A DNA stretch of 60,276 nt, the filler included, from Stramenopiles sp. TOSAG23-6 (lineage: Eukaryota), in NCBI GenBank assembly GCA_900128565.1. It is 12 parts of 12 records of this genome, joined end to end, with 100 filler letters (N's around TTAATTAATTAA, not from the genome) between each part and the next. Parts side by side here need not be neighbours in the genome. Positions count along the whole stretch, not along the records: positions 25,223 to 30,155 come from LT637012.1; 11 more parts are not named here. The stretch is one strand, 5' to 3'. Each line of letters starts with the position of its first letter. Positions within the stretch are counted from its first letter, which is position 1. Of this stretch, positions 1-60,276 are shown piece by piece. The notes beneath the pieces are model-generated. The model worked only from the letters and a program-made list of their open reading frames with translations. It searched no databases and was not told the origin of the DNA. A program made the translations under genes and the position numbers.

Positions 1-1
1 A

Positions 2-901
2 GACAAATTAGAAGCTTTCAAGTGGTATACTAAATCTGCGAATGCTGGTAATAGTACTGCACAAACTAATCTTGGTTATTGCTATTATAATGGTGTTGGT
101 GTTGCTGAAGACAAAGAAGAAGCTTTCAAGTGGTATACTAAATCTGCGAATGCTGGCAATAGTAAAGCACAATATAATCTTGCTAATTGCTATTTTGATG
201 GTGATGTTGTTGCTGAAGACAAAGCAGAAGCTTTCAAGTGGTATACTAAATCTGCGAATGCTGGTAATAGTTATGCACAACATAATCTTGGTTTATGCTA
301 TGAAAAGGGTTATGGTGTTGCTATAGACAAAGAAGAAGCTTTCAAGTGGTATACTAAATCTGTGAATGCTGGTAATAGTGAAGCACAATATAATCTTGCT
401 AATTGCTATGAAAATGGTGTTGGTGTTGCTGAAGACAAAAAAGAAGCTTTCAAGTGGTATACTAAATCTGCGAATGCTAGTAATAGTGAAGGACAATATA
501 TGCTTGGCTTATGCTATTTTCATGGTGTTGGTGTTGCTGAAGACAAAAAAGAAGCTTTCAAGTGGTGGATTAAGTCTGCGAATGCAGGACACATTTCCTC
601 ACAATTTATTCTTGGTAAGTGCTTTTATGATGGTCGTGGTGTCACTAAATGTTTGAAAACTGCAGCAAAGTGGAATATAAAAGCAGAAAAGCAGTTAAAA
701 GATGTAACAGATGATACTCTAAAGAAACGCATAATTGAATACAGCAAATCAACATGTTTTACATGTGGTAAAGAGGGTANACATAAAAAAATGCTTATTT
801 GTAGTCGGTGTAATTGTGTGACATATTGTTCAAAAAAGTGTCAGAAAATACATTGGAAGAGCACACACAAAAAAAAGTGTTTGAAGAAAACAACAAAATG
901 A
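2..901 (+). CDS. Sel1-like repeat protein with C-terminal MYND zinc finger (5' partial)
   Basis: Frame open from base 2. 36-aa (108-bp) repeats AQYNLA.CY..GVGVAEDK.EAFKWYTKSANAG, then CFTCGK...CSRC..VTYCSKKCQKIHWK..HKKKC. Confidence 0.9.
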   Translation, partial: DKLEAFKWYTKSANAGNSTAQTNLGYCYYNGVGVAEDKEEAFKWYTKSANAGNSKAQYNLANCYFDGDVVAEDKAEAFKWYTKSANAGNSYAQHNLGLCYEKGYGVAIDKEEAFKWYTKSVNAGNSEAQYNLANCYENGVGVAEDKKEAFKWYTKSANASNSEGQYMLGLCYFHGVGVAEDKKEAFKWWIKSANAGHISSQFILGKCFYDGRGVTKCLKTAAKWNIKAEKQLKDVTDDTLKKRIIEYSKSTCFTCGKEGXHKKMLICSRCNCVTYCSKKCQKIHWKSTHKKKCLKKTTK

Positions 902-1256
902 GATATTGCTTTCATATTTTTTGATGTAAAACAACGCCAAACAAAAACAAATGGATAAAATTATTATTTTTTTTATTACACTCTAAATTGAAATTGAAAA
1001 AAATAAATATAAATTTCATACAATCTATATAATACGGATTATTTAGAATAAGTTGATTTCTGTTTATAAATTCAGAAAAAGACTCAAAATTTTCATTTCA
1101 TAATTTATTTAAATGTTTTATACATTATAATACATAATTTAGCAATCCTCAAATGTTACATGATAATTAATATAATAAATAAATTTGTTTTATGCAGACC
1201 TGTATAGCTTTAGTACTGGTCGACCAAGCTCAGGTAGATGAATTTCTTAATTTGTT

Positions 1257-2978
1257 TTATGCAGACCTGTATAGCTTTAGTACTGGTCGACCGAGCTCAG
1301 GTAAATGAATTTCTTCTTCAACGCGAGCGTCTTTTACTTCCTCTTTACTTTCCACATTGGCGATTTTTGGCAAATGAAGACTCTTAAACATACCACTGCT
1401 GTAGCTTTGACTGCGACGGCGAGACTGAGATATGCGACGCATTTCTTCGAGTTTCCAATGTCCTTTGGTCATTTCAAGTTTCGGTTTAATCCTTTGATTT
1501 CGTGAGTTAATTTTTCGACGAATCCGTTCTTGTAGAAATTTCATGGCAGTTGTTCCAGGTTTAGCCGGTGAATTACTTATTTGTCGTCTGCCAAATCGAT
1601 CTTGCGGTTGTAAATTCAAAGCATCCAATGGACCTTTGTCCAGTGGGTGTATATTTACGTTGTTTCGATATTTCGTGGACTCCATAGAGCGAAGTTTATC
1701 CTTGATTCGTTTGCTTAGACTCCACCCGGCAAAGGCTGGTGTGTCTTCTTCATCCGAATCAACTTCAGGTACTTCAACATCTGCGGCGGCATTGTCGACA
1801 GGATTAAAATTCTCACCAGCGACACGTTCTTCCTCCTGGTTACCCTGTACAGGAATAAAAGCCCCCAGATGCTCAGCAGAGTCATTTCCTGTCATGAACG
1901 GGTGTATTTGACCACGTGATAATTGCCTTAAGTTATCCTGTGCTGTCATGAACGGAAGTATTTGACCACGTGATGATCGTCTTTGGAATATCGAACCTCT
2001 TTGGAATATCGAACCAGCCTTGCGAAGCATTAATTTTGCTGCACGACGAGCGCTTGATCCTGGTGTAGTATTCTCAAAGACTTGTCGTGGAGGATCCACT
2101 TCAAAAGCGCCAAAAGCGGCGCCTTCTTCGGCCGCCAGGTCGCCATCCGAAAGAAGCCCATCTCCTTCAACCAATTGTCCAGGTTTTGGCATTGCATCCA
2201 TTACGGGCGGCTTTAGATCCCTTGATGGAATTGGGGGTGGCTTTAGATCCCTTGATGGAATTGGGGGTGGAATCCGAGCTGGTATTTCAGGTAAGTTTGA
2301 ATCATTATCTACTTCAGGTGTATCATCTTCTTCAACAGATGCAGCAGATTTAGCTTCAGGTGTATCATCTTCTTCAACAGATGCAGCAGATTTAGCTTCA
2401 GGCGTATCATCTTCTTCAACAGATGCAGCAGATTTAGCTTCAGCTACATCTTCTTTAATAGCCTCTTCTTCAACAGGTGTAGCAGCTTCTTTGGCGTGTG
2501 TGGCTACATCTGCGGCTGGGTCTAACTCGCCAGCAATTCGACGTGGTGCAACAGCTTTTACAAGTGGCGCCCCAGCTTTTACAAGTGGTGCCTCAACAAC
2601 TGGTACTTCGGCAATTGTAGCAAGCTCTGGAGCCGTCAATTTTGACAAAAGTGGCGCGCGTGATTCTGCTTCGGTAACAATTGATGCTCCCTCAGCTAGA
2701 ATTGCAGCTAGTTCAGCATCAAAAGCTGCATCAGCTGCTGCCTGTGCTACTCTTGCTGCTTTCACGTTTGCCTCTATGGCACCACCGACTGTGTTCATTT
2801 TCGCGACTTCCACTGTTCGGCTGAGGTGGTTCAGAAGCACATCCGCCATTGATTCGTTTTCTTCTTCCGTGAAGTAAGCTTCGCCATCAGGACCCCATCC
2901 ATCATTCGCGACATCAAGTGCCGCCATGACGCTTGGTATGAGAGCGATGAGGAATAAACATTGAATTGATGTACGCAT
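1257..2978 (-). CDS. Putative secreted low-complexity protein with internal repeats
   Basis: Long ORF with signal-peptide-like N-terminus (MRTSIQCLFLIALIPSVMA). Repeats EAKSAASVEEDDTP x3 and PPPIPSRDLK x2. Confidence 0.7.
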   Translation of the reverse strand: MRTSIQCLFLIALIPSVMAALDVANDGWGPDGEAYFTEEENESMADVLLNHLSRTVEVAKMNTVGGAIEANVKAARVAQAAADAAFDAELAAILAEGASIVTEAESRAPLLSKLTAPELATIAEVPVVEAPLVKAGAPLVKAVAPRRIAGELDPAADVATHAKEAATPVEEEAIKEDVAEAKSAASVEEDDTPEAKSAASVEEDDTPEAKSAASVEEDDTPEVDNDSNLPEIPARIPPPIPSRDLKPPPIPSRDLKPPVMDAMPKPGQLVEGDGLLSDGDLAAEEGAAFGAFEVDPPRQVFENTTPGSSARRAAKLMLRKAGSIFQRGSIFQRRSSRGQILPFMTAQDNLRQLSRGQIHPFMTGNDSAEHLGAFIPVQGNQEEERVAGENFNPVDNAAADVEVPEVDSDEEDTPAFAGWSLSKRIKDKLRSMESTKYRNNVNIHPLDKGPLDALNLQPQDRFGRRQISNSPAKPGTTAMKFLQERIRRKINSRNQRIKPKLEMTKGHWKLEEMRRISQSRRRSQSYSSGMFKSLHLPKIANVESKEEVKDARVEEEIHLPELGRPVLKLYRSA

Positions 2979-3375
2979 TTTCAAACTAAGTTTAAAAGTA
3001 TAAAAAGTATATATTAGGATAAACTAACTCTTGTGCGCATATGAAGCAACACCAGCAAAAAAAGTTTTCATGCGCGCACCTACTTTGTCAGCTGCTGACG
3101 CGCTGACGTTTTTTCTTAGGTACGAATATTTGTACGTAACCATTTTGATGCACTTTTGATGACGCGCCACCGCTGAGTTGAGTTCCTGGGCAAAACAAGC
3201 AGTTTTGTTCTGAAATATTGTCAGCTGATCAGGTCGATTACTGAATTTCGAATCAAATCGAATAATTTCTACATCTTTCAAACAATTCGATTGTTTTGTT
3301 AGGTACAAGATTTTCATGAAAAAAATGTAAAATCGAATAATGTCCACATCTTTATATTTAGCAATAAATGTAAAC

Positions 3376-3474
3376 GTACGTTTTTATTTCAATTTCGAAT
3401 TCAAATTTTTTTTTTCGTATGAAATTTTGTACCTAACAATTATTTTTTTTTCGAAATATTTTTTTACAATATAC
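3376..3474 (+). other. Family intron, GT...AC
   Basis: GTACGT donor, GTACCTAAC, ends TTACAATATAC. Removal gives VN|PAFD. Confidence 0.6.
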
Positions 3475-3606
3475 CCAGCATTTGATTGTACACCGCATAA
3501 GTATATCACAGGTATTATTACAGAAGAAATGATTTTTTATCCACCATATGAATTAAGTCTTCGTCGCGCCTGTGACCTTGCAAAAGCAACAAGAAAACGA
3601 AAATGA
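3475..3606 (+). CDS. Terminal exon of MRI1/eIF2B-family protein (rest of gene absent)
   Basis: [17 protein letters not shown] matches the NPAFDVTP..ITGIITE C-terminal motif of methylthioribose-1-phosphate isomerase. Confidence 0.7.
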
Positions 3607-3843
3607 TATGACTAAGAAATAAATAAAAGCAACAAGAAAATGAAAATCTAAAATAAACAAATGTTTTTGTACAATTTTTATTGTGTTTTCAATAGAATAA
3701 ATAGCCAATGATTATTTAACATATCAACACATCAAAGAACTTTTCTTGAATGGAAAAGTAGTTTCACAATATCTTGATCTCCATATTGAATCTTTTCAAC
3801 TTTTAGCAATGCTGTATACTTTTGAAAATATTTTCTTCATCAT

Positions 3844-4719
3844 TCATGGTCCATCTTCACCTGCTTGAGCAATCGCACTTGCAGCTTCAAGTAGTTGAAT
3901 TACTCCCGCATGACCACTCGTTGAAGCAATAGACAATGGGGTAGTTCCGCTGAAACTAGGTTGATTGACATCAGCACCAGCAGCAATTAGTTTTTCAACT
4001 ACTCCTTCAGAACCTAGATGTGAAGCAACATACAATGGGGTAACTCCGTATTCATTAGCATGGTTGACATCAATTTCATCTGCAGCGAGAAGTAATTCAA
4101 CTACTCCCGCATGACCATTCGCTGAAGCAATCCACAATGGGGTTTCTCCGTTTTTATTAGCATGATTGACATCAGCTCTTGCTTTTATAAGAAGTTGAAC
4201 TACTTTATAATGACCATTCCATGACGCAGCAAGCAATGGGGTCCATCCACGTTCTGTAGCCTGATTGAAATCAGCACCATTATCAAGAAGTAGTCGAACT
4301 ACTACCTCATAACCATTATATGAAGCAGTATACAATGCGGTTTGTCGGTTTCCAATAGTCGCGTTGACATTAGCACCAATTTTCAANAACAAATTGACTT
4401 TCTCTGTGTCTCCCTCCCCGGCAGCCTGGTAAAGGAATTTATTTGTTGGGTCGTTTATCGCCCACGTAGAGTACTGAACATCTTGAAAAGCTCTTGAAGC
4501 CCCCCTCAATCCAATCGAATCATGAGATAGATAGTCTGTTACTCTATTGCTACCAACTCCCTGTTGTGGGGCTTGTAAAAGTTGCATGAGTTCTGTGAAG
4601 GGGAGAGTAGTAGGACTGTTATCTGTAGCTGCTACAGGGCTTGATGATGCTGCTTCAACTTCAATATGAAATACATTTTGAGATAAAAGTAACATTGTAC
4701 ATAATATAAACCGTATCAT
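3844..4719 (-). CDS. Ankyrin-repeat protein with signal-peptide-like N-terminus
   Basis: Five to six G.TPL..AS..GH..VV.LL repeats. Hydrophobic start MIRFILCTMLLL. Confidence 0.85.
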   Translation of the reverse strand: MIRFILCTMLLLSQNVFHIEVEAASSSPVAATDNSPTTLPFTELMQLLQAPQQGVGSNRVTDYLSHDSIGLRGASRAFQDVQYSTWAINDPTNKFLYQAAGEGDTEKVNLXLKIGANVNATIGNRQTALYTASYNGYEVVVRLLLDNGADFNQATERGWTPLLAASWNGHYKVVQLLIKARADVNHANKNGETPLWIASANGHAGVVELLLAADEIDVNHANEYGVTPLYVASHLGSEGVVEKLIAAGADVNQPSFSGTTPLSIASTSGHAGVIQLLEAASAIAQAGEDGP

Positions 4720-4951
4720 TTTGTTATGAGAGTAATTAGTTATACGTAGTAGTGTGCCAATTTGTTTACTGATTATTGTGCGCACACCAAAACGAACAAC
4801 AACAACAACACATGGTTATAGGTAGTTCCTGAGTCAGCTGATCAATTATTCAACTAAGAGAAAAGACTGTGTCAAAAAAACAAGCAGTTTTGTTCCGAAA
4901 TATTGACAACTGAATTTCGAATCGAATAATTTCTACATCTTTCAAAAAATT

Positions 4952-5051
4952 NNNNNNNNNNNNNNNNNNNNNNNNNNNNNNNNNNNNNNNNNNNNTTAAT
5001 TAATTAANNNNNNNNNNNNNNNNNNNNNNNNNNNNNNNNNNNNNNNNNNNN
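4952..5051. other. Artificial contig spacer (also 10002-10101, 15046-15145, 20087-20186, 25123-25222, 30156-30255, 35181-35280, 40205-40304, 45228-45327, 50248-50347, 55266-55365)
   Basis: Identical N-run/TTAATTAATTAA/N-run with stops in six frames. Flanking contigs steadily decrease in length. Confidence 0.97.
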
Positions 5052-5115
5052 TTTCATACCTAACGAATTGTTTTTTTTTACGAAAAAAAAAAAAAAATAT
5101 TTTTTTACAATACTT

Positions 5116-6048
5116 GTGATAAATGTAAAAAATTGTGTCGTCCAGGTGTATGTTTTATTTTTTTTTTCAATTTTGAATTTAGTTTTTTTTTTTATAAAAA
5201 TTTTGTACCTAACGAATTTTACAGAAAAAAAATATTTTTTCACAAGATGTTTTATTTTTTTTTTCAATTTTGAATTTAGTTTTTTTTCGTACGAAATTTT
5301 GTACCTAACGAATTTTACAGAAAAAAAATATTTTTTCACAATACGTACACCAGTTCACCGTTGTTCTTTGTGTGACTATGATGTACGTTTTGACTACTGA
5401 AATTTCGTATACATTTCATTATTGATCCGCTATTTCTTAACAAAACGTTTGACCAATTTCAAATTTATAATGTTTTTCACGATACATATGTGTGGTAATT
5501 GTATAGCTAATCAATTCTCTATAGAAAAAAAATCTGATATTGATAAAAATGAATCACGAATACAAGCATTAATTCCGCCTATAAGACCTCCACCTACAAC
5601 TTTGTATCAATTATTTATTGCTAGTGCAATGCTCAATCAAAAAATATTCGCAAAAACAAAGACTGGATGTCTACATTCGGGTATATATGTTTTCATGATG
5701 AATTTCGAATTTTTTTTTTTTTTTAAATTTTCTTTTATACGAAATTTTCGTACCTAACAAAACAAAATTTTAAATATTTTTTTACTATTTAGGGTCTGTG
5801 TTACCTCTGATTATTCCTTCCGCGCTGTGCCTAACATAAACTNTGATAAAGAGTATGAAAAGGCTTTGAAAAGTCTTGCTCCAAATTGTAAATTGAGTAT
5901 TTGTGGAGTCAGAAAAAATGATCAAAAATTGTCATCAATATTTGATCAGGAAGTGTCAACTTTATCAAAATTTGATCACCCAGTAGACTATAATTTGAAT
6001 TCTTTTCTTAGGCTTTCATTGCGAAAAAGCTTCGGGTTTCTTGTGTAA
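5116..6048 (+). CDS. ZZ-type zinc-finger protein, 3' part; exons 5116-5147, 5347-5382, 5488-5680, 5793-6048
   Basis: Spliced product CDKCKKLCRPG|TPVHRCSLCDYD|MCGNC reconstructs a ZZ finger only after intron removal. Confidence 0.75.
5148..5346 (+). other. Family intron, GT...GT, with tandemly duplicated body
   Basis: GTATGT donor, two GTACCTAAC units, ends CACAATACGT. Joins RPG|TPVH in frame. Confidence 0.7.
5383..5487 (+). other. Diverged family intron, GT...AT
   Basis: GTACGT...CACGATACAT. Joins CDYD|MCGNC. Confidence 0.75.
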
Positions 6049-6404
6049 GTAATAGATCTTCTACTACATAATCAATAAACTTTAAATAGATAGATGATGG
6101 TCTAAGATAGAAAGATTGCTCTACGTTATCTTGAGACAGTTGATAATTTTTCTTCTTAAAAATTGTTTTGGAACAAACCTGTCCAATCTCATTTTGTTTG
6201 ACGGTGATTTTTTCTTCGTCAGTCTTTCATGCGCAATATTTTTCATACGAAATTTCATAGCTAACACATATAATCACCGAAACAACGGACGACGTCGATC
6301 GTGTGATTGGAGACGAAAAACATTTTATTTCGTATCTTACTAAGGTAAAAGTATCTTATAGCAAAAACTTTCTGAAGAAAACAACACAAGAATTCTCAAA
6401 CAAA

Positions 6405-8524
6405 ATGCTTAACATTAACAAACTTTTCAAAGCTATAATCATTGGATCATTATTTGCTCGTATTGAAGCTATAGGGCAAGGTGCTGCTCTTCCTCACGTA
6501 ATCGCAGCTGTAGGTCTTTATATCATTGGAAAAAAAATTCTTAAAGGGATGAAAAGGAGCGCGAATGAGAATAATAAAATGCTTGCGTCTCAATTTTGTA
6601 AACATTTGCCGTTAAAGGATAATATGAACGTCGATATAGAGAAGTACGGTGAATGCATTGGTAAAGGTATGAAAGGATCTTTCAATGCGTTCTTCAAAAG
6701 GAATTTCGATTCTGATCAGTGTGCTAAATTTTGTGCTGTGCAGGAATTTTGCGAAGTACATAAAAAATATTGCTCCAAGAATGATAGAGTTAATAGTGCA
6801 TTTGAATCATACAGCCGTCAAGTGGACAAACTTAAACAAAATCAAATGAATTGTGAAAAGACATTTGAAGCAGCTGTTAAAAGAAGTTTAAAAGCGTTAG
6901 AGGAACCATTACAGAAACACTCTCAACTCAAAGCGAAAAACGACAATTTCGAGGGAAAAATCGACGAATTCGAGGAAAATATCGATGATATCGAGGAAGA
7001 AATCAGTCATATGGAAGACGAAGACAACTCACAAAAGGATAAAGAAAAAAACAAAATATCCGACTTGAAAAAAAAAAAAATATCCGACTTGAAAAAAGCG
7101 AAAGAAGAAGTGGGAAAGCAAAAAAGAAAGCAAAAAAGAAACAATGAGAAAATTCATAGAAATATTTTGGCTCTTATACCAATACTCCAACATTTCCAAG
7201 GGATGGCACCGAAGCCATGTGAATCTTGTACTTTTTCATCACTTTAATTTCGTAATTTAATTTTTTTGTACAAAATAATTTCTTTTAAATTTCTCACATT
7301 TTAATTTCGAAATTTCATGTTTTTCAACTCCAAAATCCAAAATCATTTTTTTTTGTTTGTTTTTGTTTGTTTATGTTGTTTTTTGTTTGTTTTTGTTTGT
7401 TTTTTGTTTGTTTTTGTACCTTTGTACCTTACAAAAATAAAAAAATGTTGGAAATATTTTACCAAAATTTATGGGAAAGTAAATTGGAGAGAGAAGAGGA
7501 AAAGGCCGAGGAAGAACTTCAAGCAAAAAGAAATCAGGAAAGTGCCGAGAAGAAAGCGAAAAAAAAATACTACGAAAAAGACCTAGGGTACTTACCATCT
7601 CAGTATGAAAAATTACAAGAATGCTTGAAGGGTAATTGTGATGAATGTGTGTATATTCCGGGCGTTTCCGGTGACGAAACCAAAACAAATGGGTATGAAA
7701 AACATATGAAGACAATTGAAAAAAATATAGCGAATGCAGAGTGTAAAAAACAAAAAGCCACAAAAACTTTCAATCTAAATCCCTTGAAAAAAAGAAAGCT
7801 GATAAAAAAAGCAAAAGAAGAATTAGACATGGCGTTGAAGGACAGAGATAGTCATGTGGCAATTTGTGGAAAGGGGAAACTGGAAGGATGTCGTCCGGAG
7901 AATGGCAAAATGACGGAAGCGAAAAAAAAACACCCCAATGGCATATATTACTCACTTAAGGTCTATGAAAAATTACAAGAATGCTTGAAGGGTAATTGTG
8001 ATGAATGTGTGCATATTCCGAGCTTTCCCGGTGACAAAGGAAAAACAGAGGGGTATGAAAAACATATGATGACAATTGAAAAAAATATAGCGATTGCAGA
8101 GTGTAAAAAACAAAAAGCCAAAAAAACTTGGTGGGGAAAAAACAAGCTGAAAAAAGAAGCACAAAAAGAATTAGAAAAGGCTTTGGAGGACAAACATAGT
8201 CATGTGGCAATTTGTGGAAAGGGGAAACTGGAAGGATGTCGTCCGGAGGAGGGCAAAGAGAATTCAAATGACGACGACAATGCAGATGGTGATGGTGGTG
8301 ATGGTGGTGATGGTGGTGATACAGGTGGTGATACAGGTGGTGATGATGGTGCTGATCCTGCTGGTGCTGGTCCAACTGGTGATGGTGCTAAGGCAGGTGG
8401 TGATGTTGATAATGCAAATAGTGCTAAGGCAGGTGGTGAAGCAGGTGGTGAAGCAGGTGCTAAGGCAGGTGGTGATGCAGGTGGTGATGGTGATGGTGGT
8501 GATGGTGATGATCAAGGCGCGTGA
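6405..8524 (+). CDS. Secreted or membrane Cys/Lys-rich repeat protein with Gly/Asp tail; exons 6405-7227, 7473-8524
   Basis: Hydrophobic N-terminus. Intron 7228-7472 (GT...AT) joins the two ORFs in frame (CES|WESK). Two Cys-rich repeats 360 bp apart. Confidence 0.7.
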
Positions 8525-8951
8525 TAGACAGCGTTGACAGTGATGGTACTTCAAGATGAAAAAGTGAAAAAACTATAAATTTTGTTTATCAGTGTATATA
8601 CTATATGTAGTAGTAAGAATATAATGAGTTTCTGAGATTTGAGAGGAAATCGAAAAAAATAGGTTTATTACTTAGTAATTACGATAATAAAAAATATTTC
8701 ACGCACATTTGCTTTTATATTTCACGAATTTCGTGTTTCTCCGGATTTCAAAACATTTTTTCTGTCATGATCAGATCTGCCTGATGTCAACACTTGTGAC
8801 ACAATACTACGCTGCGTTCTCTTTTGAAGTGCGCCGCATAGTGTTTACAAGTTTAATCCAAATTAAGTTATTTTAGAACGAGCTGAATTCAATAGTTTGT
8901 ATTTACAAATTGTATACGTATTCTTATTGGAAGCGTCCATTCAAGTTGAAG

Positions 8952-9900
8952 ATGGATATACTTTTACCAGATACAAGCGGTGTAGCAAAAGACTTTGAAA
9001 AGTTTTCTGTTGCAGACAGCAACGTAGGAAATATTTCTGAAGATAGTGAAGAGGTTGACTATAATGAGGATACGTCAGGAAATGAAGAACCGGATAATAC
9101 TGTGGTTATATCAAAGAAAAAGCTGATAAAAATTCCCCTCAAGACGACGAAAAAGAAGAAAACGACGTCCGAATTACAGCAAACCCGAGATGTACAAGAA
9201 GCTTCTGTACATGAGACAAAAGAAACAACAAAAAGAAGTATAGCGCAGCATACTGTCCCATCATATGAATTTAAACCAAAGTACAGTAATAGTTGTTTGG
9301 GGTTTTTGTTTATTTGTAATAATGAATCAGAAAAAAAATTCTTTAAAGATGACGTTTTTATAGGGGATAACTACTTTTGGGCAATGGGTGGGAGTGCAAT
9401 TAAACTTGGAACCCCCTTGTTTTTGTATAATGTGGACCAACATATTCTCATGGGGCCATATAAGGCTAATGGAAAAGCAAAAAGGCAAATGACAACAAAA
9501 AAACTGGAGGTTGCCTTTGAATTTCGTGATGATACCTCAAGTGTTACACTAAAAGTTGATTTATGTAAGGAAAATCCAAATTTTGCGCGTCCTAAACTAC
9601 AGCAAAATGAGTTTGATCAGTTGCGTCTACTTCTAAAGAAAGATAGTAAATACAGCCAATGGTATGCTGATGATGATAATTGTAATAATAATGATGATGT
9701 TTTAGATGATACTAGCGTTAGTGAGGAGGAATTCAATAATAAGCCTAGTATGTGTACGTTTTCATCATTTCAAAAAAAAATTTCATAGAAAATTTCGTAC
9801 CTAACTATTTTTTGTAACAAACCAAAAAAAAAATAATATTTTTCACACTAAATGTGTTGCGAATAGTAACAAATACCCTTTTGACAAATTCGATGATAAT
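8952..9900 (+). CDS. DCD (development and cell death) domain protein, 3' partial; introns 9754-9853 and 9901-10001
   Basis: GFLFICNNES...IKLGTPLFLYN...LMGPYKA is a DCD-like motif. Both introns are GT...AT. Confidence 0.7.
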
Positions 9901-10189
9901 GTATGTTTTATTGTTTTTCAAATTCGAATTTATTTTTTTATAAAAATTTTGTACCTAACAAATTTAATTTTTTTTTTTTGAAATATTTTTCCAAAATACA
10001 TNNNNNNNNNNNNNNNNNNNNNNNNNNNNNNNNNNNNNNNNNNNNTTAATTAATTAANNNNNNNNNNNNNNNNNNNNNNNNNNNNNNNNNNNNNNNNNNN
10101 NGGAAAAATATTTCAAAAAAAAATCGTTAGGTACAAAATTTTTATAAAAAAAAAATATAGATAAAAAATTGAAAATAAATAAAATATAC

Positions 10190-12809
10190 ATATATAGTAG
10201 AGTTTCTGTATATAAATGTGAAAGTTCTTCTGGTGATGTTATTCGATCCGTGACTATAAAGTCAATATAATCTCCACCAAAAGATGCAGGAAAACCCATG
10301 TAATTGCATTGAAACGTCGCAGGTTTCATAGCAAAAATTTCATTTCGATTACCAAAAGTATACCCATTTAAATTGATAAGAATATCTATATTATCGTTTT
10401 TAATTTCTTGTGCAGCTTTTTGATAACTCAAATGTCCAATATACACGAAATGATGAAGACTTTTTTCAATTTGACGCCTCCATCTACTTTCATCACTTTT
10501 CGTTAAAGCATAACAAAATATTTCAAATTTAGTTTTATCATGATATGCAAATAAATTCACAGTCAAATGTGCGAGTGGATGATCAGCAAAGTCAGACGAA
10601 ATATAACCGATACGCCAACGTCGTTCTTTTGATGTTGTTGTACTAACAGAATTTTTACTTACAATTCGATTGGATGTTTCATTGTCTTTACACGTATCAT
10701 TTAATATTTCAATTCGATTGGATGTTTCATTGTCTTTACTCTTATCATTTAATATTTCATTGTCATTAACATTACCTATCGCACAAGCATCAACATGTGC
10801 CCGCTTTGCATACAAATTTGCAATTTCAAGTCTTAATTCCGGTGTGAAGTCTAATGAGAGTGAAAGATGTGGATTGATAGTTGGAGTCTCTCCGTTTAAT
10901 ATTGATTTTTTAGTTACTTCTAAAACCCTCGGCATCAATAATTCTAGGGAAGTCCAGTCGCATATATGTTGGTATGAATTAGCTAAATTGGCGATACACA
11001 AACTGTGATTTGGATCTAGAAGAATGGCCTTCCTGCAGAACTTTATTGCACAATTAAAACGTTTCATATCGATGTATAATGATCCTAGATTAACGTAAGC
11101 ATTTATAAACTTGGGATTTAATTTTACCGCTTGTAGAAAAGAAAATTCCGCTTCCTGTATAAAACCTAAATCTCTCAACAATGTGCCTTTATTATTGTGC
11201 ACAAAGCCGTTATTTGGATCGATTTGTAAAGCACCGTCGTATGCCAACATACTATTTTTAAAATCTTTACGTTTTCTTAAAACATTACCTAGATTAACAA
11301 ATCCACCTATAAAATTATGAATACGAATTACGTCACGAAATACAGTCTCCGCCTTTGCCAATTGATTTGTCGATGTAAGCAAATTGCCCAATTGCAACAT
11401 CGTACCCAAACGGTATGGTTCAATATCTAAGACACTTTCCAACATTAACTTTGCTTGTTGTACACATTTCATTTCGTGTAATAAATTAGCATATCTTTCT
11501 CTGACATAGATAAAATTTGGATAGATTTGAATGGCTAATTTAAACCATTTTTCTGCGCGTATATAAAATCCGAGGCTTCTTTGAATATTTGCAAGATTGC
11601 ATATCGTGTAAATAGTATCTTGAGTTGTCAGAGTTATTTGATTTGTAGAAGGTATTTTATCTATTATAATGTTATCTACATTATTTATTTGTGTTATCTG
11701 ATGTGTAGAAGGCATTTCATCTATATTATTTATTTTGGTTATCTGATTGATAGAAGGCATATTATCCATATTATGTCCTTGTTTTTCGCGCATTCTTTTG
11801 GTATCATATTTGACATCTACATAGTTCTTATTTTCAATGATATTCTCATTTGTTTTAATTACTTCATCTAATGTAATTTTGAGTATTTCCTCGTAGATAT
11901 GTATTTTGGAAAAATATTTCAAAAAAAATATCGTTAGGTACAAAATTTCGTACTTTGAAAAAAAGTAAAACATATATGCATAGCCTGTATCTTTTCACCC
12001 GAGTCATTCAACGCATTACCTAGCATTCTCCAAATCTCAATATCGCTAGGGAGTACTGTGAAAAATATTTCAAAGAAAAATGATATGTTTTGTAAGGTAC
12101 GAAATTTCATACCAAAAAAAAATTGAAATTAGAATGTGCAACGTACAATAAGCTTATGAGCGACAGTAAAACATTTAACTGCAACATCTAAGTTTCTTTG
12201 TAGAGAAGCAATAATTCCGAGATTTTTCCAACTCAATGGCAACTCAGGAGAAAGTGATGTTGCAATTTCAAAATGATGTCGAGCCTTTGCAATTTCTTCA
12301 GTATTTGAGTATAAGACACCCAAATTGATGTGACATTTGACATTATTAGGATTTTCATTTATTGCTTGTAGATAAAGCATTTCTGCTTCCTCATAGGCAG
12401 CCTCAGACTCCAGTAACAAAGACGCAAGTTCACACATGGTATCAGTATCCTGTGGATTTATTTGGAGTGCACATCTGTATTTAACAATAGCTTCGTTAGG
12501 TCGGTCAAGTGATGTAAGAACATGACCAATATTGGAATATGCCAAGGCTCGTAAAGGCGTTGGATCATCCTCTCCTTGGAGTTTTATCGCAGTTTCGAAT
12601 AGTTTAAGTGACTCTGTATGTCGACCAAGTTTATAAACAATTGTGCCAAGTAAAAGCGCACTTTCTTCATTATGTTTAATGTTTTCTAAGTCAGACAGTG
12701 AGGCCTCATTCAGGATGTCAAATGCCTCTGTCACCTTTCCCTCGTAAAACTTTTTATGCGCGAGGCACAGCGCGGCAGCACTAAAGTGTCTGTCGCTGCG
12801 ACTTAACAT
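10190..12809 (-). CDS. OGT: O-GlcNAc transferase-like (TPR + GT41), 3' partial; exons 12809-12147, 12050-11976, 11898-10190
   Basis: Many TPRs, then RIGYISSDFADHPLAHL, IDILINLNGYT and EIFAMKPA..Q..YMGFPAS. Confidence 0.85.
11899..11975 (-). other. Family intron with ATATGT in place of GTATGT (AT...AT)
   Basis: Full internal consensus and CCAAAATACAT end. Joins MH|IYEE. Confidence 0.65.
12051..12146 (-). other. Family intron, GT...TC (acceptor uncertain by +/-3 nt)
   Basis: GTACGT...TTCACAGTACTC. Joins HKLI|PSDIE. The nearby CAG gives a frameshift and stop. Confidence 0.55.
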
Positions 12810-12956
12810 TATGGATCCGTCTCCTCAGAACTTTTGTGTTTGACACAATTTGATTTTGTTATCTGGTGGTATCTGGTAGGGTAGCAAACGTAGCAAATAC
12901 CTAAAAGCGTGACGCAAGCGTGACGTGGTGTCCGAAAAAACTTCCGAAAAAAACAG

Positions 12957-13557
12957 AGCTGTGATGTGATTACTGATTATGATTATGATTATGATTACGG
13001 GCAGGTTTGTCGATTATGATTATGATTATGATTACTAGAGGTCTACTGATTTTGATTATGATTACGATTACTTGAGGTCTACTGATTATGATTATGATTA
13101 TGATTACTAGAGGTCTACTGATTATGATTATGATTATAATATGATTACACACTTGTAATCCGATTACATGTTTTTAATCAGATTACTTATATGTAATCAC
13201 ATTTTTTGAAATAATAAATGATTATTTTCTAATTTTTTGAAATAATCAATGATTATTTTCTAATTTAATCATGTGATTACCCAAGTAATCACCTGAATAA
13301 TCATGTAATTACCTGATTACATTATGTAATTACACTGTAATCAGTAATCAGATTTGTAATCTGATTACTTAGATATGATTATGATTACAGGCATTCTATT
13401 GATTATGATTATGATTTGATTACAGTCAGTTGGTGTGATTATGATTATGATTATGATTACCAAGAGTCGTAATCACATGATTATGATTACTCCTGATTAC
13501 GTAATTTAATCATAATCACTTTATGTAATCAGATTACCGGGTAATCACATCACAGCT
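12957..13557. mobile_element. MITE-like element with 17-bp terminal inverted repeats and GATTAY-rich interior
   Basis: AGCTGTGATGTGATTAC (12957-12973) is the exact reverse complement of GTAATCACATCACAGCT (13541-13557). Non-coding; no clear TSD. Confidence 0.7.
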
Positions 13558-13769
13558 AAAAGCACAAACCGGCAAAGCAAAAAAGCAAATCAAAAAAAAA
13601 CAGTTACAGCTTCGTTTAAATTTCATTGAAATTTTGATTTTCTCACATGCACGTGTCTGACTGTGTCTATTTATTATAGCCTGGCTGTATTTACCTCCTT
13701 TATCCTCCTCCTCTTGAGATCAGAATAAACTTGGTTCAGTCAAATTGCATTTGATTTGACTTTGCTTAA

Positions 13770-14992
13770 ATGGCTCAAAAGCTTCCAATGAAGAACAATA
13801 TTACTGTGAAAAAAATACAACAGAATTATTCTTCCCGGTTACACACTAATTCGTCTTTAATTTCGTTGAAACTCGTGGTAAAAACACTAACTGCACTTCT
13901 CTGTGTATGTTGGTTTTGGCGACCTCCCCAACTTGTTGCATTAATATCTTCCTTTGTAGATTCAGTGAGAATGGGGCATCTGGCAGAATTGGTCATCGCT
14001 TTCAATGTATTCCTTGAAAAGACTGGTGTACCTGGACCGTTTCCTTCTGCTGAGCAATACATCCTAGTTTTGGTTGGTTTCGTCATATGTACCACATCTC
14101 GTTTTCTACTGTATCAGAGAGGTCAATATTATAAATCATACAATACTGATCAAGAAATATCTGCTTTATGTCATCATATTAAAGAACTCCAGGAAGTCGT
14201 AAAAACGAATGAGCATTTAAAGTTGCGAGCATCAGTTTCTGGAGGCTCCAAAGGTCAAAAACCTGTGCGCATTTTCATGGAAGGTGCATTTGACCTTATG
14301 CATTATGGACACATGAATGCGTTTCGTTTAGGTGCTTCGCTTGCCGATAATGTGGAATTGATCGTAGGAGTTAATAGTTCAGCCTCTATTACTGAATGCA
14401 AAGGGAGTGCACCTTGTATGTCTGATACGGAACGCCAAGAGGCTGTACGAGGATGCCGCTTTGTGCATGAAGTAGTCCCAGATGTGCCCTACGTCATGAG
14501 TGAGAAATACTTAAATATGGTGATGGAAAAATATTCTATTGATTACATAGTTCATGGTGATGATCCAGTTATTGTCAATGGAAAAGATGTGTACAGACAT
14601 GTGAAGAGTATGGGCAAGTATAGATGTATGTTTTGTTTTATACGAAGTTTTGTACCTAAACATTTTTTTTAAAATTTGTTTTTTAAGAATTTTTTTTTAA
14701 ATGTTGTACTTAAACATTTTTTTTTGAAATATTGCTTCACTGTACATCAATTCCTAGAACTGAAGGCGTTTCCACAACTGATATTGTAGGGAGGATGCTC
14801 TTATGTTCAAGTGATCATCATTATAATACAACTGAAAATATCAATGAAAATATCAATGAGAATCAAGCACACAACAAATCTTCAAGCTTTTATACAACGT
14901 CAAGTCTTCTACGCTCATTTGCGAAAGACTCTCAAATCAAACCAGATGGAGCTAAAGTTGTTTATATCGATGGAACTTGGGACATGTTTCAT
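13770..14992 (+). CDS. PCYT2: Ethanolamine-phosphate cytidylyltransferase, 3' partial; intron 14626-14747
   Basis: GAFDLMHYGHMNA, IVHGDD, PRTEGVSTTDIVGRML, and second domain VYIDGTWDMFH. Confidence 0.9.
14626..14747 (+). other. Family intron, GT...AT
   Basis: Removal gives GKYR-S-IPRTEGVSTT in frame. Confidence 0.85.
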
Positions 14993-15236
14993 GTATGTTT
15001 TATTTTTTTTCAATTTCGAATTTATTTTTCGTACGAAATTTTGTANNNNNNNNNNNNNNNNNNNNNNNNNNNNNNNNNNNNNNNNNNNNTTAATTAATTA
15101 ANNNNNNNNNNNNNNNNNNNNNNNNNNNNNNNNNNNNNNNNNNNNAAAAATATTTCAAAAAAAAAACTAAAATTTGTTAGGTACAAAATTTCGTACGAAA
15201 CCAAAAAATTAAATTAGAAATTCATATAAAACGTAC

Positions 15237-16354
15237 ATAGTAATTCTAGAATTCGAGATTTGGCAGCTAATGCAACGGCACCATAACCCCCCTTTCCCCC
15301 AAGGGCTTTCGCGGCATCTATTAAAATTGGATCTTGAACATCTGATTCTTGAAGGCTTAAAGTGTGTAGGAGAAAACTATGTAAAACAGAGGACCAAGTG
15401 AGTACATTGAGCATGTATTTTTGAAAAATATTTCAAAAAATCTAAAAAAAAATGTTAGGTACAAAATTTCGTACGAAAAATAATTTCGAAATTGAAAAAA
15501 AATAAAACATACATACTAGATAATTCAAAGAAACGACGTCGATATTTCTGTATTTCAGATTTTGTGTTACTTTTTAATATTATAGTCAATAATGTAATAT
15601 GAGCTTCGCGTATAAGTAGAGGCATTTTTGAAGAAGCTGAAACACCATTATCTTTTGATATTGAGGAGTTTACTAAGGCACCGATGAGTTGCTCTAATGA
15701 AAAAGGAACCATTCTTACCGCATCTCCAAAACGATAAAAGAATTGCCAAACCACCAGAAGTTCAGAACTAGTCTTTGAATCCTTTTGAAGCTCAGGTGTA
15801 AGTGTGAAGATACCATCTGGATTTGGCCAATCAGGTATATCAACACCACGGAGAAGTTCTTCTTTCTCATTTTGTTTGTCATCAATCGGAAAGCGTTTCA
15901 ACCATAGTTTATACGCTGCTGCCTCCTTCTTCTTCTTGAGACGTTCAGCTTTAGCCTTCTTGCGTCTTGCAATCACCTCACGTTTACGTTTCGCTTTGAG
16001 GGCCCTTTTCTTTGCCGCCAGAGCCTTGTTCTGAGTTTTTTTCTTTCGTTTTTTCAAACTCATTTTGCCTAATTTTTTTCCAAGCTGAGTCAGCTTGAAC
16101 GAAGCCCGAACCTTTTCAAAGATTTTTTTTGAAACACCAGCCTTGATTGCACGTCGAAGTGGTAGCTTACAAGCCGCAGATGTGACTCCACAATTTGCAA
16201 CAATCCATTTTTCAATGGCAATGACAGAAGAACCGTGTCTATCTTTTAAAGCTGCAATAGCCATTCTCGCCATTTCCAAATATGTCGCTTTCTTAGCTTT
16301 CGTTTTTTTTTCAGCAATCACTGAAGACATATTTCCCGAGGAGCTTTCAGCCAT
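15237..16354 (-). CDS. Linker histone H1/H5 globular domain + DDT-like domain chromatin protein, 3' partial; intron 15413-15512
   Basis: TYLEMARMAIAALKDRHGSSVIAIEKWI (H15). ELLVVWQFFYRFGD...FSLEQLI...LLIREAHITLL...MLNVLTW (DDT-like). Confidence 0.75.
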
Positions 16355-16726
16355 TCTATTCCAAACTATTGATAAATGAGACTCTCTGGAAGATAATCCA
16401 CAGTCGGGTACGAATGTGACAATGGTCAATAAAAAGCTTCTGTCTCGCTATAAATCGTTCTAACTTCTATCCCAGGAGGTCCTTTTTTGAGCTCGCGCCG
16501 TCAGTCAAAATTCCGAGTGATGTCACTGATGTCGTCGATTGTATTTTTGAATTTCTCAATTTGTTATCATTTTACTAGTTACCCGGCACACGGACCGGTC
16601 AAAAATTTCGGATCTCGAGTCTCGCTCTCGAGTCTCGACATTATTTTTTTTATTTTTTTTGAATAATCTTCTTCATAGTCTTCAAGGGGAATTTGAAATG
16701 AACGAGTAGTACTGGAGATTTCACCA

Positions 16727-18031
16727 ATGATCGGAAAGAGTCAATTTTCAAGTAGTGAGGAATTTGACGAATACGTGTCCGTGGATGAAGAAAGTGACCA
16801 TATAAATGTCAGTGTCGGAAAAGTTTCCAAACATTCTCAATTTTTAGCCACTATTGCGAATATTTTTAGATCGTTTCTACCACGAATAGTTATCAGTGGA
16901 AATGATGAAAATGATGTATCTTTGATGTCCAAAAATGAGTCAAAGACGTCAATTATGAATGTATCTGTATCTGACAAGGTACTGGAGAAATGTTCACTGT
17001 CTTCGCACACAGCAACATCGGACTCGGAATCCGAAGCAAATCCAAAAACAGAAGATTCAAAAAACAAAAATCCAAAAACAGAAGATTCAAAAGACAAAGA
17101 TCACTGTGTGGTAAAGCTTGGGAATTTACAAACAGAGGACGATTTGAGGAATGTGCAAGTAATGGCTAATCGTAACTTTCACCGAGCTGTCCGAAAGAGA
17201 AAGAAATTAGCTCGAAAACGATCACTTCAGTTTGCAGAATGTATGTCCTTATCCAAGAGCCGTATAAAACTTGCAGATGGTTTAAAAAAGAAAGGAAATA
17301 AAATCCTTAAAGAAGCTGAAAAAATTAAAAATAAATATGGATTTGAACGTAACGATGAGATTGAATCTTTGTTGATTCTAGCGAGTCGTAATTATCGAGA
17401 GGCCATTCGTTGCTTCGATAATATGGACATATTTGGCAAAGCGGCATCTAAGCACCGTTCAAAAACACACTCATTTACTAGAACTCTGGGCGAAGTAAGT
17501 TCAAATGATAAAAATATAATTCGTATGCAAAGTAGTCGAAATGGTCGAGATGGTCAAGATGTAATACAGAAAGTCAGAGATTTGCTTGTATCCCTTCATT
17601 TAAATTTGGCACATTGTATGCTTCATCTTAATGACGCCGAGAAGACTACTTCAAACTGTGATTTTTGTCTTGAGTTATTAGATGTCTTCGAACCATATCC
17701 AACAGAAGATAACTGCAACATGTCAAAAAAAAGACGAAAAGTTCATTTTCGATTAGCGCTTGCATTAGAAAAACTTGGTGATCATATTGGAGCAATACAA
17801 CAAATTCTGTACATTTGTGGGTTATTAGAATATAATCAGAAAAGTCCATTAGGTATAGATGATCTGGTACGAATTTGTCACACACGAAAAGAAAACATGC
17901 GACAGATTTTTTCAAGACATGGAAAAATACGTGAATTGTTTCATCGATGCAAAACTATTATAGACAAAAACATAGAAACTGAAAAAAAAATTGCTCGATC
18001 AATGTTTGTACCCGCAAAAACTTCTACGTAA
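16727..18031 (+). CDS. TPR-containing protein
   Basis: LKKKGN...NYREAI, LHLNLAHCML and KVHFRLALALEKLGD TPR motifs. Intronless. Confidence 0.7.
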   Translation: MIGKSQFSSSEEFDEYVSVDEESDHINVSVGKVSKHSQFLATIANIFRSFLPRIVISGNDENDVSLMSKNESKTSIMNVSVSDKVLEKCSLSSHTATSDSESEANPKTEDSKNKNPKTEDSKDKDHCVVKLGNLQTEDDLRNVQVMANRNFHRAVRKRKKLARKRSLQFAECMSLSKSRIKLADGLKKKGNKILKEAEKIKNKYGFERNDEIESLLILASRNYREAIRCFDNMDIFGKAASKHRSKTHSFTRTLGEVSSNDKNIIRMQSSRNGRDGQDVIQKVRDLLVSLHLNLAHCMLHLNDAEKTTSNCDFCLELLDVFEPYPTEDNCNMSKKRRKVHFRLALALEKLGDHIGAIQQILYICGLLEYNQKSPLGIDDLVRICHTRKENMRQIFSRHGKIRELFHRCKTIIDKNIETEKKIARSMFVPAKTST

Positions 18032-18320
18032 AACTGAAAAGAAAATTGCTCGATCAATGTTTGCACCCGCAAAAACTTCTACGTAAAACTACGGTATCCG
18101 TCCAACCGGATAATTTGCCAAAAATTTCTAAAGATCAAATTCAAAACGAAAAAAATAAAAATGTGAAAATAAATCAAGTTTGTTGTAAGTTTATGATTTA
18201 TTGAAGTTTGGAGATAGCAAACATTTGCACACCGAATATTTTATTTTGTGAACTCTTCAAAGCATAGTGGAATAAAGTATCACACCTTTTTTTATCATTA
18301 TTATCATCATTGAAGATTTT

Positions 18321-19440
18321 TCAAACACCAACTCCACGAATGTCATCAAATTCCGTTCCTTCATCATCAATTTGTTGATTATAACTACCATTACGAGTCT
18401 TAGGTTCAATTGATTCCAAGTCAATATTAACTGTACTAACATTTGGTGTCATTTCAACATCATTTTCAAGATCATCCATTCGACCTCTCGTGTTTCCACC
18501 ACTTCCTTGGAGAAGAGGGTAATAAGCGTAGCACATGTATTTTGGAAAAATATTTCAAAAAAAATCTAAAAAAATTGTTAGGTACAAAATGTAGTACGAA
18601 AACAAAAAAATTCGAAATTGAAAAAAAATAAAACATACATAAACCAGACATAAAAGTTACAAGATCCATAAAATGTTGTAAACTCAATTGCATAAATTAC
18701 CTCTGGTGCAAAAGCGCCAACGGCGATTCCAATAAGAGCAAGAAACATTGCAATAACTGAGATTCCAAATAGAAAAATAAATTGTGGTTTTGTTGCTCCA
18801 TTTCTCGTCGCCATCATTACTGCACGAATCACCAAGAAGAATGCATATAAAAAGTAAAAAGTGATAAACGTTTCGCAGAGGGCCTTTGCAAAACCAACAT
18901 GTTTTGTGAAAGATTTTTGTTTTTACAAAAAAAACCGTTAGGTACAAAATTTGGTACAATTTTGTTTTGAAAATGAATGATGAAAACGTACATGTTTAAA
19001 ATTTTCCATTGCATAAGATGTTGGGTCAGATTCGGTTTGCATACGAACAAACATAAATATTGTAATGTAAAGCAACCAAATGAATATGCATAAAACACCC
19101 TTTGGAAAATAGAAACAAAATCCTCTAGGATGTTCACGTTCGCTCCAGAACGACTCCTTCGAAATAATATCAAATACATGTATTGCGAAAAAATATTTCA
19201 AAAAACATTTCGTTAGGTACAAAATTTCGTATGAAAAAAAATGTATCTAAAAAATTCATTTTTGAAAACGTACACATAACCAAAACATGAGAAGAGATGC
19301 AAGGAATGTAGCTTCGGCTGTGATGTTCAAACCTATCCAAAACACTGCTGGAGAGTAGATTTCAATTACAAAAAAAGGGTCATTGAAGAATATCAGCAAT
19401 ACAGATAGACCTAAGATCCAACGCTGTTCATAAGACCAGT
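18321..19440 (-). CDS. TMEM181/Wntless-like membrane protein, 3' part; introns 19178-19273, 18899-18991, 18535-18638; one apparent frameshift near 18880
   Basis: WSYEQRWIL...FNDPFF, LLMFWLC|VFD, FYFPK, NFYVWFM|CYAYYP. Confidence 0.75.
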
Positions 19441-19543
19441 ATGTATTTTGGAAAAATATTTCAAAAAAAAATCTAAAAATATTTGTTAGGTACAAAATTT
19501 CGTACGAAAAAAAATTCGAATTTGAAAAAAAATAAAAACATAC

Positions 19544-20022
19544 ATAATGTCTAATGATCCTGATCCTACAATTAATGTAATTTGTGCAATCATCCAAGTG
19601 ACTACAACGGCACGCCTTGGCTCGTCTCCTTTAACGGTACCTTTAGCAAAGAAGTCAAGAATGTTAAGAGGCCAAGGGAAAAGTTCGTCTCGTGCAAGAG
19701 CTTGCAACACACGCGAACCTCCAAATAAAGAACCCAATGCTGAAGATAAGGAAGAAACCAAAATACCAGTCAGAAGAATTCCTGGGGGAATGGTACTTTG
19801 TTGAAAGACATTATCATTAAATTTAAGAGATGCTCTGTTGAACGACCCTGCAAATACAACGATTAAAACACTATATGTAATTAACGCAGTGAAGACAGCG
19901 AGAAGTGTTCCCTTTGGAATAGATCTTGCTGGGTCTCTTAAATCTCCTGATAAATTTGCCCCTTCCATGATTCCAGTAGCGGCAGGAAATACTATCGCAA
20001 ACACATTATGAAAAGAACATAG
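19544..20022 (-). CDS. SLC12 cation-chloride cotransporter (SLC12A8/9-like) internal exon
   Basis: FAIVFPAATGIMEGANLSGDLRDPARSIPKGTL, GGSRVLQALARD, EPRRAV. Confidence 0.9.
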
Positions 20023-20186
20023 CTGTATTTTAGAAAAATATTTCAAAAAAAAAAACTTAAATTTGTTAGGTACAAAATTTCGTACGNNNNNNNNNNNNNN
20101 NNNNNNNNNNNNNNNNNNNNNNNNNNNNNNTTAATTAATTAANNNNNNNNNNNNNNNNNNNNNNNNNNNNNNNNNNNNNNNNNNNN

Positions 20187-23100
20187 ATTGGCATCATCGT
20201 ACTCATCCTACAGAACCAGCACACTTGATACTTCAAATAAAGCATCTATTTAATAAACTAGATGTTGAAAATACTGGTACATTAGATAAAGAAAAAGTGG
20301 TACTCCTTCTAAAACAAACAGGAAATAAACTCACTGGCAAGTATAGCTTTGGAATTCATGGGGTAAAACCAGAGACTGCATTTAAGGAAATGGATTTGAA
20401 TAATGATAATATGGTATCGTTGGATGAGTTTGTCGGTTGGCAACTTGAACATAATAAAGCAAAAAATGCAAAAAACGCATTTGTCGGGTCAAAAAGGGGT
20501 GAAGCTGCATCAGGTTTAACGATGGGTGTGGCACAAATCAAGATTGCAACGACAATATTTAACCGCTTGGTCTCGGAATACAATGAAACAAGAATGAAAC
20601 AAAAGTCGGTAGAAACAAAGATTTCGACTAGAGATGCATATGATTCAATTCTTGTACGTGAGATTACACCCTTATTACGTAGAGATGAAGAAGCAGCAGC
20701 ATTTATTGGTGTGAATATTTCCAATGATCAATCTTATCAAATGACAGATAGAATAGTGAGTACTTTCAATGCAATTGATAAATCAGGCAATGATCAGATT
20801 GTACTAGCTGACTTTATTGCATTTGTAAAGGAAACTCATCGATATCTCGCTAGTGAAGAGAATGACAGTTCAAATGAGCAAACAAAAAGAGAGAGAAGAA
20901 TTGAAAAATTACTCTTAAAAGGCAAAGAAATTGTAAAGTGTAGAAAAGATACATTTCAAAATGTAACAAAAGAAAACAAAATAGAGAAATCCAAAACTAA
21001 TTATCATCAATCATCAATGAAAGAAATAATCAGCGTTTGTTCTCGTGAAAACACTGAAAATAATGATTCATTTATTCAAGGTATGTTTTCCTTACTTACA
21101 AAAAAGTTAAAAGCGTTTGAAGTTCAATTCAAAATATCCGAAAATGAAGCTATGAGTGCCGCGGATGTACTTATGACTAAACGTTCGTTAGGTAAGAAAT
21201 CTCGTACTAAACTAGTAGAACTGCAAAACTGTAAGAAAACTCTGAAGCAAACTGAGAAATCTATGGACAATATTTGTCAAATCCAGTCTTTACAATGGCA
21301 AATACAGGCATGGGAAGATATAATTATTGCTAATGAGGAGGAAATATCAAAGGCAACGAAACAGTTTGAAAAGTTGTTGTGTGTATTGAACAAGAACAAA
21401 ATAATTCTAAATTACCTACAAAAACGAGTACGTAACGCAGCTACGTATCGATCATTTATAAAATCTACAAATATCTGGAAATTGTATAAGCTCTTAGTTC
21501 TACATCTTAAAGAGAGGGTTCAGTCAGCTAAAGAAGCTTGGATAGACTTACACAAGAATACTGACATTAATTTGACAATATTACACCAATTTAATGAAAA
21601 GCCAAAATTAAAGAAAGATCTAAAAGTCGATGATACACAAAGAAAATTATCAAATCAAATAAATTTATTTTTAAAGTCACGAGAAAATGCGGAAGAACGA
21701 ATTGAACATTATTATACAGTAGTAAATACGGAAATTGCAAATTTAGAGCTATCTATACGTCAGTGTAATGGCAATGAATCATCTAATTTTATTAACCAGT
21801 CTATAGATGCTTTACACCAATACAAAGAAGCAATCTCGCAATTTGCTTTTGCTACAATCCAAATCGATCTTACAATAAAACGAGAAAAGAATACAAAAAA
21901 CAAAATTCAAGTAATACAAGAAAATATGGACAATTCAAATGACATTACCATTAATAATAATACTGAAATCGACAATTCGTCATTATATGAAATTCTTCAA
22001 CTGATCAATCGCTCAAATGTTGACACTAATGCATTTATAACACCACGATTATATGGCTACGATATGTATATTGATGGAATTCCCTTTCTGCAATATATCA
22101 CAAATATTTCAGAAGAAGTTGTCTTTCAGAATAATACAAAATCTGATACTAAACATGAAAAGATTCTACATAATGAAAATTCTAGTAGTGGATTTTTTTA
22201 CAATATTAACACAACTCACCACTATATACCGAAATATATGTCTCTAATTTTATCCGATATGAAAATTCTTCTTCGCAAATTAAGTATTTCAATATCCTTA
22301 CTAGACTATAAAAAAAATATTGTACAAACTCAATTAGTAAAAGACATTTGGCTTCATGAACCCGAAGAAGAAAAAAATACATCCAATAAAGCCTCAAATA
22401 CAAGTACACAAAAAAATTGGATCGAAAGTTTAACGAACAAAATCAATTTGAGTAGTCCAACAAAAACACAAATCAATAACACTGCAAAAGTAGATGCACG
22501 TATACGTCAATTATTTACAAAGTATGATAAACACAATACAGGTACTTTAGATAAGAAATCGATTGGTAAATTATCAAAAGATATGGGTGAAAAACTTACA
22601 ACTCTTATTGGACATAAAAAGCTTGATATGGCATTTGCAGATATGAATCCTAATGATGATGATAGAGTTACACTTGATAACTTCTTAGATTGGCATCATC
22701 GTACTCATCCTACAGAACCAGCACACTTGATACTTCAAATAAAACATCTATTTAATAAACTAGATATTGAAAATACTGGTACATTAGATGAAAAGAATAT
22801 CAAAATACTACTGAAACAAACAGGAAACAAACTCACTGGTAAATTTAGTTTGCATAAACATAAAAAACTTGATAATGCATTTGCAGAAATGGATACAGAT
22901 CACAGTGGTGTAGTTACATGTGACGAATTTATTGATTGGCAACAAGGTGTTCATCATATTCAACCACAGTCTGTAACAAAGAAGGATCAAGTGGAAAGCA
23001 ATGATGATGCTTCCTTCAAGACAACATCGGCTAAAATACCAGTACTTGCACCCACAGACGACATTCTTCATGGCAACGATAACGATAAAACATCACCTGA

Positions 23101-25122
23101 AGTGATACCCATACCACAAATTATCACAAATGAAAAAAACAGTACAACTGCAACCCCCAAAGAGCAAGTCATTATACAAAATATCGATGATACAAAACGA
23201 AATGAAGATGAGACAAATGCTTCTGTCACTCAATCGAAAATAATTTCTAGAGACGTCGGCAATGTATCAACAAAACATGAAAGCGTTGAAACTATGAAAC
23301 TGGATACTCACATTCGTCAATTATTTACAAAGTATGATAAACACAATACGGGTACTTTAGATAAGAAATCGATTGGCAAGTTATCAAAAGATATGGGTGA
23401 AAAACTTACAACTCTAATTGGACATAAAAAGCTTGATATGGCATTTGCAGATATGAATCCTAATGATGATGATAGAGTTACACTTGATAACTTCTTAGAT
23501 TGGCATCATCGTACTCATCCTACAGAACCAGCACACTTGATACTTCAAATAAAACATCTATTTAATAAACTAGATATTGAAAATACTGGTACATTAGATG
23601 AAAAGAATATCAAAATACTACTGAAACAAACAGGAAACAAACTCACTGGTAAATTTAGTTTGCATAAACATAAAAAACTTGATAATGCATTTGCAGAAAT
23701 GGATACAGATCACAGTGGTGTAGTTACATGTGACGAATTTATTGATTGGCAACAAGGTGTTCATGATATTCCTCGAAAGGCAACCAATAGCTCCGATAAA
23801 GAAAAACAGCTATCTAATAAGGATCTACCACAAACAACAGCTGTTGTAGATGCACGTATTCGTGAATTATTTACAAAGTATGATAAATACAATACAGGTA
23901 CTTTAGATAAGAAATCGATTGGCAAGTTATCAAAGGATATGGGTGAAAAACTTACAACTCTTATTGGACATAAAAAACTTGATATGGCATTTGCAGATAT
24001 GAATCCTAATGATGATGATAGAGTTACACTTGATAACTTCTTAGATTGGCATCATCGTACTCATCCTACAGAACCAGCACACTTGATACTTCAAATAAAA
24101 CATCTATTTAATAAACTAGATATTGAAAATACTGGTACATTAGATGAAAAGAATATCAAAATACTACTGAAACAAACAGGAAACAAACTCACTGGTAAAT
24201 TTAGTTTGCATAAACATAAAAAACTTGATAATGCATTTGCAGAAATGGATACAGATCACAGTGGTGTAGTTACATGTGACGAATTTATCGATTGGCAGCA
24301 GACGTTGCATGATATAGTCGATGAAGGAGCAGAGGCGCCAATGGGAGAGAAGAAAACAGCTGTAGTAGATGCACGTATTCGTCAATTATTTACAAAGTAT
24401 GATAAAAACAATACAGGTACTTTAGATAAGAAATCAGTTGGTAAATTATCAAAGGATATGGGTGAAAAACTTACAACTCTAACTGGACATAAAAAACTTG
24501 ATATGGCATTTGCAGATATGAATCCTAATGATAATGATAGAGTTACACTTAGTAACTTCTTAGATTGGCATCATCGTACTCATCCTACAGAACAGAGCAA
24601 CCGAGATAGGGCAAAAATGATTGGCTCAAAAACAGTGCAAAAAAAACAAAAGATAAAAAAGGATAAAAAACAAAAGATTAAAAAGATAAAAAATGAAAAG
24701 AATAAGTCATCTGCAACATCATATTCTACAGAAATGCCAAATATGAAAAATATAAAAAATATAAAAAATATAAAAAATCAAAAGCAAAACTGCAACGGAT
24801 TTAGATCTTTCGCGTTGTCTCTTGAGATAGAATTAAAAGAAAGAATAGATAAATTAGAAATTCAACGTGTAAGAGTAGAAAAAGATATACAAAATGAATT
24901 AGGGTTAGAACAAGGAAAGTTAGTTAATAAAGTAGAAAAAACTGTCATTGTCAATGAAAACAAAGTGAAAAAACTTAAATTAATTCATGATGAAATTCAA
25001 TTGAAAAAGTTAAATGTCATTGATTTTATATTTGACAAAGTTATTTCACAATCTCAAGGATTTCGTGATGTTTTGATGAAATGTAAGAATGAATATAAAT
25101 CACTTTTTGAAAGTGTTTTGGA
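20187..25122 (+). CDS. Large multi-EF-hand protein with near-identical tandem modules (partial at both ends)
   Basis: Over 1600 aa of open frame. Repeated EF loops DKHNTGTLD, DIENTGTLD, DTDHSGVVTCDE. Confidence 0.85.
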
Positions 25123-25280
25123 NNNNNNNNNNNNNNNNNNNNNNNNNNNNNNNNNNNNNNNNNNNNTTAATTAATTAANNNNNNNNNNNNNNNNNNNNNN
25201 NNNNNNNNNNNNNNNNNNNNNNTTTCGTACGAAATTTTGTACCTAACGATTTTTTTTTGAAATATTTTTCTAAAATATAT

Positions 25281-25456
25281 ACAGTTGTAATGTACGAAAT
25301 ATTTCAATGTCCGGAAAAAATTGTCATGTTGTCAATAGTACTGCAACATTAAAGAGATCTGAGGCCATCGAATTAGCGTCACTTTTGGGTGCATCTGATA
25401 GTGAGGATGGTTTGGCAGATACTGACTTTGGGTTTTCATTTCTGCCAACAGACTAA
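25281..25456 (+). CDS. Terminal exon of an unidentified gene
   Basis: Follows a family-intron 3' end (25223-25280). Open frame to TAA. Confidence 0.45.
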
Positions 25457-25555
25457 TAAAAATGATGAATATTCTTGAGTAATTTTATTTTATCGGTCTT
25501 TACATTTTAGCACAAGATTAATATACACAACAAAATATAGTAAATTTCATTCTAA

Positions 25556-28520
25556 TCAGTCAATTAGTTCATCTGACATTGGTGTAAATCTTTTGACCAA
25601 TTTTGTTGTATCTCTATCTCCCCCAGAAATACGTGACAATGACCACAAAAGGGGCCAAAAACTATTAGCAAGTACAACAAACAATGATACACTATCAGCT
25701 ATCACACTCAGCCATAATGCCATACCACGAAAGACAACAAGTAAAATCACGATAGCATTGATAGAAATTGCTAAACATATATTGAAAATAACAAGTTGCT
25801 GTGCTCGTTTGGCGACGATGATAGCCCCCGGTAAGTTACCTAAATCACCCTGCAGCACGGCACTAGCAGCATCAGCAGTTGTACGAGAACCAATTTCCTG
25901 TACTGCTATACCAATATCAGCATTAGCTAGTGCTATACAGTCATTCAAGCCATCGCCTATAAAAGCTACAACCTCGCCTAAATCTTTTCTCTCTTTTATC
26001 CAACGACCCTTTTCTTCTGGTAGTTGTCCTTGATAAACACCTAGCTCAAAATCAATTACAGAAGCGACAGAGTCAACAGCGGCACCCTTATCACCAGTAA
26101 GTAAAGCACACGAAATAAGTATTGTGAAAAAATATTTGAAAAACACTCCATTAGCATTAGGTACATAATTTCGTACAAGACAAAATGTAACTAAAAATTG
26201 AAACGAAAACGAACACCCGAAGCATTCAAATGCCTAAATGTTTCTACGGAATCTCCTCGAATTGTATCGCGAAGAAGAATCATACCAGCAACTATGTATT
26301 TTGGAAAAATATTTCAAAAAAAAGTAACTCCACATCGATCATGTCTCTTAAACTGTGTAAGTTGAGGTAACTCTCCAGCACCTGCAAATGAAACAACACA
26401 CCCTGTATAGCTAGACATTATTGAGCGAGCAAGCGGATGGTTATCTGCCGATTCAACTGTTGCTGCCCATCGGTGAACATCTTCAAACGTCCATCCACAA
26501 TTTAAATTTTTATCACTAGGCGGAGTAAATACTTTCATATCGATGACTTTAAACTCTCCATTCGTTATAGTACCTGTTTTGTCCACACCCACGGAAGTAA
26601 TCGAAGCCAGATTTGAAAGAGCTTCTGAAGATTTTACTAGCAATTTGTATCTTTTAGCGAGAATTGCAACAGAAGTTGCCCATACCATTGGTGCGGCACC
26701 TACAATAGCACATGGACAACCAGCTACAATGATTACAAGAAATTGAGTAAAATTGTGTTGATAGAGGGAGACAAAAATTGCTATGATTATTATAATAGGA
26801 GTGTACCTGTAATTTTCAGAAATTATTTCAAAAATTTGAAATTTGTTAGGTGCATAATTTGATACGAATAAATAAATAAATAAATTTGAAATGACTCATA
26901 CAAATTTGATACGAATAAATAAATAAATTTGAAATGAATCATACAAATTGATACGAATAAATAAATAAAAATAAATTTGAAATGAATCATAAAAACATAC
27001 CACGACGCAAACATATCTACGAGACTTTGAGTGTGAGACTTTGTGGATTGAATAGTCGCTACAAGGTCATTAATTTTGCTTCGGAAAGAATCTTTCACAA
27101 CTGCTTCTGCTTCGACGACGAGGAAACCAAATTGAACAACAGAACCTGATTGAACTCTACTCTGAAGTTTTTTATTCTTTGCAACCAAAAGTGGTTCCCC
27201 GGTAACGCGACTCTCATCAACTTGTGCTGATCCTTTAACAACTAAACCATCACAAGGAATGGATTTTGGGAAAATATGACAAAAACAAAATTCTTTTGTT
27301 AGGTACAAAACTGTCGACGAAAAAAAAAAAAAAAAAAATCCATGATGAAAATCTACATCTCCTCTCCTACTCTAATGATAATTTTCATTCCTTTCTGAAC
27401 TTTATGGATTTTGGGAAAATATTTCAAACATTAAAATCGTTAGGTACAAAATTTCGTACGAAAAAAAATCGAATTTGAAAAAAAATAACATCGATCATCC
27501 GATTTTTGCCTTTTTCCAAATCTTCACTCATAATTGTCACTTTTCGTGTTTTTTGAGTTGTCATGTATTTTGGAAAATTAAAAATACAACAATTTGTTAG
27601 ATTAGCTACGAAAGTTCGTCAGAATAAATAAATAAATTTAAAATTAAAGTCCACAACGTACATGTATTTTGGAAAAATATTTCAAAAAAAAATCGTTACG
27701 TACAAAATTTCGTACGAAAAATAATTTCGAAATTGAAAGAAAATAAAACGTACATAGTCTTCAACCTTTTACTCACAGTAGCAAAAACAGCCATTTTTAT
27801 ATCATCCATAGTAGTAACAATCAAAGCAACCATAGCCGCAGACATTAGTTCACCTTGGGCAACGGAACCAAAAATTGCTGTTACCATTAATACATCAGCA
27901 TTAATTTGATATAGTAGAAGAGCTGAGAGTGCTCTCTGGTAGACTTTATAGCTTAGTATCAGGACAATGAGATAAAAGCCTAAAGCAATTGTGGCGAGTA
28001 TAGCACCACTAGTATCATAGCTAGTTGCGTTATCATGAGACATAAGGAAGACATAGTCAAGAGAACGAAGTGAACTGATGTCACATGGAAAAGGGCAAAA
28101 TGTTGAAAATCGTTGAATAGTAATAGCTGTTGAAAATAAAATGAATTGTGCAAATAATGGTAAATGGTCACATGTGTTGGATTCCGAAGAATTGTCAACT
28201 GTGTCACCAGATTCTCTTAATGATGCTCCAAGGAACTTTGTATTGAGCTTATCGACCAGCATTAATGGCTTGACGTCCTCGGTATGTGTAATAAACACAA
28301 GTCGGTCCATGACGCTTGCTGCGATATTTCTAATACCGTCAAAATCTGAAAGTAATTGCTTCACCATCTTTACTTCCCCGTTACAACACATTGAATCAAC
28401 TCGTAAGCACGTCTCAACCAAACTTGTTGATTCTTTTGTATTGTTTTTAGGCAAAAGAGGGGAGATCTCACTTAAAGGAATTTTCTTCATTTCCGAGTTA
28501 TACAAGATTGCTAGGTTCAA
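25556..28520 (-). CDS. P1B heavy-metal (Zn/Cd-type) ATPase; introns 27662-27753, 27563-27661, 27404-27489, 27259-27356, 26807-27000, remnant ending 26294, 26117-26214
   Basis: HMA MCCNGE, GEEIPCDG, VDESRVTGE, GCPCA, DKTGT, HPLA, LLTGD, GDGLND. Confidence 0.9.
26117..26214 (-). other. Family intron, GT...TT
   Basis: GTTCGT...GTACCTAAT...TTCACAATACTT. Joins NASG|ISCALLTGD. Confidence 0.65.
26807..27000 (-). other. Family intron, GT...AG, with internal ~42-bp tandem repeats
   Basis: Joins FASW|YTP. Confidence 0.85.
27563..27753 (-). other. Two abutting GT...AT introns (27662-27753 and 27563-27661) with no exon between them
   Basis: Junction reads CCAAAATACAT|GTACGTTG. Removing both gives LKT-M-TTQK. 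Confidence 0.75.
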
Positions 28521-28849
28521 ATCTCGGTGAAATTTTGCTGATTAAACAGTACAATATACGTATCTCTTATTTCAACAAATCTACACAGTGACTTACACTT
28601 AGTGATGTGCTTTAAGTGCCACAGATTCTTTGGTGGTGCTCACTATAGTCTATACGAGTTGTTTGACTTTGACTGTCATGATGACGATGACAGTGTGACA
28701 CCATGACAGCACACGATGACTGACCCTTGGACTGACTGACGTCATTTGAAAAATTTTCAGTTTTTAAAAACTGTTCACTTGTCAACGGACACGGTCAACA
28801 TCATTTTTTTGTCAATTTATTTTATTTAGTTAATTGAAACTTCAAACTT

Positions 28850-30103
28850 TCATCGCAAAGCTTCTAAAATCTTTTCAGGAGTGATTACACCATGTGCAAC
28901 AAATGAGGGTACAAAACGACCTTGTGCGAGTTGTCTATTTCCACCACCCACTACAACCTTTGCAATTTTCTTTTCTTTTCCACTTTTTGAAGAAATATGC
29001 TTTTTGCTAGGGTTGTGTTTTTTTTGTACCTTTACTTCTGCCCTTATACCTGCAGAGAGATTTTTTTCTAAAGATTTAAAGATATTACCTGCATGCTCAC
29101 CAGAATTTTTACTATCTTCACCACAGGCAACACAAAGGTAGTCCTTGCACATAAGAATATGAGTAACATTATCACTAGCATGGCGATTAAGAAGTACTTC
29201 GCCCCGCCGACGCAAAGATGAAGCACCAAGTGTGTCTGGTACATGTATTTTGGAAAAATATTTGAAAAAAAAAAAACTAAAATTTGTTAGGTACAAAATT
29301 TTGTACGAAAAAAAAATCGAATTTGAAACAAAATAAAACATACATGATGGATCCATATAGGTGTTCCTTTTGATGTTACACCTTTAGCTAATGGATCTGA
29401 TGGAGCTGATGCGCAAAATTCTCGAATAGTTTTGACTTGGGTTTTGCAATCATTCAGACTAGCTTGTAACTTTTTTACTCGCCCCAAAGCTTCATTTGGT
29501 TCAACTTTAAGAGTATTTGAAATATCTAATAATTCATCATGTTGTTGTTGTAACCAAGCAACTGCCGCACGACCAGCTACAGCTTCTATGTATTTTGGAA
29601 AAATATTTAAAAAAAAATCTAAAAAAATAGTTAGGTACGAAATTGCGTACGAAAAAAAATCGAATTTGAAAAAAAAATAAAACATACATGCGTCTTGTTC
29701 CAACAGCTACTGAAGAATCACGAATTACTTTGATTGGATAAGTTTTGTCTGTAGTTGACACATGTGTACCTCCACACAATTCTCTAGAATAAACACTATT
29801 ACTACTACTATCACCACCAATTTCAACAAGTCGAACTTCTTCTCCATACTTTTCTTCAAAATTTGCAATAGCACCAAGTTTTCTAGCATTATCAAGAGTA
29901 GTCAGAGAAGGATGAACAGTCATACCAGCAATTGCAGCAGCATTTGCCCTGGATTCCACAGCAGCAATCTCAGAATCAGACAATGCTGAAGTGTGTGTGA
30001 AATCAAATGTAAGTTTATTCGTAGCAACTTGAGAACCAGACTGAATTACATGAGTTCCCAATTCGTCGCGCAACGCACTGTGCAATATATGTGTTGCTGT
30101 ATG
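28850..30103 (-). CDS. alaS: Alanyl-tRNA synthetase (organellar-type), 3' part; introns 29588-29687 and 29243-29343
   Basis: HTATHILHSALR, LTFDFTH, FEEKYG, SRELCGGTHV, GTRRIEAVAG, GGGNRQLAQG. Confidence 0.92.
29588..29687 (-). other. Family intron, GT...AT
   Basis: Restores GTRR-I-EAV. Using the AG 2 nt downstream frameshifts. Confidence 0.9.
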
Positions 30104-30305
30104 ATGTATTTTGGAAAAATATTTCAAAAAAAATCTAAAAAAAATTGTTAGGTACNNNNNNNNNNNNNNNNNNNNNNNNNNNNNNNNNNNNNNNNNNNNT
30201 TAATTAATTAANNNNNNNNNNNNNNNNNNNNNNNNNNNNNNNNNNNNNNNNNNNNCATAATAATAATAATAATAATAAAAAAGTCATTTAAAAAAAAAAA
30301 CGTAC

Positions 30306-33300
30306 ATTCGTGCTCGTCTGAATAAAATTTTACCTAGAGTAAACTGAAATTTTGTTGCTGAATTATTACTTAACCCAAGAACGAAAAAAGTACATAATTT
30401 CGTGTTTTGTGTCACGAAATCATAAAAATGATTATCTTTTGTACAAATTGTAAAACAATGCCAAGGGACACTAGGGTTAGGGTTTACATTTTGTGTTTTG
30501 TTGGTTGTATGCATTGGACTATATGGACCAAAATGAACAGACACAATATCATCAAGAAACAGTTTTGTTCCAAATTGTTGTTGTTTTGGATCATTTTTTG
30601 GATCACCCCAACAAATATACGATTTTATCATTGAAATATCATTATTCGTGTTAGGGTTAGGGTTAAATATAACTTTTACAAATTTTTGTTTTGGTTTTGT
30701 TTTCATTGTTTTGATTGTCATAACAGAACCATTTGTCATTATTGTATTTGCATGTAATACATTGATTTCGTGTTTTAATTGACGACATTTTTTGTTTAAT
30801 TGAATTCTTTCATTGATATTTGACTGTAAAACAAAATTTGTTTTTTGTATATTTTGTATTGTAGACAAAGATTCAACATTTCGTGTTTTTTTTTCAGATT
30901 CATTTTTTTTCACTACATTTTGAATATTTACTTCATATTCATTATGTAAAGATTGTAATTGTATTTCATATTCATTATGTATGTTTTGAATTGTTGCTTC
31001 ATGTTCAGTACGATGAATAAAATTTTCATTAGGGTTAGGGTTTTCATTAGGGTTAGGGTTATGTTCATCATTATTTTTGTCATTCATTGAAAATGCATCA
31101 AAAGTATCATTTGTAACAATTGCTTCATTTGTATCATCACCACCAGATGAAATTTCAAACGCATCAAAATCAGCATCATTGTTTTCTTCTTGTGAGTCAG
31201 ATGTAACGACTTGAAATGCATCGAAATTATCATTCGTATTTTGATTAGGGTTAGGGTTTGTTTGATTATTTTGAATTTCTTTTAAATTTTGTAATTCTGT
31301 TTGTAATGTTTGATTTTTAAGATGATATTCCTCCTCATACTGTTTTGCTTTCTCTTGAGATTGTGTATAGAATGTACAACAATATATCAAAGTTGATTTT
31401 TTTTTGTTAGGTAGGGAAATTTTGAAATTTTTTTTTGAAAAAAAAAAAAAAAAAAATTTAAAAAAAAAAAAAAAAAAATTTTAAAAAAAATTCTGAAAAA
31501 AAAAAATCAAAAAAATAGATAACATACAATTTCATCTTTCAATGTTGAAACAGTTGAATCATATTTTTCAACATGAGCTTGGACAGATATTTCATGTGCT
31601 GTATGCATTTCTTTCAACGAATTTTCAATTATTTCAATTTTTGTACAAAATTGTTTTTTTTCATTTTCCATGGATTGAATTTCATTTTCAGATTTAGATA
31701 AAACAATTTTGTGTTTTTCATGTTTATCTAAATGTAAAGAATGTTCATCTTGTAATATTGTATTATTTTTTTGTAAAGATTCTAATTCTTGAATAAGTTG
31801 AAGAATTCGTGATTCATTTACGTTAGATGATGTTTGTTCCATTTTCAGGTTTTCAATCATTTTATTTGAACAGTTTTGTTCCATACGCATTTCGTCCATT
31901 GTGTTCGCTTGTAAAGTCGCTACTTCAATCGCTTTCTGTCGATCTTCTTTTTCATGCTCATACTTTGTTTTATATTCATCAACTGTTGTTTGTATTTCAT
32001 CTACTTCATCTATATATTTTTCAGAAATGTTTGAAATTTCATTTTGATAATCCATTTCGATTTTCTTCATTTTGTAATTTGTTTGACATTCGAATTCAAA
32101 TTGTGTTTCAAGTTCAGAATATTCTTTTTTCTGTATTGACATTTCATTCTTTAGAGTATTTGATTGTGTAGTCATGTCATTTAATTTTGATTCTATATTT
32201 GATATTAATTGTGTGGAGTTATTTTTTTCAATGATGGCTTCATCAATTTTTTTTTGAAATTCGTGTTTTGCCATTTCGTGATTTTGTATAATGTTTTCAT
32301 GTTTTTGTACATTTTGTTCTGATGTTGAAAGATTTTGTTTATACATTTTTAATTGAATGTTTGCATCATGTAATTCATTGGTAGATGTTGTATACTTTTG
32401 TATTGTATCCAAATTTTGTTGTTTTGCGATTTCGTGTTCGTTGTGTAATTGTTGAATTTTATTTGAATAGATTTCGTGTTCATTGTCGACTGCATTTTTC
32501 AACTCGATTTCGTGTTTTTTTGTAGTATTTTGTAATTTAGAATTAATTTGATCAAATTGTTGTAATGTTTTTGAATGTAATTCAACAATATTTTTATTTT
32601 TTGTATGTAAATTTTGAATTTCAGTGGATAAACTGTCGTGTGTTGACAGAAACTGTTCACGTTCGATAGACATTTCTTCGATTTCGTGTTTTGATATATT
32701 ATTTATTTCGTGTTGTTTCAATAATTTTTCGTGTTCTGTTGTGTACAAACGATGTTGTTCAATTTCTAATGTTTTTAGTTTTTCATATGATATTGATGAT
32801 ATTGATGATATTGATGATATAGATTGATCATTGTTGTTTGTTTTATGTTGTGGATTATCATTATCGATTTTTTTTTGTATTTTTTGTGTTTTTTGTTTTT
32901 TTTGGTTTAGAGATGGTTGAGATGTAGTAGGGTTAGGGCTTTTATCATTTTTATCATTTTTGTTATGTTTTTTATGCTTTGCTTTAGGTGACCAATTGGA
33001 TCCTAAATCAGCAAATGGATCTGTATATTTTGTATCAGACATGTTGTTGGATTGTACAGATGGTACTGCTTTTACATTTTTGACATTTTTATTTTGTTTT
33101 TTTTGTTTTTTTTTATTAATTTGATTAATTTCATCTTCGTCTTCAAAATCATCATCTTCATAATTATCATTATTTTTTTCATCATTATTTTTTTCATTAC
33201 TTTTATCATCATCAACATCAAAATCATTATCACTACTATATTCATCATGATTATTTTGATCATTTTGATATTGTACACTACTTGACAGTTTTGTACACTC

Positions 33301-34557
33301 ATTATTAATTAATTGATTTAAATTTGTCAATAATAAATCACGAAATTTTTTTCGGCATTCTAAATCAAAACCTATATTTGTATCCATATACTTCATGATT
33401 GTATCGCGTAGTGTAATACATTTATGTTTAAATGTTTCATTATTGTCCTGATTTGTTGTTGTGTTTGTAGAATTTTTTTTCCAATCTTTACAATTTTGAA
33501 TTTCTTCAAAATTTTGAATGGATGATAAAAATAATGTGTCACAATGTTTGATTTGTTCGTTACAAATTTCAGTAATTTTGTTGTTCCAAGACTGAAATGA
33601 CTCTGGTACAGTTACACCTGCTAAAACACATATTGGAAGAGGTGGTGAGGTTACAATTTTTGTATTTGATGTTGTATCAGAAAATATATTTTGAGAAATA
33701 TTTTGTAATGTCATTGTGCATGTATTGTGAAAAAATATATTTTTTTTTTCAGAATTTTTTTGTTAGGTACAAAATTTCGTACGAAAACCAAAAAAAAAAA
33801 TTTAGACAAAAAATTTGAAATTCGAAATTCGAAACGTACATGGACCAAATTGAGATAATTGTTTTCCAATTTGTGAATTTAATTCACCACCAATCTGAAC
33901 GTACGACAATAAACGTAAACATAAAACAAACATTTTACAATTGACAGATGATGTTCCACACACTTCACTACAATTTTGTGATGCCATTCGAGCAGCGTTA
34001 CTCATAGTTTGTTTAGGCAGTTTTGTGCGTGCAATGAAACTCATTAAAACTTTTGCATTAATTAGTTTTTTACCATGAGACAATTTTGAAAATAACGTTG
34101 TATAAAATTGATCATCCAAAGTAGTATTTGATACGGATAGTGTTGGTTGTGTTGGTTGTGTTGAGTGTATAGTTGATTTTGTATCAGGAACAACATTTGG
34201 TACAGATGATGTACTTTTGTTTTGTATGTTTTTTTGTGCATGAGGATTTTTTTGTGTGTTTTGTGTGTTTTGTATACTTTGTTTGTTACGTTGTAAACCA
34301 TTTGGAGTTCCATTATGTTTCATTGACTTGATAGGTTCCAAAGTCTTCTTTTTTTTGTTATACCAAAGCCAAATATTTGTGTTTGGATTCTTTGTATATA
34401 TTTGTTTTTGTGAGTTAAAATAATACTTTGTCTGAGCATTATACCACAAATTTGAATTTTTATCCCAAATAAAGTTTCCCTTTTTCTTATTAACATCGAG
34501 ATCTAAAGGTAATCCAGATGCTGAAACAGAAGGATACTTTGAAGGAGTTGATGACAT
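30306..34557 (-). CDS. OCRE-like / EH-like / long coiled-coil / PH-like protein, 3' partial; introns 33720-33839 and 31367-31527
   Basis: FIWDKNSNLWYNAQTKYYFNSQ (OCRE-like), long coiled coil, C-terminal ICWG...LFLDDIVSVHFG...CFTI (PH-like). Three ORFs joined in frame by GT...AT introns. Confidence 0.7.
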
Positions 34558-35632
34558 CTTAGATTTGTCTTGTTTTTTAACAAACCAATATACTTGTTAT
34601 CAAAAAAAGACTCTTTTTGGAATGTTTGACACTTTTTGAAATTTAACAGCGTTCTGTCAATGGATTTATGTATCTACAAAACAAAGGATGCACTGATTGT
34701 AGTGAATCACACAAGAGTTACGCTACCTGTAGTTGTTTACAAAAAAGAGATACAATGACTACAAATGTAAATACGAAATGTAATGTACTATAGGAGCACT
34801 GTATTAATCGAATATCAATACGATTATTATTGTATTATGTTGAAGTTTGTTCGCGTTCGTTCGTATTTTTTTCAATCTAAAGATCTTCGATTTTTTTTTC
34901 AAAGAGGAGCAAAAAAAAAAATTCAACAAAAATTGGCACAAACCTGCAGACATTCTACATGAAGAAGAAGAAAAACGGGACACAAAAAAAATCTCAAAAT
35001 GTTTTTAAAGAGCAGAGAAAAAAACACATTTCCAAAAATTAAAAAAGAAATATTGTTAGGAAATAATGATACCACTCAATGATAATACTATGCAATACTG
35101 TAGACTACTTTTGAATTCTTCTTTTTTATTGGTTTATCTAGAATTATCTCTAATATTTTTTGTACAAAAAAATATTATCCNNNNNNNNNNNNNNNNNNNN
35201 NNNNNNNNNNNNNNNNNNNNNNNNTTAATTAATTAANNNNNNNNNNNNNNNNNNNNNNNNNNNNNNNNNNNNNNNNNNNNTGATAAATGCACTTATTTCT
35301 GCCAGTAATAGTCCTGGTGCAGATATGTTTTTCGGTCCGCCAACATTACCTCCCCGTAGACCTGGTCTCCTGCTTTGTGCAAACTCGGCTATTGCAAAAA
35401 GTCTAAAAAATAATTTAGTACCTGACTTTGTTGAGAAAATACGCTCTGCCGATGCAAGACTTGTAGCATCTGCTCGCGGTGGAATGATAAAAAAGAGACA
35501 GTTGCAGCAAACCTCTAACTTAAAGATGCCAGATGAATTGAATTTGGCTGATATGATGCGTGATATGGGCCATAATTTGACGGAAGTGGCTTCAAAAGAC
35601 CTGTAAAGCTCTCACGTAGAGATCACCGAGAT

Positions 35633-36701
35633 TTGGTCATAAAGGGAGGTTTACCAGCACATTGGTTTGTTGAAAAACCACCGAAAGATCACTATAATTG
35701 GAGACCAACTCAACTATGGGGTTGGAGGACTCTACTGGAGAATGCCGCAAAACGAAACGATTTGAAAATGACAAATAATATTATTATGAAGAAACCATTT
35801 GAAGATGTCCGTGAATTTCTCAATATGCGTTTAATGTTGAATAAAATCGCATCAAATGGCATGGTTGCTATGTGTGCACTTCTTATAAAAAAAGGAGGTG
35901 CATTAGTTGATGGTGTTAGGGATTCAGAGAATGATCCGAAATGGAGAAAATGTCAAGAACAAGCTGGAGACTCAGATGCACATAAAGGTGCTACACCACT
36001 ACATGTATGTTTTTTTTTTTTTTTTCAAATTTATTTTTTTTTCATACGAAATTTCGTACCTAACGAATTTAAAAAAATATTTTTTCACAGTACATGATGC
36101 TGTACGTGAATGTCATGGAGGTTGTGTGAAATTACTTCTTGCTCTTGGTGCAAATCCAAATTATAAAAATGGCCTAGACTTTGCCCCGATTCATATTGCC
36201 ATCGCACACAATCCCCCAAAGAAAAAGATATTAGGAATGCTTCTTTCATCTAATAAATTAGATATTAACCAACGCGACTCGGTTGGTATGACAGCGTTAG
36301 AGATTGCCAAAGTTTGTGCCTCAAACAATCCTGCATATGATGTATTTCCTGAAATGGTCCAAATGATTGAAAAAGGAAAAACAGGTAGTCTTATTTGTGC
36401 TCGTTGTGGTATTGATGATGGTTTACTTCAAAAAGGAATGCTTCGATGCACTTGTCGGGTTTTTTATTGTAGTAAAAAGTGCCAGCGAGATCACTGGAGG
36501 GAGCATAAGCAACTTCATAAAGAATTGATGAAAATTGAGGATGACAAGACAGAAAATAAAGAAAACACATGTAATATAGAGGCGCTATTCAGACTTTCAA
36601 AAACATGTAGTGTGCAAAGGCAAAGTGATATGACATATACAAGTAGTAATAAGAAGGACAACGATGATATCGATAGTGATGTTGATTTGTCAATAGATTA
36701 A
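35633..36701 (+). CDS. Ankyrin + MYND-finger protein; intron 36005-36095; true start uncertain (35281-35606 may belong to it)
   Basis: GATPLH|DAVRECHGGCVKLLL, then CARCG...CTCRVFYCSKKCQRDHWREHK. Confidence 0.8.
36005..36095 (+). other. Family intron, GT...AT
   Basis: Restores ankyrin TPLH|DA. The upstream CAG at 36090 gives a frameshift and stop. Confidence 0.88.
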
Positions 36702-36786
36702 TAAAGCATTAATAAATGAAATGAAAAAAATAATAATTTCTTAATTTATTTCGAAACACGAAATTGGTGTACAATATTTTTGTTTC

Positions 36787-38688
36787 TCAATTCAATGACT
36801 GTTTGAAAGTATTTACTAATTTTATCTTTTCTGTGATTTGAATATTCGGATCACTAAGCTTTGCACATAGTATGTGTTTCATCTGAGTACTTTCATTTTC
36901 TTGATCAAAGTTTTTATATTTCTCCCTATCAATACCTAAGACATGATGAGCTTTATATATTCGTTCATCGCGTGATAAGGTATCATCTTGGAGAACATTA
37001 ACAAGTCTGCGTTTCTTACTGTCTCTATCAGAAAGTCCATTTAAGCAATCTTCTCTCTTTTCAATGCAATCAATTTCTTTATCCGCATCAAAACCATCCC
37101 AGTCACATGCATCTCTCATTGATTGACTTCTATAGGATTTACGTTGGGTGTTTATTATTTCTTTATCAAATTCCTCAATATCATCTCTGTTTGAATGTAA
37201 ACGCTCCAAAGCATTTTCTTTTTTCTCCCTCTTTTCTATTTCTGCTTTTTGTATGCGCTCCTGTCTCAATTTATGTTTTAATTGGGCATGTTGTTTTTTC
37301 ACAACAACACCAAGACTTTCCATTTCTTTTGAATCCCCAATAGCTTCAATGGCTTTATAGGATGCTTTTAATGCTTTGCTGTTTTGTGAAAGATAACGAA
37401 GGGAAAAGGCTCGCTTGTAGTATGCCTTGACGAGCAATTTGCGGAAAGTGGTTGCCAGGGGTATATGTGACGCTTTATCATCTACCACTGTCAATTGTTT
37501 GCGTTCAATATCTGCATTTAAAACACTAATTGCTGCATCACAAAATTGTAAAGCAACCTTTGCTTTCGATTCTTTTCGCGTTGCCTTCATCAATTTACCA
37601 TGACCAATTTTTTTTGATGGCATAGTTAATTCTTTGAGCTTGCATGTTGCAATATTTATTTCTAATGTAGCTACATAAATAGGATCAATATCTCCTTTCA
37701 TACCTAAAACATGGCCCGAATTTGATTTTCCGTCATTGTCCAAATTTCTCAGAGCCCGCAGAGCTGCATTGTACTCCTTGCCTGCTTTATCGAAACTTTT
37801 TGATAAAAAGAGATTCTCTGCAATGGACTTATGCTTTTTTGATTCCATTAATTCTTTTGAATCATGTTTAATATCCATTGTCTTCAGAGTTGATTTAGAA
37901 TTTTCATTTTTTTTTGTATTATTCATAGTCTTCAGAGTTGATTGAGTATTTTCATTCTTTTTTGTATTATTCATAGTCTTCAGAGTTGATTGAGAATTTT
38001 CATTATTACTCTTCTTCAATACTGTGCATTTACTCAAATTTGAATTAAATGATACTGACTTATTTGTGTTAAATGCATTTTTCACAGCTTCATCTATATG
38101 ACGAGCACAGCCTCTTTTACTCCAATTCTTATTTTCAGCAGTAGTTGTTGCCGGAGACTTTCTCATACTTTTCCTTTGAAACCATATTTTTTTGAAAAGT
38201 TTGAAACAAAAAATTATGATCAGAATACCACCGAATGTGAGTTTTATTATACTCCACTCTTCAGGACTTAAAGAAGATTTCTCGGGGTTAATTTTGGTTA
38301 AAATGGTGTACTGACCCATCACATAAATCCACCCAAAGCAAAGTGCTAATAAAGGTAGAATGTCAAAACACAACCCGAACAAAATTTTACAACTAATTGC
38401 ATAAAAATTTGAGAAAGTACAACTCTCTTTAATAAGTTTCAATTCAGAACGAAGCTGGTGTACAACTGCCCGCTTTGCCATGCCAAATACTGCACGTATG
38501 TCTGAAAAAAGTTTTCGAGGATGAAAGATTTCCGATAATGAATTTTTCGGGACTTTTCGACGTTTATCTGCAAGATGCTTTTTAAAATTACTTTGAAAAG
38601 TACTTTGAAAAGTACGGCGATGACTGTCTTCCCTAGTCTTTTCTTGTGCACTATCCTTTTTGCTTCTGTTTAAAAAACCACGTTTCAT
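36787..38688 (-). CDS. Membrane-anchored TPR protein
   Basis: Two hydrophobic segments. TPR motifs LEINIATCKLK and VKAYYKRA. Confidence 0.7.
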   Translation of the reverse strand: MKRGFLNRSKKDSAQEKTREDSHRRTFQSTFQSNFKKHLADKRRKVPKNSLSEIFHPRKLFSDIRAVFGMAKRAVVHQLRSELKLIKESCTFSNFYAISCKILFGLCFDILPLLALCFGWIYVMGQYTILTKINPEKSSLSPEEWSIIKLTFGGILIIIFCFKLFKKIWFQRKSMRKSPATTTAENKNWSKRGCARHIDEAVKNAFNTNKSVSFNSNLSKCTVLKKSNNENSQSTLKTMNNTKKNENTQSTLKTMNNTKKNENSKSTLKTMDIKHDSKELMESKKHKSIAENLFLSKSFDKAGKEYNAALRALRNLDNDGKSNSGHVLGMKGDIDPIYVATLEINIATCKLKELTMPSKKIGHGKLMKATRKESKAKVALQFCDAAISVLNADIERKQLTVVDDKASHIPLATTFRKLLVKAYYKRAFSLRYLSQNSKALKASYKAIEAIGDSKEMESLGVVVKKQHAQLKHKLRQERIQKAEIEKREKKENALERLHSNRDDIEEFDKEIINTQRKSYRSQSMRDACDWDGFDADKEIDCIEKREDCLNGLSDRDSKKRRLVNVLQDDTLSRDERIYKAHHVLGIDREKYKNFDQENESTQMKHILCAKLSDPNIQITEKIKLVNTFKQSLN

Positions 38689-38976
38689 TTGTACTCTAGT
38701 ACTTTGCCTTTGTACTCTGAGATTTGGACTCTTTTACTGTACTTAGTCTAGCTAGATTTCACCAAGTATATCCCCCGAGTAAATTTAACGGACAAAAATA
38801 ACTGATTTTTTGGAGAAGAAATTTTTGGTCGCGTGGTGACCACTTCGACTTGACTTCGCTTCTTTGTATTATTAACCTTTGTAGTAAACGCTAATCAATC
38901 ACTTCAAAATTATAAACAAAGAGGCTCAATCTTAAAGTACTTCAGCATAGAATAGCATTTTTGCGTCTTTATATAC

Positions 38977-39561
38977 ATGGCACAAATATCGGGTTTATTT
39001 TGTCATAGACCTGTATGCACAGCACCAATAGCTTCTCTTACCTGTTCTCAGAACACCGATGCACTTCGCACATGGGAAAACTCCACAGGTTCTCGAAAAA
39101 TAGGCTCTTCAACAATACTTGAAGCTCGCCGAAGTATACATCGCGATGTAAAGCGAAGGTCAACTTTTGCTTTCATTTTGATTTCTACTTGTTTTTCTCG
39201 TTTTTGTAAGGTCAAATCAATTAGTGCGAATAACGAAGTTTCAGACGTTGCAGCTGTGAATAAATCCCAAAAGTTTATTACAAACATTGAACAATTTTTA
39301 GCAGATATTGAAAAGTCTTCAAAAGGTGTAGCTGGATATGATTTTAGTTTAGAAAAAAATACACTCCGTGATATTCGTCGATACAAACAAAAAATTGCTA
39401 CCGAAGAAGCTCGACAGGCCGAACGAATGATCGATTGGAATGAACTCGATGTTGCGAATGGAGTACCGGGTGCAAAAACTTTGTCTCCAAAACAGCAAGA
39501 AAAACTACGAGATAGAGCGCGATTGATGGAGAGTGAGCTAAAAAAATTGTTGCAAAAATGA
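38977..39561 (+). CDS. Hypothetical protein
   Basis: 194-aa ATG ORF between AT-rich flanks. Confidence 0.55.
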   Translation: MAQISGLFCHRPVCTAPIASLTCSQNTDALRTWENSTGSRKIGSSTILEARRSIHRDVKRRSTFAFILISTCFSRFCKVKSISANNEVSDVAAVNKSQKFITNIEQFLADIEKSSKGVAGYDFSLEKNTLRDIRRYKQKIATEEARQAERMIDWNELDVANGVPGAKTLSPKQQEKLRDRARLMESELKKLLQK

Positions 39562-39751
39562 CGCGTCGCTATATCTAGTAATATAAAGATTAATTTCCTA
39601 TTATAAATTCATTTATTTGAACCAGACAAATACAGAAAGGTTCATTGTATTTTTTTTTTTTACTACGAAATTTCGTACCTAACAATTTTTTTATCAAAAA
39701 AAATATATTTACTCAATCAATTCTTAAAAAAAATTGAAACTATTTTGAAAT

Positions 39752-39899
39752 CTAGCTGATCCAGGCTCCTTGTTTTCTACCCAATCCAGGTTCCTTGTGA
39801 TCACCTAGCCTACTTAAATACAAATAAACATCCGTGCCAAAACCTTCTGATGATACCAAATCTAATTCTCCGCCAAAATATCTACAATAGACACGTGAT
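39752..39899 (-). CDS. Pyruvate dehydrogenase kinase family, terminal exon
   Basis: SRVYCRYFGGELDLVSSEGFGTDVYLYLSRLGD matches the PDK/BCKDK C-terminus. Confidence 0.85.
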
Positions 39900-40007
39900 A
39901 TGGATTATGAAAAAATATTTCAAAAAAAAAAAAACTTAAATTTGTTAGGTACAAAATTTTTATAAAAAAAAATCGATTTTTTTGTTAAAAAAAAAAATAA
40001 AACATAC

Positions 40008-40148
40008 ATCCTAGAGCCACATAAGTAGAAGCATTTCGAGGACATAATTCTCTTGCAGCATTATAATTAAAAGATGCCGCTTCATAATCTTTCAACTTGC
40101 GATAACTATGACCAAGGTTAACATATGTCGGTTCCCCAAATTTCACGT
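40008..40148 (-). CDS. APC6/CDC16-like TPR internal exon
   Basis: EPTYVNLGHSYRKLKDYEAA...PRNASTYVALG. Confidence 0.7.
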
Positions 40149-40304
40149 ATGTATTTTGGAAAAATATTTCAAAAAAAATCTAAAAAAATTTGTTAGGTAC
40201 AAAANNNNNNNNNNNNNNNNNNNNNNNNNNNNNNNNNNNNNNNNNNNNTTAATTAATTAANNNNNNNNNNNNNNNNNNNNNNNNNNNNNNNNNNNNNNNN
40301 NNNN

Positions 40305-40357
<53 letters not shown>

Positions 40358-40452
40358 TAATATTTTTGTTAGGTACAAAATTTCGTATGAAAAAAAAAAA
40401 AAAAAATTAAAAAACCAAAAAAAAAAAAAATTTTTAAAAAATGAAAACGTAC

Positions 40453-41210
40453 ATGTCAAATGGATTATTGCAAAGTGTGGAAAAACAACCAGCTAACATT
40501 CCACCCGTGAAAGATTCCAAGAGTGTCAGATTTCGTGTTGGATATTCACCTAGTAGGAGAACGCGATACTCTGACATCGCCATGTATTGTAAAAAAAAAA
40601 AAGTAGACAAATAAAAAAAAAATATTAGGTACAAAATTTCGTATGAAAACCAAAAAAAAAAAATAAATTTGAAATTCATGATGAAAACGTACATAAATCG
40701 TAGTCCTTGATTACTTGACTGTTTACAAATAGTCGCTCCAACTCCTTTATAAATTCCAGATATTCCTTCTCGTTTCACTATATTTATGGTCCCACGTATA
40801 ATTCCTGAATTACCATCAATAAGCCGAGTTTTTAGTGTTTCTACAGGAGTCACCGCAAAGACGGCTTCAAGAGCACCGGCGCACATTCCTGCCATTAAAG
40901 TTCTTGTTGTACTCCCTTTGGCTTCAAATAATTCTGAAATACTCGCAAAAGCTCCAAATCTAATACCAGCTTTGGGTAAACTACCCGCTAAAACAGGAGC
41001 CATCCCTCTATAAAACGTAAGAGGACCATATGTACGTAAAGTGTATGCGAAACATGAAGGAACTCCCGTAAAATTCGGTTGAACTACTTTATTTGACAAC
41101 TGAAGTTGTGTTTTGATAAACTCCATTGGCCAAACACAAACAGTTTCAATAGCACCGGCCGTACAACCTGCCAATGTAGCGACAACTTTATTTTTGGATT
41201 TCTTCACCAT
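40453..41210 (-). CDS. SLC25A1: Mitochondrial tricarboxylate (citrate) carrier, 3' partial; intron 40582-40692
   Basis: WPMEFIKTQLQL, GSLPKAGIRF, TPVETLKT, KQSSNQGLRF-M-AMSEY. Confidence 0.88.
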
Positions 41211-41515
41211 CTAAAATAGAATCGATATTATTTTGGTTGAGAGAGTAAAAAATGAAAGAGTATAAATTATTTCCTACAATATACCTAATTATAGAGAGAA
41301 TTCGTGTGAGTCGTGACGTCGCGAGTCGCGACTTGATTTGACTTCTTGTCTTTTTTTCGTGTCGTAAAAAACCGCAACGGTTGTTTTCCAACTTTCAACG
41401 AGACTTCTCGAGGTGTGTGTGTGCTACTACAACCATACTGTACAGTGAAGAATAATTGTGCGATTACTTTATTAGCCCCTGTAGAATTATATTTACGATT
41501 ATATTTGGCTTTGAC

Positions 41516-44500
41516 AATGGCTACACGTGCTTTACTAAGAGGTGCCAAGGGTAATACTTCAAGAAAATCGACAAAGAAGTCTTCATCGCGTGGCAAAAGC
41601 TTTAAACTTCGTGGTGTCCGGAGTACAAGTTTTATGGATTCCCCGGTGGATGCTGACTCTACTAGCACTGCAGTCACTGATGAAGATGGCCCAACACTAT
41701 TAAGACGAATACGTCGTGATATTAATTGTGTTACAGATCCATCACGTGCTACACGTCTTCGTGCTCTAAAAAAATTACACTCTGAGCTTATTAGTATACC
41801 AATTCGTCCACCAAAAGGATCATTACTTTATATTTTTGAAGAAGCGTTATTTCCTACGTTATTACATGCTTTGAGGGACAACTCTGAAAGTTGTCGTGAA
41901 ATGGCACTCACCATCATAACATACTTTGCTAAGAATATTACCGACGATAAAAGTAATATATTAATTGCTTTTATTCCACTACTTGTAGAACGAGTAGGTT
42001 CATCTCCATTTGTTGAACAATCCGAGGAGCTACGCTTACAACTGCTCTCACTTACTCGTGTTATAATATCTCATTCTTCCGTTTCAGATGGTAAAGTTAC
42101 AGAAGAGTTAGAATCTCTTGTAGTAATACTCTCTAGAATCTTATTAGATCCGTTTGCTGATGTAAAAAAAGAGGCACTAGAAATTATTTTAGTACGTTTT
42201 TTTTTTTAATTTCAAATTATACCTTTTTTTTTAATTGTTTTGGAATATTTTGTAAGAAAAACTAACAAATGGTACATTTGACATTATTCCTTCACAATGC
42301 ATATTCTTACAAGTTCAAAATCAAGTGCTTCAGCATTACACCTACACTTGGAAACATTGGTGAATCCAATACTTGTTAATTGTGAACATCAACATTCTGC
42401 TGTACGACGTGTATGTTTTTTTTTTTTGTTTTTTTTCGTACGAAATGTTGTACCTAACCAAATTTTTTTTTTTTTTTTTTTTTAAATATTTTCCAAAAAT
42501 ACAGTTAGCTTTACGGTCGTTAGGTAAAGTCAGTTCATGTGGGGGAGAAAGTCTATTCAAAATTATGGATGAGAACATCATTCCGATATTAAAAAAAATG
42601 AGATTTGATCATACGGTATCAGTACGTTGTACGGTAGCATCAATTGTTTGTGATTGGCTGTATCAACTACCTGGTCAATATCGTTTTGAATCCAAATTAG
42701 TTCCAATCATTCTTGCATTTATCGGTGATTCATCTCCAGAAGTGTCTATACTAGCAAAAGATTCATTGTCTGCAGCAACAAGAGTATTATATGAATTACA
42801 TATTAAAAATGAAAATGTTGGTCGAGGAAGGAGTCATACAAATCGAGATATGGATGATAATGTTGTAATGACGGATTGTACAGACAATGAGGATGGATTA
42901 GACAAACCTGCTTCGGAGTGTATCCCCACGAATGACGTCATTTCAACACCACAAGAATCTGTACAAAATAGTATGAATGATAATGATGTGTTATCAAATG
43001 ATACAAATCATCATTTACTCAAAAATTTGTCAGATATTTTACCTCTACCGTTTACTGAAAGGCCAGATGTATGTTTTTCATTCTTTTATTATTTCGTGTT
43101 TTTTTTTTTAAATTTTTTTTTAAAATTTTTTTTAAATTTTTTTAAAATTTTTTTAAATTTTTTTTTTGAGTATTTGTTCAAATATACCGTATTGTTCAAA
43201 TATTGTATTACCCATATACATTTTTCTTACAATTCAAGTTTTTAACCCTAACCCTCCACCAAAAATCAAAAAATAAAAAAAATTCAAGTTTTTAACCCTA
43301 ACCCTAATTGTATCCTATTGTTTATATCATATGGATTGACACGTGTTTTTATTAATCGATTGGCTCCTACAATTTTACCTGTGATATTTCAAGATATATC
43401 GAATTGGACATCTCAAATTCGAATTTGTGGTGTTTCACAATTAAGATCATTTTTAGTGTATAATGAAGAACATAGTACTGCACAGCTTGACCAAATTTTA
43501 GAGACGTTACGATCAGCCTCACTTGATGACGAAGGTGAAATTGCATGTATTTTTTTTTTTTTTTGAAATTTTTTTTTTTTGAAATTTTTTTTTTGAAATT
43601 TTTTTTTTGAAATTTTTTTTTTATAGGAAATTTTGTACCTAACAATTTTTTTTTAGATTTTTTAAATATTTTTCCAAAATATATCACTTGTAATGAATTG
43701 TGCAAAAATTTTTGGATATTTTGTTAATGTTGATGCTATATTACGTATAGTATTACCTTGGGCTTTGGGAGAGAATGGATTAACATCATCACGACAACGT
43801 TGTGGTGCTTTAGCTTGTACGTGTACACAACAACTTGAATTTCGAATTTATTTTTTTCAAAATTTTTTTTAAAATTTTTTTCAAAATTTTTTTTAAAATT
43901 TTTCAAAAATTTTTTTAAAATTATTTTTTCACAAATTGAAATGTATTGAAATATTTTCACATCGTATAGTACTCTCTGCAATTTTTGATGGTGTCGTAGA
44001 TTCTGTGACAAATCATCAATTGAAAATTACAGCTGAGACATTATTTAATCCAATTATATGTGCCAGTGAGGATTCTGAGGTCCATTGTTGGTTACTTGTT
44101 TTAGTTGATTCTTTATTGAAAGCATCATCAGTTCAAAAAATACAAAAAATACAAAAAATACAAAAAATACAAAAAATAGAAACTGAAAGCCTTCTTACAA
44201 AAGAGACAGTACCATCAGTAAGTGTAAGTGATGAACATAGTATTGTTACATCTGATATTCAATTTGCGTTGTTACGTGTATTATGTACGTTTTTATTATG
44301 ATTTTTTTTTTAATATTTTTATTTTATTTTTTCGTAGTTAATTTTGTACCTAACAAATTTTCAAAATTTTTTTGAAATATTTTTCCAAAAATACAGTACA
44401 ATTACGCGCAAATAATGTTAATGTCGATATACAACTTGATGCATTGACGAAAGCTTCGTCATATGAAAAACAATCTGCATTATTTTCGATTCATTTTATG

Positions 44501-45133
44501 CTACTTTTGCAAGAAGCTTCAAATCAACACGAAATATGGCAAAATAATTCACCTGGAAAATTATTATTTGACGCATTACTTCGATGTGCAGGCCCTGTTG
44601 TTGGTTTACATATTAGTCATGTATGTCTTTCATCTTGAACTTTTTTTCAAAATTTTTTTCAAATTTTTTTTCAAAATTTTTTCAAATTTTTTTTCAAATT
44701 TTTTTTCAAATTTTTTTTNCAANTTTTTTTCAATGATTTTTGTACCTAACAAAAAAAAATAAATCTTTCAATTATTTTCTCAAAATACATGTGTTAACAA
44801 TCTTTGTTGTTGTATTAGAACCATCCAAACCTGCGGATCTAAGATTGTCTTTATTAGCATTACTTGAAGTTTTGTTATCAGACGCAAATGTATGTTTTTT
44901 TTTTTTTTCAAATTCAAATTCAAATTTTTTTTTTTTTTTTTTGTTTCATACGAAATTTTGTACCTAACAAATTTTTTAAGATTTTTTTTTTAAATATTTT
45001 TCCAAAATACATGTAAATGCGGCTCTACGTCCTCATGCTCCTGCGATAGCTGAACATATTTTACTCCCTAATGCCACGTGGCGTGTTGGACGTGTGGAAG
45101 CAACAATACGTAAATTATCAATTGCTTGTCTAT
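41516..45133 (+). CDS. DNAAF5: Dynein axonemal assembly factor 5 (HEATR2)-like, 3' partial; introns 42192-42302, 42411-42504, 43069-43332, 43547-43684, 43817-43969, 44285-44396, 44621-44790, 44890-45012
   Basis: D.SESCRE.A, EQSEELRLQLL, LDPFADVK, HQHSAVR, ILLPNATWRVGRVEATIR. Continuous frame after removing the introns. Confidence 0.85.
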
Positions 45134-45328
45134 GTACGTTTTCATTATTTATTATTATTTTTTTTTTTTTGGTTTCATACGAAATTTTGTACCTAACGAT
45201 TTAAAAAAAAAAAAAAAAAAAAAAAAANNNNNNNNNNNNNNNNNNNNNNNNNNNNNNNNNNNNNNNNNNNNTTAATTAATTAANNNNNNNNNNNNNNNNN
45301 NNNNNNNNNNNNNNNNNNNNNNNNNNNT

Positions 45329-45592
45329 TCAACAAATGGGTGGACAAACCTGCTCAACACCTGTCCTGTTGAAAGTGATGGGCGAGTTTTACAATTATTC
45401 TCTACAGAGAACATATCGCCTATTTGTTGTTTCCGGGGAAATTATTATTGCGATGCAGGATGCCATCTTGAGAATTCTACAACCGTTATTTGGACTGTCA
45501 TAGGTATTGGAATTGTAGTGAATTATTTATATTTATACTTTGTTAAGCACATGTGTAATTATGAAATTCCTATTGATGTCAACATTGAGTAA
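45329..45592 (+). CDS. 3' end of a possible single-pass membrane protein
   Basis: Open frame from the contig start with Cys cluster and VIWTVIGIGIVVNYLYLYFV. Confidence 0.35.
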   Translation, partial: STNGWTNLLNTCPVESDGRVLQLFSTENISPICCFRGNYYCDAGCHLENSTTVIWTVIGIGIVVNYLYLYFVKHMCNYEIPIDVNIE

Positions 45593-45752
45593 AGGAAAGA
45601 AAATAAAGTATTTTTTATAGCTTTTTTATATCCGTTTTTTTTTCTTTTAGGTTTTAACGTATACACTATAATACTTCCTGTTTACATAGAATAACTCTAC
45701 TAACAAAGTAGTACACACAGTTACACTATTTTTTAAAAGTAAAGTCTTGAAA

Positions 45753-47899
45753 AATACTTGATGAATGCCTCCCCACACTGACGAGGTGACAGCGATGAAT
45801 GCAAAACAGTGGTTTCCAATTGATACTTCGTTAGATATTTATTCAGTAGCGAAATCATTTGGCAATCTAAAGACTTGTACACATAAACTGAAGGATGATG
45901 TACGAGTGAAAGAACGGACATTTTGGAACGTTAAACTTTGTAAGTTTGTTAGCCCGAGTAGATTTAAAGTTATCATTGAATATGATAGACAGAGATATCT
46001 CGAACTTAAACTGAAAGAAAAGAAATCGCAGTGGATTCTTGTAGACATAAAAGTTAACTGTGCTTATCCAATAGTTGGTGTAATACATGAACAGAATCTC
46101 AGTAGTTCTACAGTTAAACATTCAGATACTACAATATACTCCGCTGCTGGAATACCAAAGAATACATCAGCTAATAATATCTTTGCAAACAGCAACGAAA
46201 ACCACCTCAAAGGTGGAAACTCTTTTCTTTTAGATAAGACAGTAGTCAACGATTTTCTAACCGTACATGAAGAAGAAACTCTAAGGAAAGTATTTGTAAA
46301 AGTCGCAAATAACGCCAACAACAAGTCTTATATCCACGAAACAGAACTCAAAATTCCAGCTACAGATATTGGTACCGTTTTCGACATTTCAGAAGTTGAA
46401 CTGCAAGATGCCGAAAGAGTATGCTAAAGTTATTTTGTCGGGTTAGATTAGAAAGTAAATCTGGTTCTTTTCACATGACTGTCAAAGAGTTAATAGAGGT
46501 ATTTAACTCGCACGATGAGGATTTAACTGGTAGATTAAATTCTAAACAAATACATAAAGTATTAGAAATGCTTCAACTAATAAGTAGCAGTGATGAAATT
46601 CAGGAAATATTGAAAGTGATGAATATAGAAAATGAAGATGAAATTTGTTTTGAGGAATTTATGACTTTATGTAATACACTATATAGAAAACGAGGAGGGA
46701 GTATTGTTGCAAATAAATCTAGTCATTGTTCATTTTTGCAAACGAGAAGTATGGTTGAAAATATTCGCTCAAAAGTTGAACGTCACTCTCTTTTGATATC
46801 GAATTTACAAAATGAATTATATAATTATGACGAGCAAATATCGGTGATGAATACTATTGAACAACATTCTGCTGTACAAACAGCAATAAGGCATTCTGAA
46901 AACGAACATAAGGAAATGATTGAACTAAGGAATCAAATGATTTCTGAACATGTATGTTTTATTTTTTTTCAAATTCCAATTTGTTTTTAGTACGAAAATT
47001 TGTACCTAATAACAAAATGTTTGTAATATTTTTCTAAAATACATGTTTGTAGAGATTTGAAGCAAATTCATGGAAAAGAAACTCATGATATAAACATGAA
47101 GATTTCATTTGTAAAAGATCAGACGAAAGCCGCAGAGAAAGACGTTGTGTTTGCAGAAAATGCTTATAAAAGTAATTATGCTGTAGCTGTCAAAGAAGTG
47201 AAACAAATTCAACAGTCTCTAGAAGATATTGAAAAGTTTACAATAGATACTGTTGAAGCAATTGAACAAGACAAAACACGTAGTGATCAATTAGGTAGAC
47301 TTGGAAAACAGCGTTTTTCTTTATATCGCGAAGGTCGAGTCGGTACAACATATAATCCTACTGTGTACAATTCCGCTGATGCAATACAAACATTTCTAAA
47401 GTCGAAAACATCTGCATTAGAAGATTGGCTACTATCTCGAACTAAATTTTCCAAAGAGGATAGAGAACGATATTTACTTCGTGTAAAGGAGGCGACAGGC
47501 TGCGGAGAGGAATTTGAGGAGAATATAGAAATACTAAATAGTCAATTACAGACTCTTGCTAAAACCCTCGATGATAAAAAGTCTTCGGTAGAGGAAGAAG
47601 AAATTAGAAATGTGTCACTAAAACAAAATCTTTTGAAAATTAAACAGAAGGAATATGATGAAGCTGAAGCTCAAGATCTTTCCCGAAGAATAAGTACAAT
47701 TCAAGACAAAATTACTTCAGTGCAAAAAGAAAGGATGGAATTGATGCGAACTATTATACCAAAGGAACACCAAATACATCTTAATAGGAAACAAGTAAAT
47801 TTACTTCAGATTGAATTAGGTGAACTTAAGGTTATCATGGATTCACTTTTTCCACATGATGATGTTATAAAACGCAGTAGCAAATCACAAATAAATTAA
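45753..47899 (+). CDS. EF-hand + coiled-coil protein; apparent frameshift near 46420; intron 46952-47044
   Basis: DEDLTGRLN and NIENEDEICFEEF EF loops. ISEH|VCRDLKQ joined by a GT...AT intron. Confidence 0.65.
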
Positions 47900-47973
47900 A
47901 AAATTGATTAGATATTATATTGATCTACTCCCAACTATAAAAGACCGTTTTTAAAAAATATTTTATTTTTCAT

Positions 47974-50190
47974 TTATATTTTATTGGGTAATATGGGGTA
48001 ACGTAGCAATGGAGCTGAATTATCCAGCAACAAAGTCAAATTTGGAAATTCTTTCGAAGTAGGAGCACACATTAATGTTGCAAGACTAGGTAATCTACGT
48101 ACTGCTATAGTCACCAGGCAATGTCGTATACATCCACCATCAAGAAATGCTACTGCTAAACTTTCAGGACGACTTTCACTAAATCGTAAAACATAGCTAC
48201 CATCTACATGCTTTTGTCTTAGTAATTTCTCGGCTTCTATTTTTGATATAAAGCCATATAATCTACCACTACAATACTCTGATGATACATGAGCATCGGA
48301 TAATACATGTAATGATGGAGCAATTAATTTGACAGTAGCACGCATCCAACTACGTCCTGTTACTAACCAATTCTTGAAAGGAACATGAGATTTAGATTCC
48401 TTTTGGTCTACGCATTTTTTCGACATAAATTCTAATTGTTTTTTGTCAAATGAACGTTTCGTCATTGCATTAGTTGCATCATCACTTAACATCTCCTCAC
48501 AAAACTGATACATCCAATTGGGTAATTTATGCACAGGTAGAAAAACATTTATATTTACACATTCACTAACACCTTGTTGTGAAATGGTTGAAAGATCATT
48601 CATCGATATTTTAGAACTTTTACAGATACTATGACTGCTTTGTCCATGTTTTTCAATTGAGATAGAAATGTCAGTCCATATATGTGCAGCAACAGCATGA
48701 GCATCTTTTACAGAGTCAAAACGACGACGTCTCTTCAAAGGAGCAGCAGCCCTTGTCTTTTTTTTTTTTATTTGTTTTTTTTTTTTTGTTTTGTGCCAAT
48801 TTGCCGAGGTTGATCTATTTTATCGATACGTACATCAAATCGTTTATGTCTTGGTGTAGACATATTCTTATAGATTTCAATAGAGGCAGATAGAATACTA
48901 GACAGAGACGTTGCAGCACCAGTAACTTCATCCTGTAACAACTTGACGGCCATTACTATAGATTGAGGATGACCATGCAATGCAACAAGAACAGGATGTA
49001 TTGCAAGTTTTGAAATAGCTGAGCGACGAGGAATCATATTACTAGAATTGTTGGTGCTGCTTTTTGTCACTCTACTTGTTGGTGTCTCGAGAGAACCCGA
49101 AGAGGAGGATAATAATGGGTCTTGTGATCCTTGTTGTTGTATTAAATTATTTTCTACTTTTTCTACCTCTTGCATTGTCAGTATCCGCGGGGAAAGTTTT
49201 GAGAATAATTTCGCCGAATCTTCAGGGGATAATGAAGTGACTTTTACTACTTTTTCTCCCTCAAGACCAGTAAGATGTTCTGAAGTAACTAATATACGAA
49301 TCCAAGGCGCATGTCTCAGTAATAAAGCCACAACATCTTGTGTCGTTCGAGACATTATACTAGAAATGTTAGGGTTTTGATGAGACGTGGTCCCTTCCCA
49401 ACCATCAATAAATAATAAACAATTTTCTGCATTCGTACCACGGATATGAATTATACGAAGCATCTCTTGCAATGCTTGATTCATTTCATTTTCACTATTA
49501 TTATTCATTATATTATCATTGATTTCATCATTCATCTTACTATTTTCATCAATTGTAGGGTTTGTAGGGTTAGGGGTAGATTTTGTTCTTGATATAGTAT
49601 TATTATTCAATTGTTGAGGAATACGGGAAATATTTATTGATGTGTTATTACATAGACATCGACATATTGCTCTACACAAAACAATTGTAGTAAGTATTTT
49701 TGCAAGTCTTTCTGTTTCATCATTTGTTTCTACGGTATTTAAAAGTTTCAATTTTTGATTTAGAAATTTTTGATGTAAAACTTTGTCTTGGATAATTGGT
49801 TTGTTTTTCGTAGAGTGGATATTCGCAGTATCAGCAGCGAAATAATCACTTCCAAATAATTCATTTGTTTTTAAACGAATTGAAAAAACACCTCCTAAAA
49901 ATAATCTCCTATCATTACATCTATGACACAAAAAAAGCGCAATGGTCGTCTTTCCGATACCCGGTACTCCTAATAAAGTTACAACTCGACCACCTCCCTC
50001 TCGGCTTAACAAAGCAAAACCAGCTTGAGCTTGTACAGCTCTACCTATAAACGTTTTTTGGTGGATGACCAGAATCACAAAATGGGAGAGCTCGTGGTTG
50101 AATAAAAGGTCCCATTTTTACAGTGGTAGATGGAAATACTGTATTTTGATGTACATTTGTATCATTTGGTAGCAATTGGAAGAATTCAGC
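47974..50190 (-). CDS. STAND/NB-ARC-type NTPase with C-terminal STAT-like SH2 domain (5' partial; frameshifts near 50060 and 48760)
   Basis: FIGR, GVPGIGKT, LLFIDG, ILVTSE, LHGHPQSI, then GFISKIEAEKLL...GSYVLRFSESRP. Confidence 0.7.
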
Positions 50191-50522
50191 ACGTATTTTG
50201 GAAAAATATTTGAAAAAAAAATTCGTTAGGTACAAAATTTCGTACGANNNNNNNNNNNNNNNNNNNNNNNNNNNNNNNNNNNNNNNNNNNNTTAATTAAT
50301 TAANNNNNNNNNNNNNNNNNNNNNNNNNNNNNNNNNNNNNNNNNNNNTGATTGGTCAAGGTTTTGGTGTCGTGAAAAAAGCTTCATAAATTTTCGCAAGC
50401 GATCTGATCAGAGAGGTTCTACTATAGTATACGTAGGCAAAAGGATATAATAATATTATTGTTTTCTAAATTATTTTTTCTTACGTGTAGTATACTTCTG
50501 TAAAGAATTATTTATCTTTAAA

Positions 50523-51356
50523 ATGTGTGACAATGATGGCAGTGATGTAAGTGTTCTTTTGCATCCTCTAGCTATTGTAAGTATATCTTCAGTTTTCACA
50601 CGTTCGGCGCTAGACCAAAAGTTAAAAAACACACATAGCAGCCAACGTCTTATTGGTGGATTATTAGGACACCATGTTGGAAGAGAATATCACATATGTG
50701 ATGATTCGAATAAGACCGAAATTGCACAAATTCATTCAGAAATACGGGAAGCCGCATCAAAAGAGTCTATTCTGTTTATGGATCTTCAATCGAATGTAGC
50801 TCAAGACTTAGAAGAGTTACCTATTAAAATATATGTTGACAACTGGAGGGAAGATTCTGCACCAACAAGATTAGTTTCTTTCAAGATGAAAAGTGATAAA
50901 GCAGAAGGTATAGCCATGGAACATGTATCCAAAGTGAAAGCAGGTACAGAAAATGAGAGTGAGTTTGTGACACAGTTAAAAGTTACTCAGTCAGCGATGA
51001 TTATACTAAATGAGCGTGTTCGAACAATTCGTGCCTTTTTAAAAAAGTCTCAAGAAAACTGTGGAGGGAAAACAAACTACCATTTACTTCGAGAAATTGC
51101 TGGAATTTGTCAAAGATTGTTAATGATAAAGTCACAAGCTTATAGGGTGCAGTATATGGATGATTATAATGATTCTTTATTATTTGCTTATCTTGCAACA
51201 ATCACAAAAGCAGCTAGTAGATGTAGTGAAGTAGTAGAAAAATATGCTTTTTCAAATATTATCAATGGGTCTAATAGATTTGGGACATCTGACCTCACAG
51301 GTCGTCGAGGTGTCATGCGCGTGAATAAGCGCTTAGAGAGCTCAATGTGTCTTTAA
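50523..51356 (+). CDS. COPS6: COP9 signalosome subunit 6-like (MPN domain appears shortened)
   Basis: VLLHPLAIVSIS, LIGGLLG, AEGIAMEHV, LLREIAGIC, YNDSLLFAYLATITK. Confidence 0.8.
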   Translation: MCDNDGSDVSVLLHPLAIVSISSVFTRSALDQKLKNTHSSQRLIGGLLGHHVGREYHICDDSNKTEIAQIHSEIREAASKESILFMDLQSNVAQDLEELPIKIYVDNWREDSAPTRLVSFKMKSDKAEGIAMEHVSKVKAGTENESEFVTQLKVTQSAMIILNERVRTIRAFLKKSQENCGGKTNYHLLREIAGICQRLLMIKSQAYRVQYMDDYNDSLLFAYLATITKAASRCSEVVEKYAFSNIINGSNRFGTSDLTGRRGVMRVNKRLESSMCL

Positions 51357-51711
51357 GAAAATAAAATTTAATGATCATAATAATATATTGAAATTCCAAT
51401 GTAAATTTGAAATTGAGATTTATATTTTTTTGAGGATTTCGTGTTTTTGCCGCGAATATTGAGCGCTTATTCTTCGCGAATCGCGACGCAACATTCTTTC
51501 GATTAGCTCCTCCGCTTGTGCATATACATTACTCGAGGTTCTTTCTTCAATTGCTTTTGAAAAAGGTAGCCGTGAATTCAATATTTTTTTTAATACTAAA
51601 TAGGCTATTTGATCATTGTTAGAAAGATTAAGTTACTAGTTATTCAAACTTGTCGTAGACTATAAGTAAGTACAGGAATATATTATCAAACAAGGAACCA
51701 ATACTGTAAAA

Positions 51712-52101
51712 ATGGTTACAAAGAATACTCTCATTCTTACGACATCGCTAGGTTTTGGCTTATCTCTATTCACGCTTATAATGAGTTGCGCATTTGTAAA
51801 CAATTGGTGGCCTCTATTTACATTTGGACTATTACCAATGATGGCAATTCCATTTCTATTCTTTTCATGTATGGATCCAAACAAAGAAGGGCCTTCGGTG
51901 GTTGAGGCTTTCGGTCACTGTACTAGCGGATTCGTTCTATCTACACTTTTTATGTTCCCTATTGTATTATATCATACAGGGACGGTGAGTAGTGGCGGTC
52001 AATTTGTTGGTTGGATTATTGCCAATATTATACTCCTTCTTTCTTTTTTACCAATGTTTCTATCCAACTATGGAGTCAATTTAGATGATAGTGGGATGTA
52101 A
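51712..52101 (+). CDS. VPS55: Vps55/LEPROT family protein
   Basis: IMSCAFVNNWWPLF, PIVLYH. Four TM segments, 129 aa. Confidence 0.85.
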   Translation: MVTKNTLILTTSLGFGLSLFTLIMSCAFVNNWWPLFTFGLLPMMAIPFLFFSCMDPNKEGPSVVEAFGHCTSGFVLSTLFMFPIVLYHTGTVSSGGQFVGWIIANIILLLSFLPMFLSNYGVNLDDSGM

Positions 52102-52194
52102 GTTGAAATGAAAACAATATATAAGAACAAAATTTAGAGCACAATAAACACATTTGGCATTATCTATCAGTTATTTATGTATTGTTGAAGTTAT

Positions 52195-52582
52195 TTAAAT
52201 GAGGTATTCTACAAAAATAGCAGAGCTTCTCAAATCGTGCCGGATTTTAAACACGACTTCATTTCCACCCTGAAAGTGAACGTCAACTAACGTACCTCCA
52301 GACACAGCAATATTTGTAAACCTAAGTCTACCATCAGTTATAGAAGCTTGAATTTTTTGAGTAGTACAACCCCAAGGAATTTCAAACCCAGAGGTTATAT
52401 TTATATTATTTTCAGTCCCACTTGACATTCCGGAAGGTCTGTAGTCTTCGCGTACCTCTATGTTGTTCTCTATGTTGGTAGGACTTTCACCATGAAAAAT
52501 ATGAAAACTCGCGGTAGCTCCCCCTTCTCGAGGAGTGAAGGTTACCTGTACTGTTCTAGAACCAATACCTGAAGGTGCCATA
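52195..52582 (-). CDS. Hypothetical protein
   Basis: ATG ORF MAPSGIG..., beta-rich, no motif recognised. Confidence 0.45.
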
Positions 52583-52921
52583 AGTATAGAGTTAGTACTG
52601 AAACTAATTAAAATTGAATCATACCACCTTTCTAACGACTTTTCCGAGAACAGAACAACTTCAAAATATTTGAAACTATCTTTATCTTGAAAATGTAACA
52701 AAGCAAACTTATTGCAGCACAATTCCGCCTTGGGGCAAGTTGCAACAATAAAATTTAGCCAACGTTTAGTAAATACGTAATACTACTAGTACTGTATTGT
52801 TGTATTAGATATTTACTAGTATCGTGTCAAGATTGATTTTTGGCCAAAATTCCGATTGATGGCCGGTGATTTGAGACTGATGAGTATCACCTCTGTAGTA
52901 ATATAAAAGTTAGGTTAAACG

Positions 52922-54001
52922 ATGTATTCTACAAGCATGTCGTCGGTTTGTTTCTACACTGGCGCATTCACTTTAGGGATGCTCCTCGTTACTGTTATAT
53001 TCAGTGTGTTGTCGTATTTGCGACGTCTACTACATTTTAAACACTTGTCATATAGAGGGAAACACGTACTTGTTACTGGAGGTTCTACTGGAATTGGCAA
53101 ATGTGTAGCTACGGAGTTTGCACGTCGGGGTGCAAATGTGACGTTGTTGGCTCGTACGGAAAGTAAGTTAATTGCAGCTGTAAAAGACATATCGGATATG
53201 GTAAATAAAGAATGGGCTGAAAAGGACACTAAACAACCGACTATTCGATATGTGTGTGCTGATGTGACGGACGAGGGTGCTGTGCATGAGGCAGTAAAAC
53301 AAAGTGTTACAGCTGCTAACGGGCAAGATATTGACGTATTGATTGCCTGTGCTGGTGCTTCATATCCTGGTTATTTTCTGGATCAAGATACTGATGTATT
53401 TGAGCGCTCTATGCGCCTAAACTATTTAGGAAGTGTCACTGTGATAAAAGCTGTTGCTCCACAAATGTGTAAACGTGGTCAAGGTCACATTGTTCTAGTT
53501 GCTTCTGCTGCTGCTGTAGTATCCTTCATAGGTTACTCCACTTATGCACCAACAAAATTTGCTCTTCGAGGTCTAGCTGATACATTACGAAATGAACTCA
53601 TTGGCTTTGGAGTGAAAGTATCAATTGCTTACCCTCCAGATACAGATACTCCTGGATTCGAAAATGAGAATAAAAGTAAACCTGCAGAAACAAAAGCTGT
53701 GTCACCACCTGAAGTTTGGCCTGCTACGGCTGTAGCAAGATCCCTTGTATCAAGTATGGCATCTGGTGATTATCATCTCTCATCACCAGACTTTGTACAA
53801 AATTTACTTGTATCAACAATGGCAGGCGTTACCCCCCGTAAATATCTTCTATTGGAGTGTTTTCTTCAACCAATACTTGGAATTGTAGAGTGGCTCTTTC
53901 TATGGCATGCTGATCGTGAGGCTTATAAATATGGTTGTCGTATAAGTTTGACTGAAAATAGAAAGAAAGTTTCAAAAAGCAGTACACTAAAGTCAGAATA
54001 A
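52922..54001 (+). CDS. KDSR: 3-ketodihydrosphingosine reductase (SDR)
   Basis: TGGSTGIG, YSTYAPTKFALRGLA, AYPPDTDTPGF. Confidence 0.92.
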   Translation: MYSTSMSSVCFYTGAFTLGMLLVTVIFSVLSYLRRLLHFKHLSYRGKHVLVTGGSTGIGKCVATEFARRGANVTLLARTESKLIAAVKDISDMVNKEWAEKDTKQPTIRYVCADVTDEGAVHEAVKQSVTAANGQDIDVLIACAGASYPGYFLDQDTDVFERSMRLNYLGSVTVIKAVAPQMCKRGQGHIVLVASAAAVVSFIGYSTYAPTKFALRGLADTLRNELIGFGVKVSIAYPPDTDTPGFENENKSKPAETKAVSPPEVWPATAVARSLVSSMASGDYHLSSPDFVQNLLVSTMAGVTPRKYLLLECFLQPILGIVEWLFLWHADREAYKYGCRISLTENRKKVSKSSTLKSE

Positions 54002-54364
54002 CAATAACTGGATAAACTTAAAATTATCATGGGGTACAAACAAACAAACAGAATATACAATTTGAATACATATATATATTTGTAGTTAGTAATAAAGGTA
54101 TGTATAAAGACATAGATGACTTATATGTGTTTGTTTTATTAGTTCCAGCACATTGGACACTTTTTGTATCTAAATTATTACTTGTTTCTTTCCACCATAG
54201 GATATCAACTCACTTGCTACACGTGCTTGGTGTAACTCAGCTGTCGAAGGTGGTACTACTCTCAAAAGCTCTATAAAACTATACTACTAACGGGGATCTA
54301 TTTATCATCTTACTTCTATATTCTTCTTATCTCTAATATTACATAATTATCACGCAATTGTATC

Positions 54365-54772
54365 CTAAAGATTATATATGTTGTGAATAGTTTGATTATA
54401 ACCAGGTGTAGCACTATTTCCTTCACTATAAAAGCAGGGCCTTTTGTTATTCTCAGAAGAATGTCCTTGACTTTCACTAAAGAAAACGCTATCCTCCCGT
54501 CGACGTTTTTTACCTAAACAACTATACTCAATTTCTTTTTGAACTACATTCTGTTGATGCGCTACGTTAGATTGTTGAATTTGCGGTAAATTATTTTCGA
54601 ACTGCTGTAACTTGGAGTGCCAGTCTCTCAAATGATCTGGGTCACGGTTCTGTCTTAAATGTTTCTCACGGAGTATCTCTAACATGTTGTTTTGGTATAT
54701 ACGCTGTTGCTGTTGTTCATATATTGCACCAAGTCCTCTGGAAGTTCGAACAGACAAATCCATTGAATTCAT
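54365..54772 (-). CDS. Hypothetical Gln-rich protein
   Basis: ATG ORF divergent from RPL4. Confidence 0.45.
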
Positions 54773-55034
54773 TTTCAATGGTTGCAATATACTGCACTCA
54801 AAGAACACAATAAGTACTCTACGATTAATTTGTTGCGCAGATTTGAGAATTTCAATATTGTGCCTTATTTTTTTTGCGCCAAATAACGTAAAAAACGCGC
54901 GAAGAAGTTTGAGCAGGTTTATTCCAAAAGTTTCAGCGAATTTGTGGCCAAGTGTTGTTTTGCGTGTTTTGTTTTTTGTTTGTTTGCGGCTTTTCGTTTT
55001 CTTGACGATTCTCAAACAATCAATATATCACAAA

Positions 55035-55265
55035 ATGGCTTCCCGTCCAACTGTCACTGTTTATGGTACCGATGGCTCCGCTGTCGGCGCTACTCTTCCA
55101 ATGTCCAAAGTTTTTGGTGCTCCAATCAGACAAGACATTGTTCAATTTGTTCACACTAACGTACGCAAGAACTCCCGTCAATGCTACGCTGTGAATGTCG
55201 GTGCTGGTCACCAGACCTCTGCTGAATCTTGGGGAACTGGTCGTGCTGTCTCTCGTATCCCACGT
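55035..55265 (+). CDS. RPL4: 60S ribosomal protein L4 (3' partial)
   Basis: [12 protein letters not shown]...[21 protein letters not shown]. Confidence 0.97.
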
Positions 55266-55365
55266 NNNNNNNNNNNNNNNNNNNNNNNNNNNNNNNNNNN
55301 NNNNNNNNNTTAATTAATTAANNNNNNNNNNNNNNNNNNNNNNNNNNNNNNNNNNNNNNNNNNNN

Positions 55366-56302
55366 TGAAGCTAAAGAACGTGCTGAAGCTAAACGACTTG
55401 CTGAAGCTAAAGAACGAATTGAAGCTAAAGAACGTGCTGAAAAAAGTAGTGTTGACAATAAAAGTCCATTGAGTACTTTTAATAAAAGTTCTTCTGCGTT
55501 TACAAATGTAGAGAAATATCGAAAGATGTTAAAAATGAGAGTTCCTCGTGCTGCAGTGTATCAAAAAATGCGTTCCTTGGGTTTAGATCCATCATTATTA
55601 GATACATCACCAAGTACTAATTTATCTAATGTCAGTAAAGATAAAATTCGAGATGTTACTCCTATGCCAAATGCCTTACTCGCAGAAATTAAAAAGGGTA
55701 AAACAGTAAAACAAAAGTCTTGTACTACGTATAAAAAGAAGCAAGTTATGGAGGAAATTAAAAAGGGTAAAACAGTAAAAATGAAACACCATGAGAATAT
55801 TTCCTCCTCTCCATTAGGTACAAAAATCGGTATAGATTCAAATGTTTCATCGATGGCAGCCATGTGGAATGAAAAACATCGTCAGACTCGCCTGGAACAA
55901 AAATCAAATTTTTTTAGTAGTGAATTTGATAAAACTCATCAAGAATTACATCGATTAAAATTGGGAGATGTGGGGTATGGTACTGCAAAAAAAGGTACAA
56001 AAAGTGCACATCGGGCAATTAAAGCAACAGAATGGGTTAATATTCAAATTAAACAGTTGTGTCAAATTATTTCTGATCTTAGTGAAAAGAACAGATCAGA
56101 GGTAGGTTGTAGTCATGGTGTTACATTTGGTACATTATTTCATACCTATGAGAAAATTTCAGATAGTTTAGTAGGAATTATTTTACGGTGCAAAAAACGC
56201 AAATTAATAAAATATGAAGGAGAAATGCTACTTCAAAAGTATCATGATGATGTTGTTATTCAACTTACAAGAAAAGGAAAAGAATTAATTAAATCATGTT
56301 AA
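55366..56302 (+). CDS. Costars/ABRA-domain actin regulator (5' partial)
   Basis: GYGTAKKGTKS..RA, VTFGTLFHTYEKISDSLVGIILRCKK..IKYEGEMLLQ..HDDVVI. Confidence 0.85.
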
Positions 56303-56534
56303 ATGACTCAGAAAATTTGAAATTCATTATACAAAATTTTATATGAAAAAATAGAAAAAGTTTTAGTATTTTTGAAAAGTTGTAGTATTTGGTTTATTTT
56401 TTATATTTTAACAAAACTGGGATAAAAAACAAATAAAAATACTTTGAAATTTGATTGCATAATTTTATAAAATATCAAAATTGGTTTCAAAACGAGGCCC
56501 AATCTTCTTCTAAAGCTTCTTTAACTGAAATTGA

Positions 56535-58112
56535 CTATTNACTAATCTTTTCTAAAGCTTCTTTAACTGATTTCACTGAACTCATTTTAGTTTTATGAGT
56601 ATCCATTAAATTAGAAATACGTTTTGTATTTGATTCAGAATATCCAGCTTTTTTCAAAATAGTAGCAGCATCTTTCACTTTCATTTTCTCCATTTTTTTT
56701 CCAGTCACAAAAATGACAGATTCTGGATGAGGACATAAATTTGGCATGTTTGACTTTTTCAAATATGATGTAGAAGAAATTAAATTTACATCCCCTTTCG
56801 TTTTAGATGTACCTTTTTCAATATGACTACTCCAAGCACGTGCTACACCAGAGTCTGTCCATATAGCATGATGTTTAGCATACACATTTTCATTGTTGAT
56901 GATTTCATTTGACTTTGAGTCATTGAATGTAAACAATAAAATAGATTTTTTAGATTTTGTTAAAAATACAAAACACGAAATCGGTGCTGTTGGTACAAAA
57001 GAAATGTTTTCGATTTTATCCACTGTGCCATACGAAGTTCATGTATTGGTGAAAATATATTTACGTTTGAACGTTTTGTTAGGTATAAAAACTCATAGAT
57101 TTTTTTTAGAAAAAAAAAGAATGAAAATCATTAGGGTTAGGGTTATAAACATACCTGCACAATCCATTTGATCCAAACGCCATCGTGGTACAGCTTCAGG
57201 TCTAGTATCAAGAGAATAAGCATCTACTTCTTCTTGTGATAGTTGTGTGAATTTTTCATCTCTCCAAGGACCAGATCGTCCAGTTTTTTCTGTATACGCT
57301 TCACGTGCGTCATTGATTGTTTCTGCTGCCACTGCAATTTGAGCTTGTAAAGCAGTCACTGAGACATCACCTGAAACAACAATACGACATGTGTGAACTA
57401 ACTCATCATGAACACGATGATCAATTGCTTTCGAAATAGCAATAAACGATTGATCAGTCATTTTTGAAGTGTGGTATATAGTTATTGGATGTGGCTCTTT
57501 TGGTGCCCTTGTGGGTACAGCACACAAAATTTTCTGGGCAGCAGCTACAAAAGTAGGCGTGTCCGATATTATACGAGTACGTAATTCAGCACTTCTATGA
57601 GACCCTATAGATGCGTCATGAACAAACACATCAGTCACGTTAGATAAGTGGTCCGTCACCGAGTCATATACAGTAGCAAAATCACCTGATAAATCTGATG
57701 GCAACACATTTTTTTTTGATTCAATTGATACAGTGCCATTTTTTTCCACAGATAAACCATGGTTTTGTAGTTTACGGATACTCAAGTTACGATATGCGTT
57801 TGACATTGGTGAAACATCATCAGTACATAAAGACCAGTTTAAAGCGTAGTTACGCCCTGGACCTTCGCGTGGAAACGACATGACATCCGCATCAAAGTCT
57901 GGAGTACCCCAAAGTGGATCGGTCTTGCCACTTGACAAAGGTGGTGGTAACGATGTGGCGTCTCCAAACACTTCACCGTTTCTGTGACGCATCAGTGGGC
58001 GTCCTGCTTTATCTACGTCTCCTTCAGCCAATGCACAGAATGACCTGACGCCTCTAGCAAATACATAACGAGATGCCTTTACAGTTGAAGCTCTAAGCAA
58101 TGTTGTGACCAT
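56535..58112 (-). CDS. Mitochondrial-targeted, degenerate PEPCK(ATP)-like protein; intron 57041-57154
   Basis: Arg/Ser-rich presequence. DVFVHDASIGSHRSAELRTRIISD resembles the PEPCK N-domain; no Walker A seen. Confidence 0.55.
57041..57154 (-). other. Family intron, CAG|GT...AT
   Basis: Joins DCA-G-TSYG. A 2-nt upstream register would create TGA. Confidence 0.85.
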
Positions 58113-58474
58113 GGTGGAATATTTTGTAAGAGAATGCTTACAGACCTACGGTATAGTGTAGTATAGGTCCTATGTTTCAATAGAATTTGTGTTTGAAGTC
58201 AAGTTTTCTTTCGCCAACTTGTTTATGTTGAAACAATACGTATTATTGTTGTAAGCCCTTCTACGTATCGCCTTGGCCGCCACGCGTAACACGAAATAAT
58301 AATAAAAAATCAAAGATTGGCCAGAATCTGATCTGTCATCTCATCAAGAAAAAAAAATCGAAAGTAGCACTTGTTAAACACTGTTCCACATTCAATAAAT
58401 TGGTAAAATACATAATACCTAATAGTAGTAGTATTAGCGAATATACATTTAATTAGTTTCCACTTTGTACCAGT

Positions 58475-60226
58475 ATGCTACTCAATGGAATAAAAAATTC
58501 AGCGTATCGAATTCATTTCAAAAATTCTGTTCCTTTATCCTTGTTACGTTCAGTATCTACCTCTGTAGATGAATCTGTTGATGCTTATTTGCATCGTACT
58601 CAAATCCCTACTGACTTTTTTCAGTCGTCCTTACCAAAGTTACCAATACCTAAGCTTGAAGATACTATTCGTCGTTATTTGTTGAGTTGTAAACCATTGT
58701 TATCAGATGAAGAATATAAAGAGACTGAGAAAGCTACGCATGAATTTTTGAATGGTGTTGGTCCAAAACTACAGTCTCAGCTTGAAAAAAAAAATGCCTT
58801 GTCCTATTCTAATTACGTGTCTAAACCTTGGTTTGACGTATATCTTGAAGCTCGTCAATCTCTCTTAATAACTACAAATCCACAAATTACATTACGTCGT
58901 GATGAAAGACGTTCATCACAAGTAGCACGGGCTGCTTCACTTGCGTATTCAGCGACAATATTTTATAGAACTTTGAGAGATGAACAACTGGAGCCAGATT
59001 TATTTCACACAAAACCAAAATTAACAAAGACATCATTTTTTACTCATCTTATTAATATGATACCTAGATCTGTATCATTTTATGCATCTGCTGCATGTGG
59101 AGCCTATGCATTAGATATGAGTCAATATGATCGTTTATTTAAATCTACACGAATTCCAAAGAAAAATAAAGATGTACTTTGTGGCGGATTACGTGACACG
59201 TGGGGAAAAAGTTGTACGACAAATAATCCGGGTATTGGTCCCAAGCATATTGTTGTACAGAAAGGTGCATTATTTTATAAGGTCGATGTTTTGGATGATA
59301 GAGGACTCGCTATATCACAATCCATTGTTGAAAAGTGTTTTCAGGAAATTATTGACGCGAAAGTAAATGAAAGTGATGATGTTTTTTATATTGGATCCTG
59401 TACTTCTTTGCCCAGAAATGATTGGGCTAGATTACGTCATCGCATTGAGAGTCAAAGTTGTATTAATTCAGCTACATTACACGACATTGATAGTTCATTA
59501 TTTATGGTATCTCTTGATGATGAAGATATTTTGAATCAAGATTTGAATCAAGATTTTAAAAATACCATTAGCAATAGTATTCAAAACAATATTAATGTTG
59601 ATATAAAAAGTAATGCTGAAGTTGCATCACTCTGTCGGACAATGCTTCATGGTAATCAATGCCGTGATAGATGGTTAGATAAAAGTTTTCAAATTATTGT
59701 TACAAAATCTGGTGAAGCAGCAATAAATTTTGAACATTCCTGGGGTGATGGTGTTGCTGTTCTACGATTTTGTACTGAAATTGTAAAACATTGTGAGAAA
59801 ATACCCGTTGTGAATAACCCTAACCCTAGGGAGAAAAAAAAACAAAAAGTAACTCAACTAGGGTTAGGGTTAACTCAATTACAGTGGGATATTTGTGATG
59901 AAACAAAAGCAATGATTCGAAATGCATCTGATCAAGCTGGTGCTTTAATTAGTTCTACTGATATAGATGTATGTTTTTTTTCTAACCCTAACCCTAATTT
60001 TGTCATCTACTTTTTTTTTTTTTTATCATTCGATAATTTTGTACCTAACAGAAAAATCATTTTTTTTTGAAATATTTTTTCATAATGTATGTATTTCAAA
60101 GTTTGGATTTTAATGCAATTTGGATGAAAAATAATTATTTAAGTCCTGATGGTGTGATGCAAATGTTATTCCAATTATCTCATCATTATTTATTTGGTGT
60201 TCCCGCTTCAACATATGAAAGTGCAT
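58475..60226 (+). CDS. CPT2: Carnitine O-palmitoyltransferase 2, 3' partial; intron 59969-60090
   Basis: FQSSLPKLPIPKLEDTIRRYL, DMSQY.RLF.STRIP, RWLDKSF, FEHSWGDGVAVLR, LSPDG...TYES. Confidence 0.92.
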
Positions 60227-60276
60227 GTATGTTTTATTTTTTTTCAAATTCGAATTTTTTTTCGTACGAAATTTTG

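What the first reader, a model, noticed from the sequence alone, without database searches (positions are those of the whole stretch)
26117..26214. Acceptor dinucleotide looks free (TT, TC, GT, AC): end set 2 nt after a TAC motif
Inferred ends are TACTT here and at 5115, TACTC at 12051, TACGT at 5346 and 50191, TATAC at 3474, and TACAG in a few copies. The constant feature is TTTYCAMAATAC followed by any two bases. Inference: the 3' site is positioned by an upstream motif or by pairing with the 5' end, not by YAG scanning. Acceptors could be displaced by 3 nt without changing frame.
Basis: inference. Interest (0 to 1): 0.75.

Follow-up and report, generated by a model that had tools for sequence, protein, structure and literature searches.

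The report
Repeated introns that end without AG
A marine single-celled eukaryote carries dozens of near-identical 100-base introns that start normally with GT but mostly end in AT, and RNA shows that the copy under study, which ends in TT, is still cut out exactly two bases after its TAC motif.

Summary
Window 26117-26214 (minus strand) is a 98-nt intron in a heavy-metal P-type ATPase gene. It reads GTTCG...CAATAC-TT. RNA contigs from two independent seawater poly(A) metatranscriptome studies join 26116 to 26215. An independent DNA metagenome contig keeps the intron with the same end bases.

The intron belongs to an introner-like family with 47 profile hits in 60 kb. The family has a yeast-like donor (GTATG/GTACG), a TACCTAAC branch-like box and the 3' box TTTYCAMAATAC plus two bases.

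"Free" is overstated. Of 38 curated ends, 28 are AT, 4 AG, 2 TT, 2 GT, 1 AC and 1 TC. The last two bases tend to repeat the two exon bases before the donor (21 of 28 pairs). That pattern looks like a 2-bp target-site duplication and would explain why they vary.

AG scanning is excluded. An upstream AG is skipped in 17 of 33 non-AG introns, including a CAG 5 nt before the end in two introns whose junctions are fixed by repeat-domain phase.

Best reading: these are transposon-like spliceosomal introns whose 3' cut is set by the element's own end, not by AG. This is a new variant of a known kind (Fritillaria, Amoebophrya). The mechanism is inferred, and the organism's lineage was not determined.

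The parts
26117..26214 (-). The intron of the finding: 98 nt, GTTCG...CAATAC-TT, in a heavy-metal P-type ATPase gene. It is a diverged member of the repeated intron family.
   Evidence: RNA contigs of two studies join 26116|26215, and a DNA contig retains it. Family profile hit at 26210-26119, E 6.7e-14. The junction gives ...LNASG|ISCALLTGDK. The downstream exon hits Pfam Hydrolase.
26119..26130 (-). 3' box TTTTCACAATAC, followed by the two terminal bases TT (26118-26117).
   Evidence: Exact match to TTTYCAMAATAC.
26156..26166 (-). Branch-site-like box ATGTACCTAAT (family consensus TTGTACCTAAC). The presumed branch A lies 40 nt from the intron end.
   Evidence: That this is the branch site is inferred from its likeness to the yeast TACTAAC box (recalled).
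26215..26295 (-). Upstream exon (27 codons, IVAGMILLRDTIRGDSVETFRHLNASG). Its own 5' boundary is the AT-ended 3' end of the next family intron.
25559..26116 (-). Downstream, last exon of the ATPase gene (ISCALLTGDK...).
   Evidence: PF00702 Hydrolase, E 1.2e-4, below Pfam's cut-off; RNA cover.
26807..27000 (-). A canonical GT-AG intron (194 nt) of the same gene. It is a diverged family member ending ...TTACAG.
   Evidence: The joint 26803>26998 (cut +3, ends GT..AG on the minus strand) appears in X5, X7 and X8 (table 5). Family hit at 26891-26813.
12051..12146 (-). Family intron ending TAC-TC. No direct repeat (flank TT), and a CAG 5 nt upstream is skipped.
   Evidence: The 34-residue TPR phase is kept exactly across the junction (...AHKLI|PSD IEIW...) (repeat positions; AG positions).
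36005..36095 (+). Family intron ending CAGTAC-AT. A CAG 5 nt upstream is skipped.
   Evidence: The Ank profile starts at position 9 on residue 2 of the downstream exon, and the upstream exon ends KGATPLH, which are positions 1-7.
29588..29687 (-). Typical young copy, [AT]GTATG...AAATAC[AT], in an alanyl-tRNA synthetase gene.
   Evidence: The junction GTRR|IEAVAG fits tRNA_SAD positions 1-42 of 44. Profile hit E 1.8e-16.
5148..5346 (+). Family intron with flank GT and end TAC-GT (matching direct repeat) and an internal tandem duplication.
3376..3474 (+). Family intron with flank AC and end TAT-AC (matching direct repeat).
   Evidence: The downstream exon starts PAFDCTP..., IF-2B profile positions 258-275.
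27563..27753 (-). Two family introns in tandem with no exon between them (27753-27662 and 27661-27563): AT-copy-AT-copy-AT.

Best explanation
The feature is the 3' end of one member of an introner-like family. These are about 100-nt, near-identical spliceosomal introns that have spread through the genes of an uncultured marine eukaryote.

Each copy carries a strong donor (GTATG/GTACG followed by TTTT), a TACCTAAC branch-like box and a 3' box ending in TAC. The intron removed from the RNA is the element plus the next two bases. Those two bases are most likely the second copy of a 2-bp target-site duplication. The duplication is usually AT and sometimes GT, AC or TT-like, so its identity comes from the host gene and not from the element.

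The splicing machinery therefore does not read AG. It skips AGs downstream of the branch box and cuts at a position fixed by the element's own terminus. That position could be set by the TAC-containing box or by its short complementarity to the 5' end (G+1:C-3, U+2:A-4).

Shown: the junction in RNA for the target, the family, the skipping of AGs, and the flank/end correlation.
Inferred: spliceosomal catalysis, origin by transposition, and what physically sets the cut.
For: 1. RNA contigs of two studies skip exactly 26117-26214. The same contigs also skip a canonical GT-AG intron of the gene. DNA of an independent metagenome keeps the intron with identical ends.
2. Family: 47 profile hits at E<1e-3 in 60,276 nt. 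The alignment of 19 full copies is colinear from GTAYG to TAC+2.
3. Conservation stops sharply at the proposed borders. Intron position -1 carries 1.14 bits against 0.23 at exon +1. Exon -2 and -1 carry 0.97 and 1.34 bits against 0.08 at -3.
4. 27 of 28 introns with both ends keep both flanking frames open, and the introns fall in all three codon phases.
5. Donor: G at +1 in 36 of 37, T at +2 in 36 of 37, G at +5 in 34 of 37.
6. The distance from the branch-like box to the end varies from 32 to 52 nt (one at 88), so the end is not set by a fixed distance from the branch.
7. Copies with an extra A before TAC (42504, 44396, 15413) still end 2 nt after TAC.
8. An AG is skipped in 17 of 33 non-AG introns. 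The skipped CAG at -5 in 12051 and 36095 is backed by TPR and Ank phase.
9. The 5' flank equals the 3' dinucleotide in 21 of 28 pairs (0.035% of shuffles reach this). Two non-AT pairs match, GT/GT and AC/AC (3.3% of shuffles).
10. A tandem AT-copy-AT-copy-AT arrangement lies at 27753-27563.
11. The register is GT..NN. The target RNA junction excludes the ..AC register. In that register, 57154-57041 would create an in-frame TGA.
Against: - Only one non-AT, non-AG end (the target) has RNA support that I could see. Read laying is capped at one call, and 102 joints were not shown.
- For AT/AT copies the three registers (AT..AC, TG..CA, GT..AT) give the same mRNA and cannot be told apart.
- One copy (11975-11899) begins ATATG. 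This fits an AT..AC register better than a GT register.
- The flank/end match fails in 7 of 28 pairs, including the target (GT versus TT), so the duplication reading needs later mutation in those copies.
- The non-AT match rests on two introns.
- 57041 has an in-frame canonical CAG 18 nt downstream that frame alone cannot exclude. No Pfam family covers that junction.
- No snRNA, U2AF gene or transposase could be examined, because no genome is held and Rfam finds nothing in the window.
- Near-identity of copies means motif conservation may reflect youth and not function.
- The terminal inverted repeat is short (about 6-10 nt).
Confidence: 0.6

Rival explanations
1. The standard copies are really AT...AC introns, cut two bases upstream at both ends and using the classical A-C terminal pair. 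The target and the other non-repeat copies would then be degenerate exceptions handled differently.
For: In 21 of 28 introns the flank repeat makes AT..AC and GT..AT give the same mRNA. The copy at 11975 starts ATATG, which keeps AT..AC in that register but puts A at +1 in the GT register. C at -3 is present in 33 of 38 ends. That A-C pairs are tolerated by both spliceosomes is stated in PMC13326754 (section 30, read).
Against: The target RNA junction (two studies) lies 2 nt after TAC and directly before GTTCG. It is not in the ..AC register. The donor consensus GTATGT/GTACGT with G+1, T+2 and G+5 at 92-97% reads as a standard +1 donor. In the ..AC register 57154-57041 gives an in-frame TGA. 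Four copies end TAC-AG with an ordinary GT..AG reading, one of them RNA-confirmed.
Confidence: 0.15
2. The introns are removed without the spliceosome. A structure-guided endonuclease and a ligase would recognise the helix formed by the two intron ends, as proposed for euglenid and hemistasiid nonconventional introns.
For: Typical copies can pair AUGUAU across the 5' junction with AUACAU at the 3' end. This terminal helix appears in the predicted folds of three of the four other family copies folded; the fourth shows a GUAC/GUAC pairing instead. The two cuts are offset by 2 nt on that helix. Direct repeats at junctions and inverted ends are hallmarks of such introns (PMC11282704 passages; PMC12621601 discussion, read).
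Against: The target has no such helix in its predicted fold (z = 0.34), yet it is cut at the homologous positions. No covariation keeps pairing beyond +3: GTACG copies keep A at -6. The donor and branch-like boxes are strongly conserved and look spliceosomal. Four copies are plain GT-AG.
Confidence: 0.1
3. They are U12-type (minor spliceosome) introns. That class has long conserved donor and branch boxes and tolerates several 3' terminal dinucleotides.
For: The donor and branch-like boxes are extended and nearly invariant, and the ends are non-AG. Tolerance of odd 3' ends in U12-type introns is recalled from the literature and was not checked here.
Against: The donor is GTATGTTTT/GTACGTTTT and not RTATCCTT, with G at +5 in 34 of 37. 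The branch-like box lies 32-52 nt from the end, whereas U12-type branch sites lie about 10-26 nt away (recalled). Long T runs are present. No U11, U12, U4atac or U6atac could be sought.
Confidence: 0.07
4. Artefact: misassembly of a single-cell amplified genome, base-call errors at the ends, or an intron-free DNA allele mistaken for RNA.
For: The assembly is poor around these repeats. The contig is collapsed at 26296-26322 and lacks about 11 nt at 27405-27495 relative to RNA (table 7). Contigs often break inside copies. Logan contigs of RNA libraries can contain DNA (header).
Against: An independent metagenome DNA contig reproduces 25688-26317 with the same end bases. RNA contigs of two studies give the same junction and also skip the neighbouring GT-AG intron. 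RNA depth in the bin equals the exon share only, 1.71 in X5.
Confidence: 0.02

Closest known systems
Non-canonical, MITE-derived introns of the larvacean Fritillaria borealis (Henriet et al. 2019, known to me only through PMC13326754 sections 4 and 30 and PMC11282704 passages)
   Same: There is a mass of species-specific introns with inverted ends and junction repeats. The 3' ends are often AC or AT, a TAC trinucleotide is involved at the junction, and the U2-type spliceosome removes them despite non-AG ends.
   Different: There the 5' end is also non-canonical (AG-AC and AG-AT dominate) and fewer than 10% of introns are GT-AG. Here the donor is a textbook GTATG/GTACG in 36 of 37 and only the 3' dinucleotide departs. 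There a duplicated U2AF explains 3' recognition; here no splicing factor could be examined.
Introner elements of Amoebophrya (Syndiniales), PMC7789003 (abstract and passages read)
   Same: They are repeated introns with 3-5 nt direct repeats over the exon/intron borders, 8-20 nt inverted repeats, and splice dinucleotides that vary from copy to copy.
   Different: Amoebophrya shows no clear donor or acceptor signature at all, and U1 was not found. Here the donor and the branch box are strongly conserved, the direct repeat is 2 nt and the inverted repeat only about 6-10 nt.
Classical introners of Micromonas, Aureococcus and many aquatic protists (PMC9860276, passages read; PMC11282704)
   Same: Hundreds to thousands of near-identical short introns sit in unrelated genes. 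TSD and TIR signatures are present, one splice site is carried by the element and the other is tied to the duplication, and insertion plus splicing restores the mRNA.
   Different: Those families use GY-AG, with the duplication supplying a canonical AG or GT. Here the duplicated dinucleotide is the intron's last two bases and is mostly AT, so the acceptor is non-canonical.
Nonconventional and 'intermediate' introns of euglenids and hemistasiid diplonemids (PMC4770533 abstract in a search listing; PMC12621601 sections 3, 5 and 11; PMC11282704 passages)
   Same: The borders are variable, TSD-like repeats sit at the junctions, and pairing brings the ends together in typical copies.
   Different: Those lack a U1-complementary donor and rely on stable end pairing, and in Euglena they are excised as circles. 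Here the donor is canonical and the RNA-verified target lacks end pairing.

Membership tests
U2-type GT-AG spliceosomal intron | GT (or GC) at the 5' end within a U1-complementary donor | tested here: met
   G+1 in 36 of 37, T+2 in 36 of 37, A+3 in 35 of 37, G+5 in 34 of 37. The target has GTTCG.
U2-type GT-AG spliceosomal intron | AG at the 3' end | tested here: not met
   AG in 4 of 38 curated ends and AT in 28 of 38. The target ends TT by RNA.
U2-type GT-AG spliceosomal intron | Branch-site box upstream of the acceptor, and lariat formation | tested here: inconclusive
   A TACCTAAC-like box lies 32-52 nt (one 88) from the end in 37 of 37. Branching itself could not be observed.
U12-type (minor) intron | Donor RTATCCTT | tested here: not met
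   The consensus is GTATGTTTT/GTACGTTTT.
U12-type (minor) intron | Branch box TCCTTAAC close to the 3' end (about 10-26 nt, recalled) | tested here: not met
   The only conserved branch-like box lies 32-52 nt from the end.
U12-type (minor) intron | Minor snRNAs in the genome | not testable with these tools
   No genome is held, and Rfam finds nothing in the window.
Introner (repeated, transposon-like intron family) | Many sequence-similar introns in unrelated genes | tested here: met
   47 profile hits. They sit in an ATPase, AlaRS, TPR, ankyrin/MYND, a carrier and other genes. 28 of 28 full copies are in sense orientation within reading frames.
Introner (repeated, transposon-like intron family) | Locus-specific target-site duplication | tested here: inconclusive
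   Flank equals end in 21 of 28 pairs (0.035% of shuffles). 19 of these are AT/AT, and only 2 non-AT pairs match (3.3% of shuffles).
Introner (repeated, transposon-like intron family) | Terminal inverted repeats | tested here: inconclusive
   (AT)GTAT-TTTT is complementary to AAAATAC(AT). This is short, has one bulge, and is absent in the target.
Euglenid-type nonconventional intron | No conserved, U1-complementary donor | tested here: not met
   The donor is conserved.
Euglenid-type nonconventional intron | Stable pairing that brings both junctions together | tested here: inconclusive
   It is present in the folds of typical copies and absent in the RNA-verified target.
Germline-limited DNA segment (ciliate-type IES) | Absent from bulk DNA, i.e. 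removed at the DNA level | tested here: not met
   A metagenome DNA contig retains it while poly(A) RNA contigs lack it.

The most novel reading that the evidence does not exclude
This organism's spliceosome sets the second-step cut by a ruler from the intron's own terminus. A TAC box, whose C and A can pair with G+1 and U+2 of the donor, places the scissile bond two bases further on, whatever those bases are. Because the acceptor dinucleotide is irrelevant, a transposon with a 2-bp duplication can become a clean intron at almost any target. That would explain how the element colonised most genes.
Probability: 0.3. Interest if true: 0.85.

Novelty: new variant of a known kind. Interest (0 to 1): 0.66.

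Why it matters
Almost all eukaryotic introns end in AG, and that AG is read directly in the catalytic centre. This is a natural system in which the donor and the branch box look fully conventional but the acceptor dinucleotide is mostly AT and can be TT, TC, GT or AC. That isolates the 3'-site problem from the rest of splicing. In the two best-known cases, Fritillaria and Amoebophrya, both ends are scrambled.

It also links the odd acceptor to the way the element inserts, because the last two bases look like the target-site duplication. That gives a concrete route by which a mobile element and a tolerant spliceosome can fill a genome with introns.

There is a practical consequence too. Gene finders that demand AG will break nearly every gene of this organism, and short-read assemblies break or collapse at these copies.

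Tried and rejected
- Whole genome: none is held. So no genome-wide census and no search for snRNAs, U2AF or a transposase was possible.
I then laid the single contig 25223-30155. As a result only one non-AT, non-AG end could be tested with RNA. Table 5 showed 15 joints and left 102 unshown, and the target joint is read from table 8.
- Metagenome scan for the branch box plus 3' box: 31 loci, of which only 1 (L023) is a true relative by inspection. The other 30 are chance matches.
- Scans of genome contigs and viral contigs with a 22-nt core: 0 hits each.
- Rfam and tRNA scans of the window: nothing.
- Earlier findings of this scan: nothing relevant.
- Literature: three searches for GT-AT introns or for non-canonical introns in marine single-cell genomes and two on diplonemids gave no description of this family. 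Supplement 1 of PMC9860276 (cut when stored) does not contain the two motifs I searched for. The 2016 single-cell diplonemid paper is not held, so I could not see whether it shows similar introns.
- Pairing model: I looked for covariation between donor +4 and position -6 in the alignment and found none.
- RNase III-like and tRNA-endonuclease-like geometries were considered and set aside. The helix ends at the exon border, the offset is 2 and not 4 bp, and the target has no helix.
- Pfam gave no family for the gene around 57041, so its AT end against the CAG 18 nt downstream stays open.
- Two curated rows were mis-set in my scripts: 26804 (true end 26807, AG) and 11976 (true start 11975, flank AT). 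The counts in this report are corrected for them.
Full report
What the window is. The 60,276 bases are twelve contigs of about 4.9 kb each, in order of falling length. They are joined by runs of N around a six-frame stop linker. G+C is about 33%. Reading frames are open in the standard code and are interrupted by short introns. The sequencing runs that hold the stretch are two small DNA runs of one organism, several seawater DNA metagenomes and many seawater poly(A) metatranscriptomes. The source is therefore an uncultured marine eukaryote, probably assembled from a single amplified cell. No whole genome is held. I did not determine the lineage. Genes on one contig often point in opposite directions with short spacers, which does not look like the long one-directional gene arrays of euglenozoans, but that is only an impression.

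The observation. On the minus strand the exon ends ...GCT TCG GGT, the intron starts GTTCGTTTTCG at 26214 and ends TTTTCACAATAC-TT at 26117, and the next exon starts ATT TCG TGT. Splicing there gives ...LNASG|ISCALLTGDK, the expected spacing before the TGD motif of a P-type ATPase (the downstream exon hits Pfam Hydrolase and an upstream exon hits E1-E2_ATPase, both below Pfam's cut-offs).

RNA settles the junction. In one search, table 8, contig X5 record 10 lies on 26039-26116 and continues without a gap on 26215-26295. X8 record 25, from another study, lies on 26029-26116 and 26215-26295. RNA depth in the bin 26048-26212 of X5 (1.71) is what the exon part alone would give. The DNA contig X3 record 3, from an independent metagenome, runs colinearly from 25688 to 26317 and differs only at 26222 and 26248. 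The ends are therefore real in DNA, and the 98 nt are removed from RNA. Because base 26117 equals base 26215, the cuts could also be read as TG..CT. No other register fits.

RNA contigs of three runs also skip a canonical GT..AG intron of the same gene (26807-27000, table 5). That shows these contigs are ordinary mRNA.

The family. The 12-mer TTTYCAMAATAC with up to one mismatch occurs 33 times against 5.9 expected. It is the tail of a whole repeated intron. Nineteen full copies align from end to end, and a profile built from them finds 47 stretches at E<1e-3, about one per 1.3 kb. Many sit at contig ends, where the assembler evidently broke.

All copies share three elements: a donor GTATG or GTACG followed by TTTT, an internal palindrome next to a TACCTAAC box that resembles the yeast branch site (resemblance recalled), and a T-rich stretch ending in the 12-mer plus two bases. 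One related copy with the same layout lies in a public metagenome contig (L023). The other 30 loci of that scan are chance matches.

How free the last two bases are. Among 38 curated 3' ends, 28 are AT, 4 AG, 2 TT, 2 GT, 1 AC and 1 TC. These counts come, where the row at 26804 was mis-set by three bases; the true end is 26807 = AG. Positions -1 and -2 carry 1.14 and 1.23 bits. That is about the same as -3 and -4, far below the roughly 2 bits of an ordinary AG, and far above the 0.2 bits of the first exon bases. The dinucleotide is therefore variable but not free. AT is the rule, and 6 of 38 ends are neither AT nor AG. TAC itself also varies: it is TAT, TCC, AAC or TGT in nine copies.

Whether the inferred ends are right elsewhere. 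For 28 introns with both ends on a contig, cutting from the family-aligned G to TAC+2 leaves both flanking frames open in 27, and the 28th runs into N. All three codon phases occur. Frame alone cannot exclude shifts of 3 nt, but domain phase can in four cases.

- At 12146-12051 (end TC), the 34-residue TPR period found by Pfam in the upstream exon continues exactly across ...AHKLI|PSD-IEIW... The TAG 6 nt downstream would delete the conserved proline position.
- At 36005-36095 (end AT), the upstream exon ends KGATPLH and Pfam Ank aligns residue 2 of the next exon to profile position 9.
- At 29687-29588, tRNA_SAD ends at position 42 of 44 with ...GTRR, followed by IEAVAG.
- After 3474 (end AC), the exon starts at IF-2B profile position 258.

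The ends at 5115 and 50191 lie next to linkers, and their 5' halves are missing, so they could not be tested.

Not AG scanning. The distance from the presumed branch A to the end is 32-52 nt (one 88) in 37 introns. In 17 of the 33 that do not end in AG there is an AG in between. In the target it lies 29 nt before the end. At 12051 and 36095 a well-placed CAG lies only 5 nt before the end and is passed over, and using it would shift the frame. There are also earlier AT dinucleotides in the 3' box, so 'first AT' does not work either. Copies with one extra A before TAC still end two bases after TAC. The end is therefore tied to the terminus of the element, not to the T/C-rich part of the box and not to the branch distance.

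Why the two bases vary. Conservation does not stop at the donor. The two exon bases before GT are AT in 28 of 37 copies (the row at 11976 was mis-set by one base, the intron starts at 11975 and its flank is AT). Those positions carry 0.97 and 1.34 bits, whereas the next exon base carries 0.08. This holds in all codon phases, so it is not a coding constraint.

Within single introns the flank and the last two intron bases are identical in 21 of 28. Only 0.035% of shuffles reach that. The two identical non-AT pairs (GT/GT at 5148-5346, AC/AC at 3376-3474) are reached by 3.3% of shuffles. At 27753-27563 two copies stand head to tail as AT-copy-AT-copy-AT with no exon between.

This is the pattern expected of an element that duplicates a 2-bp target, where the intron is the element plus one copy of the duplication, so that splicing restores the original message. 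The mismatched pairs include the target (GT/TT) and 12051 (TT/TC). These are the most diverged copies, and each needs only one later change in the intronic copy. The exonic GT of the target codes the conserved glycine. Three of the four AG ends would be one change away from AT. The numbers are small and this step remains an inference. Insertion next to a preferred AT without duplication would give the same sequences for AT/AT copies.

Which register. For AT/AT copies the cuts could be AT..AC, TG..CA or GT..AT. The copies without a repeat decide for GT..NN. The target RNA decides it directly. In 57154-57041 (flank AG) the other registers create an in-frame TGA, although a canonical CAG 18 nt further on is also in frame there and cannot be excluded. 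One copy, 11975-11899, begins ATATG, which fits the AT..AC reading better. It has no RNA evidence.

Pairing or motif. In typical copies (AT)GUAU at the 5' junction can pair with AUAC(AU) at the 3' end, and this helix appears in their predicted folds. In the target it does not (z = 0.34). There only G+1:C-3 and U+2:A-4 remain possible. GTACG copies keep A at -6, so nothing beyond three pairs is maintained. C or U at -3 in 37 of 38 ends is compatible with a minimal G+1 contact, but equally with the ordinary pyrimidine at -3 of a YAG-like site. The last base is never A among the ten non-AT ends. I cannot decide between a protein or snRNA reading the TAC box and a short intron-end contact.

Comparison with what is known. 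Repeated, transposon-like introns are known from many aquatic protists, with canonical ends supplied partly by the duplication (PMC9860276; PMC11282704). Non-AG ends on a large scale are known in three settings. In Fritillaria borealis, AG-AC and AG-AT dominate, a TAC is involved at the junction, and duplicated U2AF paralogues bind the odd 3' ends (PMC13326754; PMC11282704). In Amoebophrya there are direct and inverted repeats, no clear signature, and U1 was not found (PMC7789003). In euglenids and hemistasiid diplonemids, end pairing is prominent and excision is probably non-spliceosomal (PMC12621601; PMC6221363).

The present family differs from all of them. Donor and branch box are textbook, and only the last two bases depart. 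The dominant pair is GT..AT. My five literature searches did not turn up this family. A 2016 paper on single-cell genomes of marine diplonemids, which other papers cite for non-canonical introns predicted without RNA, is not held. I do not know whether it bears on this organism.

Verdict. It is too strong on 'any two bases', and it misses the flank repeat. The feature is a new variant of a known kind. Confidence in the overall explanation is 0.6, and the physical basis of 3'-site choice is open.

Noticed in passing
window 4952-5051, 10002-10101, and so on about every 5 kb (11 linkers): The window is a chain of about 4.9-kb contigs in falling length order, joined by N runs around a six-frame stop linker. 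At least 11 contig ends fall inside copies of the repeated intron, so the assembly broke at these repeats.
   Followed up: partly
window 26296-26322 (minus strand): The contig seems collapsed between two intron copies. Only the last roughly 30 nt of an intron follow the exon end at 26323. RNA contigs (X7 record 16, X5 record 10) run on into exon sequence that is not on the contig, so at least one ATPase exon is missing here.
   Followed up: partly
window 27405-27495 (minus strand): The 5' end of this intron copy lacks about 11 nt, including the GT, compared with the family. The RNA loose end at 27405 shows an upstream exon ending differently from the contig. This is either a deletion allele or an assembly error.
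   Followed up: no
window 27563-27753 (minus strand): Two family introns lie directly in tandem (27753-27662 and 27661-27563) with no exon between them, each bounded by AT. Whether they are removed as one intron or two is unknown.
   Followed up: partly
window 11899-11975 (minus strand): A family intron begins ATATG instead of GTATG (A at +1), in a TPR/glycosyltransferase-like gene whose frame stays open across it.
   Followed up: partly
window 30651, 31029, 31047, 31245, 43296, 57131, 59986: The telomere-like repeat CCCTAACCCTAA occurs 7 times against 0.01 expected. Two sites lie just after the donor of introns, and several lie in an Asn-Pro-rich reading frame (NPNPN). The related metagenome locus L023 also carries such repeats.
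   Followed up: partly
window 5148-5346 (plus strand): This intron contains an internal tandem duplication of most of the element (a second partial copy from 5257). It flanks a 32-nt micro-exon (5116-5147) between two family introns.
   Followed up: no
window 47977-48819 (minus strand): A reading frame has an SH2 domain (Pfam E 1.5e-9). To my eye its core motif resembles that of STAT proteins, which may help to place the organism.
   Followed up: no
window 25223-30155, table 2: In the DNA metagenome X3 the summed contig depth over intron copies is thousands of times that over exons (for example 33,063 against about 5-10), and 5,291 contigs were laid. This suggests a very high copy number of the family in the community. 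The tool warns that this depth is not a copy number.
   Followed up: no
L023 1-846 (minus strand), copy at about 400-505: A public metagenome contig carries one copy of the same intron family with AT on both sides, inside a reading frame of higher G+C. A relative of this organism therefore exists in another data set.
   Followed up: partly

Follow-up and report, generated by a model that had tools for sequence, protein, structure and literature searches.

Described families of mobile and stacked introns

Introners are families of introns derived from transposons, and they have been reported from Micromonas, Aureococcus, Symbiodinium, and Chrysochromulina, among others (Gozashti et al. 2022, PMC9860276; PMC11282704). 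The intron family discussed here, from the genome of the marine protist Stramenopiles sp. TOSAG23-6, resembles the introners of these papers, in their available text, in two ways: many similar short copies reside in unrelated genes with a direct repeat straddling their ends, and one splice site appears to be borne by the element while the other would stem from the duplication. At the 3′ end the resemblance stops. Introners are reported in the same text with GY donors and AG acceptors, whereas the 3′ end is AT in 19 of the 24 delimited units of our family. The words ‘tandem’ and ‘nested’ are both absent from the available text of PMC9860276 and PMC11282704, so end-to-end introner pairs are not described there.

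The introner elements of Amoebophrya are repeated introns as well, with direct repeats of 3–5 nt over their borders and inverted repeats at their ends (Farhat et al. 2021, PMC7789003). Our family is like them in having splice dinucleotides that differ from GT-AG, a property with which standard gene finders fail in Amoebophrya (PMC7789003). According to the accessible part of that paper, however, Amoebophrya has no dominant dinucleotide pair, and inverted repeats of 8–20 nt form hairpins. Here, on the other hand, GT...AT dominates, a yeast-like donor and a branch-like motif are kept, and pairing between the ends is weak (z −1.8 to +0.9).

Two introns of this family, which we call U1 and U2, directly adjoin each other within a coding gene. 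For such an arrangement the closest precedents come from elsewhere. Recursive splicing at zero-length exons is known from the ratchet points of Drosophila (PMC5126111) and from SPNCRNA.445 of S. pombe (10.1101/226894). In both, as in our pair, a 3′ splice site stands directly against a 5′ splice site, and piecewise removal is possible. As far as the available text of these two papers goes, the known cases concern AG|GT joints in long or snoRNA-host introns and have been demonstrated on RNA. The U1/U2 pair is unlike them, having an AT|GT joint formed by two mobile copies of ~95 nt within a coding gene, and it is read from DNA sequence.

Fungal stwintrons and complex intervening sequences consist of two U2-type units at one and the same position that are excised either consecutively or in a single reaction, and some stwintrons have spread as families of similar sequence (PMC7138796, PMC8469720, PMC9024468, PMC12403724). 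In stwintrons, as the consulted portions of these papers describe them, the internal intron splits a splice signal of the external one, whereas U1 and U2 are both complete (each spans positions 1–100 of the family profile) and abut with donor, branch, and acceptor all uninterrupted. In the openly accessible literature, a search on abutting introners led only to papers on fungal stwintrons. For non-canonical introns in MAST-3, introners in stramenopiles, and recursive splicing of introners, nothing comparable was found among the openly accessible papers listed. The locus differs from the known systems in its dominant GT...AT borders, in its AT|GT joint, and in the abutment of two unrelated mobile copies within a coding gene.

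The abutting pair and its host gene

The host gene encodes a P-type (P1B-like, heavy-metal) ATPase and runs on the minus strand from approximately 28541 to 25560 of the window, by which we mean the whole 60,276-nt stretch of DNA that was analysed. The E1-E2 ATPase domain (PF00122) is recognized on exon 4 with an E value of 8.1e-17, and the CPC and DKTGT motifs are both present in the spliced model. Relatives that are 47–66% identical are full-length ATPases, and for two of them a source gives the name Cd2+/Zn2+-exporting ATPase.

Exon 1 (27754..28541, minus strand) is an open frame that ends in ...AAG ACT AT and is identical to the start of the public protein model P0001. It is followed by U1, a family copy of 92 nt (27662..27753, minus strand) reading GTACGT...CCAAAATACAT, which matches the family profile over positions 1–100 with an E value of 2.7e-17. 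Next comes U2, a more diverged copy of 99 nt (27563..27661, minus strand), likewise reading GTACGT...CCAAAATACAT and likewise matching positions 1–100, with an E value of 1.9e-4. Read directly, the final T of U1 immediately precedes the first G of U2’s GTACGT, so the gap is zero and nothing lies between the two units. The AT|GT joint itself (27660..27663, minus strand), where the final AT of U1 meets the initial GT of U2, contains zero exon bases. A 3′ splice-site-like end here abuts a donor (...CCAAAATACAT|GTACGT, at 27662/27661), and both halves are typical of the ends of the family. The arrangement exceeds what chance would produce; in shuffled sequences, the 17-base string across the junction is expected 0.02 times. 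Both units also contain a branch-like motif, namely GTACGTAAC at 27703..27695 in U1, where the presumed branch A (27696) lies 34 nt before the end of the unit, and TCTAAC at 27601..27596 in U2, likewise 34 nt before the end.

Downstream of U2, exon 2 (27490..27562, minus strand; 73 nt) starts with G ACA ACT, as placed by the spliced model and the alignment with homologues. Once U1 and U2 are removed, the exons rejoin as ACT AT|G ACA, with which the ATG codon is back and the frame is kept; as far as the sequence tells, both units must leave the mRNA. The restoration of an ATG codon in a P1B-ATPase upon removal of both units had been proposed in the initial annotation and is confirmed by the spliced model. 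Its coordinates and letters for U1 and U2, including the GTACGTAAC of U1, proved correct on a minus-strand read. Its description of U1 as ‘consensus-like’ is only roughly right, given an identity of 85% between U1 and the window consensus (93% without gap columns).

RNA folding was computed for each unit singly, for both together, and for both with their flanks, and the energies were not below those of shuffled sequences (z −1.83 for U1, +0.88 for U2, −0.84 for the pair, and −0.37 with flanks). Because these folds are no more stable than shuffles, we gave up the hypothesis of a cut steered by pairing of the ends or by a hairpin at the junction.

A family of short introns with AT at both edges

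The family is abundant in the window. Its 26-base core occurs 20 times at ≤3 mismatches, where 0 occurrences are expected, and a shorter core of 17 bases is present 45 times. From 19 other delimited copies, with U2 left out, we built an nhmmer profile that yielded 90 matches at E ≤10 in the 60-kb window, 51 of them at E ≤0.01; of these 51, 22 are full length. Among the 51 matches there are 50 neighbour pairs, and two of these are on the same strand with zero gap, namely U1/U2 and a pair at approximately 5148–5246/5247–5346. To describe the anatomy of the family we used a set of 24 units. For this set, 20 of the 45 core matches were delimited automatically (with two starts corrected by hand), the remainder was discarded because of N runs or ends that could not be recognized, and by hand we included U2 together with introns D, E, and G of the ATPase gene.

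The hosts are unrelated genes, including the ATPase, a mitochondrial carrier, a DNAAF5-like gene, a Wntless-like gene, and others. Apart from intron E (194 nt), the introns measure 73–123 nt. A candidate terminal inverted repeat, short and imperfect, can be read from the sequence (only GTA...TAC plus a loose match of a T-run with an A-run). The family thus described consists of short transposon-like introns of ~100 nt, of the ‘introner’ type. All 24 units have a branch-like motif, at 32–47 nt from the unit end (median 41). This hexamer reads CCTAAC in 19 of the 24 units, CCTAAT in three, TCTAAC in U2, and CGTAAC in U1 alone. An AG downstream of the motif is passed over in 11 of the 24 units.

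At the borders, the upstream exon ends in AT for 20 of the 24 delimited units, and the units themselves end in AT (19), AG (3), GT (1), or TT (1). A purine follows directly downstream in 20 of 23 cases, and a pyrimidine occupies position −3 in 16 of 24. The AT repeat at the unit edges resembles a target duplication of two bases, set in a loose Y-AT-R context.

Traces of a mobilizing enzyme or of recent movement were also sought. A Pfam search found no transposase in 45 of the 60 reading frames of at least 110 aa, the other 15 being overlapping or opposite-strand shadow frames that were omitted. A 22-mer from the family core had 0 matches in viral and prokaryote genome collections. An empty-site contig, which would reveal presence/absence polymorphism, was not seen among the matches listed for four runs, although a single window makes this a weak test.

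Removal of sibling introns from RNA

Four further introns of the same gene, all on the minus strand, bear on how the family is spliced. Intron C (27404..27489; 86 nt) ends in ...CCAT and matches the profile with an E value of 7.7e-16. Removal of intron D (27259..27356; 98 nt, GT...AT) gives GEEIPCDG...DESRVTGE, which aligns with the homologues. Intron E (26807..27000; 194 nt, GT...AG) contains a 43-nt internal unit three times according to Tandem Repeats Finder, and intron G (26117..26214; 98 nt, GT...TT) has an RNA joint from 26116 to 26215.

The evidence comes from Logan contigs of one DNA run (X3, a metagenome) and three poly(A) RNA runs (X5, X8, and X10). RNA contigs X10 record 2 and X5 record 16 lack intron G, which the DNA contig X3 record 8 retains. 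Intron E is missing (26804–26997, with a 3-base ambiguity) from X10 record 4, X5 record 18, and X8 record 25. The 3′ edge of intron D is marked by X5 record 18 and X10 record 5, which stop matching exactly at 27258, as in the GT...AT reading. At the 3′ edge of intron C, an X5 RNA contig leaves the window at 27405 and continues into letters of the upstream exon. From record length and bin depth, we infer that X10 record 5 reaches 27490–27509 in exon 2. Since RNA contigs skip sibling introns that do not end in AG, family members in this gene are removed at the RNA level and do not require AG.

Two other readings were set aside. Excision at the DNA level was rejected because the X3 DNA contig keeps intron G while the RNA contigs lack it. 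A U12-type AT-AC intron has a ATATCCTT-type 5′ donor, starts with AT, and ends with AC. The donors of our family read (AT)GTAYGT, and the RNA joint of intron G allows only GT..TT or TG..CT, and this reading was rejected.

The same contigs show that exon sequence has been lost from the window at 26296–26322, where the X5 and X8 RNA contigs continue with letters encoding the expected ATPase segments and the X3 DNA contigs break. The assembly is thus faulty 1.3 kb from the pair, and perhaps also at the 5′ edge of intron C.

Probable insertion beside a resident copy

U1 and U2 are two separate copies of one family. We consider it probable, though with a good deal of room for doubt, that one of them, probably U1, inserted beside the other, and that the two are removed as two successive introns. 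Under this proposal, the family would insert with a two-base AT duplication, giving AT-[GTA...TAC]-AT. The element would bring the GT donor and the branch-like CCTAAC, and the duplicated AT would become the last two intron bases, replacing AG. At the 5′ edge of a resident copy the sequence would read Y-AT-G, and at the 3′ edge C-AT-R, both of them favoured targets of the family. A later copy (probably U1) would then have landed in the 5′-edge AT of the resident (probably U2), yielding AT-U1-AT-U2-AT.

As each resident copy would recreate Y-AT-R at both of its edges, insertion beside another copy is to be expected. Elements contain a median of one internal YATR site, versus two at their edges. 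For 51 copies in 60 kb, the expected number of edge re-insertions ranges from 0.43, when any of the 5936 AT sites may be hit, to 2.39, when insertion is confined to the 1067 YATR sites. One abutting pair is therefore expected at the given copy density, and no special self-targeting needs to be invoked.

One step or two

On the insertion proposal, U1 and U2 would leave as two ordinary introns of ~95 nt in succession. Whichever unit is removed first, a typical junction would be left for the other (...AT|GTACGT or ...ACAT|G). Such a stepwise route would amount to recursive splicing at a zero-length exon, with AT|GT in place of AG|GT. Because each unit keeps its full set of signals (GTACGT, a branch-like motif at 34 nt from the end, and CCAAAATACAT), removal in two steps is, judged on these signals, the most likely route.

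The pair might instead behave as one composite intron of 191 nt, an option already raised in the initial annotation, removed by a single cut from the GT of U1 (27753) to the AT of U2 (27563) with the branch of U2, while the inner signals stay silent. We regard this as a serious possibility, if not the one we would expect. It draws on the branch-like motif of U1, which alone of the 24 units has CGTAAC for CCTAAC. At the changed position, the consensus base is found in nearly all copies of the family across three runs; in the X3 metagenome contigs that match U1, this base accounts for 89521.5 of 90322.7 in depth at 27699, over 105 contigs. The change does fall, however, where the branch consensus (yUnAy) is least constrained, and both the 3′ end of U1 (CCAAAATACAT) and the GTACGT donor of U2 are intact. 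Length is no obstacle to removal in a single step, since the 194-nt intron E, with 154 nt between donor and branch motif, is removed in the RNA of three runs. The other introns of the family nevertheless stay within 73–123 nt, and the signals of U1 are transcribed first.

Returning to stepwise removal, a more general rule can be put forward, albeit tentatively and with more doubt than belief. In this protist lineage, the spliceosome might accept an end defined by the element (CCAAAATAC plus the duplicated AT, ~34–47 nt past CCTAAC). As every resident copy would renew the target at its two edges, copies could stack head-to-tail and be removed unit by unit at AT|GT. If true, AG-independent recursive splicing would have been created directly by transposition.

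Integrity of the joint

The U1-U2 joint rests on one assembly, and independent contig support covers only exon 1 and a U1-type start. This support comes from X3 record 14 (27744–28600), which runs through exon 1 and then into a U1-type start. Its five differences are all exonic, and its last ten letters equal the start of U1 (TTTA, where U2 has TGTG). Among the contigs listed for the four runs (15 of 98 joints), none lies over 27510–27743, and the bin at 27498–27599 has a depth of 0–0.27. Protein searches with exon 1 (263 aa) and with its last 90 aa gave no match to RNA-derived fragments crossing the junction.

As the window loses exon sequence elsewhere, the question of a hidden exon at the joint deserves attention. 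The spliced model aligns column for column with 18 homologues through ...KRLKTM|TTQKTRKV..., with no gap at KTM|TTQ. The only difference in length from these homologues is a surplus of 2–5 residues, located 12 residues past the junction in exon 2. Because no residues are missing relative to the 18 homologues, an exon hidden between U1 and U2 is unlikely on this alignment. The collapsed exon between the units, which the initial annotation had named as the refuting case, is hence unlikely.

We also think it unlikely that the joint is an assembly artefact, in which the assembler joined two family copies where in truth there is one unit, or other sequence in between. Many gaps in the window do adjoin family copies, the exon loss at 26296–26322 is proven, and the joint is spanned by no independent contig among those listed. 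The sequence of U2 is, however, unique and continues directly into exon 2, and in an independent metagenome exon 1 runs into the TTTA of a U1-type start, not the TGTG of U2. The two contexts have only 9 bases in common, and at the usual word sizes so short an overlap should not lead to a false graph join. Moreover, the joint coincides precisely with the ends of the elements, with both units in the same orientation, the frame kept, and the homologous protein sequence complete.

Relatedness of the two copies

An insertion next to a resident copy, the origin that we favour, is well supported by comparison of the copies. U1 and U2 are 68% identical (72 of 106 columns), and U2 is 71% identical to the window consensus (89% without gap columns). 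The closest partner of U1 is a copy at 15512..15413, located in another gene ~12 kb away and 96% identical over ungapped columns, while U2 comes 19th among the 23 partners of U1. Tandem Repeats Finder reported no period of ~95 nt in 26700–27800. The dissimilarity of U1 and U2, the missing ~95-nt period, and the AT direct repeat all speak for what had initially been suggested, i.e., that a new element inserted at the AT|GT edge of an older one.

As to the order of arrival, U1 probably came later and U2 was probably resident, going by their divergence only. The divergence of U2 is mostly due to indels, and U2 may reflect another subfamily instead of greater age. A composite dimer that moves as one unit was considered and rejected, as neither the window nor JGI metagenome contigs yielded the joint a second time. 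In the latter, a U2-specific 28-mer and the 21-base joint had 0 exact matches each.

The second abutting pair, at 5148–5246/5247–5346, is of another kind. Its members agree in 96% of ungapped columns, and its repeat period lies 2 nt out of register with the element ends; this pair is either a local duplication or a product of the assembly. Although this pair and the threefold 43-nt unit of intron E show that duplications occur in the family, it is very improbable that U1 and U2 arose by local tandem duplication of one resident intron (through slippage or unequal exchange) with later divergence of one copy, because they are only 68% alike, no nearer to each other than random family members, and the nearest relative of U1 lies 12 kb away, while they also break exactly at the element ends, unlike the duplication at 5148–5346, and lack a ~95-nt period.

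Significance for splicing and gene annotation

An end-to-end pair of independent copies would be direct anatomical evidence that GT...AT introns arrive by insertion with duplication of AT; slow drift of old introns does not fit such a pair. With its two donors, two branch motifs (one of them with a rare change), and two AT ends, all set at fixed distances within one transcript, the pair also constitutes a built-in experiment on the choice of a 3′ end that lacks AG. Intermediates or lariats of U1 and U2 would tell whether distance from the branch, the terminal motif, or first-come pairing determines the choice of the cut.

There is a practical side as well. The public model P0001 belongs to the same locus, being 100% identical over exon 5. 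The model runs on into U1 (…KTMYVLFSFNFEIIFRTKF) and treats intron D as coding. It is therefore wrong at this locus, and as it misreads these two introns, gene catalogues of the organism will be wrong wherever the family sits.

Family copies and exons in the ATPase gene

In the P-type metal ATPase gene on the minus strand, the abutting family units U1 and U2 and the sibling introns C and D place four family copies inside 495 nt (27259-27753), leaving exons of just 73 and 47 nt between the U1/U2 pair, C, and D. This segment may be a local insertion hot spot. The public model of the locus, P0001 (25560-28541, minus strand), reads through U1, translates intron D, and retains residues derived from introns further along, because introns with non-AG ends are unusable by the model.

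At the 5′ edge of intron C (27484-27495, minus strand), a poly(A) RNA contig from run X5 has two more codons (six letters) of exon ahead of the cut than the window does. Strains may differ here, or the assembly may contain a minor error at the donor of intron C. Intron E, 194 nt long, has an AG end and is spliced out in its entirety in the RNA of three runs. Inside it (26856-26995, minus strand), Tandem Repeats Finder recognizes a 43-nt segment in three repeats with 86% matches, and the start of this segment is a donor-like GTATGA.

An apparent intron of 27-35 nt in the same gene (26296-26322, minus strand) is not a true intron. RNA contigs from runs X5 and X8 depart from the window at 26295 and 26323, and the letters that follow in them translate to the expected ATPase segments; DNA metagenome contigs from run X3 break here too. 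The feature is sequence missing from the assembly.

Other arrangements of family units

Two more family units abut without a gap at 5148-5346 on the plus strand, and 100 nt upstream of this second pair is an N gap. Its units share 96% identity over ungapped columns, and the repeat period is offset by 2 nt relative to the element ends, a combination that marks the pair as a local duplication. Two removals would keep the frame, namely GT...AG to 5353 or GT...GT to 5346. Elsewhere, at 3258-3474, two family-like units on opposite strands stand head to head, their GTACGT starts overlapping within the palindrome ACGTACGT near 3374-3381.

Numerous N gaps bearing TTAATTAATTAA linkers have an edge inside a family copy (for example, at 10002, 15145, 20087, 25219, 40344, 45222, and 50249), and the assembler therefore breaks at the family repeat. 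Copies and pairs tallied in this assembly are minimum numbers.

Telomere-like units

A 14-mer with two telomere-like CCCTAA units was found at three places, at 57131-57144 (minus strand), 59984-59997 (plus strand), and 43294-43307 (plus strand); in two family copies it lies shortly after the donor, and the remaining occurrence is at one other site. The identical 14-mer also encodes NPNP repeats in the gene at 30287-31480.

Follow-up and report, generated by a model that had tools for sequence, protein, structure and literature searches.

A probable introner-like family of short U2-type introns with a mostly non-AG acceptor in Stramenopiles sp. TOSAG23-6

Results

The 60,276 nucleotides of the Stramenopiles sp. 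TOSAG23-6 assembly analysed here (the window) carry many copies of a short intron whose acceptor is mostly other than AG, a conclusion supported by the agreement of RNA, reading frames and homologues of carnitine palmitoyltransferase 2 (CPT2). We regard it as very probable that this is a real family of non-AG introns, and we favour, with less assurance, the fuller interpretation that it is an introner-like, copy-propagated, high-copy family of short U2-type introns with a non-canonical acceptor.

Abundance and architecture of the family

A family HMM trained on 25 of the 31 aligned copies was searched against the 59,302 non-N bases of the window, resulting in 54 matches at E ≤ 0.01, 40 at E ≤ 1e-5 and 31 at E ≤ 1e-8; the HMM matches make up 7.3% of the non-N bases. 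The copies are 77-199 nt long (median 103) and occur about once per 1.2-1.5 kb in the genes of this marine eukaryote, whose G+C content is 33%. Those found at E ≤ 1e-5 are located in unrelated genes, coding for alanyl-tRNA synthetase (AlaRS), a metal ATPase, a Wntless-like protein, an OGT-like protein, CPT2, a mitochondrial carrier, an ankyrin protein and others (Table 1). In RNA run X4 the word depth reached thousands over the copies (maximum 8346 per bin) as compared to about 1-15 in most exon-only bins, and 957 RNA contigs could be aligned to one assembly contig, 446 of them being at least 99% alike.

Each copy is laid out in the same way, with a GTAYGT donor followed by a T-rich stretch, the extended branch motif TTTTGTACCTAAC and a 3' block ending in ..CCAAAATAC plus 2 nt, the conserved form of this block in the family being GAAATATTTTTCCAAAATAC. 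The branch block is present in 23 of 31 copies, with 0.01 expected from shuffles, the 5' arm motif in 13 (0.07 expected from shuffles) and TTCGA in 11 (2.2 expected). Moreover, the 5' type of a copy is linked to its 3' type (2x2 table 21, 4, 1, 5; Fisher p = 0.004 for classes picked post hoc), and a comparison of 5'-half with 3'-half distances gave a Mantel r of 0.30, a value reached in 164 of 5000 permutations. With gaps included, the closest pairs differ by 12-20%, against a mean of about 40% over all pairs; by this measure no copy in the window looks freshly inserted.

Such a pattern might also arise if old ordinary introns had converged, without any copying, on a long species-wide splicing code. 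The persistence of donor, branch block and 3' block in the most diverged copies (57154, 42192, 12146 and 7411-7468), the variable spacer lengths and the distance that separates even the closest pairs would all suit that scenario, yet we consider it unlikely. TTCGA and the 5' arm have no known role in splicing but recur at fixed places, and both are dispensable in the copies at 26214 and 27000, which RNA shows to be spliced; nor does a shared code account for linked variants about 90 nt apart, for the existence of tandem and fused copies, or for an assembly that breaks inside a family copy at 10 of 22 contig ends. The copies have non-signal blocks in common, show linkage between subfamily variants some 90 nt from each other and occur in tandem; from this we infer shared descent, and spread by copying is likely. 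The introner-like character proposed in the initial annotation is borne out to this extent: the introns form a repeated, self-similar family that has more in common than short splice signals.

An Rfam search of the window gave no match. Searching JGI metagenome contigs with a 22-mer yielded 0 matches, and with a 17-mer 64 loci, none with a convincing copy, five of these loci giving weak partial profile matches (best E 1e-4). The literature on non-canonical introns and introners provided no description of the family, although supplements or Henriet et al. 2019 could contain one.

Table 1. Location of family copies and of the elements of the focal copy in the window
Position	Strand	Feature	Gene or context	Support or conservation
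29588..29687	(-)	Focal copy, 100-nt intron, GT..AT, exon CAT before donor	Alanyl-tRNA synthetase gene	
29679..29687	(-)	Donor block GTATGTTTT	Focal copy	GT start in 28/29 complete copies
29635..29650	(-)	Proposed hairpin GTACGCAATTTCGTAC	Focal copy	Conservation in 3' arm only
29630..29638	(-)	Branch block GTACCTAAC, CTAAC holding the presumed branch A	Focal copy	In 37-copy alignment, columns either invariant or with conservation of 90% or more
29619..29620	(-)	Internal AG, 12 nt past presumed branch A	Focal copy	Unused as acceptor
29588..29608	(-)	3' block AAATATTTTTCCAAAATACAT, cut after final AT	Focal copy	
3376..3478	(+)	Copy; AG at 3477-3478	Between two minus-strand genes	HMM match
5148..5346	(+)	Two fused copies; exon GT before donor, intron end GT		
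7411-7468		3' block of a further diverged copy		
9901..10001	(+)	Copy	End coincides exactly with contig end	HMM match
11899..11975	(-)	Copy, start ATATGT, end AT		
12051..12146	(-)	Copy, GT..TC, branch block GTACCTTAC	O-GlcNAc-transferase-like gene	HMM match
15413..15512	(-)	Copy, GT..AT		HMM match
18535..18638	(-)	Copy, GT..AT		HMM match
18899..18991	(-)	Copy		HMM match; frame test uninformative
19178..19273	(-)	Copy		HMM match; frame test uninformative
19441..19543	(-)	Copy	Wntless-like gene (Pfam match)	Frame wants end 2 nt earlier (..ATAC) or 1 later
26117..26214	(-)	Copy, GT..TT		RNA-seen junction; frame test fits
26807..27000	(-)	Copy, GT..AG, tripled unit of about 46 nt		RNA-seen junction
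27259..27356	(-)	Copy, GTAGAT..AT	Metal-ATPase-like gene, join RVGEE/IPCDG	HMM match
27404..27489	(-)	Copy, GTTATT..AT		HMM match; weak RNA joint with 6 extra letters
27563..27753	(-)	Head-to-tail pair, 27753-27662 and 27661-27563	No exon between	Joint removal restores frame
29243..29343	(-)	Copy, GT..AT	AlaRS gene	HMM match; frame test uninformative
33720..33839	(-)	Copy, GT..AT		HMM match
36005..36095	(+)	Copy, GT..AT	Ankyrin-repeat gene	HMM match
39898..40007	(-)	Copy		Frame wants end at ..CCATAT
40582..40692	(-)	Copy, GT..AT	Mitochondrial-carrier gene	HMM match
42192..42302	(+)	Diverged copy, GT..AT		
42411..42504	(+)	Copy, GT..AG		HMM match
43547..43684	(+)	Copy, GTATTT..AT		HMM match
44285..44396	(+)	Copy, GT..AG		HMM match
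44621..44790	(+)	Copy, GT..AT, expanded T/CAAA repeat		HMM match
44890..45012	(+)	Copy, GT..AT		HMM match
46952..47044	(+)	Copy, GT..AT		HMM match
57041..57154	(-)	Diverged copy, exon AG before GT, end AT		HMM match
59969..60090	(+)	Copy, GT..(GT)AT	Carnitine palmitoyltransferase 2 gene	Frame test fits

The focal copy and its splicing signals

Read from 29687 to 29588, the focal copy consists of GTATGTTTT, a T-run, CAAATTCGA, a T-run, CGTACGCAATTTCGTACCTAAC, TATTTTTTTAG, a T-run and AAATATTTTTCCAAAATACAT, so that all sequence blocks listed for it in the initial annotation are present on the minus strand; it carries CGTACGCAA where the family consensus has CGTACGAAA. Excision of the copy joins ..VGTRR in frame to IEAVAG.., which is the sole stop-free length class, and the exon upstream has a Pfam tRNA_SAD match. 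The join generates an RRIEA motif, which may speak for this junction. Searches of solved structures with the two AlaRS exons returned no match bridging the junction, and the RNA contigs provide no exon cover at the two AlaRS introns, the focal copy included. In run X3 the likeness of the focal copy to an RNA contig from another locus stops exactly at 29588. Use of the internal AG would leave the 3' part of the intron in the message, and as this part is 31 nt long the frame would be lost; this alternative was dropped.

The ends ATGTAT...ATACAT indeed form an inverted repeat, of 6 nt once the last AT of the exon is counted, and RNA folding pairs both. In contrast to the signal blocks, which persist in diverged copies, the hairpin suggested to abut CTAAC did not stand up to a covariation test: pairing amounted to 72.3% as compared to 72.8% in shuffles, there was one compensatory cell, and changes break the 5' arm only. 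That the motifs are kept as splicing signals, as suggested, is supported in the case of three of them (donor, extended branch block and 3' block) but not in that of the hairpin. The context flanking the copies is YAT|G and not AG|G, in agreement with the proposed shift of the proto-splice site away from AG|GT, and the consensus YAT|R is self-complementary.

The intron's 3' end

Among the 29 complete copies 22 end in AT and four in AG, with GT, TT and TC occurring once each. RNA directly documents a single non-AG junction; the remaining non-AG ends follow from reading frames and one homologue comparison. The RNA joint 26116/26215, corresponding to GT..TT, was found in X1 and in X4, runs that belong to two studies, with sides of 78 and 81 nt, and the joint 26803/26998 (cut +3) at the GT..AG copy 26807..27000 in all four runs. 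The reading frame is informative for 19 of the 29 copies and fits the model end in 17 of them (13 AT, 2 AG, 1 TT, 1 TC; binomial p = 6e-7 against 1/3). The remaining two depart from the 'plus 2' rule, the copy at 19543 wanting an end shifted by -2 or +1 and that at 40007 one shifted by +2. For the copy in the CPT2 gene the non-AG model outscores the AG model in six of six homologues; aligned with the Didymoeca homologue the non-AG model is ungapped, whereas the AG model carries a 13-residue insertion, and the public gene model P0001 has gained these 13 spurious residues.

Together, these data show that the excised segment starts with the G of GT and ends with the second base past ..ATAC, whichever these two bases are. 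As the cut falls at the second base past ..ATAC with any dinucleotide, the acceptor is set by context or distance rather than by AG. The distance from the presumed branch A within CTAAC to the cut ranges from 32 to 47 nt across copies. An AG soon after branch A, like the one in the focal copy, is present in 14 of 29 copies, and AGs 10-13 nt past branch A are skipped as acceptors.

The joint 27405/27488 was excluded as evidence (X4, side of 22 nt and two unmatched letters; a loose end in X1); its six extra letters would be consistent with a polymorphism of 6 nt in the exon or with unusual cut sites. Other short-sided X4 joints, linking different copies, were set aside as repeat cross-matches. 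We also observed that the assembly at 26296-26322 is without an exon piece present in RNA contigs. This gap and the fragmented state of the assembly could be taken to mean that the repeats are artefacts, either misassemblies or insertions that are not transcribed, and not introns, but we attach next to no probability to this, since two copies are skipped in RNA contigs, removal restores the frame in nearly all informative copies and the conserved-protein alignment of CPT2 closes exactly over one copy.

Placing the boundaries 2 nt upstream at both ends would convert the family into AT...AC introns, |ATGTATGT...ATAC|AT, AT...AC being a known alternative terminal pair. Both readings give an identical message for the 19 copies that have AT on either side, so frames and RNA cannot separate AT...AC from GT...AT there; in addition, the copy at 11975 starts with ATATGT and the one at 19543 fits an ..ATAC end. 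Against this placement, the donor consensus matches GTAYGT perfectly when GT is taken as the start. Copies lacking an upstream AT are decisive: the RNA message for 26214 is ..GGGT+ATTT, ruling out a cut after ATAC, and the shifted boundaries create a stop codon at 57154. U12-type introns have the donor [AG]TATCCTT and the branch motif TCCTTAAC 10-15 nt from the end, and neither motif occurs in the aligned copies, which have GTAYGTTTT as donor and CTAAC 32-47 nt from the end. AT...AC boundaries therefore appear very improbable, and we retain GT...AT as the prevailing form.

Possible boundary duplication and mode of spread

The last two nucleotides of the upstream exon equal those of the intron in 20 of 29 complete copies, reproducing the two-thirds reported initially. 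Shuffling gave a mean of 15.5 matches and reached 20 in 63 of 20,000 shuffles. Nineteen matches are AT/AT and one is GT/GT; the nine mismatches include the RNA-verified GT/TT, and in eight of them the upstream dinucleotide is non-AT. In all three copies whose end is other than AT or AG, the exon before them likewise ends in a dinucleotide other than AT (GT/GT, GT/TT and TT/TC). The excess over shuffling, though made up of 19 AT/AT cases, renders a 2-bp target-site duplication at the copy boundaries plausible from the sequence. As to the two rare cases put forward for such a duplication, GT/GT at 5148 holds, but solely for the fused double copy 5148-5346, and AC/AC at 3376 finds no support: the flanks are not clearly coding, no 3' end yields a join free of stops, the AC end is among those excluded, and the AG at 3477-3478 fits no worse than any other end. 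This copy may be non-genic or antisense, a small plus-strand exon also being possible; an unambiguous intergenic copy was not found in the window.

In the best-supported candidate for the spread, an element would insert at YAT|R sites, duplicating the AT in their middle, and excision of GT...AC+AT would then give back the exact message. Every copy brings its own signals, i.e. a yeast-like GTAYGT donor, the TTTTGTACCTAAC branch block, a U-rich tract and the 3' block, and copies probably descend from one another in the manner of introners. The more specific proposal, that DNA transposons became introns with the 2-bp duplication supplying the acceptor, is compatible with the match excess, but is weakened by the nine mismatches, a terminal inverted repeat of only about 6 nt and the lack of a transposase domain among 30 ORFs scanned against Pfam. 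The terminal stem comprises 6-7 bp, the fold z-scores of five copies range from -2.7 to +0.3, and GTAC donor variants are compensated at the 3' end in one of eight copies. We thus give spread by a DNA transposon with a 2-bp duplication somewhat less than an even chance.

Several of these features would also suit RNA-mediated spread (reverse splicing into transcripts where they look like a spliced junction, followed by reverse transcription and recombination) or another duplication-free route, with the terminal AT being the intron's own. The copy boundaries are exact intron boundaries, all clearly genic copies are sense-oriented, the inverted repeat is very short, and no transposase was seen among the ORFs scanned. 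Moreover, the third-last base, C, belongs to the element, as the intron has CAT in five of six copies with exon TAT, and the last two nucleotides mismatch in nine copies. Sense-only survival is expected of every model, because antisense copies in exons are unspliceable. What a duplication-free route does not predict is the link between non-AT exon and intron ends (19, 1, 3, 6; Fisher p = 0.001, calculated before two coordinate corrections), the GT/GT case and the self-complementary YAT|R flank, and we consider such a route doubtful, leaving insertion at YAT|R with duplication of AT as the preferred candidate.

Host affinity

In a quick CPT2 tree, in which tunicate sequences were absent, the protein from the window groups with environmental proteins (SH-aLRT 98-99), close to a haptophyte and separate from the vertebrates and the choanoflagellates, the named relatives in the CPT2 cluster being choanoflagellate and fish only. 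DCD (plant/protist-type) and SH2 domains in the window point to different lineages. A protein search with an MPN-domain ORF gave one match. The host may be other than a tunicate.

Discussion

The GT-AG rule is almost universal, with few large-scale exceptions, namely Fritillaria, Amoebophrya, euglenids and diplonemids. The present family provides a compact, easily modelled case with canonical donor and branch site and an AT acceptor in three of four copies, and hence a clean system in which to study how a 3' splice site is recognised without AG; the determinant might be a ruler that starts at the branch site or at the 3' block, or a U2AF-like factor that has been altered. The family also bears on how new introns spread and could be used to test whether a 2-bp duplication supplies the acceptor. 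Tentatively, and with considerable doubt, one may go further and envisage a lineage of marine protists, not related to tunicates, with an independently evolved, AG-ignoring spliceosome that cuts a fixed two bases past an intron-borne ..ATAC motif, and in which a 2-bp-duplicating element made most introns. If this were true, GT..AY ends, which resemble the ends of group II introns, would be a repeatable outcome of introner invasion and not a tunicate oddity.

Introns with strict signals are known from yeasts, Trichomonas and Giardia, the latter two having a fused branch/acceptor motif. A GTATGT donor, a CTAAC branch and a conserved branch-to-acceptor sequence are common to them and the present family, but introns of these intron-poor eukaryotes are few and end in AG, whereas here they are dense, alike over their whole length and mostly AT-ending.

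Amoebophrya, a marine parasitic dinoflagellate, has more than 60% non-GT-AG introns and repeated intron families, with direct repeats of 3-5 nt over the intron boundaries (Farhat et al. 2021, PMC7789003). It thus resembles our case as a marine eukaryote with repeated non-GT-AG intron families. Its introns have a hairpin formed by inverted repeats of 8-20 nt that join the two ends, cut sites that vary relative to this hairpin and no consistent terminal dinucleotides, and the organism apparently has no U1 and a G+C-rich genome, whereas here the donor is strongly canonical and end pairing extends over about 6 nt only.

The introners of Micromonas and Aureococcus are similar introns in unrelated genes with element-borne splice signals (PMC11282704; Gozashti et al. 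2025, PMC12130899), and a duplicated target completes one splice site, making excision exact (PMC11282704; PMC12130899). The present family likewise comprises many similar introns across unrelated genes that carry their own splice signals. In these accounts, introners are canonical GT-AG introns with clear terminal inverted repeats, duplications of at least 3 bp and often near-identical copies; here, in contrast, most acceptors are AT, the duplication, itself putative, comprises 2 bp, the inverted repeat about 6 nt, and the copies are more diverged. Gene predictors that insist on AG mis-annotate such genes, as in the CPT2 model P0001, and introner surveys starting from GT-AG annotations would mis-annotate or miss the family.

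The closest published parallel is the non-canonical introns of Fritillaria tunicates. Fritillariidae introns are U2-type with non-AG ends, 3'AT being the commonest (44% in F. pellucida, 34% in F. borealis; Soo et al. 2026, PMC13326754), and a YAY triplet frequently stands before the donor and makes up the final three nucleotides in almost all cases (PMC13326754). Both systems share U2-type introns, non-AG ends, YAY and a U-rich tract, with YAY found in the present family before the donor in 15 of 29 and as the last three nucleotides in 22 of 29 copies. For Fritillariidae an origin from MITE transposons has been proposed, the duplicated target serving as acceptor (PMC13326754, PMC11282704). In F. 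borealis the AG/AC and AG/AT classes prevail, whereas the donor here is GT in 28 of 29 copies and of the yeast-like GTAYGT type; furthermore, nearly every intron seen in the window belongs to one single family, whose internal architecture is fixed and includes an extended branch block.

A repeated intron family with a stereotyped architecture

The copy at 29588-29687 splits an alanyl-tRNA synthetase gene (tRNA_SAD domain) between ..VGTRR and IEAVAG..; it is a genuine intron and belongs to a high-copy family that resembles introners. The stereotyped, repeated intron architecture described in the initial annotation was borne out: a family profile made from 25 of 31 aligned copies gave 54 matches in the window at E≤0.01, 40 at E≤1e-5 and 31 at E≤1e-8. 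Complete copies were set by coordinates (n = 29, the tandem pair counting as one); they are 77-199 nt long (median 103), and the presumed branch A, in CTAAC, lies 32-47 nt from the intron end. Family words are clearly very abundant in X4, a run of RNA contigs compared with the window, where word depth, which does not equal copy number, is in the thousands over copies versus about 1-15 in most exon-only bins. On 4.9 kb, 957 RNA contigs of this run were placed, of which 446 had a likeness of 99% or more.

Copies are clustered within genes (18535-19543 and 26117-27753), several multi-kb ORFs carry none, and the exons between copies in a Wntless-like gene measure about 130-260 nt. Two minus-strand genes flank the opposed family-like copies at 3282-3478, one of which may be non-genic or antisense.

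Coordinates of family copies and associated features in the window
Feature	Position	Strand	Description
Studied copy	29687->29588	minus	GTATGTTTT, T-run, CAAATTCGA, T-run, CGTACGCAATTTCGTACCTAAC, TATTTTTTTAG, T-run, AAATATTTTTCCAAAATACAT
Head-to-tail pair	27753-27563	minus	no exon between the two copies
Fused pair	5148-5346		two copies joined
GT-AG copy	26807-27000		unit of ~46 nt three times in tandem, from second and third GTATGA-like site; RNA-verified
Opposed copies	3282-3478	opposite strands	palindrome ACGTACGT at 3374-3381 is the donor of both
Telomere-like 13-mer AACCCTAACCCTA	30472-31258(-), 43294-43306, 57132-57144(-), 59816-59871, 59984-59996
Inverted pair	59813-59875		TTAA-CCCTAACCCTAG...CTAGGGTTAGGG-TTAA, in open CPT2 reading frame

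Introns of the family usually end in AT

The acceptor of the family is usually AT, and RNA, reading frames and homology all support non-AG ends. Among the complete copies, 28 start with GT and one with AT, and the ends are AT (22), AG (4), GT (1), TT (1) and TC (1). The copy at 26117-26214 is missing from RNA contigs of X4 and of a second run, X1, which come from two studies; the sides of this joint measure 78 and 81 nt, and the junction is GT..TT with an ambiguity of 1 nt. The copy at 26807-27000 is skipped in four of four RNA runs. For the frame test 90 nt from either side were joined, and a copy was informative if exactly one length class was stop-free. This held for 19/29 copies, 17 of which fit an end 2 nt past the ..ATAC-like tail of the conserved 3' block (binomial p = 6e-7 versus one in three); these 17 end in AT (13), AG (2), TT (1) and TC (1). 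The exceptions are the copies with donors at 19543, where the end has to move 2 nt back or 1 nt forward, and 40007, where it has to move 2 nt forward (..CCATAT).

In the carnitine palmitoyltransferase 2 gene (CPT2, intron 59969-60090) the non-AG model aligns without gaps to a choanoflagellate homologue and outscores the model using the first AG after the branch against six of six homologues, the latter requiring a 13-residue insertion. The public gene model P0001, listed as belonging to the window, takes this first AG, 3 nt past the branch motif, and translates 13 intron codons, adding the residues KNHFFLKYFFIMY. Many genes of this assembly are probably misannotated wherever GT-AG boundaries are required. 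An AG lies between branch motif and intron end in 14/29 copies, most of these internal AGs 10-13 nt from the branch A (hand count) and perhaps too near to it for use.

The introns could also be read as ATGT...ATAC, which gives the same message where AT flanks both sides. As a general rule this AT-AC reading is opposed by the GTAYGT donor, which is in register with GT, by the RNA message ..GGGT+ATTT at 26214, and by the stop codon that shifted boundaries give at 57154.

Splicing signals, shared descent and target duplication

The donor, the extended branch block (23/31 copies) and the 3' block (24/31) are retained even in diverged copies and are likely splicing signals, in keeping with the earlier suggestion that the motifs serve splicing. 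TTCGA (11/31 copies versus 2.2 expected) and the CGTACGAAA arm (13/31 versus 0.07 expected) occupy fixed places without a known splicing role and are absent from copies spliced according to RNA. The donor-side type (GTAYGTTTTC.. versus GTATGTTTTATTTT) is linked to the 3' type (..CACAAT versus ..CCAAAAT; table 21, 4, 1, 5; Fisher p = 0.004, classes picked after the data were seen), and distances of 5' and 3' halves correlate (Mantel r = 0.30, attained by 164/5000 permutations). Non-signal blocks, linked types, correlated halves and the head-to-tail and fused copies thus argue for shared descent, and the family likely spread by copying. The nearest pairs of copies differ by 12-20%, gaps counted, which counts against recent activity.

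A functional hairpin abutting CTAAC had been proposed, with lack of covariation as the refuting outcome, and by that criterion it is refuted. Across 37 copies, 28 of which are distinct, its six pairs were formed in 72.3% of cells versus 72.8% in shuffles, with one compensatory cell and a covariation score attained by 296/500 shuffles. Changes fall in the 5' arm; the 3' arm is held constant by its place within TTTTGTACCTAAC. Folds of the whole intron were weak (z -2.7 to +0.3, five copies), with mostly 6-7 terminal bases paired.

The 2-bp target-site duplication put forward in the initial annotation is compatible with the data. The last two nucleotides of exon and intron match in 20/29 copies, the two-thirds claimed, an excess over shuffles (mean 15.5; 63/20000 attain 20). 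Against this, 19 of the matches are AT/AT and nine copies mismatch (exon/intron AC/AG, TA/AT, GT/AG, AT/AG, AG/AT, TG/AG, GT/TT, GT/AT, TT/TC). The GT/GT case is present in one copy; the AC/AC case at 3376 is not supported, as it lies between two minus-strand genes and no end yields a stop-free join. In favour of a duplication, all three copies ending in neither AT nor AG come after a non-AT exon end. Exon TAT faces intron CAT in five of six exon-TAT copies, and since the third-last intron base is independent of the exon, any duplication would be of 2 bp. Also in favour, the flank consensus YAT\|R is self-complementary (n = 29: -3 C/T 19, -2 A 22, -1 T 25, +1 G/A 22). A 2-bp AT target duplication is therefore plausible, fitting the evidence without proof.

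Assembly and further sequence features

The AT-rich window (33% G+C) chains ~12 contigs, falling from 4950 to 4918 bases, by 11 linkers (44 N, TTAATTAATTAA, 44 N) within 4952-55365. These contigs are unplaced, ordered by size and not one molecule; linkers are boundaries across which features are not readable. Parts of the window are contained in poly(A) seawater metatranscriptomes of four studies. Family matches cover 7.3% of non-N bases, yet 10/22 linker-adjacent contig ends fall within one; it is the intron-family repeat that broke the assembly.

RNA contigs from three runs depart from the genome at 26295 and 26323, each with 53-102 extra letters (up to about 100 nt), and of a family copy the assembly at 26294-26323 retains no more than the final ~30 nt. 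Here most of an intron is absent together with a piece of exon, by either a deletion allele or a repeat-induced assembly error. At the junction 27404-27489, RNA contigs of X1 and X4 carry 6 letters beyond the genome prediction, to be explained by unusual cut sites or by a polymorphism of 6 nt in the exon. The entire contig at 20189-25120 is one intron-free open frame of 1644 codons with many EF-hand pairs and near-identical internal repeats.

The telomere-like 13-mer occurs 10 times in the window versus 0 expected: it supplies Asn-Pro codons within an ORF, lies shortly after the start of two family introns, and recurs in the inverted pair. This pair resembles a small inverted-repeat element bordered by TTAA and may be coding, intron or mobile element; in the public gene model, a GT-AG intron takes 36 nt out of it.

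Host organism and comparison with known systems

Domains in the window include SH2, Costars, WASH CCDC53, DNAAF5, a Wntless-like TM domain, a plant/protist-type DCD and TPR with a GT41 domain. The best named relative of CPT2 is the choanoflagellate Didymoeca (44% identity). In a quick maximum-likelihood CPT2 tree (24 rows, tunicates absent) the window groups with environmental proteins (SH-aLRT 99 and 98), adjoining a haptophyte clade (90) and apart from choanoflagellate (95), oomycete (100) and vertebrate (100) clades. This tree and the DCD domain lead us to lean towards a protist host, though the host may be a Fritillariid.

Literature searches found no description of this family, although Henriet 2019 may contain one. 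The nearest published parallel is the introns of Fritillariidae (PMC13326754; PMC11282704). In both F. pellucida and F. borealis, 3'AT is the most frequent end; YAY often precedes the donor and almost always stands at the intron end, and it has been suggested that such introns arose from MITEs with target duplication. Here YAY is likewise found before the donor in 15/29 copies and at the intron end in 22/29. The present introns differ in a canonical GT donor (28/29 copies), a single family of fixed architecture and a host not placed as tunicate; the family would gain in significance should its host turn out to be non-tunicate. Introners of Micromonas and Aureococcus share their logic with the family, but are GT-AG, and those of Amoebophrya have long terminal hairpins and ends that are not fixed (PMC7789003), unlike the family here.
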